The notes beneath the pieces were generated by a model that worked only from the letters and a program-made list of their open reading frames with translations, had not been told where the DNA came from and ran no database searches. This document shows positions 1-64,000 of a stretch of 64,000 bases of DNA, one piece after another. The DNA lies in contig OZ024740.1 in NCBI GenBank assembly GCA_964016885.1, positions 432,326,001 through 432,390,000 on the forward strand. The letters are read 5' to 3'. This stretch comes from Eledone cirrhosa (Eukaryota). Positions within the stretch are counted from its first letter, which is position 1, and each line of letters opens with the position of its first letter. The position numbers and the translations under genes are program-made.

Positions 1-3000
1 ACCTGTCTCATGACGTGGGTGACAAGGTACGGCCAACTGGCCAGACTTGTCCCATGACGTGGGTGACAAGGTACGGCCAATTGGCCAGACTTGTCCCATG
101 ACGTGGGTGACAAGGTACGGCCAATTGGCCAGACTTGTCTCATGACGAAGGTGACAAGGTACGGCCAACTGGCCAGACCTGTCTCATGACGTGGATGACA
201 AGGTATGACCAACTGGCCAGACTTGTCTCATGACGTAGGTGACAAGGTACGGCCAATTGGCCAGACTTGTCTCATGACGTAGGTGACAAGGTACGGCCAA
301 CTGGCCAGACCTGTCTCATGACGTGGATGACAAGGTATGGCCAACTGGCCAGACTTGTCTCATGACGTAGGTGACAAGGTACGGCCAACTGGCCAGACCT
401 GTCTCATGACGTGGGTGACAAGGTACGGCCAACTGGCCAGACCTGTCTCATGACGTGAGTGACAAGGTACGGCCAACTGGCCAGACCTGTCTCATGACGT
501 GGGTGACAAGGTACGGCCAACTGGCCAGACCTGTCTCATGACATGAGTGACAAGGTACGGCCAACTGGCCAGACCTGTCTCATGACGTGAGTGACAAGGT
601 ACGGCCAAGTGGCCAGACTTGTCTCATGACGTGGGTGACAAGGTACAGCCAACTGGCCAGACTTGTCTCATGATGTACGTGACAAGGTACGGCCAACTGG
701 CCAGGCTTGTCTCATGACGTAGGTGACAAGGTACGGCCAACTGGCCAGACCTGTCACATGACGTAGGTGACAAGGTACGGCCAACTGGCCAGACATGTCT
801 CATGACGTGGGTGACAAGGTACGGCCAACTGGCCAGACTTGTCTCATGACGTGGGTGACAAGGTACGGCCAACTGGCCAGACTTGTCTCATGACGTAGGT
901 GACAAGGTACGGCCAATTGGCCAGACTTGTCTCATGACGTAAGTGACAAGGTACGGCCAATTGGCCAGACCTGTCTCATGACGTGAGTGACAAGGTACGG
1001 CCAATTGGCCAGACCTGTCACATGACGTAGGTGACAAGGTACGGCCAACTGGCCAGACATGTCTCATGACGTGAGTGACAAGGTACGGCCAATTGGCCAG
1101 ACTTGTCTCATGACGTGAGTAACAAGGTACGGCCAACTGGCCAGACTTGTCTCATGACGTGGGTGACAAGGTACGGCCAACTGGCCAGACCTGTCTCATG
1201 ACGTGAGTGACAAGGTACGGCCAACTGGCCAGACTTGTCTCATGACGTGAGTGACAAGGTACGGCCAACTGGCCAGACTTGTCTCATGACGTAGGTGACA
1301 AGGTACGGCCAACTAGCCAGGGTTGTCTCATGACGTGGGTGACAAGGTACGGCCAACTGGCCAGACCTGTCTCATGACGTGAGTGACAAGGTACGGCCAA
1401 CTGGCCGGGCTTGTCTCATGACGTGGGTGACAAGGTATGGCCAACTGGCCAGGCTTGTCTCATGACGTGAGTGACAAGGTACGGCCAACTGGCCAGACTT
1501 GTCTCATGACTTGGGTGACAAGGTATGGCCAACTGGCCAGGCTTGTCTCATGACGTGAGTGACAAGGTACGGCCAACTGGCCAGACCTGTCTCATGACGT
1601 GGGTGACAAGGTATGGCCAACTGGCCAGGCTTGTCTCATGACGTGAGTGACAAGGTACGGCCAACTGGCCAGACCTGTCTCATGACGTGGGTGACAAGGT
1701 ATGGCCAACTGGCCAGGCTTGTCTCATGACGTGGGTGACAAGGTACGGCCAACTGGCCAGACCTGTCTCATGACGTGGGTGACAAGGTATGGCCAACTGG
1801 CCAGGCTTGTCTCATGACGTGGGTGACAAGGTACGGCCAACTGGCCAGACTTGTCTCATGACTTGGGTGACAAGGTACGGCCAACTGGCCAGACCTGTCT
1901 CATGATGTTGGTGACAAGGTACGGCCAACTGGCCAGACCTGTCTCATGACGTGGGTGACAAGGTACGGCCAACTGGCCAGACCCGTCTCATGACGTGGGT
2001 GACAAGGTACGGCCAACTGGCCAGACTTGTCTCATGACTTGGGTGACAAGGTACGGCCAACTGGCCAGGCTTGTCTCATGATGTGGGTGACAAGGTACGG
2101 CCAACTGGCCAGACCTGTCTCATGACGTGGGTGACAAGGTACGGCCAACTGGCCAGACCTGTCTCATGACGTGGGTGACAAGGTACGGCCAACTGGCCAG
2201 ACCTGTCTCATGACGTGGGTGACAAGGTACGGCCAACTGGCCAGACCTGTCTCATGACGTGGGTGACAAGGTACGGCCAACTGGCCAGGCTTGTCTCATG
2301 ACATGGGTGACAAGATATGGCACACTGGCCAGGCTTGTCTCATGACGTGGGTGACAAGGTACGGCCAACTGGCCAGACCTGTCTCATGACGTGGGTGACA
2401 AGGTACGGCCAACTGGCCAGACCTGTCTCATGATGTGGGTGACAAGGTACGGCCAACTGGCCAGACTTGTCTCATGACGTGAGTGACAAGGTACGGCCAA
2501 CTGGCCAGACTTGTCTCATGACGTGGGTGACAAGGTACGGCCAACTGGCCAGACCTGTCTCATGAAGTGGGTGACAAGGTACGGCCAACTGGCCAGACCT
2601 GTCTCATTAAGTGGGTGACAAGGTACGGCCAACTGGCCAGACCTGTCTCATGAAGTGGGTGACAAGGTACGGCCAACTGGCCAGACTTGTCTCATGATGT
2701 TGGTGACAAGGTACGGCCAACTGGCCAGACTTGTCTCATAACGTGGGTGACAAGGTACGGCCAAGTGGCCAGACTTGTCTCATGACGTGGGTGACATGGT
2801 ACGGCCAAGTGGCCAGACTTGTCTCATGACGTGGGTGACAAGGTACGGCCAACAGGCCGGACTTGTCTCATGACTTGGGTGACAAGGTACGGCCAACTGG
2901 CCAGGCTTGTCTCATGATGTGGGTGACAAGGTACGGCCAACTGGCCAGACTTGTCTCATGACTTGGGTGACAAGGTACGGCCAACTGGCCAGACTTGTCT

Positions 3001-6000
3001 CATGACGTGAGTGACAAGGTACGGCCAACTGGCCAGACTTGTCTCATGACGTGGGTGACAAGGTACGGCCAACTGGCCAGACTTGTCTCATGACGTAGGT
3101 GACAAGGTACAGCCAATTGGCCAGACTTGTCTCATGACGTGGGTGACAAGGTACGGCCAACTGGCCAGACTTGTCACATGACGTGGGTGACAAGGTACGG
3201 CCAACTGGCCACACCTGTCTCATGACGTAGGTGACAAGGTACGGCCAACTGGCCGGGCTTGTCTCATGACGTGGGTGACAAGGTACGGCCAACTGGACAG
3301 ACTTGTCTCATGACGTGAGTGACAAGGTACGGCCAACTGGCCAGACTTGTCTCATGACGTGGGTGACAAGGTACGGCCAACTGGCCAGATTTGTCTCATG
3401 ACATAGGTGACAAGGTACGGCCAACTGGCCAGACTTGTCTCATGACGTGGGTGACAAGGTACGGCCAACTGGCCGGGCTTGTCTCATGACGTGGGTGACA
3501 AGGTACGGCCAACTGGCCAGATTTGTCTCATGATGTGGGTGACAAGGTACGGCCAACTGGCCAGACTTGTCTCATGACGTGGGTGACAAGGTACGGCCAA
3601 CTGGCCAGACCTGTCTCATGACGTGGGTGACAAGGTACGGCCAACTGGCCGGGCTTGTCTCATGACGTGGGTGACAAGGTACGGCCAACTGGCCAGACCT
3701 GTTTCATGATGTGGGTGACAAGGTACGGCCAACTGGCCAGACTTGTCTCATGACGTGGGTGACAAGGTACGGCCAACTGGCCAGACCTGTCTCATGACGT
3801 GGGTGACAAGGTATGGCCAACTGGCCAGGCTTGTCTCATGACTTGGGTGACAAGGTACGGCCAACTGGCCAGACTTGTCTCATGACGTAGGTGACAAGGT
3901 ACGGCCAACTGGCCAGGCTTGTCTCATGACGTAGGTGACAAGGTACGGCCAACTGGCCAGACCTGTCTCATGACGTGGGTGACAAGGTACGGCCAACTGG
4001 CCACACCTGTCTCATGACTTGGGTGACAAGGTACGACCAATTGGCCAGACTTGTCTCATGACGTGGGTGACAAGGTACGGCCAACTGGCCAGACTTGTCT
4101 CATGACGTATGTGACAAGGTACGGCCAACTGGCCAGGCTTGTCTCATGACGTAGGTGACAAGGTACGGCCAACTGGCCAGAGCTGTCACATGACGTAGGT
4201 GACAAGGTACGGCCAACTGGCCAGACTTGTCTCATGACGTGGGTGACAAGGTACGGCCAATTGGCCAGACTTGTCTCATTACGTAGGTGACAAGGTACGG
4301 CCAACTGGCCAGACCTGTCTCATGACGTGGGTGACAAGGTACGGCCAACTGGCCAGACCTGTCTCATGACGTGAGTGACAAGGTACGGCCAATTGGCCAG
4401 ACTTGTCTCATGACGTGAGTGACAAGGTACGGCCAACTGGCCAGACCTGTCTCATGACGTGGGTAACAAGGTACGGCCAACTGGCCAGACCTGTCTCATG
4501 ACGTGAGTGACAAGGTACGGCCAACTGGCCAGACTTGTCTCATGACGTGAGTGACAAGGTACGGCCAACTGGCCAGACCTGTCTCATGACGTAGGTGACA
4601 AGGTACGGCCAACTGGCCGGGCTTGTCTCATGACGTGGGTGACAAGGTACGGCCAACTGGCCAGACCTGTCTCATGACGTAGGTGACAAGGTACGGCCAA
4701 CTGGCCGGGCTTGTCTCATGACGTGGGTGACAAGGTACGGCCAACTGGCCAGACTTGTCTCATGACGTGAGTGACAAGGTACGGCCAACTGGCCAGACCT
4801 GACTCATGACGTGGGTGACAAGGTACGGCCAACTGGCCAGACTTGTCTCATGACGTGGGTGACAAGGTACGGCCAACTGGCCAGACTTGTCTCATGACGT
4901 GGGTGACAAGGTACGGCCAACTGGCCAGACTTGTCTCATGACGTGAGTGACAAGGTACGGCCAACTGGCCAGACTTGTCTCATGACGTGAGTGACAAGGT
5001 ACGGCCAACTGGCCAGACTTGTCTCATGACGTAAGTGACAAGGTACGGCCAATTGGCCAGACCTGTCTCATGACGTAGGTGACAAGGTACGGCCAACTGG
5101 CCAGACTTGTCTCATGACTTGGGTGACAAGGTACGGCCAACTGGCCAGACCTGTCTCATGACGTAGGTGACAAGGTACGGCCAACTGGCCAGGCTTGTCT
5201 CATGATGTGGGTGACAAGGTACGGCCAACTGGCCAGACCTGTCTCATGACGTGAGTGACAAGGTACGGCCAACTGGCCAGGCTTGTCTCATGACGTGGGT
5301 GACAAGGTACGGCCAACTGGCCAGGGTTGTCTCATGACGTGGGTGACAAGGTACGGCCAACTGGCCAGACCTGTCTCATGACGTAGGTGACAAGGTACGG
5401 CCAACTGGCCAGGCTTGTCTCATGACGTGGGTGACAAGGTACGGCCAACTGGCCAGGGTTGTCTCATGACGTGGGTGACAAGGTACGGCCAACTGGCCAG
5501 ACCTGTCTCATGACGTAGGTGACAAGGTACGGCCAACTGGCCAGACTTGTCTCATGACTTGGGTGACAAGGTACGGCCAACTGGCCAGACCTGTCTCATG
5601 ACGTAGGTGACAAGGTACGGCCAACTGGCCAGGCTTGTCTCATGATGTGGGTGACAAGGTACGGCCAACTGGCCAGGCTTGTCTCATGACGTGGGTGACA
5701 AGGTACGGCCAACTGGCCAGGGTTGTCTCATGACGTGGGTGACAAGGTACGGCCAACTGGCCAGACTTGTCTCATGACGTGGGTGACAAGGTACGGCCAA
5801 CTGGCCAGGGTTGTCTCATGACGTGGGTGACAAGGTACGGCCAACTGGCCAGGGTTGTCTCATGCCGTGGGTGACAAGGTACGGCCAAATGGCCAGACTT
5901 GTCTCATGACGTGGGTGACAAGGTACGGCCAACTGGCCAGGGTTGTCTCATGACGTGGGTGACAAGGTACGGCCAACTGGCCAGGCTTGTCTCATGACGT

Positions 6001-9000
6001 GGGTGACAAGGTACGGCCAACTGGTCAGACTTGTCTCATGAAGCGGGTGACAAGGTACGGCCAACTGGCCAGGCTTGTCTCATGATATGGGTGACAAGGT
6101 ACGGCCAACTGGCCAAACTTGTCTCATGATGTGGGTGACAAGGTACGGCCAACTGGCCAGACTTGTCTCATGACGTAGGTGACAAGGTACGGCCAACTGG
6201 CCAGGGTTGTCTCATGACGTAGGTGACAAGGTACGGCCAACTGGCCAGACCTGCCTCATGACTTGGCTGACAAGGTATGGCCAACTGGCCAGACCTGTCT
6301 CATGACGTGGGTGACAAGGTACGGCCAACTGGCCAGACCTGTCTCATGATGTGGGTGACAAGGTACGGCCAATTGGCCAGACTTGTCTCATGACTTGGCT
6401 GACAAGGTATGGCCAACTGGCCAGACCTGTCTCATGACGTGGGTGACAAGGTACGGCCAACTGGCCAAACTTGTCTCATGACGTGGGTGACAAGGTACGG
6501 CCAACTGGCCAGACTTGTCTCATGACATGGGTGAAAAGATATGGCCAACTGGCCAGGCTTGTCTCATGACGTGGGTGACAAGGTACGGCCAACTGGCCAG
6601 GCTTGTCTCATGACATGGGTGACAAGGTACGGCCAACTGGCCAGACCTGTCTCATGACGCGGGTGACAAGGTACGGCCAACTGGCCAGACTTGTCTCATG
6701 ACGTAGGTGACAAGGTACGGCCAACTGGCCAGACCTGTCTCATGATGTGGGTGACAAGGTACGGCCAACTGGCCAGACTTGTCTCATGACGTGAGTGACA
6801 AGGTACGGCCAACTGGCCAGACCTGTCTCATGACGTGGGTGACAAGGTACGGCCAACTGGCCAGGGTTGTCTCATGACGTGAGTGACAAGGTACGGCCAA
6901 TTGGCCAGACTTGTCTCATGACGTAGGTGACAAGGTACGGCCAACTGGCCAGACCTGTCTCATGATGTGGGTGACAAGGTATGGCCAATTGGCCAGACCT
7001 GTCTCATGACGTGGGTGACAAGGTACGGCCAACTGGCCAGACCTGTCTCATGATGTGGGTGACAAGGTACTGCCAACTGGCCAGACTTGTCTCATGACGT
7101 GAGTGACAAGGTACGGCCAACTGGCCAGACCTGTCTCATGATGTGGGTGACAAGGTACGGCCAACTGGCCAGACTTGTCTCATGACGTGAGTGACAAGGT
7201 ACGGCCAATTGGCCAGACTTGTCTCATGACGTAGGTGACAAGGTACGGCCAATTGGCCAGACTTGTCTCATGACGTAGGTGACAAGGTACGGCCAATTGG
7301 CCAGACTTGTCTCATGACGTAGGTGACAAGGTACGGCCAACTGGCGAGACTTGTCTCATGACGTGAGTGACAAGGTACGGCCAACTGGCCAGACCTGTCT
7401 CATGACCTGAGTGACAAGGTACGGCCAATTGGCCAGACTTGTCTCATGACGTAGGTGACAAGGTACGGCCAACTGGCCAGACCTGTCTCATGACATGGGT
7501 GACAAGGTACGGCCAATTGGCCAGACTTGTCTCATGACGTAGGTGACAAGGTACGGCCAATTGGCCAGACTTGTCTCATGACGTTGGTGACAAGGTACGG
7601 CCAATTGGCCAGACTTGTCTCATGACGTGAGTGACAAGGTACGGCCAACTGGCCAGGCTTGTCTCATGACGTGGGTGACAAGGTACGGCCAACTGGCCAG
7701 ACTTGTCTCATGACATGGGTGACAAGGTACGGCCAACTGGCCAGGGTTGTCTCATGACGTGGGTGACAAGGTACGGCCAACTGGCCAGGGTTGTCTCATG
7801 ACGTGGGTGACAAGGTACGGCCAAATGGCCAGACTTGTCTCATTACGTGGGTGACAAGATACGGCCAACTGGCTAGGGTTGTCTCATGACGTGGGTGACA
7901 AGGTACGGCCAACTGGCCAGGCTTGTCTCATGACGTGGGTGACTTGGTACGGCCAATTGGCCAGACTTGTCTCATGACGTGGGTGACAAGGTACGGCCAA
8001 CTGGCCAGGGTTGTCTCATGACTTGGGTGACAAGGTACGGCCAACTGGCCAGGTTTGTCTTATGACGTGAGTGACAAGGTACGGCCAACTGGCCAGACTT
8101 GTCTCATGACGTGGGTGACAAGATACGGCCAAATGGCCAGACTTGTCTCATGATGTGGGTGACAAGGTACGGCCAACTGGCCAGACTTGTCTCATGATGT
8201 GAGTGACAAGGTACGGCCAATTGGCCAGACTTGTCTCATGACGTAGGTGACAAGGTACGGCCAATTGGCCAGACTTGTCTCATGACGTAGGTGACAAGGT
8301 ACGGCCAATTGGCCAGACTTGTCTCATGACGTAGGTGACAAGGTACGGCCAATTGGCCAGACTTGTCTCATGACGTTGGTGACAAGGTACGGCCAATTGG
8401 CCAGACATGTCTCATGACGTGAGTGACAAGGTACGGCCAACTGGCCAGGCTTGTCTCATGACGTGGGTGACAAGGTACGGCCAACTGGCCAGACTTGTCT
8501 CATGACATGGGTGACAAGGTACGGCCAACTGGCCAGGGTTGTCTCATGACGTGGGTGACAAGGTACGGCCAATTGGCCAGGGTTGTCTCATGACGTGGGT
8601 GACAAGGTACGGCCAAATGGCCAGACTTGTCTCATGACGTGGGTGACAAGGTACGGCCAACTGGCCAGGCTTGTCATGACGTGGGTGACTTGGTACGGCC
8701 AATTGGCCAGACTTGTCTCATGACGTGGGTGACAAGGTACGGCCAACTGGCCAGGGTTGTCTCATGACGTGGGTGATAAGGTACGGCCAACTGGCCAGGG
8801 TTGTCTCATGACGTGGGTCACAAGGTACGGCCATCTGGCCAGACCTGTCTCATGACGTGAGTGACAAGGTACGGCCCAATGGCCAGACTTGTCTCATGAC
8901 GTGGGTGACAAGGTACGGCCAACTGGCCAGGGTTGTCTCATGACGTGGGTGACAAGGTACGGCCAATTGGCCAGACTTGTCTCATGACGTGAGTGACAAG

Positions 9001-12000
9001 GTACGGCCAAATGGCCAGACTTGTCTCATGACGTGGGTGACAAGGTACGGCCAACTGGCCAGACTTGTTTCATGACGTGGGTGACAAGGTACGGCCAATT
9101 GGCCAGACTCGTCTCATGACGTGGGTGACAAGGTACGGCCAATTGGCCAGACTTGTCTCATGACGTGAGTGACAAGGTACAGCCAACTGACCAGACTTGT
9201 CTCATGACATAGGTGACAAGGTACAGCCAACTGGCCAGACTTGTCTCATGACGTGGGTGACAAGGTACGGCCAATTGGCCAGACTTGTCTCATGACGTGA
9301 GTGACAAGGTACGGCCAACTGGTCAGACTTGTCTCATGACGTAGGTGACAAGGTACGGCCAACTGGTCAGACTTGTCTCATGACGTGAGTGACAAGGAAC
9401 GGCCAATTGGCCAGACTTGTCTCATGACGTGAGTGACAAGGAACGGCCAATTGGCCAGACTTGTCTCATGACGTGAGTGACAAGGTACGGCCAATTGGCC
9501 AGACTTGTCTCATGACGTGAGTGACAAGGTACGGCCAACTGGCCAGACCTGTCTCATGACGTTGGTGACAAGGTACGGCCATCTGGCCAGACCTGTCTCA
9601 TGACGTGGGTGACAAGGTACGGCCAATTGGCCAGACTTGTCTCATGACGTGGGTGACAAGGTACGGCCAACTGGCCAGGCTTGTCTCATGACGTGAGTGA
9701 CAAGGTACGGCCAATTGGCCAGACTTGTCTCATGACGTAGGTGACAAGGTACGGCCAATTGGCCAGACTTGTCTCATGACGTAGGTGACAAGGTACGGCC
9801 AATTGGCCAGACTTGTCTCATGACGTAGGTGACAAGGTACGGCCAACTGGCGAGACTTGTCTCATGACGTGAGTGACAAGGTACGGCCAACTGGCCAGAC
9901 CTGTCTCATGACCTGAGTGACAAGGTACGGCCAATTGGCCAGACTTGTCTCATGACGTAGGTGACAAGGTACGGCCAACTGGCCAGACCTGTCTCATGAC
10001 ATGGGTGACAAGGTACGGCCAATTGGCCAGACTTGTCTCATGACGTAGGTGACAAGGTACGGCCAATTGGCCAGACTTGTCTCATGACGTTGGTGACAAG
10101 GTACGGCCAATTGGCCAGACTTGTCTCATGACGTGAGTGACAAGGTACGGCCAACTGGCCAGGCTTGTCTCATGACGTGGGTGACAAGGTACGGCCAACT
10201 GGCCAGACTTGTCTCATGACATGGGTGACAAGGTACGGCCAACTGGCCAGGGTTGTCTCATGACGTGGGTGACAAGGTACGGCCAACTGGCCAGGGTTGT
10301 CTCATGACGTGGGTGACAAGGTACGGCCAAATGGCCAGACTTGTCTCATGACGTGGGTGACAAGATACGGCCAACTGGCTAGGGTTGTCTCATGACGTGG
10401 GTGACAAGGTACGGCCAACTGGCCAGGCTTGTCTCATGACGTGGGTGACTTGGTACGGCCAATTGGCCAGACTTGTCTCATGACGTGGGTGACAAGGTAC
10501 GGCCAACTGGCCAGGGTTGTCTCATGACTTGGGTGACAAGGTACGGCCAACTGGCCAGGCTTGTCTTATGACGTGAGTGACAAGGTACGGCCAACTGGCC
10601 AGACTTGTCTCATGACGTGGGTGACAAGATACGGCCAAATGGCCAGACTTGTCTCATGATGTGGGTGACAAGGTACGGCCAACTGGCCAGACTTGTCTCA
10701 TGACGTGAGTGACAAGGTACGGCCAATTGGCCAGACTTGTCTCATGACGTAGGTGACAAGGTACGGCCAATTGGCCAGACTTGTCTCATGACGTAGGTGA
10801 CAAGGTACGGCCAATTGGCCAGACTTGTCTCATGACGTAGGTGACAAGGTACGGCCAATTGGCCAGACTTGTCTCATGACGTTGGTGACAAGGTACGGCC
10901 AATTGGCCAGACATGTCTCATGACGTGAGTGACAAGGTACGGCCAACTGGCCAGGCTTGTCTCATGACGTGGGTGACAAGGTACGGCCAACTGGCCAGAC
11001 TTGTCTCATGACATGGGTGACAAGGTACGGCCAACTGGCCAGGGTTGTCTCATGACGTGGGTGACAAGGTACGGCCAATTGGCCAGGGTTGTCTCATGAC
11101 GTGGGTGACAAGGTACGGCCAAATGGCCAGACTTGTCTCATGACGTGGGTGACAAGGTACGGCCAACTGGCCAGGCTTGTCATGACGTGGGTGACTTGGT
11201 ACGGCCAATTGGCCAGACTTGTCTCATGACGTGGGTGACAAGGTACGGCCAACTGGCCAGGGTTGTCTCATGACGTGGGTGATAAGGTACGGCCAACTGG
11301 CCAGGGTTGTCTCATGACGTGGGTCACAAGGTACGGCCATCTGGCCAGACCTGTCTCATGACGTGAGTGACAAGGTACGGCCCAATGGCCAGACTTGTCT
11401 CATGACGTGGGTGACAAGGTACGGCCAACTGGCCAGGGTTGTCTCATGACGTGGGTGACAAGGTACGGCCAATTGGCCAGACTTGTCTCATGACGTGAGT
11501 GACAAGGTACGGCCAAATGGCCAGACTTGTCTCATGACGTGGGTGACAAGGTACGGCCAACTGGCCAGACTTGTTTCATGACGTGGGTGACAAGGTACGG
11601 CCAATTGGCCAGACTTGTCTCATGACGTGAGTGACAAGGTACAGCCAACTGACCAGACTTGTCTCATGACATAGGTGACAAGGTACAGCCAACTGGCCAG
11701 ACTTGTCTCATGACGTGAGTGACAAGGTACGGCCAACTGGCCAGGCTTGTCTCATGACGTGGGTGACAAGGTACGGCCAACTGGCCAGACTTGTCTCATG
11801 ACATGGGTGACAAGGTACGGCCAACTGGCCAGGGTTGTCTCATGACGTGGGTGACAAGGTACGGCCAACTGGCCAGGGTTGTCTCATGACGTGGGTGACA
11901 AGGTACGGCCAAATGGCCAGACTTGTCTCATGACGTGGGTGACAAGATACGGCCAACTGGCTAGGGTTGTCTCATGACGTGGGTGACAAGGTACGGCCAA

Positions 12001-15000
12001 CTGGCCAGGCTTGTCTCATGACGTGGGTGACTTGGTACGGCCAATTGGCCAGACTTGTCTCATGACGTGGGTGACAAGGTACGGCCAACTGGCCAGGGTT
12101 GTCTCATGACTTGGGTGACAAGGTACGGCCAACTGGCCAGGCTTGTCTTATGACGTGAGTGACAAGGTACGGCCAACTGGCCAGACTTGTCTCATGACGT
12201 GGGTGACAAGATACGGCCAAATGGCCAGACTTGTCTCATGATGTGGGTGACAAGGTACGGCCAACTGGCCAGACTTGTCTCATGACGTGAGTGACAAGGT
12301 ACGGCCAATTGGCCAGACTTGTCTCATGACGTAGGTGACAAGGTACGGCCAATTGGCCAGACTTGTCTCATGACGTAGGTGACAAGGTACGGCCAATTGG
12401 CCAGACTTGTCTCATGACGTAGGTGACAAGGTACGGCCAATTGGCCAGACTTGTCTCATGACGTTGGTGACAAGGTACGGCCAATTGGCCAGACATGTCT
12501 CATGACGTGAGTGACAAGGTACGGCCAACTGGCCAGGCTTGTCTCATGACGTGGGTGACAAGGTACGGCCAACTGGCCAGACTTGTCTCATGACATGGGT
12601 GACAAGGTACGGCCAACTGGCCAGGGTTGTCTCATTACGTGGGTGACAAGGTACGGCCAATTGGCCAGGGTTGTCTCATGACGTGGGTGACAAGGTACGG
12701 CCAAATGGCCAGACTTGTCTCATGACGTGGGTGACAAGGTACGGCCAACTGGCCAGGCTTGTCATGACGTGGGTGACTTGGTACGGCCAATTGGCCAGAC
12801 TTGTCTCATGACGTGGGTGACAAGGTACGGCCAACTGGCCAGGGTTGTCTCATGACGTGGGTGATAAGGTACGGCCAACTGGCCAGGGTTGTCTCATGAC
12901 GTGGGTCACAAGGTACGGCCATCTGGCCAGACCTGTCTCATGACGTGAGTGACAAGGTACGGCCCAATGGCCAGACTTGTCTCATGACGTGGGTGACAAG
13001 GTACGGCCAACTGGCCAGGGTTGTCTCATGACGTGGGTGACAAGGTACGGCCAATTGGCCAGACTTGTCTCATGACGTGAGTGACAAGGTACGGCCAAAT
13101 GGCCAGACTTGTCTCATGACGTGGGTGACAAGGTATGGCCAACTGGCCAGACTTGTTTCATGACGTGGGTGACAAGGTACGGCCAATTGGCCAGACTCGT
13201 CTCATGACGTGGGTGACAAGGTACGGCCAATTGGCCAGACTTGTCTCATGACGTGAGTGACAAGGTACAGCCAACTGACCAGACTTGTCTCATGACATAG
13301 GTGACAAGGTACAGCCAACTGGCCAGACTTGTCTCATGACGTGGGTGACAAGGTACGGCCAATTGGCCAGACTTGTCTCATGACGTGAGTGACAAGGTAC
13401 GGCCAACTGGTCAGACTTGTCTCATGACGTAGGTGACAAGGTACGGCCAACTGGTCAGACTTGTCTCATGACGTGAGTGACAAGGAACGGCCAATTGGCC
13501 AGACTTGTCTCATGACGTGAGTGACAAGGAACGGCCAATTGGCCAGACTTGTCTCATGACGTGAGTGACAAGGTACGGCCAATTGGCCAGACTTGTCTCA
13601 TGACGTGAGTGACAAGGTACGGCCAACTGGCCAGACCTGTCTCATGACGTTGGTGACAAGGTACGGCCATCTGGCCAGACCTGTCTCATGACGTGGGTGA
13701 CAAGGTACGGCCAATTGGCCAGACTTGTCTCATGACGTGGGTGACAAGGTACGGCCAACTGGCCAGGCTTGTCTCATGACGTGGGTGGCAAGGTACGGCC
13801 AACTGGCCAGGGTTGTCTCATGACGTGGGTGACAAGGTACGGCCAATTGGCCAGACTTGTCTCATGACGTGGGTGACAAGGCACGGCCAACTGGCCAGGG
13901 TTGTCTCATGACGTGGGTGACAAGGTACGGCCAATTGGCCAGGCTTGTCTCATGACGTGGGTGACAAGGCACGGCCAACTGGCCAGGGTTGTCTCATGAC
14001 GTGGGTGACAAGGTACGGCCAACTGGCCAGGGTTGTCTCATGACGTGGGTGACAAGGTACGGCCAACTGGCCAGACTTGTCTCATGACGTGAGTGACAAG
14101 GTACGGCCCAATGGCCAGACTTGTCTCATGACGTGGGTGACAAGGTACGGCCAACTGGCCAGGGTTGTCTCATGACGTGGGTGACAAGGTACGGCCAATT
14201 GGCCAGACTTGTCTCATGACGTGAGTGACAAGGTACGGCCAAATGGCCAGACTTGTCTCATGACGTGGGTGACAAGGTACGGCCAACTGGCCAGGGTTGT
14301 CTCATGACGTGGGTGACAAGGTACGGCCAAATGGCCAGGCTTCTCTCATGACGTGGGTGACAAGGTACGGCCAAATGGCCAGGCTTCTCTCATGACGTGG
14401 GTGACAAGGTACGGCCAACTGGCCAGGGTTGTCTCATGACGTGGGTGACAAGGTACGGCCAACTGGCCAGGCTTGTCTCATGACGTGGGTGACAAGGTAC
14501 GGCCAACTGGCCAGGGTTGTCTCATGACGTGGGTGACAAGGTACGGCCAATTGGCCAGACTTGTCTCATGACGTGGGTGACAAGGTACGGCCAACTGGCC
14601 AGGGTTGTCTCATGACGTAGGTGACAAGGTACGGCCAACTGGCCAGACCTGTCTCATGACGTGGGTGACAAGGTACGGCCAATTGGCCAGACTTGGCTCA
14701 TGACGTGGGTGACAAGGTACGGCCAACTGGCCAGGCTTGTCTCATGACGTGGGTGGCAAGGTACGGCCAACTGGCCAGGGTTGTCTCATGACGTGGGTGA
14801 CAAGGTACGGCCAACTGGCCAGACTTGTCTCATGACGTGGGTGATATGGTACGGCCAACTGGCCAGGGTTGTCACATGACGTGGGTGACAAGGTACGGCC
14901 AACTGGCCAGGGTTGTCTCATGACGTGGGTGACAAGGTACGGCCAAATGGCCAAACTTGTCTCATGACGTGGGTGACAAGGTACGGCCAACTGGCCAGGG

Positions 15001-18000
15001 TTGTCTCATGACGTGGGTGACAAGGTATGGCCAAATGGCCAGGCTTCTCTCATGACGTGGGTGACAAGGTACGGCCAACTGGCCAGGGTTGTCTCATGAC
15101 GTGGGTGACAAGGTACGGCCAATTGGCCAGGGTTGTCTCTTGACGTGGGTGACAAGGTACGGCCAACTGGCCAGGGTTGTCTCATGACGCGGGTGACAGG
15201 GTACGGCCAAATGGCCAGACCTGTCTCATGACGTGGGTGACAAGGTACGGCCAACTGGCCAGACTTGTCTCATGACGTAGGTGACAAGGTACGGCCAATT
15301 GGCCAGACTTGTCTCATGACGTAGGTGACAAGGTACGGCCAATTGGCCAGACTTGTCTCATGACGTAGGTGACAAGGTACGGCCAATTGGCCAGACTTGT
15401 CTCATGACGTGAGTGACAAGGTACGGCCAACTGGCTAGACCTGTCTCATGACGTGGGTGACAAGGTACGGCCAACTGGCCAGACTTGTCTCATGATGTTG
15501 GTGACAAGGTACGGCCAACTGGCCAGGCTTGTCTCATGACATAGGTGACAAGGTACGGCCAACTGGCCAGACTTGTCTCATGATGTTGATGACAAGGTAC
15601 GGCCAACTGGCCAGACTTGTCTCATGACGTAGGTGACAAGGTACGGCCAACTGGCCAGGGTTGTCTCATGATGTGAGTGACAAGGTACGGCCAACTGGCC
15701 AGGCTTGTCTCATGACGTGGGTGACAAGGTACGGCCAACTGGCCAGGCTTGTCTCATGATGTGGGTGACAAGGTACGGCCAACTGGCCAGGCTTGTCTCA
15801 TGACGTAGGTGACAAGGTACGGCCAATTGGCCAGACTTGTCTCATGACGTAGGTGACAAGGTACGGTCAACTGGCCAGGCTTGTCTCATGACGTGGGTGA
15901 CAAGGTACGGCCAACTGGCCAGGCTTGTCTCATGACGTAGGTGACAAGGTACGGCCAACTGGCCAGGCTTGTCTAATGATGTGGGTGACAAGGTACGGCC
16001 AACTGGCCAGACTTGTCTCATGACGTCAGTGACAAGGTACGGCCAACTGGCCAGACCTGTCTCATGACGTAGGTGACAAGGTACGGCCAACTGGCCAGGC
16101 TTGTCTCATGATGCGAGTGACGAGGTACGGCCAACTGGCCAGACCTGTCTCATGACGTAGGTGACAAGGTACGGCCAACTGGCCAGACTTGTCTCATGAC
16201 GTGGGTGACAAGGTACGGCCAACTGGCCAGACCTGTCTCATGACGTAGGTGACAAGGTATGGCCAACTGGCCAGACTTGTCTCATGATGTTGGTGACAAG
16301 GTACGGCCAACTGGCCAGACCTGTCTCATGACGTGGGTGACAAGGTACGGCCAACTGGCCAGGCCTGTCTCATGACGTAGGTGACAAGGTACGGCCAACT
16401 GGCCAGACTTGTCTCATGATGTTGGTGACAAGGTACGGCCAACTGGCCAGACTTGTCTCATGACGTAGGTGACAAGGTACGGCCAACTGGCCAGGGTTGT
16501 CTCATGACGTGAGTGACAAGGTACGGCCAACTGGCCAGACTTGTCTCATGACGTGAGTGACAAGGTACGGCCAACTGGCCAGACTTGTCTCATGACGTAG
16601 GTCACAAGGTACGGCCAACTGGCCAGACTTGTCTCATGACGTGAGTAACAAGGTACGGCCAACTGGCCAGACTTGTCTCATGACATAGGTGACAAGGTAC
16701 GGCCAACTGGCCGGGGTTGTCTCATGACGTGAGTGACAAGGTACGGCCAACTGGCCAGGCTTGTCTCATGACGTGGGTGACAAGGTACGGCCAACTGGCC
16801 AGGCTTGTCTCATGACGTGGGTGACAAGGTACGGCCAACTGGCCAGGCTTGTCTCATGACGTGGGTGACAAGGTACGGCCAACTGGCCAGGGTTGTCTCA
16901 TGAAGTGAGTGACAAGGTACGGCCAACTGGCCAGACTTGTCTCATGACGTGAGTGACAAGGTACGGCCAACTGGCCAGACTTGTCTCATGAAGTGAGTGA
17001 CAAGGTACGGCCAACTGGCCAGACTTGTCTCATGAAGTGAGTGACAAGGTACGGCCAACTGGCCAGACCTGTCTCATGACGTGGGTGACAAGGTACGGCC
17101 AACTGGCCAGACTTGTCTCATGACGTGGGTGACAAGGTACGGCCAACTGGCCAGACTTGTCTCATGACGTAGGTGACAAGGTACGGCCAACTGGCCAGAC
17201 TTGTCTCATGACGTAGGTGACAAGGTACGGCCAACTGGCCAGACTTGTCTCATGATTTTGATGACAAGGTACGGCCAACTGGCCAGACTTGTCTCATGAC
17301 GTAGGTGACAAGGTACGGCTAACTGGCCAGACTTGTCTCATGATGTTGGTGACAAGGTACGGCCAACTGGCCAGACCTGTCTCATGACGTGGGTGACAAG
17401 GTACGGCCAACTGGCCAGACTTGTCTCATGATGTTGGTGACAAGGTACGGCCAACTGGCCAGACCTGTCTCATGACGTGGGTGACAAGGTACGGCCAACA
17501 GGCCAGACTTGTCTCATGATGCTGGTGACAAGGTACGGCCAACTGGCCAGACCTGTCTCATGACGTGGGTGACAAGGTACGGCCAACTGGCCAGACTTAT
17601 CTCATGATGTTGGTGACAAGGTACGGCCAACTGGCCAGACTTGTCTCATGGCGTCAGTGACAAGGTACGGCCAACTGGCCAGACCTGTATCATGACGTGT
17701 GTGACAAGGTACGGCCAACTGGCCAGACTTGTCTCATGACGTGGGTGACAAGGTACGGCCAACTGGCCAGACTTGTCTCATGGCGTGGGTGACAAGGTAC
17801 GGCCAACTGGCCGGGGTTGTCTCATGACGTGAGTGACAAGGTACGGCCAACTGGCCAGGCTTGTCTCACGACGTGGGTGACAAGGTACGGCCAACTGGCC
17901 AGGGTTGTCTCATGACGTGAGTGACAAGGTACGGCCAACTGGCCAGACTTGTCTCATGACGTAGGTGACAAGGTACGGCCAACTGGCCAGGGATGTCTCA

Positions 18001-19181
18001 TGACGTGAGTGACAAGGTACGGCCAACTGGCCAGACTTGTCTCATGAAGTGAGTGACAAGGTACGGCCAACTGGCCAGACTTGTCTCATGACGTAGGTGA
18101 CAAGGTACGGCTAACTGGCCAGACTTGTCTCATGATGTTGGTGACAAGGTACGGCCAACTGGCCAGACCTGTCTCATGACGTGGGTGACAAGGTACGGCC
18201 AACTGGCCAGACTTGTCTCATGATGTTGGTGACAAGGTACGGCCAACTGGCCAGACCTGTATCATGACGTGGGTGACAAGGTACGGCCAACTGGCCAGAC
18301 TTGTCTCATGACGTGAGTGACAAGGTACGGCCAACTGGCCAGACTTGTCTCATGACGTGAGTGACAAGGTACGGCCAACTGGCCAGACTTGTCTCATGAC
18401 GTAGGTGACAAAGTACGGCCAACTGGCCAGACTTGTCTCATGATGTTGGTGACAAGGTACGGCCAACTGGCCAGACCTGTCTCATGACGTGGGTGACAAG
18501 GTACGGCCAACTGGCCAGACTTGTCTCATGATGTTGGTGACAAGGTACGGCCAACTGGCCAGACCTGTATCATGACGTGGGTGACAAGGTACGGCCAACT
18601 GGCCAGACTTGTCTCATGACGTGAGTGACAAGGTACGGCCAACTGGCCAGACTTGTCTCATGACGTGAGTGACAAGGTACGGCCAACTGGCCAGACTTGT
18701 CTCATGACGTAGGTGACAAAGTACGGCCAACTGGCCAGACTTGTCTCATGACGTGGGTGACAAGGTACGGCCAACTGGCCAGACTTGTCTCATGACATTG
18801 TTGACAAGGTACGGCCAAATGGCCAGACTTGTCTCATGACGTAGGTGACAAGGTACGGCCAACTGGCCAGACTTGTCTCATGACGTCAGTGACAAGGTAC
18901 GGCCAACTGGCCAGACTTGTCTCATGACGTGGGTGACAAGGTACGGCCAACTGGCCAGACTTGTCTCACGAAGTGGGTGACAAGGTACGGCCAACTGGCC
19001 AGACTTGTCTCATGACGTGGGTGACAAGGTACGGCCAACTGGCCAGACTTGTCTCATGACGTGGGCGACAAGATACGGCCAACTGGCCAGACTTGTCTCA
19101 TGACGTGGGTGACAAGGTACGGCCAACTGGCCAGACGTGTCTCATGACGTGGGCGACAAGATACAGCCAACTGGCCAGGCT
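1..19181. repeat. 44-bp tandem satellite (consensus acttgtctcatgacgtgggtgacaaggtacggccaactggccag), ~435 copies, open at left window edge
   Basis: Direct 44-bp periodicity throughout, with rare 42-bp units (ttgtcatgac at 8671, 11177, 12759). Ends at the junction with LINE sequence at ~19181. Confidence 0.99.
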
Positions 19182-22100
19182 CCGTCCATGTTTTTTGTGG
19201 TCTACCTCTACCACGTCTCCTTCAGCTGGCATTTCCTGGCACTTCTTCACCCATCGGTCATCCTCCATGCGCATCACATGTCCATACCACCTCAGTCTCC
19301 TCTCCCGTAGACTACATTCTATCCCTCTCAGACACAGTTTCTCTCTCAACACATTCATGCTGGGTCATTCACGCACATTGACACTGCACATCCAACGGAG
19401 CATGCTTGCCTCATTTCTCTCCAGCCGTTGCACATCCTCTGCAGTTGCTGCCCATGTCTCACTACCATACAACATCGCGCTCCTCACATAGGCATCATAT
19501 AACCGGCCTTTCGTACGCAGGGAGAAACCCTTCTCCGTCAGCAGAGGAAGCAGCTCCCTAAACTTCTTCCAACCCGTCCTTATTCTATGGCCTCGGAACA
19601 CTCCCATCCCATGCTAATCTGATCTCCGAGGTACCAGAAGCTATCCACCACTTCTATAGCACCCGCCTGCATTTGAAAAATGCGTCTATCAAAGCGACTT
19701 CTACTGTCTAATTTCCCTGTACATCTACTGCATACATATTTCTCCCTACCTGTTAGTTTGCCTGCTATCACGCTACAACTCTTGTGTACCCAGGATCTGC
19801 ATTGTGTGCATTTTATAGAATGTATGCCAGTTTCTTTTCTGCATATCGAACATGGCCATTTCCCTGACGGAATCAGGGTTTTGTCCTCTTTTCTACTCAA
19901 CACTTTTGTCTTAGCTACACTGTGTAGATTCACTCTCAGTCCTCTTGCTTCCAACTGCTGTTTCCATAGCCAGAATTTATTCTCTAGCTCCTCTACTGAT
20001 TCTGCTACAAGAACCAGCTCGTTAGCATAGAGAAGTTCCCATGGACAGCCAGTCTTAAACTCTTCTATTATGGCTTGGAGGACTATAATGAACAAGAGCG
20101 GGCTGAGGAACGAACCTCGATGTACTCCTACTTGTATCTGGAATTCCTCACTAAACTCCATTCCTACCTTGACTTTACTGACAGTACCTCTGTACAAAGT
20201 TTGCACTGTCCTCACAAGCCATTCCTCAACACCTAGTTTCCTTAGGGACCACCAGATGACAGATCGGGTTACCCTATCAAAGGCCTTCTCTAGGTCAACA
20301 AAGGCTAAGTATAGTGGCTTATTTTATCTAATAACCTCTCTTGCAATTGTCTCACCAAGAAGAGGGCATCTGTTGTACTCTTCCCAGGCACAAAACCAAA
20401 CTGCATCTCATCTAGTTTGACCCTTTCTCTAATTAGTTGTGCTAATATCCTTTCTGCCACTTTCATAACCTGATCCAACAGTTTTATAGCCCTATAATTG
20501 CTCCTCTCCAGAGCATCCCCTTTACCTTTGTAGCAATTTATGAGAATACTGCTGCACCAGTCTTTGGGTATGACACCACCATATATAGCCTGATTGATGA
20601 TGTGTGCCACCACTTTAGTGCCTACGTCCCCTGATGCCTTCAGCATCTCAGCAACTATTCCCGATGGTCCAGCAGCCTTACCATTTTTCATTTCCTTAAT
20701 CGCCTCTTGGACCCTATATTCGTCAATCTCAATAGCTGGTCCCTCTGTCGGATCTACTGAGGGTAATTTCTCTCTCTCCCATTCATTCTCCACATTCATC
20801 AGTCTCTCATAATGACATTTCCAGGCCTCCTTTTTCTGATCATTCGTGACACTAAGTACACCGGCATCGTTCCGGACACATTTATCTCCAACAACATCCT
20901 GATTTGCATTGACACACTGCCTTGCAATGTGGAACACCGCACACCTCTGATCTTCCCGTCGCAGAACATTGGCAAACCTCCTACTCTCAGCCTCCCTGCG
21001 TGCTAAGTACACCTGACGTCTAGCTTCTCTCTTAGCGGCTGTATATTCTTCCCTACTCCCACCCTTTTTTTTCCAAGCCTTCCATGCTAGTCTTTTGTCT
21101 CTAATGGCCTTATCTACTATGCTGTTCCACCACCAGGTCACTATCTGTCTGGTTGGAGCTCTGCTCCAGCCACAAGTTTCATCAGTAGCCTGCAGTAAGT
21201 TGTCATGTAAGAAATTCCAGTTATTATCTATGTCATACGTCTCTAAATTGTCTTTTTTTTGTCATACACATCTTGAAGGGCTTTCCTAAATTTGTATTTT
21301 AGTGAAAGGTCTTTTAGCTTCCAGACCTTTCTTCTCCACACCTTCCTGTATGTCTCATTCCATCTCTTGCTTACTGAGATATCACTAACGACTAACCTAT
21401 GCTGTGGGGTACAATCTGGCTTATGTGCTCGCCAGATTTGTAGGTTATTAGGTGGTTGGCAGGTTTCTGGAAGTTTGTGTTGCAAATAGTCAGTGTACTT
21501 GCATCTCAAAATTCAAGAAGTTTCACTCCATTTCTTGAGCCATAACCGTGCCCACTATGTATCCCAGTGTAACCATCCTGGAACTGTCCAACATGACCAT
21601 TGAAGTCCCCTGCTAGCATAACGATGTCTCCGTCCCCTGTCATTGCGGTTGTTTGTAAAAGTTGCTCGTAAAAGCAGTGTTTCTCATATTTGCCTCGGCC
21701 TGCTTGGGGAGCATAGGCAGAGATGATTGTCAGTAGACTCCTGCCTACAACTAATCTAAGCTTAATTATTCGATTACTAACTCGAACTACCTCTATTGTC
21801 TTATTGATCCATCTCTCAGCCAGGAAAATGCCTACTCCCCCTAACCCATCATCCTTACCTACCCAGAAAAGCTTATAGCTAAGATGTTTGCCTACGACTA
21901 GTCTCGCAGAGGCACCTCTCCATCTCACCTCTTGCATGCAGCACACATCCACATGCCTTCTCTCCAGCATCTCCGCTATTTCAGCAGATCTACCTCTGAG
22001 AGTGCCAACATTAAGTGTTGCAACTCTGAGATGCGACGTCTTCATATTTTGTTGTTGTTCCTATCTATTTGTTGCTGTGCTGATAAGCGTTTTGGCATTG

Positions 22101-22245
22101 ATACACTGGTTGGATGCCCTTCTTAACACCAGCGCCACTTTACAGCATGGACTGGGTGCTTTTATTTGTGCCACCAGCACTAGAGAGGATGTCTTACTAG
22201 ACTCAAGGACCCTCTCTACCCCTCCATTTTACAGCATGGTCATAA
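19182..22245 (-). mobile_element. Decayed RTE-clade non-LTR retrotransposon (APE endonuclease + RT), 3'-truncated by the satellite
   Basis: APE motifs LRVATLNVGTL..DVCCMQEVRW, SAYAPQ, LAGDFNGHVG (21506-22045). RT motifs MKNGKAAGPSGI, YKGKGD..NYRAIKLL, QFGFVPGKSTTDA, GVHRGSFLSPLLF, LYANEL (degraded YADD). C-terminal RSAMLYGSETW, RRLRWYGHVMR and RGRPQKTW. Several frameshifts and stops. 5' boundary approximate. Confidence 0.95.
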
Positions 22246-22487
22246 AAAAAAAAACCCCACTTCTTGACACGACATGCACACACACTCACAGACCAACACT
22301 CATGCATACAAACTACAAACACACACGCCACTCACATACCAACGCTCATGCATACAAACACACACACCACTCACATACATATATATATATATTACTGGCA
22401 GTACTGATACAAAATCAAAATCATGTCAACTGTTGACTTTTCCCAGTCCAGTTTTTATATAATAATAATAATAATTGTTTGCTTTAT

Positions 22488-22965
22488 GCTGGTGATGGTG
22501 GTGGTGGTGGTGAATGGTGGTGGTGGATAGTGTCAGTGATGGTGATGGTGGTGGATGGTGTCAGTGATGGTGGATGGTGTCAGTGATGGTGATGGATGGT
22601 GACTGATGGTGGCGATGGTGGTGGTGGATGGTAGCGGTGGTAGTAGTGGTGGTGGTGAAGGTGGTGGATGGTGTCAGTGATTGTGGTGATGGCGGTGGTG
22701 GTGGATGGTGCCAGTGATAGTGGTTGTGGTGCTGAATGGTGTTAGTGATGGTGGTGGTGGTGGTGGTGGATGTTGCCAGTGATGATGGTGGTGGTGGTTG
22801 TGGTGGTGGTGAAGGATGGTGTCAGTATGGTGATGGTGGTGGCAGTTGTTGTTGCTGTTGTTGCTGCTGCTGCCGTTGTTCTTCATTTCACTGCTGCTGC
22901 TGCTGCTGCCGTTGCTGCTGTTGTTGCTGTCGCTGTTGTTGCTGTTGTTGTAGTTGTTGCTGTGT
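22488..22965. repeat. Compound trinucleotide microsatellite (GGT/GAT then GTT/GCT)
   Basis: Visible low-complexity triplet runs; the poly-V/C/H/N ORFs here are artefacts. Confidence 0.92.
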
Positions 22966-23501
22966 TGAAATCTGGTCGCATCCACTGAGATATATATACA
23001 CACACATACACATATATACATATATATATATATATGTATATATATACACATACATCATAGGAGTTAGCAGTTTGTCAACAGGTCAGCCAGCTTAGATAGG
23101 GTAATGAGTTATGTGGTGATGGTGGGAGCCGAGTGTAGACGTTATTGTTATTGTGGTGGTGGGGGCAGTGAGATGTACAAGTTCATAGTTCACTTGTTCC
23201 TTTTTTTCCCGTCTCTTTTCAAAATTTGAATTTATGGCCTTTTGCAATGGCAGACAAGTAAGCATAAAATGTAAATTTTTTTTAAAATAGAGATTGCTCT
23301 GGAATTCTCAGAACGTTTCCTGGCTTCCAATGAGCAAAAATTATTGTTGTATTTTGGTCTTTCAGAATACGAAAATTAATAAAAACTTACCCCCACGAAA
23401 AACCGTGAGCTCCCTATATATAATGTGATGTATTTAAATAACAATAAAAATAGTTGAGATATCAACATGAAAGTATAATCTCTCTTATTAAAAGTGTTTA
23501 C

Positions 23502-23672
23502 CTCGAAATAACTGTACTTGTACATGTTGCCACCAGTAAGACGACACAGTTCACCAATAGTAGCTATATCAACATAAGAATTAGGGAACAGGAATAGATC
23601 AACACTACAACCAGCTGTAACACATTGTTGTCCAAGTTTGGTGTAGAAATTTCCATGAGGGGTGAGAAGTGT
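23502..23672 (-). CDS. SEC24C: SEC24C/D coding exon 13 (TLLTPHGNFYTKLGQQCVTAGCSVDLFLFPNSYVDIATIGELCRLTGGNMYKYSYFE), trunk domain
   Basis: Manual translation; ttttttag acceptor, gtaaac donor, 171 nt, phase 0/0. GCSVDLFLFP..YVD.AT and TGG motifs of the Sec24 trunk. Confidence 0.93.
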
Positions 23673-23708
23673 CTAAAAAAAGAAAAATATTTAATACCTC
23701 AAATACAT

Positions 23709-23860
<152 letters not shown>

Positions 23861-24004
23861 AATCCATTGTTATTTTGGTAAGGTGTGTCAAGTTCGATGC
23901 ATTATTGAAGTTGACAGCATGCAGGAATCCATGTCAAAGGTGTACTCCAATGAGTTATAATACTGGTAGATGAAAACAGTGAAAGCCACAGAGCATAAAT
24001 AATC

Positions 24005-24210
24005 AATACAAAAGGAAAACCAAGGTTGTTATTCAAATTCCATCTTTAATTTCTACAATTGTTTCTATAGAGATAAATATAGTGCCAGTATACAAAACCA
24101 ATCAATTAATTGATTGATTCTGTATGCTGGTCCTATATTTATCTCTGTAGAAACAATTATAGAAAGTAAAGATGGAATTTGAATAATAATCTTGGTTTTC
24201 CTTTTGTATT
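24005..24210. repeat. ~206-bp imperfect palindrome with no spacer
   Basis: aatacaaaaggaaaacc... pairs with ...ggttttccttttgtatt; centre aatcaatt|aattgatt at 24107/24108. Confidence 0.93.
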
Positions 24211-24442
24211 AACTATAAACATTTTCCTTTTTTCCAATTTGAGAGAAGCATCACCATTGTTTGACTATAAGAAATGATCTAAGGTAGTGCTGTACACTTT
24301 TTTCCATCTTCAGCGTTTATATGTCCAACTTAGATTATTTTTCATAGTCAAACAATGTTGTTGCTTCTTTCAAATACAAAAAAACTTCCTATCACTGAAT
24401 GGTTCTAAAAATAGATTGTGTGTGTATGTGTACATAATGCAT

Positions 24443-25488
24443 ACCAGATAGAAAAATGCGTACACCAAAAAAAAGTAATATTGTTGGAATATAAACCTTT
24501 AAAAATACAGGACAAGAAACTAAAATAAAACTTTAAAAGAATAGAACAAGAAACTAAGATAAAACTTTAAAAGAATAGGACAAGAAACTAAGATAAAACT
24601 TTCAAGAATTGGACAAGAAATAAAAAATTTTACAATAATATTAGTGGCAAAATTTTTATTGGTAAAAAATCGAGTTCCACATTCATAGGCTCTGGGTTCC
24701 ACATTCAGAGGTCGTCGTCAGACCGGGGTGATCATTTGATCCTGGTTTGAACACCAATTGGGCCATAACCATACCCCTATTTCATCATTCGGCGACACGC
24801 CTCATGTGTCATGCATAATGTGAATGGACCCATGGGCCCAGATCTTGAGCAGCAGTGGAGGGTCTTGTTGTCCCACTCATCCTTGATCTTGACCAACCCG
24901 TCCATCTTCTCCTTGAGTTCAAGTCCGACAGTCCAGATGAATGCGTGCCACAGCTTTCTGGTGCAGGAAAGGGGAACAGGAGGACTGGAGGGATGATGGG
25001 ACAGAGGGAGGGAGGACCGGTGGTTGAGGGAGGTGCCGTAGTCAGTGGTCAGAGTCGACATCTTGTCCTGGTCGTCTTCTCCATCTTCGTCTGGTGTTGC
25101 GGGACCAGAATTGCATTCTTAGAGGAGACCTGCAGCTGCATCGGCCAATTCTTCTTGCAATGGTCATTCTGACGGAGCAGAACTGCTCAGCCAACCAACC
25201 CCAACCAGAACCAGAACCAACCGCTCAGGGGCAACGCACAATGAGAGCATGACAATTATTATGCACTAATCAAGAAGATACTGGGGCATAGCACAGGAAA
25301 CGAATAAAAAAATTTTGCCACTAATATTATTGTAAATTTTTTTATTTCTTGTCCAATTCTTTAAAGTTTTATCTTAGTTTCTTGTCCTATTCTTTTAAAG
25401 TTTTATCTTAGTTTCTTGTCCTGTATTTTTAAAGGTTTATATTCCAACAATATTACTTTTTTTTGCTGTACGCATTTTTCTATCTGGT
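24443..25488. repeat. Inverted repeat (arms 24443-24660 and 25303-25488) enclosing a GC-rich ~640-bp core
   Basis: Arms are near-identical reverse complements containing ~34-bp subrepeats (ggacaagaaactaagataaaactttaaaagaata); the left arm has one more unit. Confidence 0.93.
24661..25250 (-). pseudogene. Possible decayed ORF of unknown function inside the inverted arms
   Basis: GC-rich coding-like composition. The 94-aa ORF 24777-25061 continues past stops as GYGYGPIGVQTRIK*SPRSDDDL*MWNPEPMNVELDFL, then AATAAA. No family recognised. Confidence 0.35.
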
Positions 25489-25761
25489 TTACTATTTTTT
25501 AAGGCAATGCAAGCAACAACTATCTAATAATTAAATGATCATAGTGAATTACTGACAAGTGATTGACATTTTAAAGTTCTTTTGAGTATAATTGCAATCT
25601 AGTTGAGGCAACTGGCTTAATGACAAAGCTAGTAAATCATGAATGCATTTGAGATGATTAGTGCATAATAGTGAATTGGTGAAACTTGTGCATTTCAACG
25701 GTGTTACAACAATAGATGTAAGTTATATAGTAGTAATACTTTATCATTTCAACTTTTTAGA

Positions 25762-26121
25762 ATGGACAAAAACCCATGCAAAGAAATGACTTTGACTGCA
25801 GTGATTCTCTCCAATTTACTTACAAAGCAAAACGTGGTCAAATACCTTATCATCTCTGATAAAATGCCCATTGAATCACTGAAAATCGGATGCATGGAAT
25901 TCCTCATACAATGCACCTATGAATCGGAAGCCATCACATATATCAATGGATATAGGGAGTTGTTCACACTGGAAGACCATCACTTCATTTGTGACTTCAT
26001 CAGTTATCTCCACGAGTATCTCAGACACCCAATGCCATTGATGAGAGGTGATCCAATGTGTGAGCATGTAACTAATCTTATAGAAGTTGTTATCGACCAC
26101 CTGGCTTTTAGTGACATTTGA
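25762..26121 (+). CDS. 119-aa ORF with a BACK/SPOP-C-terminal-like motif, antisense and nested in a SEC24 intron
   Basis: LTKQNVVKYLIISDKMPIESLKIGCMEFLI resembles the BACK pattern (N...L..AD....L+..C++FI). Upstream GTAAGT (25718)..TTTTTAG (25760); downstream AATAAA at 26207. Confidence 0.5.
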   Translation: MDKNPCKEMTLTAVILSNLLTKQNVVKYLIISDKMPIESLKIGCMEFLIQCTYESEAITYINGYRELFTLEDHHFICDFISYLHEYLRHPMPLMRGDPMCEHVTNLIEVVIDHLAFSDI

Positions 26122-26733
26122 CTGATTTGACTGATAATGATGTATTTTTAAAAAGTATGTGTACATTCTTGTTACTATTTTAAGGCAATGCAAGCAACAA
26201 CTATTTAATAAAATTTAAATTTAAAAATGACCATTGTGCATTACTAGTATGATGACATTTTATTAAGTCACAAAATTAGTCAGTCAGCCATAGAACAAGG
26301 ATCAGGTGGCAAAAACATTGGCAAAAATTTGTGTCAATTTAAGATTTCCAACATTGTTCAAATGAATCATATCTGGTTTGAAGTCAGATTTGTCAAATTT
26401 TGACCAATTTTCAATGTTGTGAAGATTGGGCAAGTTCAATTTTTGAATCATTTCTTTCATGCAGTAATTAAACTTTTCCAAACGTCGTCATTTCTGGATT
26501 ACCTCCCCTAGCGTCACGCTTACTACACACTCACTTGAACACAAGATTTATCAGCAAACTTTGATTATAAGCTTTTTCCCGCTGGACCAAATTTTTAGAT
26601 TTTTAAGCCAAAAGATGCGTAATGATCTACTGTTCATGCTCATATAAGTTTTATCTCAGTTAAATAAAGTAGAGCCGCGCTGTACTATCGTAAACAGACG
26701 ATTGCCAACGAAAACACGACCACAACAATATTA

Positions 26734-26757
26734 CTAAACGGACTACCGTCCGTTTAG
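26734..26757 (+). other. Perfect 10-bp stem/4-nt loop hairpin (ctaaacggac-tacc-gtccgtttag), candidate terminus of a Helentron/HINE-like element
   Basis: Hairpin seen directly; preceded by a CpG-containing tract (acagacg..acacgaccacaacaata). The element assignment is inference. Confidence 0.45.
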
Positions 26758-28699
26758 GATATCCATTAAATAATGCAAAACTAAAACTGATAATAGATAC
26801 AATAGCTGTCATGTATTTTTTAAACAAGATAACCATGTTAAGACATATTTATAAAGCAGATATTAGTAATGACAAACATTGTATAATAATGAAGAAATAT
26901 TTCAATATATCAAGCCTTAAAGATAACTTTCTATCTAACCTTTCAATACATATATTGAAAGGTTACAAGTTTAACCTTTTTCTATCTGGAATGGTTTTCC
27001 AGTGATTCCATTATCAAGACAGACCAACAGTTGCCAGTGGACTCTCAGAAGTTTCTGTATAAGGACAGTTTAATTAACTGTTATATTCCCTCAATATGTT
27101 ACAATAACAATCAACTTATGCTTCAAATTTAAAATATAAATGACCAAGCACTCAATATATAAAGACACAAAGCCAATAACAAAATAAAATAAAAGGAATT
27201 ATATTTTTGAAAAGTCAATATAAATTGTTCTTATAAGATGTAAATTATAATTATATTTCATAATTATAATTATATTTCTCTTCTGATTAATAATTTATAC
27301 TTACATCAAATTTCCATAATTAAATAGCAAATATTTTATGAAGCTACCAGGAGATAATTCAAATAACAAAGATGGAAAGGAAGAGGTACACAGTTAATGA
27401 ATGGTCTGGTACTTATGCTATAGATAGGGGGAGGGCTGAATGGCACTGATGATCCAGATAGGATTTGAACTCAGGATGTAAAGAGTTTGAACTACACACT
27501 ATAAGATATTTATTTCATAGCTCTCTTTTCTACCACTACTTTTATCTGGCAATAAATAAGGTAAGACACCCAAGGAAGCAGTAAAATCCACTGCAACACT
27601 TATTAGCAATATTATAACTAGGTAAGATATTTAATGAATTGAAATAGTGAGTAGTGTTTGAAGTGCATGCTTGGTCCCATAACTCCTGAGGGAGTTGTAA
27701 AGATGCCATATTAACATAGTGATTCAAGCACATTTTAAAACCTGGTGGAGCCCATCTCTTCTTCAGGTCTGAATACAGCAGATTTCTTCCAGAGAAGGAT
27801 AAAGAGTGAGAGAGAATGGAAGTGAGAAAGAGATGTAGAGGAAGAATCAACCCCAGTACTAGACTGGTACTTTTTTTATCAACCACAAAAGGATGAAAAG
27901 TAAAGTTCACCTCAACAGAGAGCAAAGAACCAAAATGAATACCACAAAGCATTCTGACATTCTATCAACTCTGCCAATTTGCTGCCTTATATTTAAAATA
28001 GAATGATTAAAAGTAGCTGAAATAATGCATATATATATATATTAATTCATGCAGCAGTCATTCCTTTATTTTTGGGGTTAGTCTAATAAGGATGCTTCAT
28101 CACCAAATTATAGAATTCAGCTGAGCTAGAATATAACTAATATTTCACTTTAGTTTAAATATAAAATTCTATTGAGAAAAAAAAAAAAAAAGAAATTGTT
28201 AGTCTTTAAAATGATTTAATTCATAATTTGATTAAAACGATGCCTTAAAATAAATAAACTATCATCTTAAGATTCTGAGCTTCACAAAGATGACAAAGGA
28301 CATAGATATTTAGCGACATGCCATATTGAAGAAGATCTAACCATTCATCCATGCAAGAATAGTGAAAATGATGCTAATGATAGTGACTGCTATGTATAAC
28401 ATATTTACATTAAGTCTGTTGCCCATTATGTGTAAAATTTACATCTGTCGCCACTCCAATCTCTTTGATACCCTCGTATTTGTATCATTCACCTAATCAC
28501 TTCTCCACTCTACCATATCACACCTGTAATGGGGGAATGACATTTGTCCATATTTAAACCCTGCCCCTCACTACCATCAACCCTATTATCCTCTATTATC
28601 TACTCACTCCAATTAATGTTTCTCTAATCATACTTTGGCTTATTTCACTCTCTCCCTACAGATCATCTTCAGTCATCATCTTTTCATGTTGGTCATATT

Positions 28700-29045
28700 C
28701 TTATGGTCAACCTCATGGTTATGTTGCCTTGGTCAACCTCATGGCCATGTTATGGTCAACCTCATGGTCATATTGTTATGGTCAACCTCATTTATCATGT
28801 TATGGTCGACCTCATGGTCATGTTGTTATGGTCAACCTCATTTATCATGTTATGGTCGACCTCATGGTCATGTTGTTATGGTCAACCTCATTTATCATGT
28901 TATGGTCGACCTCATGGTCATGTTGTTATGGTCAACCTCATTTATCATGTTATGGTCGACCTCATGGTCATGTTATGGTCAACCTCATTTATCATGTTAT
29001 GGTCGACCTCATGGTCATGTTGTTATGGTCAACCTCATGGTTATG
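28700..29045. repeat. Minisatellite, 50-bp dimer of 24+26-bp subunits (ttatggtcaacctcatttatcatg / ttatggtcgacctcatggtcatgttg)
   Basis: tatggtcgac recurs at 28801, 28851, 28901 and onward. Confidence 0.93.
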
Positions 29046-29996
29046 ATGCCTTGGTCAAATGGAAACAACCTAGAGTAGTTAGGACTCATCAGTCTTGCTG
29101 TGTCCAAGACAACCACACCAGTGCTGGTGCCATGATAAATGAATTCTCTGTAAAGTGGAGACATCATACGGTTGAAGACACTTTAGTTTTACCAAGGACA
29201 TGACAACTTCTCTAGTGTTGGTACCATGACAAAATGTACCCAGTACACTCTGTAATGTTTTTTGGTGTTAGGAAAGACACCCAGCTATAGTAACCCCACC
29301 AAAAATGGAACACACTAATAAACCTTGACACACTGACATGTCAAGGAGAGCAGTAACTCTGAGACAGTAATGACCCATCCAACCCATGCTAGAATAGAAA
29401 GAGGAAGTAAAATGATGACAATGATGATGATGATGATTCATATTTCACACCTCATATTCTGACTTGAAAAGAGAAAATGAAGGAGAAATAGGAAAACCCA
29501 GTAGACAAGAGGGGGCAAAGAAAGTCCCGAAACCCAAAATGACTTTTTACTTAATATCCAATACCAAATAGAAATAAAGATAAACAAAAACTAGATGAGA
29601 TATGTATACCTTTATATCAGTGGCATTTATCTACAAACAAAAATAAATGTTATCAAATTAAATACGGCTTTCTTCTCTGTGTGAGTGTGTGTGTGTGTGT
29701 TTATCAGTGTGTCTGCATGCTCCTGCATACAGCTATAAAGATTAAACTAGAATTAGTTATCTATTATTTTAACAAAATAAAACTAACATATTACTTGTTA
29801 GATCTAAATATAGAAAGTATCCAGGTAAAACCATTCTAGAAGAGTTTTCAGAATAAATTAAACTGAAAATAAAAATAACTTTCTGGAGAATCTAATAAAA
29901 ATTAAATCTGTTGTAAAATAATTACTGTAAAAAGGTAAATAACATTGGATACAACTTTGACTAATGATAAACGGAACTATATTTTTCAATAATTAC

Positions 29997-30207
29997 CTTC
30001 TCTTTGTCGGTACCCAGAAGTTTTCTGTCATCCCGATTCTTTAATTTTCCAGGAACTTCAGCAACAGGCAGTGACGTATGGAAAAGAATAAGTTTTCCAG
30101 CACAGTCAGCATTGATCAAAGCTTCCAGTCCAGCTTGGATAACTGGACCTAATACCACTTCAGTTTCTCTGGATTCTCCAAACATCTGAGGTATTTGTGA
30201 GAGCAAA
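29997..30207 (-). CDS. SEC24C: SEC24C/D coding exon 12 ([49 protein letters not shown])
   Basis: Sec24C/D trunk motif [18 protein letters not shown]; ttttcag/gtaatt sites; phase 2/0. Confidence 0.96.
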
Positions 30208-30654
30208 CTGAAAATATAAGAAATTATATCAATCATTTAAAGTCTTTAATTTAAATACATTTCTGCTTTCATCAAATAATTACACAAGGTGTCGTAGTCT
30301 ATATTATGTGGCTTACTACTTTGATTATTTTCCATCTAAATCTGAACTGGCTGATGTCTTCAACGAGGTCATACACCACTGATATGTTACTTTAGATAGC
30401 AGCAACAAGTAATTTGGAACAAACATTCCCTGCTTATGTTCTTCCCCATCAAACCTGGACCTCTCAACTCCAGGAGAGACCTGGAAAATATCATGGGTAC
30501 TCCTTCACCATTTTTGGAAATTATAAAGACTTTCATAATTATTCTACAAAAGATTGCATGTTACCAGAGTCAAGATAAACCAAACCCCTTAACACAAATA
30601 GATAAGATAGACCATGTAAATGAAACTTCAATGTCTTTCTTTCTTTATATATAT

Positions 30655-30905
30655 ATCATCATCATCATCATCATCGTTTAACGTCCATCTTCCACGCTTG
30701 CATCGGTTTGGACGGGAATTTTCCCACTTGAGGCAAGATTGGTTGTCTTGCTCGTATAGGACTGTCTGGTGGGTTTTCTACGGCTTGCCCTTCCTAACAC
30801 CAACCACGTTTACAGTGTGGACTGGGAGGTTTTTACCATGTTACCTACACGGCCACATTACAGCGTGGACTGTGTGTTTTTTTTGTTGTGACACCTACAC
30901 GACCT
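30655..30905 (-). mobile_element. Non-autonomous RTE-related element (5'UTR-like segment + (GAT)n tail)
   Basis: Same family as 34640-34870, 38785-39025, 55560-55850 and 56385-56645 (ggtgttaggaagggcatccagc..acccatgctagcatgga..gatgatgat). Confidence 0.75.
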
Positions 30906-30916
30906 CATTTATATAT

Positions 30917-31255
30917 ATCATCATCATCATTTCACGTCCGCTTTTTCCCTGCTTGCAAGGGTGGGACGGGAACTGATTCTGGCTTGATTTCTACAGCTGG
31001 ATGCCCTTCCTAACACCAACCTCATTTACAGTGAGTGCTGGGTGCTTTTTTGCCGTGGCACCTCCTCGACCACTTTGCAGTGGAATGATATGGACCCCAG
31101 TTCCTATCATCTCATTTCTACAGCTGAGTAAACTGGAGCAATGTGAAATAAAGTGTGTTGCTCAAGGAAACAACACATCACCCGGTCTGAGAATTGAACT
31201 CACAACCTTTCGATTGCAAGGCCAATGCTCTAACCACTAAGCCATGTGCCTCCAT
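30917..31255 (-). mobile_element. tRNA-derived SINE family B
   Basis: Reverse complement of the copies at 43596 and 55918; A box tggcttagtgg, B box gagttcaattc, (GAT)n tail. Confidence 0.88.
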
Positions 31256-31309
31256 ATATATATTTAAGTTGTTTATGAAAATTTGAATGCAAGTAAAGTT
31301 ATTACTTAC

Positions 31310-31422
31310 CTATCAATTACTGTCTCACATTCTGATAACTTGACTAAAAATCCATCAAGTAATGGCATAAATACATCTTCAATATCAGAAACTACCAGCA
31401 TCTGGGGTTGTGCTAGTGAACC
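31310..31422 (-). CDS. SEC24C: SEC24C/D coding exon 11 ([37 protein letters not shown])
   Basis: [17 protein letters not shown] motif; ctaaag/gtaagt sites; phase 0/2. Confidence 0.95.
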
Positions 31423-31614
31423 CTTTAGAAAAATTCAGTAAAAAATCTAACTTAAAAAAGTGGGTAGAAAATATACAAGTTCATTTAAATGAGCACACAA
31501 TTTAAGTATGGGGTTTATTAATTCAAATGTTTAGAGGACAGATTGTTGTGAAAGTTTTAGAGTGAAGGATTTAATATTTCATGTGATTCAGTCATAGTGT
31601 TTTGTACTTTTTAA

Positions 31615-32060
31615 GAATGTCTAGTTAATGTAGCTTCATGTGGCCCAGGATTTTCTAATGTAGCTTCATGTGGTACAAGATGTTAAGAATGTCTTGCTAA
31701 TGTAGCTTTATGTGGTACAGGATGTCAAGAAGGTTTTGCTAATGTAGCTTCATGTGGTACAGGATGTCAAGAATGTCTTGCTAATGTAGCTTCATGTGGT
31801 ACAAGATGTCAAGAATGTCTTGCTAATGTAGCTTCATGTGGTACAGGCCTTGTTAATGTAGTTTCATGTGGTATAAGATGTTAAGAATGTCTTGCTAATG
31901 TAGCTTCATGTGGTACAGGATGTCAAGAAGGTCTTGCTAATGTAGTTTCATGTGGCACAGGCCTTGCTAATGTAGTTTCATGTGGTACAGGCTTTGCTAA
32001 TGTAGCTTCATGTGGTCCAGGCCTTGCTGATGTAGCTTCATGTGGTACAGGATGTTAAGA
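31615..32060. repeat. Minisatellite with ~42/30-bp units (aatgtagcttcatgtggtacagg...cttgct)
   Basis: About a dozen recurrences of aatgtagcttcatgtgg. Confidence 0.9.
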
Positions 32061-32193
32061 GTTAAAGGAAACTTAACAATTAAAAGAAATATGACTTTTA
32101 AACTGAAGATTTTAACTGAAAGACACAAAAGCCCAAAATACCAAATAACACTGGAATAATTGTAATTTATAAGATGATAATAAAATTACTTAC

Positions 32194-32272
32194 TTTAACA
32201 TTATAAAAATGTATTTCTTTTGCATAAGTAAGAAATCCAACTCTAATTTCTGATTCTGTAGCTCCTGCCTCC
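32194..32272 (-). CDS. SEC24C: SEC24C/D coding exon 10 (REAGATESEIRVGFLTYAKEIHFYNVK)
   Basis: RVGF.TY...HFYNVK motif; gtttag/gtaagt sites; phase 2/0. Confidence 0.94.
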
Positions 32273-33055
32273 CTAAACAATATAAAATGTAATATGAGTT
32301 TAATATATTGGTGAAGGCTGAGTGGTTAGAGAATTAGATTCACAATCTTGAGGTTGTGAGTTTGAATCCTGGACTGGGCAATGCATTATGTCTTTGAGCA
32401 AGACACTTTATTTTGTTGCTCCTTCTACCTGGAGTTGCGACCGATAGACAGTATTAGCAACTGGAAAGACCAATGGAAACATTGTTTCCTCGGTCCGATT
32501 TGACGAAAGTCGATCGATCCTTTTTTAATATATTGGAATTTGTACAACATTTGGGTTTATAAAAGGACAGAAGACTAAAAATACATATAGTAAGTATGGT
32601 AAAAATACAAACAGTTGCATTTTAGAGATTTTATCTCCTCATCAGAAGATAACTACTTGTATGACTATATATAGAGGAATATATAACAGAACATGTCAAG
32701 AAGGATGTAGAATATGGATGAAATTAACAGTAGAATTTGCATGATGTAAACATGTTTTGGCAGCGTGATTAATTAAATAATAAATATTTATACTAAAACA
32801 CAGCATACATTAAGGTAAATTTAATGTAGATGTAATTAAAATTCCTTAATTAAAAGTCTCTACTGTAAACCACTATAATAAACATATCATTCATAAAATA
32901 CAATTAGAATCTTTGATTAATTATTAAAATGACTTTTACAAATGTAAAATAATTCATTTTATATTAGCTACAACTCTCCACAAATCTCAATAAAATCTAG
33001 AAAATACTTCAGATGACCCTCTACAAAGTTCCAGCAAGATGGACAATGGAAGACT

Positions 33056-33892
33056 ACTACCATATCTGAGCTGGTGTCACTGCTACCATATCTGGGCTGG
33101 TGTCACTGCTACCATATCTGAGCTGGTGTCACTGCTACCATATCTGAGCTGGTGTCACTGCTACCATATCTGAGCTGGTGTCACTGCTACCATATCTGAG
33201 CTGGTGTCACTGCTACCATATCTGAGCTGGTGTCACTGCTACCATATCTGAGCTGGTGTCACTGCTACCATATCTGAGCTGGTGTCACTGCTACCATATC
33301 TGAGCTGGTGTCACTGCTACCATATCTGAGCTGGTGTCACTGCTACCATATCTGAGCTGGTGTCACTGCTACCATATCTGAGCTGGTGTCAGTGCTACCA
33401 TATCTGAGCTGGTGTCAGTGCTACCATATCTGAGCTGGTGTCAGTGCTACCATATCTGAGCTGGTGTCAGTGCTACCATATCTGAGCTGGTGTCAGTGCT
33501 ACCATATCTGAGCTGGTGTCAGTGCTACCATATCTGAGCTGGTGTCACTGCTACCATATCTGAGCTGGTGTCAGTGCTACCATATCTGAGCTGGTGTCAG
33601 TGCTACCATATCTGAGCTGGTGTCAGTGCTACCATATCTGAGCTGGTGTCAGTGCTACCATATCTGAGCTGGTGTCACTGCTACCATATCTGAGCTGGTG
33701 TCAGTGCTACCATATCTGAGCTGGTGTCAGTGCTACCATATCTGAGCTGGTGTCAGTGCTACCATATCTGAGCTGGTGTCAGTGCTACCATATCTGAGCT
33801 GGTGTCAGTGCTACCATATCTGAGCTGGTGTCACTGCTACCATATCTGAGCTGGTGTCACTGCTACCATATCTGAGCTGGTGTCAGTGCTAC
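33056..33892. repeat. 26-bp minisatellite (tgctaccatatctgagctggtgtcaS), ~32 copies
   Basis: Exact 26-bp period. Confidence 0.97.
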
Positions 33893-34469
33893 ATACAAAA
33901 ATCTTAGGTGACATCCAGCAGAAGATCAACAGACTGTTTCACAACTCACTAATGTATTACAACCTCTGTCTCATTTTAAAATACCACAAACTATTTTGTT
34001 TGATGTTCTAACGAATGTGCCAATTTACCAAATAATTATAATAATGGTTTCTATTGTAATTGTAAGGCCAGCAATATGAGGAGCGAGGGGGGCATTATAT
34101 TGACCCTAGCAGTTGACTGGTACTTTATTTTATTGGCTATGGAAGGATAAAAGGCTGAATTGGCCTTGACAGGATTTGAATTCAGAACAGAACAAAAAGT
34201 AATAACAACAATAGTGATAATAATAATACTGGTTTCTGATTTAGGCACAAGGCCAGAAATTTTGGGGGGAGGGAAAAGTTGATTAATTGGATCCCAGTGC
34301 ATCACTGGTACTTTATTTTATTGACCTGGTAAGGATGAAAGGCAAAGCTAACTTCAGCAGGGTTTGAATTCAGTGTGACAACAACTGTAAAACAGAGACT
34401 AGTAATGGAAACTCCTGCTCTAGAAAAATGTAAACAAACTTCTGCAAACAGAAAATTGATTGTATGTAC

Positions 34470-34597
34470 CTTGGTAAATTAACAAGTATTTCTTTTTTTA
34501 ATCTGGAGCAAATCAAATGGACTAAACCATTTCTGACACTGTTGTAGGAAACATCAATGCAAAATATAAATGCAGGACAATTGGGAGGTTTTCCATT
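34470..34597 (-). CDS. SEC24C: SEC24C/D coding exon 9 (NGKPPNCPAFIFCIDVSYNSVRNGLVHLICSRLKKEILVNLP), start of trunk domain
   Basis: PAFIF.IDVSYN motif; ttttcag/gtacat sites; phase 0/2. Confidence 0.95.
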
Positions 34598-35940
34598 CTG
34601 AAAAACAATAAAATATATATATCTGTAAAGTTATGTTGGTACCACAGAACATCCAGTCCACACTAAAGTGGTCGTGTAGGTGTCCCGACAAAAAGCACCC
34701 AGTCGACACTGTAAATGTGGTTGGCATTAGGAAGGGCATCCACAGAAAACCAGCCAGAAACAGTTCTATACGAGCGAGACATGGTCACCTGACCAATCTT
34801 TCCTCAAGTGGGACAAACCCATCTAACCCATGCTAACATGGAAGATGGATGTTAAACGATGATGATGATGTATATATATATATATAATGGTGGTGCTCCA
34901 GCATGGCCTCAGCCTGTGGGCTGGAACACATTATAGAGTAACAGAGTAATGTATATATATATCATCATCATTTAACGTCCATTTTCCATGCTAGTATGGG
35001 TATAGATATATAACAGAGGATGTATACATAAAACCATCTCTTCCTTATAGTTTCTACTTTTGGCACAAGGCCAGCAATTATCCCAGTGTATTACTGGTAC
35101 ATAATATTGATACTCTGTCTGGTACATTATAGCTAATACCTTAAGAGACACACATCATGGAGTGCTTACATCTGTTTACACTACAGTTAGTCAATTAATT
35201 GATTAACCAACATTTCTTTATTTGAATAATATATACTTATATTTTTAAAAGATATATTTCTTTAGTATCAATAGAAATGTAAACATATCCATTAACAAAC
35301 ATAAGTCACTATCATTTAAAAGAAAAAATAGGCTTTTGTTGTTTTGTTTAAACAATATTCTGGATAAAATGATTTTTAATATAAAATATATTTTATCAAA
35401 ATCTGAAATTATTAGATTTGAGATAAAAATACAGAAAATGGTGTTACTTTTAATATTTTAAAAAGAGAAATTTCATGATAAAATTATACAATTATGGAGT
35501 AAGACTAAGTTTTAACGAAAGAAAAGAAAAAGAATATTGGACATCCCAAAGATATCAATATATATTCAATATACTTATAAAATGGTCAAACAGAGAAAAA
35601 GAAAGCAGCATTGGAAAGGACTATAAATGCCATAAATGAGAGGAAAAGGAGTAGAGCAAGGACTATTAGACAAAGGAAGGGGGGACAGTGACAGACTCTA
35701 CACTTAGGTCAGAGTGGTGTTTCTTTTTCTGTATGTTTGACCAATTTATAATTGTTTCTACTATTAGCACAAGGCCAGCAATTATCCCAGTACATTACTG
35801 GTACTTTATTTTATCAACCCCGTAAGGATGAAAAGCAAAGTTAACCTTGGCGGGATTTGAACTCAGATCGTAAAGGGACGTAACTCTGCTGGTAAGCATG
35901 TCCGACTCTCATTAAGATAAATAAATATTCATATACTTAC

Positions 35941-36056
35941 TTTACAATAATCTTTGGTAGCTACAAATTCATAAGAACCTAAACATAATTCTGGTCTATC
36001 ATAACAATCCACTCTTCGACCAGTATGGTCAAGATGTGCAAAATATTCAGAAGGAA
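35941..36056 (-). CDS. SEC24C: SEC24C/D coding exon 8 ([39 protein letters not shown])
   Basis: YF.HLDHTG.R.D..DRPEL..GSYEF.AT.DYC motif; ttctag/gtaagt sites; phase 1/0. Confidence 0.96.
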
Positions 36057-36959
36057 CTAGAAGTAAAAAAAACAAAAGGTTTCAGATCAGAAAGACCGAA
36101 TACTAAAACATATTGGTTTAATACAAATCATGCCAATCTAAGTGTAAATGGAACTTATTGAAACCATTATTTGAAAAGTTGAAATGATTAAATTTACTTC
36201 ATTAATTATTAACAAATCAGTAATATTCTGATTGAACATTTTGTTAAGTGAAATAAAATTTAAAAAATTCCTTATCAGGAAACAAAAAAAAAAGAAAAAG
36301 AGTAAGAAAAGTGAATTAAGTAACAAAAGAAAAGGAGGGAGAGGCGGGTGACAGACTCTACATCTCAGTCTGAGTGGTGTAGATAAAATGGCAAAGGTAT
36401 TGTTGCAGAGAATAGCCACCCACTGCAACAACCACCCTACCTCTCGAGGATCCTTCCTCCTGTGAGCTGCTGTATTTCTAATTTTATGAGGGAAATGAAG
36501 CAGTGCAAGGAGTGAGGACACCTCAAGTCTCGACAGCAACCATCTTTCCTTATTGCAATGTAAATTGTTCAAAAAATAAACATTTCATACAATTAAATAA
36601 ATTTTTTTTAAAATATTTTTTAAATTCTGTATGAAATCTTTATTTTCTAAGATGAACTAATATGTAAGAACGTGGATTATGGCAGAACAATAATAATTTT
36701 CTACATCATGACAACTCTCAAGAGTCAAGGAAACAAGGAATATGTTTTAAAATTTAAACACAAAACTATCAGGTTATGACATGAAGGAGTGATTCTGTAA
36801 TTTAAATTACTTAATATCATATTTTTCCATTATATTTCTTTCTGTTTTGATAAAGAAAATCTTCATTTGTAAGTTTCTAAATCACCTATCAAACTATTTC
36901 AAGTTTAATGTAACAACAAATGTAATTTAAGACCAACCATTTGACATAGGAAAACATAC

Positions 36960-37098
36960 CTTCTGTGGCTGCATTACAGAACACACATTGAAATCGTCGA
37001 CCACCATCAATAAACTGCATATGAGGACTCATATAAGACTTGCACCTTTTACAACGCACTGGACCAAGCTCTCCTAAATCCACAAGTGGAGGTAGTTG
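36960..37098 (-). CDS. SEC24C: SEC24C/D coding exon 7, Sec23/24 zinc finger ([30 protein letters not shown])
   Basis: RCxRCxxY..P...F..GGRRF.CxxC zinc finger; ttctag/gtatgt sites; phase 0/1. Confidence 0.97.
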
Positions 37099-37329
37099 CT
37101 AGAAAAAAACACAAGTAGGAAAAATTATGGAAGGCATCTAAAGAAATATATTAATAGATTAACAATACATGTTGTATTACAGAAGTATAATAGCTTAACA
37201 ATACATATTGTGTTATAGAAGTATAATAGCTTAACAATACATATTGTGTTATAGAAATGTTCCACAGTGGTTAACAACACATATTGTGTTATAGAAATGT
37301 TCGACATTGCAAACAGAAGTTTAGCTGTT

Positions 37330-37830
37330 GTATAAAACAGTAATTCCTAAACTGTTTTTGTTGCAGCAATCTTCAGCATCTGGTATTCCGAAGGAGGTAG
37401 GTGTAAATGCCAAACCCACTATCTTCAATTCAGTATTTGTGCCAACCCTTACCTTTGGTAATGACCAAAAGAATACAATTGCGAATACAAGCGACCAAAA
37501 TAAGGTTCCGCTGAAGGTTTTTTTTTAGTAACATTTCTTGATAGCGTGCGTAGTTCGGAGATCAGGGAGTTACTCCAGGTAGAGCTGCTACTTTTCTGAT
37601 GAGAGATGACAGCTCTGATATTACACACATGTTGTTAGACTGTGTAAGGAAAGAATCACTGGATAGATTTTATGGGCAAAAACCAACTGACAGGAGACCC
37701 AGGGGTAGACCCCAAGCAAGATCGTTGGATAACAATCATGAGCTCAGCTGGTCTTGGGGATCCAGCCAGATCAAAGGCATGTTTGAGGATTCAGCCCCCA
37801 CAACCATCCCGGGAATAAGTAGGCGAAGAA
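37330..37830 (+). mobile_element. Old RTE-type LINE 3' fragment
   Basis: Remnant peptides IFNSVFVPTLTFG and RRPRGRP across frameshifts. Confidence 0.6.
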
Positions 37831-38038
37831 GAAAAAGTATCTATGACTTCATTAATCTAATGTATCCTACATGTTTTAGCATCTATGGCTTCATTAATCT
37901 AATGTATCCTACATGTTTTAGCATCTATGCATTTTGTTTTATTTATCAACCTTAAATGGTCAATTTCTTCAGCCAATGATAGGTGAGTCATATTTTTGTT
38001 ATTTTAATCAACAAATCAATCAATAAAACGCAACCAAC

Positions 38039-38166
38039 CTCTTCTTTATGTAATTTGGCAAATGGAGTAATAGTCAATGCAAATGGTATATGGGAATTCT
38101 TTAGCATATCAGCTGTACAGGGAACATTGTACATTGTACTCCGAATATATCTTGGGTTACTGTTAC
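38039..38166 (-). CDS. SEC24C: SEC24C/D coding exon 6 (GNSNPRYIRSTMYNVPCTADMLKNSHIPFALTITPFAKLHKEE)
   Basis: GN..PRYIR.T.Y..PCT.DM motif; tttcag/gttggt sites; phase 1/0. Confidence 0.96.
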
Positions 38167-38402
38167 CTGAAATACAAATAAAACAGAAAATTAATGCAGG
38201 GAAACATGGGATTTAAACATCTTTTATTTATTGAGTTGAAGGAAAATCTTGTTAAAGTATTCATTTTGGTTGAGTTGACTCATCTATATTCAGGGCCAAA
38301 CACTTTCCCTTGTTTATGTGGGTATATCACCATCATTACCGTTTAATTGCCATTTTTCCATGGTAACATGGATATATATATATATATATATATATATGTG
38401 TA

Positions 38403-38593
38403 TATAATTGTTTCTACTTTAGGCACAAGGCCAGCAATTACCCAGTGCATTACTGGTACTTTATTTTATCTACCCCGTAAGGATGAAAGGCAAAGTTAAC
38501 CTCGGCGGGATTTGAATTCAGAATAGCAAGGGCCGTAACTCTATGCGTCAAAGCATGGCGTCCGACTTTCTACGATACTGCCAATCCACCGCC
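38403..38593 (-). mobile_element. tRNA-derived SINE family A (near full length); other copies at ~35748-35910, 42056-42249, 42808-42945, 48325-48462 (all -) and 52673-52905 (+)
   Basis: Shared A box tggcagtatcgg, B box gagttcaaatc, body ctttgcctttcatccttacggggtcgataaaataaagtaccag, tail gtagaaacaattata. Confidence 0.88.
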
Positions 38594-39135
38594 TTTGTGC
38601 GTATATAATATATAATATATACATTAAATGATGATGATGATATAATCATCATCATCATCGTTTAATGTCCATCTTCCACGCTAGCATGGGTTGGACGGTT
38701 TTGTCCCACTTGAGGTGAGGTTGGTCAGGAGACTGTCTCGCTCGTATGTATATGGATATGTGTGTGTGTGTATATATATATATATCACGGCAAAAGGGCG
38801 CCCGGCCCACACTGTAAAGTGGACGTGTGGGCGCCACGGAAAAAAATGACCCAGCACTCACTGTAAATGAGGTTGGTGTCAGGAAGGGCATCCAGCTGTA
38901 GAAATCAAGCCAGAATCAGTTCCTCTATGAGCAAGACAAGGTCAGCTGACTGGACACTGCCCACAACAGGACAACTCATCTAACCCATGCTAGCGTGGAG
39001 GAACGGACATAAAACGGTGATGATAGTAATAATAATAATAATATTTATACTTATATATGGTTTACTAAGTACTAGCCAGTTACCGGTAGGAGAAAAGGCT
39101 CAATGTAAATGATCAAATGTATTAGAGAGCCGATC

Positions 39136-40179
39136 TACAAAATATAAAACAATCAAATCTTAGTTTAATTCATTTAATTGCTGACAATTGTTTCTTCCAG
39201 ACAAATATCTGGAATCATCAGAGCATATAGAATGTTTAAACAGGTAATTAAAATCCTAGTCTTCAGAACATTTATATAGATATATAACTATTGCCAGTGT
39301 CAGTGACATCATATAGAAAAGCAGGAGTTACAGAAGGATGTTATGCTACAGATATCACAGTATAAGGAGCAATGGTGAAGAGTGAAATATTGAGCATATT
39401 ATGTATGAAGATATTGTTTAAGGTAATACATGTGTAAAAGATACAAGCAAAAAAAGATGTAAGATAAGATAGATAAAAGATATCATAGCATTGGGAATCA
39501 GGTAATGTTGAGGGCATATAGTGCAAGAGTCAATAAAATTAATAAAGGCATGTATGAGGTAAGAGTTATATAATAAATGAAACAAGCATATTTCATATAG
39601 AATGTAAAAGCATGTTAAAAGTGTTAGAAATGTTTAACATTTTTTAAATGGCATGCAATATGGTAGGGAGATATGTGGTGATAAAATGGATATATGTTAT
39701 GTAAAGTATAATGCAAAAAACGTATATGAAATATGCTTGTTTCATTTATTATATAACACTTATCTCATATATGCCTTTATTAATTTTATTGACTCTTGCA
39801 CTATATACCCTCAACATTACCTGATTCCCAATGCTATGATATCTTTTATCTATCTTATCTTACATCTTTTTTTGCTTGTATCTTTTACACATGTATTACC
39901 TTAAACAATATCTTCATACATAATATGCTCAATATTTCACTCTTCACCATTGCTCCTTATACTGTGATATCTGTAGCATAACATCCTTCTGTAACTCCTG
40001 CTTTTCTATATGATGTCACTGACACTGGCAATAGTTATATATCTATATAAATGTTCTGAAGACTAGGATTTTAATTACCTGTTTAAACATTCTATATGCT
40101 CTGATGATTCCAGATATTTGTCTGGAAGAAACAATTGTCAGCAATTAAATGTATTAAACTAAGATTTGATTTTATATTT

Positions 40180-40183
<4 letters not shown>
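39136..40183. repeat. Long near-perfect inverted repeat: arms 39136-39599 and 39723-40183, 123-bp spacer
   Basis: Arms are reverse complements with few mismatches; the mirrored 61-aa ORFs (39341-39526 -, 39796-39981 +) differ at one residue. Confidence 0.97.
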
Positions 40184-40231
<48 letters not shown>

Positions 40232-40249
40232 TACACATACATATTTATC

Positions 40250-40289
<40 letters not shown>

Positions 40290-40751
40290 CGTGTCTGTGT
40301 ATATGTGAGTGTGCATTCATAAAATAAAATTAAATGCTGGGTCATAAGTACAGTGTCTTAAGTACACTGTCTTAAGTACACTGTGTCTTAAGTACACTGG
40401 GTCTTAAGTACACTGGGTCATAAGTAATTGAATTAAACTGAGGAAGAATTGCATGAGAGGCAATAGTGTGTCAGCTTCCTGGTTCATATCTTATCAGGAA
40501 AACCATACAGAAAATGATAGTAATAAATATAGAGTAGAGGTGGGGTGCTGTTTAACATATGTTTTCTGAGCTACAGTACTGAGCTCAAACCTTTTCTTGA
40601 ATAAAATCTGATTTCATTGGGACTCTATGAAGACAACAGCAATGTCTTTTAGCTGATTGTGTGGGGGTGGGGATATACCATGACTTTTAATAATAGCAAA
40701 GAATAAAGAAATAAAAAAACCCATCTACAATAAGTATTATTAATGAAATAC

Positions 40752-40860
40752 CTTGATCTTGGGTAACAAAGTTGGTTGTAATTAGTGGAGGAACCTGACC
40801 TCGGACATTTGTAGTAAAAATACCACTTTTGTTTCGTCTATCATCCTCAATTACTTGAAT
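40752..40860 (-). CDS. SEC24C: SEC24C/D coding exon 5 (IQVIEDDRRNKSGIFTTNVRGQVPPLITTNFVTQDQ)
   Basis: IQVIEDD..F.T..RGQVPPL.TT.F...DQG is typical of the SEC24C/D subfamily; cttag/gtattt sites; phase 0/1. Confidence 0.96.
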
Positions 40861-40950
40861 CTAAGTGAAGAATGATGTAAAAACAATCATTTAATTAGAA
40901 AGGTTTAATAACAAATCTTAATTATAAATAAGACAAAATAAATCCTTTAA

Positions 40951-41169
40951 CCCTTTAACATTTGCACTACTTTATATATACTATTGTATTTTTGTGAAAA
41001 AGGCTTATCTTACAAAATATCTCACATAATATTGAATCTATGAGATTTTGATGATATTTATTTTGAGATCAATACCTTAACGGCAGTATGAGCGGCTGGT
41101 TACAGCTGGTTTGAACAGGAAGAGGTGAGAGAATTGTGGCCGGATATGGCCGGTTTAAATGCGAAAGGG
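40951..41169. mobile_element. piggyBac-like MITE (TTAA|CCCTTT...AAAGGG|TTAA); related copies at ~52649-53075 and ~54560-54820
   Basis: TTAA on both sides, imperfect TIR ccctttaacattt/aaatgcgaaaggg; internal ctcacataatat.gaatctatg.gat shared between copies. Confidence 0.8.
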
Positions 41170-41228
41170 TTAAACATAACAGACATTTAAACAATAGATT
41201 GAAATGTTTAGAATCGTCATAGACTTAC

Positions 41229-41876
41229 TGGGCTGGGCATTTGGTCCGGATCCAATCTTCTCGGTTGCTGCGGTTGCATACCTGAATGGCTGCCAGTGTG
41301 GTAACCACCAGAAGGCATCTGAGATGAAGATCCAGCATAGGGTCCAGAGGATGGGGGTGCAGAAAACTGAGGAGGTGGTTGACCAATAGATGGGGGAGGA
41401 GCCACACCATATGTACTCGAAGCTGCAGAGGAAGATGGAGGCGGCCCTTGGGCCATCATTTGAGGCTGAGGAGGAACTTGACCAAGCATTCCTGAATGTA
41501 CAGGAGTGTTCATTTTTGGAGGAGCTGAGCCATATCCCTGAGGGGGCGGCATAAAGTTAGGTTGAGAACCCATGTTGAGCCCAGAATTTTGGCCATATGA
41601 TTCCATTGGTACTTGACCAGCTGGACGAGGGCCAACACTAGATGGTGGGAGTGGACCAGCACTGGATGAAAAGGGTGGACCAATGTTGGATGTTGGTGGG
41701 GGACCAGCATTCATTTGTAGGGTAGGTCCAATGTTGGATGAGGGTGGAGGGCCAATATTGGTTTGTTGGGGTGGACCATAATTGGGTTGTTGGGGTGGTC
41801 CAACATTGGATGGCATAGGTGGACCAATATTAGTTTGCTGAGGTGGACCCATATTTCCAGATGGTAAATTTCCAGT
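41229..41876 (-). CDS. SEC24C: SEC24C/D coding exon 4, Pro/Gly/Gln-rich region ending RRLDPDQMPSP
   Basis: 648-nt open exon; LDPDQMPSP joins IQV of the next exon (Sec24C/D motif); ttttcag/gtaagt sites; phase 0/0. Confidence 0.95.
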
Positions 41877-43595
41877 CTGAAAAAAACAACAACAATAGCT
41901 TTAATTACACAAAATAATAGAATAAATGTTGAAAAGCCCTAAAAATATATAAGAAAAGTGATAAAAGGTAGAGAAATGAAGAAATGTTATTTTATTGCTG
42001 TTCTAGTTAGAAATGACAGACAATTTATATCTAGAGTCCAAGAAACAGCTGTGTATAATAATTGTTTCTACTTTTCAGCACAAGGCCAGCAATTATCCAA
42101 GTACATTACTGGTACTTTATTTTATCAACCCTGAAAGGATGAAAGGCAAAGTTAACCGTGGCGGGATTTGAACTCGAACCGTAAAGGGATGTAACTATGC
42201 TGCAAAGCATGGTGTCTTACCCTCTACCGATACTGCCAATCCACCGCCCTTTCTGAAGAACTTGTAACTCATCTGTTAGGAGTTGCAACTGGTAGATAGT
42301 ATCAGCAATGGAAAATACCAAAGGAAACATTGTTTCCTTGGTCCAATTTGATGAAATAAAGTGTCTTGCTCAAGGACATAATGCATTGCCCAGTCTGGGA
42401 ATCGAACTCACACCCTCACGATTGTGAATCCAATTCTGTAGCCACTCAGCCACGTACCTTCATTGGTAGAGTTATGTAATACAAATAGATAAGAAATGTT
42501 AAGTACCTTAAGGTATAAAGTTCACGAGGTAGATGCTCCCAACTAGAATACTTTTGATCATAAATCTACTCAATCAGAAGCCTGGGCTAAACAACAAGGG
42601 CAATACAATACATGGTTTCATGAATCAATCACAAAGCAATACATTATAACTAGAGATGCACAACTTCATTTCTATTTCTTCCACTGCTACAAAAATGGTC
42701 TGCTTCAATGAACTAGAAATCTGTATCTCATCTTGGCCAACACTGCCATTATCATCCCTATTCTCTCCACAGATCCTGCCATCCCTCTTCTCCAAAACGG
42801 TAGCCCTTTATAATTGTTTCTACTTTTGGCACAAGGCCAGCAATTATCCCAGTGTATTACTGGTACTTTATTTTATCAACCCCGTAAGGATGAAAGGCAA
42901 AGTTACCCCCGGCGAGATTTGAACTCAGACCATAAAGGGTCGTAATGTCCCCTTCTTACATTTTCCACAGAAGTTTAAACTCAACATTAACTCCCTCAAT
43001 TGTGCCAATCTGGGAGGAACTACAAAACCATCAACACTGTCCTCTCAATAAAGTTGAACATTAAATTAAACAAAAAAAACACTGCATCTCTACAACTTGA
43101 AAAATGTAAAAAAAAAATGGTATGGGTGGGAATAAAAGATCCTTGTACAAACCTGAGGATATCTTCCATCTTGATTTATAGACATGCCAGCCATCTGAGG
43201 TGTGATCTGGAATGAGTTATATTTAAACTTTAATTGCTAAAATTCTGTCTTAAATTAAAATTTCTTTAGGAAATTGTTAAAAAATATATTTCTTTTAAAT
43301 AAAAAAAAGATCCAAATATTATAAGAATTCCAATTTGAAAAATACTACGATGATGACCATCATTTTAACGTCCATTCTCCTTGCTAGCAAGAGTTGGACA
43401 TTGTAAACTAGAAGAAATAAATTTGTTTTTAACACTTTAATATTGATTCTCATTAAATTGAATTTATAGAAATTATTTAAACAAGTAAATAAATTAATGG
43501 TACACATACTGACCTTGGTGGATATACTATGTACATCAAAACATTAACAAGCTAAAACATATTTAATTGATGTTAAGGTATATGTTTTTATATAC

Positions 43596-44043
43596 TGGAG
43601 GCACATGGCTCAGTGGTTAGAGCATTGGCCTTGCAATCGAAAGGTTGTGAGTTCAATTCTCAGACCGGGTGATGTGTTGTTTCCTTGAACAAGACACTTT
43701 ATTTCACATTGCTCCAGTTTACTCAGCTGTAGAAATGAGATGATAGGGACTGGGGTCCCTATCATTCCACTGCAAAGTGGTCGTGGAGGTGCCACGGCAA
43801 AAAAGCACCCAGCACTCACTGTAAAGTGGTCGTGGAGGTGCCACGGCAAAAAAGCACCCAGCACTCACTGTAAAGTGGTCGTGGAGGTGCCACGGCAAAA
43901 AAGCACCCAGCACTCACTGTAAATGAGGTTGGTGTTAGGAAGGGCATCCAGCTGTAGAAATCAAGTCAGAATCAGTTCCCGTCCCACCCTTTCAAGCAGG
44001 GAAAAGCGGACGTAAAATGAAATGATGATGATGATGATGATGA
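43596..44043 (+). mobile_element. tRNA-derived SINE family B with a triplicated 49-bp internal unit
   Basis: tRNA-like head (tggctcagtgg..ttgcaa..gagttcaattc), ccttgaacaagacactt core-like block, RTE-like body, (GAT)n tail. Confidence 0.88.
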
Positions 44044-44355
44044 TACTAAAGTCTGTCTTGAGCCCACAGGCTCATCAGGCTGGTGCTTATCCAGGTTTCT
44101 GCGGCATTATGTGACAGAGTTCAAGGCTCCCCCACTGGACAAGACACCAGTCCATTGTAGAGTTAAAGACCCAGCTATCGCTGGTATTCATTTTCAGTAT
44201 ACTGGAACATGAAGTGTTTTTCTCAAGAACACAATACACAACCCTGTCCAGGAATCAAACCCACAACATTATGACCGTAAGTCCAACACCTCCTCATACA
44301 GTCAATTAGAAATCCCCTAATTAATAGAATATAATTAAAGACATCTAAATGATAC

Positions 44356-44557
44356 CTGGGACATTGGTGGAGCTTCTCTATATTGATTTTGTATCTGTGT
44401 AGGCATTGTTCCAGAAACCTGTGGAGGTGGACCAATTGGCCTAGAGAACTGTTGCATCATTGGAGGTTGAGCTGGAGGTGGAGCCATTTGTTGACTAGTG
44501 GAAACAGGTTGCCCACTAAATACCATATGTGGCTGGTTGTTGTTGGATGGTACCATT
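44356..44557 (-). CDS. SEC24C: SEC24C/D coding exon 3 (RMVPSNNNQPHMVFSGQP..YREAPPMSQ)
   Basis: Pro/Gln-rich; ctttcag/gtatca sites; phase 2/0 fits both neighbours. Confidence 0.85.
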
Positions 44558-45136
44558 CTGAAAGAGATATGGTTCCAGTTTATTTTTATTTGTTAACATT
44601 TATAGAAAAAAAGGGGGAAATGTTGAGGGGTGTAATGGTGTTTAAATGAAAGTTTTCAATTGTTTCTCAATTTGTTAATTATATTTTTCTAGATTTAACT
44701 TACTTGGCATGCTTAGGTTGCTTCAAGAAGACATTAAGTCCAAGACTTTGGGATTTATGCTGACTTGAAATTAATTTTGGTATGTGTTTATTTTTCTTAA
44801 GGAACTTATTAGGAATAAAAACCTGACTTAAATCACCAGGAGTTTACCATCTACATAATACAGAACTAATCTATTGAAATAAATTTGGTCCATTATTACA
44901 AAGGTCATTGTTATATTAATAATAACTTCTCATATTTGTGACAAAGTTTCCTAATAACAGAATAAATTTCTAGGTCAAATGGAAAACTCATACATTTAAA
45001 AATTAGATAAAATGTTTAGCTAGAAAAATAATAACAAAAACCTTTAAATACACAAAAAAAAAATTGTTAGTAGAATGTGATTAATAAAACAATATATGAA
45101 ATATTTTTAATTAAGGTTACAGATAAATGGACAAAC

Positions 45137-45266
45137 CTATTGCCATCTGTTGGATAGTTTCTGAAATTGGCATTATCTGTTTGGGGTCCATTTTGTGCTT
45201 GACCACTCATTTCATATTGACCTGGGGGTCCCATACCTTGCTTCATAGGTGGAAATCCTGTGGGTC
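45137..45266 (-). CDS. SEC24C: SEC24C/D coding exon 2 (GPTGFPPMKQGMGPPGQYEMSGQAQNGPQTDNANFRNYPTDGN)
   Basis: ttgatag/gtttgt sites; phase 1/2 fits both neighbours. Confidence 0.82.
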
Positions 45267-45814
45267 CTATCAAAGACAATTTTACATAAGCAATTTCGAA
45301 AGAGAAAGAGAAAAAAAGAGTATATTTTAAATATTTTAATAGGATAAAATAAAATAAAACCAAATTCCATTAACTTGTTTTTGTCTGGAGAATTGGACAT
45401 GGTTAACATTATTACATTGGAATTATTGTAAGTTTGAAGTGAGAGAGAGGGAGGGGGAGAATTGGGTAGAACCTTTAACAGAAGTGAGACAAAGTGCTGG
45501 GATTGAAATGACAAAGGTCTAGCTGTTTGGATTGTTCTTTAAATCTATATCAACTTTGATTGTACAAATCTATGATGAAAGAAAATTCCAGCCATGACCA
45601 TCTTGTTTTCATCAGATACATATCTATGACATTCCAGCCATGACGATCCTGTTTTTATCATATATATATATATATATATATATACCCAAGACATTCCAGC
45701 CATGACCATTCTGTTTTTATCATATATATATCCATGTTATTCCAGGCAATATAGTGTTGTTCTGTTTTATATTGGTAGAAAGAAATTTTGATATTTCTAA
45801 TGGATTGTGCAACT

Positions 45815-47420
45815 ATATAGAGACTCCATTATTAGTTTGAACAAGTCTGGGCAGAGGTGAGATGTGGTTAGTTCTTGTAGAGAGAGAGACAGAGACTGTA
45901 TGTAGAGATTCCATTATTAGTTTGAACAAGTCTGGGCAGAGGTGAGATGTGGTTAGTTCTTGTAGAGAGAGAGACAGAGACTGTATGTAGAGATTCCATT
46001 ATTAGTTTGAACAAGTCTGGGCAGAGGTGAGATGTGGTTAGTTCTTGTAGAGAGAGAGACAGAGACTGTATGTAGAGATTCCATTATTAGTTTGAACAAG
46101 TCTGGGCAGAGGTGAGATGTGGTTAGTTCTTGTAGAGAGAGACACAGAGACTGTATGTAGAGATTCCATTATTAGTTTGAACAAGTCTGGGCAGAGGTGA
46201 GATGTGGTTAGTTCTTGTAGAGAGAGAGACAGAGACTGTATGTAGAGATTCCATTATTAGTTTGAACAAGTCTGGGCAGAGGTGAGATGTGGTTAGTTCT
46301 TGTAGAGAGAGAGACAGAGACTGTATGTAGAGATTCCATTATTAGTTTGAACAAGTCTGGGCAGAGGTGAGATGTGGTTAGTTCTTGTAGAGAGAGAGAC
46401 AGAGACTGTATGTAGAGATTCCATTATTAGTTTGAACAAGTCTGGGCAGAGGTGAGATGTGGTTAGTTCTTGTAGAGAGAGACACAGAGACTGTATGTAG
46501 AGATTCCATTATTAGTTTGAACAAGTCTGGGCAGAGGTGAGATGTGGTTAGTTCTTGTAGAGAGAGACACAGAGACTATATGTAGAGATTCCATTATTAG
46601 TTTGAACAAGTCTGGGCAGAGGTGAGATATGGTTAGTTCTTGTAGAGAGAGACACAGAGACTGTATGTAGAGATTCCATTATTAGTTTGAACAAGTCTGG
46701 ACAGAGGTGAGATGTGGTTAGTTCTTGTAGAGAGAGACACAGAGACTGTATGTAGAGATTCCATTATTAGTTTGAACAAGTCTGGGCAGAGGTGAGATGT
46801 GGTTAGTTCTTGGAGAGACAGAGACTGTATGTAGAGATTCCATTATTAGTTTGAACAAGTCTGGGCAGAGGTGAGATGTGGTTAGTTCTTGTAGAGAGAG
46901 AGACAGAGACTGTATGTAGAGATTCCATTATTAGTTTGAACAAGTCTGGGCAGAGGTGAGATGTGGTTAGTTCTTGTAGAGAGAGAGACAGAGACTGTAT
47001 GTAGAGATTCCATTATTAGTTTGAACAAGTCTGGGCAGAGGTGAGATGTGGTTAGTTCTTGTAGAGAGAGAGACAGAGACTGTATGTAGAGATTCCATTA
47101 TTAGTTTGAACAAGTCTGGGCAGAGGTGAGATGTGGTTAGTTCTTGTAGAGAGAGACACAGAGACTGTATGTAGAGATTCCATTATTAGTTTGAACAAGT
47201 CTGGGCAGAGGTGAGATGTGGTTAGTTCTTGTAGAGAGAGACACAGAGACTATATGTAGAGATTCCATTATTAGTTTGAACAAGTCTGGGCAGAGGTGAG
47301 ATATGGTTAGTTCTTGTAGAGAGAGACACAGAGACTGTATGTAGAGATTCCATTATTAGTTTGAACAAGTCTGGGCAGAGGTGAGATGTGGTTAGTTCTT
47401 GTAGAGAGAGAGACAGAGAT
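45815..47420. repeat. 85-bp minisatellite, ~19 highly homogeneous copies
   Basis: tgtagagattccattattagtttgaacaagtctggg recurs at 45901, 45986, 46071 and onward. Confidence 0.97.
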
Positions 47421-49144
47421 TGTTTTGAAGTAGTGAAAATGACAGTATGTAGCTAATTATGACAGAATATTGATGACTATTGCTCTTCCTATCATGAAAA
47501 AGAGAGCAAGTGTGTGAGTGTAAATCTGAGTGTGACTGTGTACACATGATAGAGAGAGGGGCATATGTGCTTTGCAAAGCGTTACAACCTATTCTGTGCT
47601 AAAGAATTTTCTAACTAAACGGATAATGATGAGTACCAAATAGTTGTGATTACCATTTGTAGGAGGTATAGTGGTGTGGGTAAAACAATGTTCCTAAGAT
47701 GTTATAGTCACCATTTGTGGGAGCTGTAGTGGTGTGGGTAAAACAATGTTCCTAAGATGATGCAATGTCAAGAGTGTATTTCCTTTCAGACATAAAAAAA
47801 CCCAAATATATGCCCTACATTTCCAGATGACCTTAATTTAGTCCTTTATTATTAAAATTAATCAACTAGCCATGGACTGTTAGCTACACTGCTTAGAATT
47901 TGTTATTTAAATTGTTTTTTATTCTAAATATGATAAATAGTGCAAACATTTCTCAAATATTGAAGTTAGAGGCTATTTGTCCATCTGATATAAAAACTAA
48001 GTATCAGATATCTTTTCAATGTTCTCAGCAATATGATAACGTACATTTTACTTTACAAACTAAAATAACCAATACAGTTTAGAAGAACTGGCCATAATAC
48101 AAGCATGGCTGTGTAGTTAAGAAATTAAGTTAATATCAACAATGTTTGGAGGAGTACTGAAAAGTTCCTGGCTTTGGGTAAAAGAAAATACAGGAGGATC
48201 AGTTAGTTTTTACTTTATTCAAGATATTCTCCTCGTAAATTCACACACTTATTGCAATGGTCCTACTTCCCCTGTAAAGGTAACAGCCCTACCTCCTCTG
48301 TAAAGGTAACAGCTCTACCCTTTCATAATTGTTTCTACTTTTGGCACAAGGCCAGCAATTATCCCAGTGTATTACTGGTACTTTATTTTATCAACCCCAT
48401 AAGGATGAAAAGCAAAGTTAACCTTGGCAGGATTTGAACTTAGACAATAAAGGGCCGTAACTCTTTGTTACCCTTTCATAATAATGCCAAGAACTTTTCA
48501 ACAACCCTTCATATTTAATGTAGGGAACATTAGAAAACTAACAGTTGTATACTTTAGAAGAACTAGCCATAATACATGTGTGATTGTGTAGTTAAGAAAT
48601 TAACTTAATCTTAACATATTTAATGAGGCAGCATTAGAAAACTAATTTTTTTTTTCTTCTTTAAAATTATACATTAATTAGAAATTCCAGCCAATAATTC
48701 CATACTGAAATACAAACCTGCCACAGCAGTTGTTAGTTCTGGAGTTCTTATAATTCAATATAATGGCAAATCAGAAAAGGAGGGGAAAGGCAAGGCCACA
48801 GAAGAAGGGGGGGGGCCTCTGGGCCTAGGGCGTGGTGGTGTTGGGGCTGTGTCCCGCAGACAAGACTGCAAAAGTATTTCTGCGTCATTAGTAATAATTT
48901 AGCTGCAAAGAAAAACAAATATCAGTCAATGAGGAATATTGTTTCTCTTTTAGTGTCAAGTACAGTTGACAACTCTGGACATTCTTTAACCTTATTATAG
49001 TGTGAGGGGGGGGGGGGGGGGGGGGCAGAGAAAGAAAATCCTGGTCTGACAACATCAAAGACTAGTCACAACACTGAGACCTTTCTATGTATGACAGAGA
49101 ATAGAGATCTGTGGTGACAGTTGACTACAAATGTGTCTAGGGTG

Positions 49145-51630
49145 ACAGCCCAACAACTGGCTGTACAAGTGGCACCCCAACAACTGGCTGTACCAGTGGC
49201 ACATCTAGAGTGGAACCCCAATGACTGGCTGTACCAGTGGCACATCTACAGTGGCATGCTAACGATTGGCTGTACCAGTGGCACATCTAGAGTGGCATAC
49301 CAACGATTGGCTGTACCAGTGGCACATCTAGAGTGGCACCCCAACTACTAGCAGTACCAGTGGCACATCTAGGGTGGCACCCCAACAACTGGCTGCATCA
49401 GTGGCACCCCAACAACTGGCTGTACCAGTGGCACATCTAGAGTGGAACCCCAATGACTGGCTGTACCAGTGGCACCCAAACCTGTAGCTGCACCAGTGGC
49501 ACCCCAACTACTAGCTGCATCAGTGGCACCCCAACTACTAGCTGCACCAGTGGCACCCAAACCTGTAGCTGCACCAGTGGCACCCCAACTACTAGCTGCA
49601 CCAGTGGCACCCCAACTACTAGCTGCACCAGTGGCACCCCAACTACTAGCTGTACCAGTGGCACCCCAACTACTAGCTGTACCAGTGGCACCCCAACTAC
49701 TAGCTGCACCAGTGGCACCCCAACTACTAGCTGCACCAGTGGCACCCCAACTACTAGCTGTACCAGTGGCACCCCAACTACTAGCAGCACCAGTGGCACC
49801 CCAACTACTAGCTGTACCAGTGGCACCCCAACTACTAGCTGTACCAGTGGCACCCCAACTACTAGCAGCACCAGTGGCACCCCAACTACTAGCTGCACCA
49901 GTGGCACCCCAACTACTAGCTGTACCAGTGGCACCCCAACTACTAGCTGCACCAGTGGCACCCCAACTACTAGCTGTACCAGTGGCACCCCAACTACTAG
50001 CAGCACCAGTGGCACCCCAACTACTAGCTGCACCAGTGGCACCCCAACTACTAGCTGTACCAGTGGCACCCCAACTACTAGCTGCACCAGTGGCACCCCA
50101 ACAACTGGCTGTACCAGTGGCACCCCAACTACTAGCTGTACCAGTGGCACCCCAACTACTAGCTGTACCAGTGGCACCCCAACAACTGGCTGTACCAGTG
50201 GCACCCCAACTACTAGCTGTACCAGTGGCACCCCAACTACTGGCTGCACCAGTGGCACCCAAACCTGTAGCTGCACCAGTGGCACCCCAACTACTAGCTG
50301 CACCAGTGGCACCCCAACTACTAGCTGTACCAGTGGCACCCCAACTACTAGCTGCACCAGTGGCACCCCAACTACTAGCTGTACCAGTGGCACCCCAACT
50401 ACTAGCTGTACCAGTGGCACCCCAACAACTGGCTGTACCAGTGGCACCCCAACTACTAGCTGTACCAGTGGCACCCCAACTACTGGCTGCACCAGTGGCA
50501 CCCAAACCTGTAGCTGCACCAGTGGCACCCCAACTACTAGCTGCACCAGTGGCACCCCAACTACTAGCTGCACCAGTGGCACCCCAACTACTAGCTGTAC
50601 CAGTGGCACCCCAACTACTAGCTGTACCAGTGGCACCCCAACAACTGGCTGTACCAGTGGCACCCCAACTACTAGCTGTACCAGTGGCACCCCAACTACT
50701 GGCTGCACCAGTGGCACCCAAACCTGTAGCTGCACCAGTGGCACCCCAACTACTAGCTGCACCAGTGGCACCCCAACTACTAGCAGCACTAGTGGCACCC
50801 CAACTACTAGCTGTACCAGTGGCACCCCAACTACTAGCTGTACCAGTGGCACCCCAACAACTGGCTGCACCAGTGGCACCCAAACCTGTAGCTGCACCAG
50901 TGGCACCCCAACTACTAGCTGCACCAGTGACACCCCAACTACTAGCTGTACCAGTGGCACCCCAACAACTGGCTGTACCAGTGGCACCCCAACTACTAGC
51001 TGCACCAGTGGCACCCCAACTACTAGCTGCACCAGTGGCACCCCAACTACTAGCTGCACCAGTGGCACCCCAACTACTAGCAGCACCAGTGGCACCCCAA
51101 CTACTAGCTGTACCAGTGACACCCCAACTACTAGCTGTACCAGTGGCACCCCAACAACTGGCTGTACCAGTGGCACCCCAACTACTAGCTGCACCAGTGG
51201 CACCCCAACTACTAGCTGCACCAGTGGCACCCCAACTACTAGCTGCACCAGTGGCACCCCAACTACTAGCAGCACCAGTGGCACCCCAACTACTAGCTGC
51301 ACCAGTGGCACCCCAACTACTAGCTGCACCAGTGGCACCCCAACTACTAGCTGCACCAGTGGCACCCCAACTACTAGCTGCACCAGTGGCACCCCAACTA
51401 CTAGCTGCACCAGTGGCACCCCAACTACTAGCTGTACCAGTGGCACCCCAACTACTAGCTGTACCAGTGGCACCCCAACTACTAGCTGTACCAGTGGCAC
51501 CCCAACTACTAGCAGCACCAGTGGCACCCCAACTACTAGCTGCACCAGTGGCACCCCAACTACTAGCTGCACCAGTGGCACCCCAACTACTAGCAGCACC
51601 AGTGGCACCCCAACTACTAGCTGCACCAGT
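49145..51630. repeat. 27-bp minisatellite (accagtggcaccccaactactagctgY), ~80 regular copies plus a degenerate left flank
   Basis: 27-bp period; gives 9-aa repeat ORFs in four frames. Confidence 0.97.
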
Positions 51631-52319
51631 TGTGGGAACATAATTGATAGTCATTCTATTTTACACTTAAGAACATTTATATCCTTTTACTGTGTAATTA
51701 AGAAGCCACAGTGACATAGCTCTAAGTTTAAACTGTGCACCACCTTGGGTGAGCACTATTTTCCGTAGCCTTGAGTTAGATTGGGGAGGGGGGACTGAGT
51801 AAATGCAAACTGTGCAGATGCCCATTAGATGAACTGTACATATTCTTTAGTAATGAACTTAATGATTTAGCAGAGTTCTCTCTATTGTAAGTATCTGGAG
51901 CAGGCCTCTAGTTTGAGGATTATTTATCTAGGTATCTTCTAACTGACCCTTACTAATCAAAGATGACCTATAAAAGAATGTCAAATAATTCACCGATCCT
52001 CCTCTGGCTAAACCATAACAATTAATAAAAAATAAAAAAACAAGACAAAATAGATTTCAGTAGAGACAACAATCCTGTTTCTCAACCTTAAACACTTTGC
52101 AATATCTCTGCATAGTTTTAGTGAAATAAGTTTCTATTTTTAAATACCACCAAATGCTGTGAGAAATAATCCCACAAACATTAATGCTATATTTCGGTTT
52201 CCCATGTTTAATTTACAACAGAAGAGTACATTTTTATACTAATTTCAGTTTAGAAAACAAACATTTTAAGAAGACTTTGTGGATATAAAAGCAAAGAAAT
52301 AAAGAGTGAATAGAGTTAC

Positions 52320-52473
52320 CTCTATTGCCAGGTGGTCGTTGCACCATATTTGGCCCATTATACATGTTCTGTCCAGGCAAATGAGGTCGTGAAGGAGGAG
52401 CAGCTGGTACTTGGATCCCACCTCCATGTGGAGTTACACCAGGACCAAACCCACTATGATACTGAGGGTTCAT
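52320..52473 (-). CDS. SEC24C: SEC24C/D first coding exon (MNPQYHSGFGPGVTPHGGGIQVPAAPPSRPHLPGQNMYNGPNMVQRPPGNR); exon extends to 52489
   Basis: acaATG start context; acceptor ttttag at 52490-91 implies an upstream non-coding exon; donor gtaact; phase 1 fits the next exon. Confidence 0.82.
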
Positions 52474-55400
52474 TGTTGGTGAATAGAATCTAAAACAAAA
52501 ACACAAAGTCGAATGAACAATAAAATGAATAATAGAAAATTCTGATATTTTCATAATAAATAAAATGCTTTTATATATTTCAAAGTCAAACATAAATGAA
52601 AAAGGAAAAAATAAGCTACATTCTAAATGTATAATTCAAGGAATTTAACCCTTTAGCATTTACAGTACTTTATGGCAGTATCGGTAGAGGGTCGGACGCC
52701 ATGCTTTGACGCATAGAGTTACGGCCCTTGCCATTCTGAGTTCAAATCCCGCCGAGGTTAACTTTGCCTTTCATCCTTACGGGGTCGATAAAATAAAGTA
52801 CCAGTAATGTACTGGGTAATTGCTGGCCTTGTGCCAAAAGTAGAAACAATTATATTAATGCACTGGGTAATTGCTGGCCTTGTGCCTAAAGTAGAAACAA
52901 TTATATTTTCACTGTAAAGGTTTTACCTCACATAATATCGAATCTATGAGATTTTGATATTATTTATTTTGAGAACAATACCTTAACATCAGTATAAGTG
53001 GCCAGTTATAGCTGGTTTGAATAGAAAGAGGTGAGAGATTTCTAGCCAGATACGCTGGTTTATATGCTAATGAGTGAAACAAAAATTGCATGAAAAATAG
53101 ATTCTGAGACAATTATTCCATAAATTTTCTACAATTCCTTAAATAGTATAGAAGAACTCCATAAGTTGTTTGAATTATATTTTCAAAATACTAAAACTTA
53201 ACTTAGTATTAGTTCCCATGTCACACAAAATGGCAAGAAAGTTATAATATAAAATATTGTCTGATATAAATCATCAGTAGCAATAATTCTGAAACTAATA
53301 AAATAAAACTTCTGTCGACATCTTTTCTTTAGAAAATATTTTTATGACAACAGACAATGCAACTTCCTCTTAAAAATAATGATGAAATAAATAAGATTTA
53401 TGGAGGTTTTAATGAAGGCCGGCAGAAGACCCATGAAGACACAAAAGATTAAAGTTCAATATATATCACAGAATAAAAACTGGAATTTGTTCTCAAATAA
53501 AAGGAGTAAAAATCACAGAATAGCAGGAGCTATGTTGTATATATATATATAACAGTTATACAGAAAGTCAACTGGAAGAACATTCCAGCCTCCAAGAGTA
53601 TAGAAGATAGATGTCTCAAGATTTGTAATATGAGAAGGACATTATCTCTTAGTAGAAAATCACGAGACATATTTAAGACTAAGTAGATATGAGGCAAAAT
53701 ATTAATTAAAAATTTCAAGTTATTATTAGAAAACACCCACTAAAAAAAACTGTTGTTATCAGCTAAAATAATTGTTAAATATTTTCTATATTCACTTTAT
53801 CAGAAAATAATGACAGTTGCTACTATAACCCATCTGTACACACAATAATATAGAGCAAAATTTATTAAGTATGTCCTTAACGTAACAAATAATTTGAAAT
53901 TCTTTAACCCTTTTCTTACCAACCCAGCCAAAACCAGCTCTGGTTCTATGAAATAAAGTCACCCATTTTAACCCTTTATTTACCAACCCGGCCAGAATCG
54001 ACACTGGTTCTAGGAAATAGAACCACCTGTTTTAAAGGTTTCCAATTTAAATAAAAATCTTCCAACATAATTTTACATAAGAACCTTACATTAAGTTACT
54101 ACTTAGTAATAAAATAATTAATAATTTCAGTAAATCCTTCAAAATTCTTCATTAATTAACTGAAATACAGTGTACTTTATTAGAAATGCAGTGATGAAAG
54201 AGTTAACATTTAAACATTGTCTAGGCACCTTCCAGCTGATTTTCTTTTCTTTCTTTTTTAACGTTTAAAAATCAATTTGTCACATTTTATTGCCTGTGAA
54301 GTTTTAAATGTTGCATTAATTACAAACATGTAAAAAATATTGTTTTTTTTTCAACTGAATTCTGAAGTCAAACAGCTATGTATCTGATTTCTAGAGAGTA
54401 AATTATATGTATAATCAATATTTACAGGACCATGTTAGTTTACTTATTATTATTCTTTATCATAAAGAATCAATTAACAAGGTCCTAATCAAACTTTGAT
54501 ATGTGCATTCCTGAGTATGAAACCTGCCATGTGTTTAGTAGGGAAAATGGCCTTAAAACATTAGCATATAAACCAGCCATATCCAGTCAGAAGTCTCTCA
54601 CCCCTTTCTGTTCAAACTGGCTGCTCGTACTTATGTTAAGTTATTGTTCTTAAAATAAAAAACATCAACATCCCATAGATTCGATATTATGTGAGATAAT
54701 TATGAGGTAAAGTGTTTACTATGAAAATATAATAGTAAATATAGAGTAATCATCATCATCACCGTTTTACGTCCGTTCTTCCACGCTAGCATGGGTTAGA
54801 CGGATGTAAATGCTAAAGGGTTAAAATGCTTGTGTTGTTGTATAATTCAAATATTCATTCCAATATTGCCAAGATGTTCTTAAAACTTATAAATAAACAT
54901 TTCTCTGTAAGCCATAAATATCATGAGATCTTTAGTAGAAATAATGTTACAGTAAGCTAGAGTTGCACCAAAAACATTGCTGTTTCCACAACCAGGTTAA
55001 ATAGAAGAAAATTTTCCAGTAGTGAAACACAAAATTTTCTAGAATAACAACAAGCCTTATATCTGCTCTCCATGTTTTTGTAAAGTATTAGTTTATGAAG
55101 CTACAGTCATCCTTGCAGTAGTAAGAAACTCTCAGGAGAACTGAACAACAGAAGATCTTCAGAGAAGAAAAAAAAACACCCTCAAGTGAGTGTTTTGGCC
55201 CTTAACTTCTTACACAGTAAGGGGGCCTGGTCGCATCCAGGTTGTGACTCCTAGGTGCCCTTCTGCTGACATTTAGCCATTTAGATATCAGAGACTTGCA
55301 AATAACAGTGAAACGAAAAGCTATAGAGGGTTTAATGTAAATCCCTTTGAAAGGAAATTCTCACAACATATGCATACATTCAGAAAGACACCTAATCACC

Positions 55401-55917
55401 TCACTATGTAAATATATGTGAAATTTAAAGGATGATGATATTAACAATTGTAAATTCAATTGTTTTATTACAGAACATATTTCCCTCTACATAAAGGGGT
55501 TTAAACTGTATGCTCTTATTTCTCAGTAACAGGGTGAATTCTTGCAGACACCGAACACTCAAGTGCCATGATAAAATGCATGCAGCCCACCCTGAAAGGT
55601 GTTGGTGCCAGTATCACAATAAAAAATACCCAGTCTGCCCTGTAGGGTGGTAGTGTTGGTGTCACAACAAAAAGTACCTCAGTCCACCCTGTAAGGTGGT
55701 TGGTGTAAGGAAGGAAGGGTATCCAATCATAGAAACCAAGCCAAAACAAAGCGTTCAAGCAGGACCTAGTCCCCTGACAAATATGGCCTCAGCATACAAC
55801 ATCCCATCTAACCCATACAAGTATGGAAAATATACATAAACAGTGATGATGACTGGAATTGATATATTTGAAGAAATTTCCTAATACCAACATTAAAATA
55901 GTTTAGTTTTCACATAA

Positions 55918-56225
55918 TGGAGGCACATGGCTTAGTCATTAGAGCATTGGCCTTGCAATCGAAAGGTTGTGAGTTCAATTCTCAGACCGGGTGATGTGTT
56001 GTTTCCTAGAGCAAGACACTTTATTTCACATGGCTCCAGTTTACTCAGCTGTAGAAATGAGATAGGGACTGGGGTCCATATCATTCCACTGCAAAAAAGC
56101 ACCCAGCACTCACTGTAAATGAGGTTGGTGTTAGGAAGGGCATCCAGCTGTAGAAATCAAGCCAGAATCAGTTCCCGTCCCACTCTTGCAAGCAGGGAAA
56201 AGCGGGCGTAAAATGAAATGAATAA
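55918..56225 (+). mobile_element. tRNA-derived SINE family B
   Basis: Near-identical to the 43596 copy but lacks most of the 49-bp unit. Confidence 0.88.
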
Positions 56226-57254
56226 TGGATCTGTCAGACCCTGAAATTTGGTAAGATATTAGGGGAAAAAACAATGTTATTCATCAACACTAAATTTTCT
56301 TTTGTGTGTTTTACACATCTGATGCTGAAGACATGAAAATATTGTTTTTATACATAGATTAATAAATATATCACATGTTCTAATGAGGTCGTGTAGGTGT
56401 CATAACAAAAAAACACACAGTCCACGCTGTAATGTGGCCGTGTAGGTAACACGGTAAAAAAGCTCTAAGTCCACACTGTAAATGTGGTTGGTGTTAGGAA
56501 GGGCATCCAGCCGTAGAAAACCTGCCAGATAGTCCTATACGAGCGAGACACGGTCACTCAACCAACCTTGCCTCAAGTGGGACAACTCCCGTCTAACCCA
56601 TGCTAGCATGGAAGATGGACGTTAAATGATGATAATGATGATGATGTTCTCCATATGACATTTGAATAGATGAATATAAGTGCAGGGATGACTGTGTAGT
56701 CAAGAAATTTGTTTCAGAACCATCAATGCCTTGTTATGAATTTACTAAATTAAAATTGTAAAGAAAGCTGTCATATATGTGTGTGTATCAAACGTCATAT
56801 TGACACCATTTATAGTGTTTAGTGACAGTTAGTTATATTCCTCATGAACAAAACATTCATCATAGCACTCTAACAAGTATCAGTAAGATGGACCACACTA
56901 AGAATTGGGTATTGGGGTTAGGGTTAGGATGAACATCAACCTATGCAAGTACAGACAAAATAACAATAATGATGATTTTCGAAAGTTTTCTGACAACCAA
57001 TAAAATCTAAATGGCTAATCATATTTCAATGTGCTCTCTCTCTCTCCATATATATATAAAAATCATTCAATGTCTATTTTCCTTGCTACCAAAGGTTGGA
57101 TAGATCTTCGTAGACCAAGTTGTACGCAAGTGAGGTCATGGTTTCTTCAGCGGGTGCATTTTCATGGCACCAACACTAAAGGGATTGACGGTTATTGTCC
57201 TAATTGGGATTTAACAGGAAGCGAGCATGCTTCTATTGATGTGTATGGAATATA

Positions 57255-57520
57255 TTAATGTGTGTGAACATGGACAAACTGAGAGAAAATCTGGGTATAA
57301 GAGAAATCAGATGTAATGTGCAAGAGAGAAGACAATATTAGTATGAAAATGTGATGTGTATGTATGATGACTGCTGGTTGAAGAAGTGTCAGATGTTAGT
57401 GGAAGGTAGATGCAGTAGAGGAAGACCAAGAAAAACCTGAGCAAAAGTGGTGAGAAATGCTGAACCTCACAAAAGAGATGACAAAGGAGGGAGACTGTGC
57501 ATGAAAGGACCTGTCCAAAC
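57255..57520 (+). mobile_element. Highly decayed RTE 3' fragment
   Basis: agaggaagaccaagaaaaacctg encodes RGRPRKT, as in RTE C-termini. Confidence 0.5.
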
Positions 57521-58437
57521 AAGTTTTTCAATCTTCTGGAAATATGCTAACTTGACAATACATTTCTAGTCATTTTATTCGAGGTAGTAAACAAGGTAGT
57601 AATCAAGGTAATATGTTTTTCTCATTCACATGACATTTTTGTTTTAAATTGTTAAATATGTTTAATCCAAAACGTTTATACAAATATTTATGATATATCA
57701 AATACCACTTGTAACTAATTATCGTATTTACATCTATTTCAAGTGATTACTTTTAAAAAATCAGTAAAAAATTTCTGAAAACATACTCGTGTATAATATA
57801 TCCTCCTTTTTCCCCTTAATTTTAGTTTAAAATTTCTCATATTACATTATGGTAAACATAATCCTTTTTTTATCTGTTTCTCCATGATAGGACAGATTGG
57901 ATGAGATTTTTGTAGACAGTATCCTACAGCTGGGTGATGTTCCTGACACCAACCCTTACATGCACACACACACACACATATACGTGTGTGTGCGTGTTTA
58001 TATTTAATTAACACAGAGCAAATTTCCAACAAGACTCCTCCTCTTTCTGAAGAAACTGAACAACCAATGAGAAAAGAGCTTACAAAACTCAATTAGAAAA
58101 CACTTTATACAAAAGACAGCAAACTGACAATCTTTAAAGCACAGGCTAGAATGTCTTGCAATATCCCTTCCAGTTCTCTGTATGTTCAGTCCAAATTCCA
58201 TTGATGTGAATTTTTCCTTCCATACATTGATGGTTGATGAATAAAATACCAGTTCACTACTGGGAATGATTATTCTCACTATAGCTTATAATCTCCAGCA
58301 ACCCCAACTACACATGTATTCTTCAGGAATGATTCCAGTTTATTAAGGAGATCCAATGTATGCACCACAATAGCAACTGCAATAATCTCTACAGTAGTTA
58401 CAACAACTACAATAGCTACAGCTCCCACTGGCCCTAA

Positions 58438-58625
58438 ATATGGTGTGGGGAACTGATGCCTCTAACTTCAGTATCACCAGAACTAAACAACTGGGGCTAA
58501 GCTCTCACTGGCCTAATAAGTTGCTCCATATGGTGTGTGGGGAACTGATGCCTCTAACTTCAGTATCACCAGAACTAAACAACTGGGGCTAAGCTCTCAC
58601 TGGCCTAATAAGTTGCTCCATGGGG
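58438..58625. repeat. ~91-bp tandem duplication
   Basis: ggggaactgatgcctctaacttcagtatcaccagaactaaacaactggggctaagctctcactggcctaataagttgctccat occurs twice. Confidence 0.9.
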
Positions 58626-59061
58626 TGTGTGGAACTGGATCACCACTATGAAACCAACTGCCTTCCATGCATACTTGTCACAGCACCGACACCACTAAAC
58701 AGGGCCATGTGTGAGAATGAAAGTACGCTATAATCATCCATCAGCTTCAAGATCCAGTACTGGTAACATTGAGCTCTGTGTCTGCAAATAACTTACAAAT
58801 GTCTGTCTTCATGAAATCCAAGACATGTCACGTGCCTATTCCAATATTTGTTTCACTGGTTGCTACATCCATTCCATCTGTCAACAATCAACAGCAACAA
58901 GTGTATGTAAGCTCGTAGAATTGGAGAATGTCTGTAAAGTCATTCCTCAAATGAAACCCTGTCAACAACAATCTACATATTTGTTAAAATATAACATTAT
59001 GTCTGTGAGAACCAACATAATTTTTCTCCCAGCAGAACAAGTAATAAATATGCAAGCTGGT

Positions 59062-59540
59062 CTATTGGTCCACAAAGAGTTAGTGCTTCACCTGTTGGAA
59101 TGTGAGAACACTAGTGACTATTGGTCCACAAAGAATTAGTGCTTCACCTGTTGGAATGTGAGAACACTAATGACTATTGGTCCACAAAGAGTTAGTGTTT
59201 CACCTGTTGGAATGTGAGAACACTAATGACTATTGGTCGACAAAGAGTTAGTGCTTCACCTGTTGGAATGTGAGAACTCTAATGACTATTGGTCGACAAA
59301 GAGTTAGTGCTTCACCTGTTGGAATGTGAGAACACTAATGACTATTGGTCGACAAAGAGTTAGTGCTTCACCTGTTGGAATGTGAGAACACTAATGACTA
59401 TTGCTCGACAAAGAGTTAGTGCTTCACCTGTTGGAATGTGAGAACACTAATGACTATTGGTCGACAAAGAGTTAGTGTTTCACCTGTTGGAATGTGAGAA
59501 CACTAATGACTATTGGTCAACAAAGAGTTAGTGCTTCACC
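59062..59540. repeat. 56-bp minisatellite, ~8.5 copies
   Basis: ctattggtc recurs at 59062, 59118 and onward. Confidence 0.96.
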
Positions 59541-59819
59541 TGTTGGAATGTGAGAACACTGTGTATATGTAAAACTGAACAGGTAGTCTCTCAGAAACGA
59601 GACTACCTGACTCCAGTTATTAATCCCTCAAGATTCCTTAATTTGCATTTGGTTACCACCTGTGTCAGAGAGATGAAATGGTCAGTTCTGATCACAATAA
59701 ATACTGCTACACCATCATTCTAGACTTGGAGGAACTGTAGCTTCTATTGATGATTCATAAAAACTGTACCAACTTTTAAAATCAACCGCAAATGAATGTC
59801 CACCAACAAGTGAGAATAT

Positions 59820-62800
59820 CCTAGTTATACATGGTACAGTTATCTTCGACCTAGTTATACATGGTACAGTTATCTCAAACCTAGATATACATGGTACAGT
59901 TATCTTGGACCTAGTTATACATGATACAGTTATCTTGGACCTAGTTATACATGATACAGTTATCTTGGACCTAGTTATACATGGTACATGGTACAGTTAT
60001 TTCAAACCTAGTTATACATGGTACATGGTACAGTTATCTCAAACCTAGTTATACATGGTACATGGTACAGTTATTTTAAACCTAGATATACATGGTACAG
60101 TTATCTCAAACCTAGATATACATGGTACAGTTATCTTCGACCTAGTTATACATGGTACATGGTACAGTTATCTCAAACCTAGTTATACATGGTACATGGT
60201 ACAGTTATCTCAAACCTAGTTATACATGGTACATGGTACAGTTTTCTCAAACCTAGTTATACATGGTACAGTTATCTCAAACCTAGATATACATGGTCCA
60301 GTTATCTCAAACCTAGTTATACATGGTACAGTTTTCTCAAACCTAGTTATACATGGTACAGTTATCTCAAACCTGGTTATACATGGTACAGTTATCTCAA
60401 ACCTGGTTATACATGGTACAGTTATCTCAAACCTAGTTATACATTGTACAGTTATCTCAAACCGAGTTATACATGGTACAGTTATCTCAAACATAGTTAT
60501 ACATGGTACATGGTACAGTTATCTCAAACCTAGTTATACATGGTACAGTTATCTCAAACCCAGTTATACATGGTACATGGTACAGTTATCTCAAACTTAG
60601 TTATACATGGTACAGTTATCTCAAACCTAGTTATACATGGTAGTTATCTCAAACATAGTTATACATGGTACATGGTACAGTTATCTCAAACCTAGTTATA
60701 CATGGTACAGTTATCTCAAACCTAGTTATACATGGTACATGGTACAGTTATCTCAAACCTACTTATATATACATGGTACAGTTATCTCAAACCTAGATCT
60801 ACATGGTACATGGTACAGTTATCTCAAACCTAGATCTACATGGTACAGTTATCTCAAACCTAGTTATACATGGTACAGTTATCTCAAACCTAGTTATACA
60901 TGGTACAGTTATCTCAAACCTAGATATACATGGAACAGTTATCTGAAACCTAGTTATACATGGTACATGGTACAGTTATCTCAAACCTAGTTATACATGG
61001 TACAGTTATCTCAAACCTAGTTATACATGGTACATGGTACAGTTATCTCAAACCTAGTTATACATGGTACATGGTACAGTTATCTCAAACCTAGTTATAC
61101 ATGGTACAGTTATCTCAAACCTTGTTATACATGGTACATGGTACAGTTATCTCAAACCTAGTTATACATGGTACAGTTATCTCAAACCTAGTTATACATG
61201 GTACAGTTATCTCAAACCTAGATATACATGGTACATGGTACAGTTATCTCAAACCTAGATATACATGGTACAGTTATCTCAAACCTAGTTATACATGGTA
61301 CATGGTACAGTTATCTCAAACCTAGTTATACATGGTACAGTTATCTCAAACCTAGTTATACATGGTACAGTTATCTCAAACCTAGTTATACATGGTACAT
61401 GGTACAGTTATCTCAAACCTAGATATACATGGTAGTTATCTCAAACCTAGTTATACATGGTACAGTTATCTCAAACCTAGTTATACGTGGTACAGTTATC
61501 TCAAACCTAGATATACATGGTACATGGTAGTTATCTCAAACCTAGTTATACATGGTACATGGTACAGTTATCTCAAACCTAGATATACATGGTACAGTTA
61601 TCTCAAACCTAGTTATACATGGTACATGGTACAGTTATCTCAAACCTAGTTATACATGGTACAGTTATCTCAAACCTAGTTATACATGGTACATGGTACA
61701 GTTATCTCAAACCTAGTTATACATGGTACAGTTATCTCAAACCTTGTTATACGTGGTACATGGTACAGTTATCTCAAACCTAGTTATACATGGTACAGTT
61801 ATCTCAAACCTAGTTATACATGGTACAGTTATCTCAAACCTAGATATACATGGTACAGTTATCTCAAACCTAGATATACATGGTACAGTTATCTCAAACC
61901 TAGTTATACATGGTACATGGTACAGTTATCTCAAACCTAGTTATACATGGTACAGTTATCTCAAACCTAGTTTTACATGGTACAGTTATCTCAAACCTAG
62001 ATATACATGGTACATGGTAGTTATCTCAAACCTAGTTATACATGGTACATGGTACAGTTATCTCAAACCTAGATCTACATGGTACAGTTATCTCAAACCT
62101 AGTTATACATGGTACATGGTACAGTTATCTCAAACCTAGTTATACATGGTACATGGTACAGTTATCTCAAACCTAGTTATACATGGTACAGTTATCTCAA
62201 ACCTAGTTATACATGGTACAGTTATCTCAAACCTAGATATACATGGTACAGTTATCTCAAACCTAGTTATACATGGTACAGTTATCTCAAACCTAGATAT
62301 ACATGATACAGTTATCTAAAATCTAGTTATACATGGTACAGTTATCTCAAACCTAGTTATACATGGTACAGTTATCTCAAACCTAGTTATACATGGTACA
62401 TGGTACAGTTATCTCAAACCTAGTTATACACGGTACAGTTATCTCAAACCCAGCTATACATGGTACATGGTACAGTTATCTCAAACCTAGTTATACATGG
62501 TACAGTTATCTCAAAACTAGTTATACATGGTACAGTTATCTCAAACATAGTTATACATGGTACATGGTACAGTTATCTCAAACCTAGTTATACATGGTAC
62601 ATAGTACAGTTATCTCAAACCTAGTTATACATGGTACAGTTATCTCAAACCTAGATATACATGGTACATGGTAGTTATCTCAAACCTAGTTATACATGGT
62701 ACATGGTACAGTTATCTCAAACCTAGATATACATGGTACAGTTATCTCAAACCTAGTTATACATGGTACATGGTACAGTTATCTCAAACGTAGTTATACA

Positions 62801-64000
62801 TGGTACATGGTACAGTTATCTCAAACCTAGTTATACATGGTACAGTTATCTCAAACCTAGTTATACATGGTACAGTTATCTCAAACCTAGATATACATGG
62901 TACAGTTATCTCAAACCTAGTTATACATGGTACAGTTATCTCAAACCTAGTTATACATGGTACATGGTACAGTTATCTCAAACCTAGTTATACATGGTAC
63001 AGTTATCTCAAACCTAGTTATACATGGTACATGGTACAGTTATCTCAAACCTAGTTATACATGGTACAGTTATCTCAAACCTAGTTATACATGGTACAGT
63101 TATCTCAAACGTAGTTATACATGGTACATGGTACAGTTATCTCAAACCTAGTTATACATCGTACATGGTACAGTTATCTCAAACCTAGTTATACATGGTA
63201 CAGTTATCTCAAACCTAGTTATACATGGTACAGTTATCTCAAACCTAGTTATACATGGTACATGGTACAGTTATCTGAAACCTAGATATACATGGTACAT
63301 GGTACAGTTATCTCAAACCTAGTTATACATGGTACAGTTATCTCAAACTTAGTTATACATGGTACATGGTACAGTTATCTGAAACCTAGATATACATGGT
63401 ACAGTTATCTCAAACCTAGTTATACATGGTACATGGTACAGTTATCTCAAACCTAGTTATACATGGTACATGGTACAGTTATCTCAAACCTAGTTATACA
63501 TGGTACATGGTACAGTTATCTGAAACCTAGATATACATGGTACATGGTACAGTTATCTCAAACCTAGTTATACATGGTACAGTTATCTGAAACCTAGATA
63601 TACATGGTACAGTTATCTCAAACCTAGTTATACATGGTACAGTTATCTCAAACCTAGTTATACATTATACATGGTACAGTTATCTGAAACTTAGTTATAC
63701 ATTGTACAGTTATCTCAAACCTAGTTATACATGGTACAGTTATCTCAAACCTAGTTATACATGGTACATGGTACAGTTATCTCAAACCTAGTTATACATG
63801 GTACAGTTATCTGAAACCTAGATATACATGGTACAGTTATCTCAAACCTAGTTATACATGGTACAGTTATCTCAAACCTAGATATACATGGTACATGGTA
63901 CAGTTATCTCAAACCTAGTTATACATGGTACAGTTATCTCAAACCTAGTTATACATGGTACATGGTACAGTTATCTCAAACCGAGTTATACATGGTACAT
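59820..64000. repeat. 30/37-bp satellite (cctagttatacatgg[tacatgg]tacagttatctcaaa), open at right window edge
   Basis: 30-bp unit with an optional 7-bp internal duplication. Confidence 0.98.

Follow-up and report, generated by a model that had tools for sequence, protein, structure and literature searches.

A non-autonomous HLE2-clade Helitron in an Eledone cirrhosa intron carries an inverted copy of its own 3′ terminus

Results

The element and its ends

The window analyzed is a 64,000-nucleotide stretch of the Eledone cirrhosa genome (GCA_964016885.1, contig OZ024740.1). Within it, an intron of a Sec23/24-family gene contains a 2316-bp non-autonomous Helitron-like element (Table 1). The intronic position had been proposed in an earlier note on this DNA and is supported by trunk exons (PF04811) on both sides. 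In genome context the element reads TC...CTGG, preceded by A and followed by T, which replaces the note's boundaries (24420..26770) with true ends at 24444 and 26759. The flanks of 30 copies show no target-site duplication, and clean insertions into tandem repeats were found (copies L009 and L019). All 75 distinct 5′ ends are preceded by A and 71 begin with TC, while 107 of 112 outer ends are CTGG or CTAG and then T. The genome-wide comparison of modules that the note called for thus yielded common ends, a site between A and T, and several hundred copies in this genome, shortened relative to their parents.

Table 1. Features of the element and its host gene, in window coordinates
Feature	Position	Strand	Remarks
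Host Sec23/Sec24-trunk exon downstream of intron	23496..23672 (approximate; lower bound soft)	-	PF04811, E 3.6e-18
Whole element	24444..26759	-	5′-TC...CTGG-3′, inserted between A and T, no target-site duplication; ends common to 30 fetched copies and terminal tallies
Outer arm, true 3′ terminus	24444..24657	-	ends CTATCTGG, then T; subterminal repeat 24474-24486; 4 tandem 34-bp units; no short terminal hairpin
Payload A, ~650 nt, ~51% GC	24658..25307	-	unrelated to payloads B and C
Second 16-mer, start of payload	25257..25272	-	from sequence
Inner arm, inverted copy of 3′ terminus	25308..25488	+	CTGG 25485-25488, then T; subterminal repeat 25445-25457; 3 tandem 34-bp units
Flank of inner arm (direct repeat copy 1)	25489..25530	+	single in family B; doubled around ORF2 module in A
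16-mer upstream of ORF2	25655..25670	+	92 nt before ORF start
Putative 43-nt 5′-UTR intron, GTAAGT...TTTAG	25718..25760	+	one base before ORF2 ATG; predicted from sequence only
ORF2, 119 aa, antisense to RepHel	25762..26121	+	family A only; predicted ORF
Direct repeat copy 2	26172..26211	+	brackets ORF2 module
Approximate deletion junction	26476..26484	-	alignment to autonomous copies; loose contig ends 26484/26485
5′ subterminal inverted repeat, 13 nt	26723..26735	-	immediately after hairpin
5′ end: TC and 10-bp-stem hairpin, GGTA loop	26734..26759	-	family comparison
Open frame with host Sec23/Sec24-trunk exon upstream of intron	29964..30236	-	PF04811, E 5.2e-19

Parents and clade

The Rep/helicase genes that the note expected in longer copies are present in parents of 10-12 kb, which share both ends with the element and carry PF14214, DUF6570 (PF20209, E 2.5e-18), PIF1 and UCH. 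The general features of Helitron-like elements were found, namely no target-site duplication and an autonomous partner with Rep (HUH) and PIF1 that shares both ends; of the features of HLE1, the 5′ TC, the 3′ CTRR and the target between A and T are all present. In the window, about 280 bp of the parental 5′ end is joined to about 2040 bp of the parental 3′ end, with RepHel-UCH deleted. The island represents an HLE2-clade Helitron in a deleted, non-autonomous form.

Judged by sequence, the parental RepHel belongs to the HLE2 clade. In trees (quick and FastTree), the parent Rep clusters with DUF6570-bearing proteins and apart from the canonical Helitrons of this genome, that is, its top PF14214 elements, called HLE1 by score and motif rather than by curated references. 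The target between A and T and the stem-loop 5′ of RepHel contrast with the usual HLE2 form. The note had suggested a rolling-circle or virus-derived element; the HLE2 RepHel bears out the first part, and viral origin gained no support. Searches of metagenome and viral collections returned no useful relative.

Other assignments were tried and rejected. The note's Helentron would have an AP endonuclease fused to RepHel, but no Exo_endo_phos match was found in the RepHel frames scanned (three of four in family B), and the C-terminus is UCH instead. The element is not HLE1, as it lacks a short hairpin some 11 nt ahead of the 3′ end and its RepHel falls outside the HLE1 clade (quick trees), nor a Replitron (Rep without helicase and direct terminal repeats, as characterized in the available part of PMC10288648), as PIF1 is present. 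A ribozyme-bearing Penelope was dropped because there was no Rfam match. Long ORFs in 11 long copies, on some of which Pfam was run, were read as RepHel-UCH or flanking LINEs. Two RepHel relatives (L261 and L263) have no clear 5′ hairpin or fold-back within the stretches examined.

The 5′ hairpin

Copies were sorted into families A (that of the window), B, C and D. The perfect hairpin at 26734-26757, confirmed with its 10-bp stem, had been read as a terminal hairpin; relative to RepHel, it is the 5′ end. Family B has a compensatory change in it, and the AC-GGTA-GT core is common to families C and D. A 13-mer at 26723 and 24474 forms short asymmetric terminal inverted repeats, with counterparts in C and D. 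The stem-loop is placed 5′ of RepHel and upstream of the left inverted repeat, and no 3′ stem-loop exists; together with an HLE2 RepHel, this is the proto-Helentron or HLE2-reverse architecture. Since the canonical chemistry (TC, CTRG, insertion between A and T) sits on an HLE2 enzyme, the hairpin end is indicated as the nicking origin.

The fold-back arms

The inverted arms that the note described are real (24443-24657 versus 25308-25488, 94-98% complementary). Rather than the terminator cassettes proposed there, they are the 3′ terminus and an inverted copy of it, mirrored about 650 nt upstream. Each arm does carry AATAAA on its inner side (25303 on the plus strand, 24655 on the minus strand) but, because the arms are copies of each other, the two sites amount to a single observation in AT-rich DNA. 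The last 60 nt of families A, B and C fold to only -1.5 to -4.5 kcal/mol, against -256 for the whole cassette.

Starting from the first 100 arm sites, 60 A and B elements were traced, and 52 of them have both arms. Two copies (L172 and L187) have the precise CTGG end followed by T without an inner arm, and four copies are without the outer arm. In one family-A copy (L011) the outer arm extends 84 nt past CTGG, mirroring the inner flank. The payload is inverted in 2 of 125 A/B copies. Note that gene conversion between inverted repeats could likewise homogenize arms and flip loops.

The number of tandem units is unequal between arms in 27 of 68 family-A copies, and copies with three and four units form no clade. 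Arm lengths correlate with a rho of 0.32 in family A alone, the pooled value being inflated by family B. In the terminal 68 nt of family A, one variant is shared by the arms and 99 are single-arm; the corresponding numbers for family B are 1 and 8, with one family-A copy caught by the filter excluded. Mostly single-arm variants in A and B are expected from ageing under either re-copying or passive inheritance.

ORF2 and the payloads

The 16-mer TGATTAGTGCATAATA was confirmed at 25655 (+) and 25257-25272 (-), as was the direct repeat at 25489 and 26172 (34 nt at 97%, 96 nt at 76%); an inverted 16-mer match of this kind has a chance expectation of about 0.002 in 2.3 kb. The note had each 16-mer pointing into an ORF. 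This holds for the plus strand, where the ORF starts 92 nt on at 25762, but the ATG directly after the minus-strand 16-mer opens a frame of just 26 aa in 49 of 68 copies, and of 28 aa in the window. In family A, each 16-mer is followed by a GT...AG segment whose end lies a single base ahead of an ATG, so two small genes may exist there. For payload A, the putative intron is 25169-25239, ahead of an ATG at 25167; an 82-aa frame occurs in about half of the copies and is shortened to 41 aa in the window copy. The putative intron at 25718-25760 is unchanged in 56 of 61 distinct contexts. In contigs of four runs, whose kind is unrecorded and which have no bearing on splicing, neither predicted intron shows a joint.

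ORF2 is open in 146 of its 150 best-scoring matches, a ranking by score that biases the count. Substitutions among 59 distinct sequences (82 nonsynonymous, 33 synonymous and 2 stop, versus 83, 29 and 4 expected) are neutral, with which a donor role is still compatible. No ORF2 homolog was found above the Pfam cut-off, in a 5.8-billion-sequence set at near lengths or among 1.84 billion representatives, the query being residues 2-119. Its single-sequence fold was unusable (pLDDT 40).

Only family A has the 16-mer and the two mini-genes. The 16-mer was not found in families B and C and is retained in family-A copies that have no ORF2, and payload C is AT-rich (31% GC) with no long frame; promoter cassettes as a general design, which the note had proposed, are therefore unsupported. 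In payload B, 45 near-identical copies retain a frame of 205 aa. Payload B has no longer homologs, no source for it turned up in this genome apart from the element, and a PHD-like pattern seen in it by eye had no Pfam support. A Pfam scan of payload A gave no homolog.

Families B, C and D

The three related families of this genome, A, B and C, keep the fold-back around unrelated payloads of 650-850 nt, among which no convincing similarity was found. Variation of the cargo, which the note proposed to check, is seen in the inter-arm content of different families. Family B is 85% identical to A in RepHel nucleotides and keeps the fold-back, and all 29 copies have B-specific changes in both arms. 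It is very young, the payload protein being 99-100% identical in 45 copies. Family C is 66% identical to A in RepHel nucleotides; the fold-back is found in nine of ten RepHel-bearing loci, and the tenth ends inside UCH. Because two independent family-C insertions (C28c and C28d) have in common a 44-nt insertion and a variant confined to the inner arm, their sequences argue that outer-arm re-copying is not performed every round in fixed-end families.

Family D comes from eukaryote-like contigs of a genome other than that of the window (G001). Its Rep is 39% identical in amino acids and OTU replaces UCH, yet the 5′ TC and hairpin loop are as in A and the fold-back is present, which places the fold-back in all four families and two host genomes. 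A fold-back above the filter is missing in 9 of 18 starts matched (20 sampled stretches; that of L309 is shown separately). The 13 long-fold-back copies stop at scattered points, with arms of 165-860 nt that are 96-100% identical within a copy. Seven short copies with spacer differences of up to 30% have 79 variant columns in both arms versus 13 in one, many of the 79 being subfamily-level rather than independent events; in three RepHel-bearing copies the numbers are 6 and 1. The outer arm of L291 goes past the usual arm by about 650 nt, copied at 100%, and totals 860 nt. That of L312 has only 40 nt, and the arms of L320 are merely 78% alike. The loop is flipped in 2 of 10 short copies (L291 and L311).

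Discussion

A proposed role of the folded 3′ end as stop point and template

On the displaced single strand, the two arms of the 3′ fold-back likely pair with each other (we put the probability at roughly 0.6), and the pairing would set the stop point and also template the re-making of the 3′ end. Re-synthesis by fold-back is what the family-D outer arms point to, since they stop variably and match their own inner arm almost perfectly, in one case over 860 nt. We infer every step of the following scheme. By analogy with the tested Helraiser model, RepHel acting in trans would nick between A and TC beside the 5′ hairpin and unwind 5′ to 3′. The released outer arm would snap onto the inner arm, forming a stem of about 200 bp that takes the place of the short 3′ hairpin, which is missing here. 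The strand would be cut between CTRG and T in families A-C, and a 3′ end that is too short could be extended on the inner arm, which would restore the terminus, keep the arms alike and sometimes flip the loop. In family D, with no fixed end, the extended 3′ end may be joined to the target at whatever point it stopped. A tolerated slot, the loop would exchange its content over time and need not code.

Precise ends prevail in families A-C and two family-C copies have inherited an inner-only insertion, both of which would suit a giant terminator hairpin that merely pauses the helicase, with arms inherited passively, occasional gene conversion keeping them alike, and family-D ends arising as premature stops in the stem. 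The 3′ hairpin of Helraiser serves as such a signal to terminate, and truncation and read-through increase when it is lost, according to the available part of PMC4778049. Neither the perfect 860-nt arm of L291 nor the overrun of 84 nt in L011 would readily follow from this explanation. Repeated truncation would, moreover, wear the family-D arms, yet 165-205 nt persist at 15-30% spacer divergence. We consider it unlikely.

That the inner arm ends in CTRG and then T, like a true junction, and that single-armed copies occur, recall an old self-insertion in opposite orientation, as proposed for FoHelis in the available part of PMC5148889; the inner arm would then be a functionless, frozen accident. 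An arm kept across 39%-identical Reps and two host genomes, co-evolving with its partner while the loop is replaced, strongly disfavors this account. Equally poor is the prospect, which we rate a shade lower still, that the arms are selected promoter and terminator cassettes for small cargo genes, or a source of long hairpin RNA. The GT...AG segments reaching to A-ATG after both family-A 16-mers, the payload B frame in its 45 copies and the (biased) count of open ORF2 matches speak for it; against it are the 16-mer's absence from B and C, the AT-rich payload C, the 26-aa product of the first ATG in payload A, the neutral changes in ORF2 (a donor role being compatible) and the want of homologs for ORF2 and payload B. 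That the arms and payload form a TIR element of their own (MITE, Pack-type or foldback) sitting inside the Helitron, as the inversions and the likeness to an element of 1 kb bearing 200-bp TIRs might suggest, is refuted on present data, as none of 97 arm pairs is free (94 are flanked by element sequence on one side, one on both sides, and two are joined to 5′ parts), the outer arm is the Helitron end itself, and there is no target duplication.

Implications

If the 3′ end is re-synthesized from the inner arm, as we favor, this end-formation step is absent from the literature searched. For how such elements start and stop, the tested case in the literature covered is the HLE1 element Helraiser (PMC4778049, available part). 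The lineage swaps the 3′ hairpin for a long fold-back, kept across very distant hosts, and has left long inverted repeats by the hundred in introns. The literature searched, which lay outside Repbase and Dfam entries, subscription journals and supplements (HELIANO figures S17-S19, FoHeli tables), yielded no account of a 3′ terminus duplicated in inverted orientation. Exchange of the slot would be a route of cargo turnover distinct from end bypass. More tentatively, and at somewhat less than even odds, an ancient and widespread HLE2 lineage may self-prime its 3′ end through an internal mirror copy, as a hybrid of rolling circle and rolling hairpin. Such a lineage would have a self-repairing end, a protected and exchangeable cargo loop, and ragged-ended elements missed by current Helitron finders. 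What is new is the fold-back together with the same 5′ TC and hairpin in family D, with its distant Rep, and the ragged, self-matching outer arms.

Comparison with known systems

In the rolling-hairpin replication and terminal resolution of parvoviruses, an HUH-helicase protein acts with a self-paired end that primes synthesis, and the loop flips. The likeness to the proposed element is one of working, not of membership. Here the element is an integrated transposon with one folded end and a loop of 300-850 nt, and flips are rare in A and B.

Canonical Helitrons (HLE1/Helraiser; PMC4778049, available part) likewise have a 5′ TC, a 3′ CTRR, a target between A and T and no target duplication; they differ in their separate RepHel clade and in a short hairpin, lacking in the present element, some 11 nt ahead of the 3′ end. 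The UCH-bearing HLE2 subgroups c/d have the same arrangement of DUF6570, Rep, PIF1 and UCH, a likeness of architecture only, and the fold-back end goes unmentioned in the part of PMC11417382 available. The HLE2-reverse elements FoHeli3/4/5 of Fusarium oxysporum, as far as covered by the available parts of PMC5148889 and PMC11417382, share the 5′ hairpin, the lack of a 3′ hairpin, DUF6570, asymmetric inverted repeats (13-16 bp) and a length of 9-11 kb. They differ in starting with TGCCT, ending with CTCCTGT and having no known target preference, and the duplications described in them involve the 5′ end in direct orientation, not the 3′ end in inverted orientation.

Proto-Helentron-Pi/HelenPi572 of Phytophthora infestans was compared by description (PMC4067079 and PMC11417382, available parts). 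The element here differs from it in a 5′ TC rather than TT, an animal host, a RepHel C-terminus of UCH (OTU in D), a hairpin 2 nt from the 5′ end, and the 150-230-nt inverted copy of the 3′ terminus, undescribed in those parts. Both have an HLE2-type RepHel without endonuclease, a CTAG-type 3′ end, a target between A and T, short inverted repeats, a 5′ stem-loop and a last ORF on the opposite strand.

Element boundaries, copy number and genomic setting

The features listed in the earlier note were present on re-inspection of the window sequence, and its inverted pair of 16-mers is above chance (∼0.002 expected). AATAAA does occur at both arms but should be counted as a single observation, because one arm is a copy of the other. 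The intronic location was also borne out: trunk-domain exons of a minus-strand Sec23/Sec24-family gene lie on both sides of the element.

A search of the same genome gave 937 first-look candidates, of which 40 were scored. Alignments of most of the top copies begin at window 24441-24443, finish at 26760-26762 and show 93-97% identity; from the flanks of 30 fetched loci, the exact ends are 24444 and 26759, with no target duplication there. Read on the minus strand, the element is A^TC-hairpin...CTATCTGG^T, where carets mark its ends. Among all loci collected at that stage, distinct 5′ ends were preceded by A in 75/75 and started with TC in 71/75; outer ends were CTGG or CTAG, then T, in 107 of 112. 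Genome-wide, exact matches to the 26-nt 5′ end shared by families A (that of the window copy) and B numbered 439, with several per copy in some B; an 18-mer from the arm matched 965 times and the 16-mer 750 times. The boundaries are sharp, and the counts indicate several hundred copies.

Features of the element and of the surrounding window
Feature	Window position	Strand	Remarks
Uniform block	1-19000		∼55% GC, steady skew; likely a tandem array
Broken LINE	19583-22060	-	endonuclease, RT, C-terminal PHD finger
Sec23/Sec24 trunk-domain exon	∼23496-23672	-	flanks intron with element
Palindromic repeat	23999-24216		109-nt arms, 89%; adjoins element; likely a MITE
Palindromic repeat	24228-24384		56-nt arms, 84%; adjoins element; many contigs map onto it; likely a MITE
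Outer arm	24444-24657
16-mer	25257-25272	-
Inner arm	25308-25488
16-mer	25655	+
ORF2	25762-26121	+	119 aa
Sec23/Sec24 trunk-domain exon	29964-30236	-	flanks intron with element
Low-complexity repeat	49369-51714		several frames open; collagen match, likely compositional

Parent elements and classification

Parents were traced by following copies fused to other DNA at the hairpin end. The parents are 10-12 kb long and have both ends in common with the window copy. They carry a linked Rep/helicase gene, as the earlier note had suggested looking for: RepHel reads from the hairpin end toward CTGG and contains DUF6570, Helitron_like_N, PIF1 and, at its C-terminus, a UCH protease domain. AP-endonuclease had no match in the parental frames scanned. 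The same architecture is found in full-length relatives from Rhodnius and from metagenomes. According to PMC11417382, DUF6570 marks HLE2 and UCH marks HLE2 subgroups c/d. In quick trees built without curated references, the parental Rep domain was set apart from the genome's top-scoring canonical Helitrons. The window copy consists of ∼280 bp of parental 5′ end fused to the last ∼2040 bp of the parent, and is a non-autonomous HLE2-clade Helitron.

Two side observations concern the coding regions. The RepHel N-terminal frame contains GCVELNPGP (L162:3692-5863 and L083:1955-3697), which resembles a 2A ribosome-skip motif. Near-identical canonical Helitron Rep genes form clusters at ∼100-200 kb spacing on small contigs (L088-L115; G000 C16, C19, C20, C27).

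Fold-back arms and payloads

The 3′ terminus of the element is formed by the outer arm, and the inner arm is an inverted copy of it that includes CTGG and the next T. A short 3′ hairpin is absent; the cassette (both arms plus the payload between them) instead folds into one long stem. Family B (RepHel 85% identical in nucleotides) has the same fold-back with a CTAG end, a compensatory change within the 5′ hairpin and a GC-rich payload unlike that of family A; it is very young (45 copies, payload protein 99-100% identical), and its family-specific changes sit in both arms in 29/29 copies. Family C (66%) starts with TC and has a different stem around the same GGTA loop, with a fold-back in 9 of 10 RepHel-bearing loci. 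The three payloads have no convincing similarity (best A/B score 50, shuffled maximum 45). Cargo between the arms differs from family to family; that of family C has 31% GC and no long frame.

By hand count, 78 of the first 100 arm sites fall in 39 pairs; 21 of the 22 unpaired sites were fetched, 13 having a mismatched partner arm and 8 being single-armed. A free-standing cassette, as a nested TIR element would give, was never seen among 97 arm pairs, and the payload was flipped in 2/125 copies. One minimal copy (L181) has half a 5′ hairpin fused directly to the cassette. Family C arms carry a short element at one AT-rich site, in the inner, outer or both arms depending on the copy.

Possible small genes of family A

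ORF2 runs antisense to RepHel; in part of family A it stands in place of an older spacer. No homologs were found in Pfam and protein-sequence collections, and its copies show neutral decay (59 distinct sequences, 9 frameshifted and 2 with stops). The ATG directly after the minus-strand 16-mer opens 26 aa in 49/68 copies; the commonest long sense frame of the payload is 82 aa. Downstream of each 16-mer lies a GT...AG segment (mostly 43 and 65 nt across copies) that stops one base before ATG. These segments would fit putative 5′ introns, which makes real small genes possible in family A. The B and C copies tested lack the 16-mer.

A distant family with ragged ends

Aligning against GTDB contigs turned up RepHel loci in G001 and G002; family D comes from G001. 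Long frames cover 14% of bases in the G001 stretches, which are therefore likely eukaryotic DNA within a bacterial bin. Helitron-bearing, repeat-rich, low-coding contigs lie inside both bacterial bins (L259-L263, L287-L321) and are likely host DNA within the reference collection.

Family D Rep is 39% identical, with OTU replacing UCH. The element opens with A^TC and a hairpin that keeps the AC-GGTA-GT core (88 sites match this start pattern; A precedes 28/28 distinct starts examined), and has a subterminal repeat and a fold-back at its end. For about half of the sampled starts, no fold-back passed the filter. Thirteen copies have long fold-backs; their outer arms, 165-860 nt in length, end at scattered positions, and each matches the inner arm of the same copy at 96-100% identity. 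Of these outer ends, 8 precede a T, 4 have T as their last matched base and 1 has neither. One arm mirrors ∼650 nt past the usual arm at 100% (L291); another is only 40 nt (L312). Variant columns fell in both arms versus one arm at 79 versus 13 in seven short copies, many being subfamily-level, and at 6 versus 1 in three long copies (tallies exclude L289, L292 and L293). Spacers diverge by up to 30% alongside these mostly shared arm variants. Sibling copies (L307/L308, L306/L311) have common mismatches at the loop-side tip, the place at which inheritance of a priming stem would be expected.

Formation of the 3′ end

In PMC4778049, Helraiser is described as having an essential left end, an enzyme that cuts single strands and a 3′ hairpin that signals termination. 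On this analogy, nicking by RepHel at A^TC would be followed by unwinding in the direction of the fold-back, which would pair upon release of the outer arm. We infer, with a probability of roughly 60%, that the stem is both the stop signal and the template on which the 3′ end is completed or repaired. In one family A copy (L011) the outer arm runs 84 mirrored bases past CTGG.

That the stem is a terminator only, its arms passive, is less likely, although the precise ends of families A-C favor it and several observations weigh against a template. Two family C insertions carry a common insertion in the inner arm only, so arms can be inherited separately; most family A and B variants are in a single arm, and repeat-unit number is unequal between arms in 27/68 family A copies. 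Ends are precise in L172 and L187 despite a missing inner arm, and the arms of one family D copy (L320) are 78% alike. Gene conversion is a possible source of arm likeness. An accident, an expression cassette or a nested TIR element is, even jointly, improbable.

Comparison with known elements

An inverted duplicated 3′ terminus seems undescribed for Helitrons: no description was found in published literature outside repeat databases and supplements, and PMC13085455 and PMC10288648 present other element designs. Several tandem 5′ ends with repeated 5′ hairpins, seen in L238 and other family B copies, resemble those reported for FoHelis. In its 5′ stem-loop, short inverted repeats, CTRG and A^T, the end design agrees with that of proto-Helentrons (PMC4067079) and HLE2-reverse (PMC5148889).
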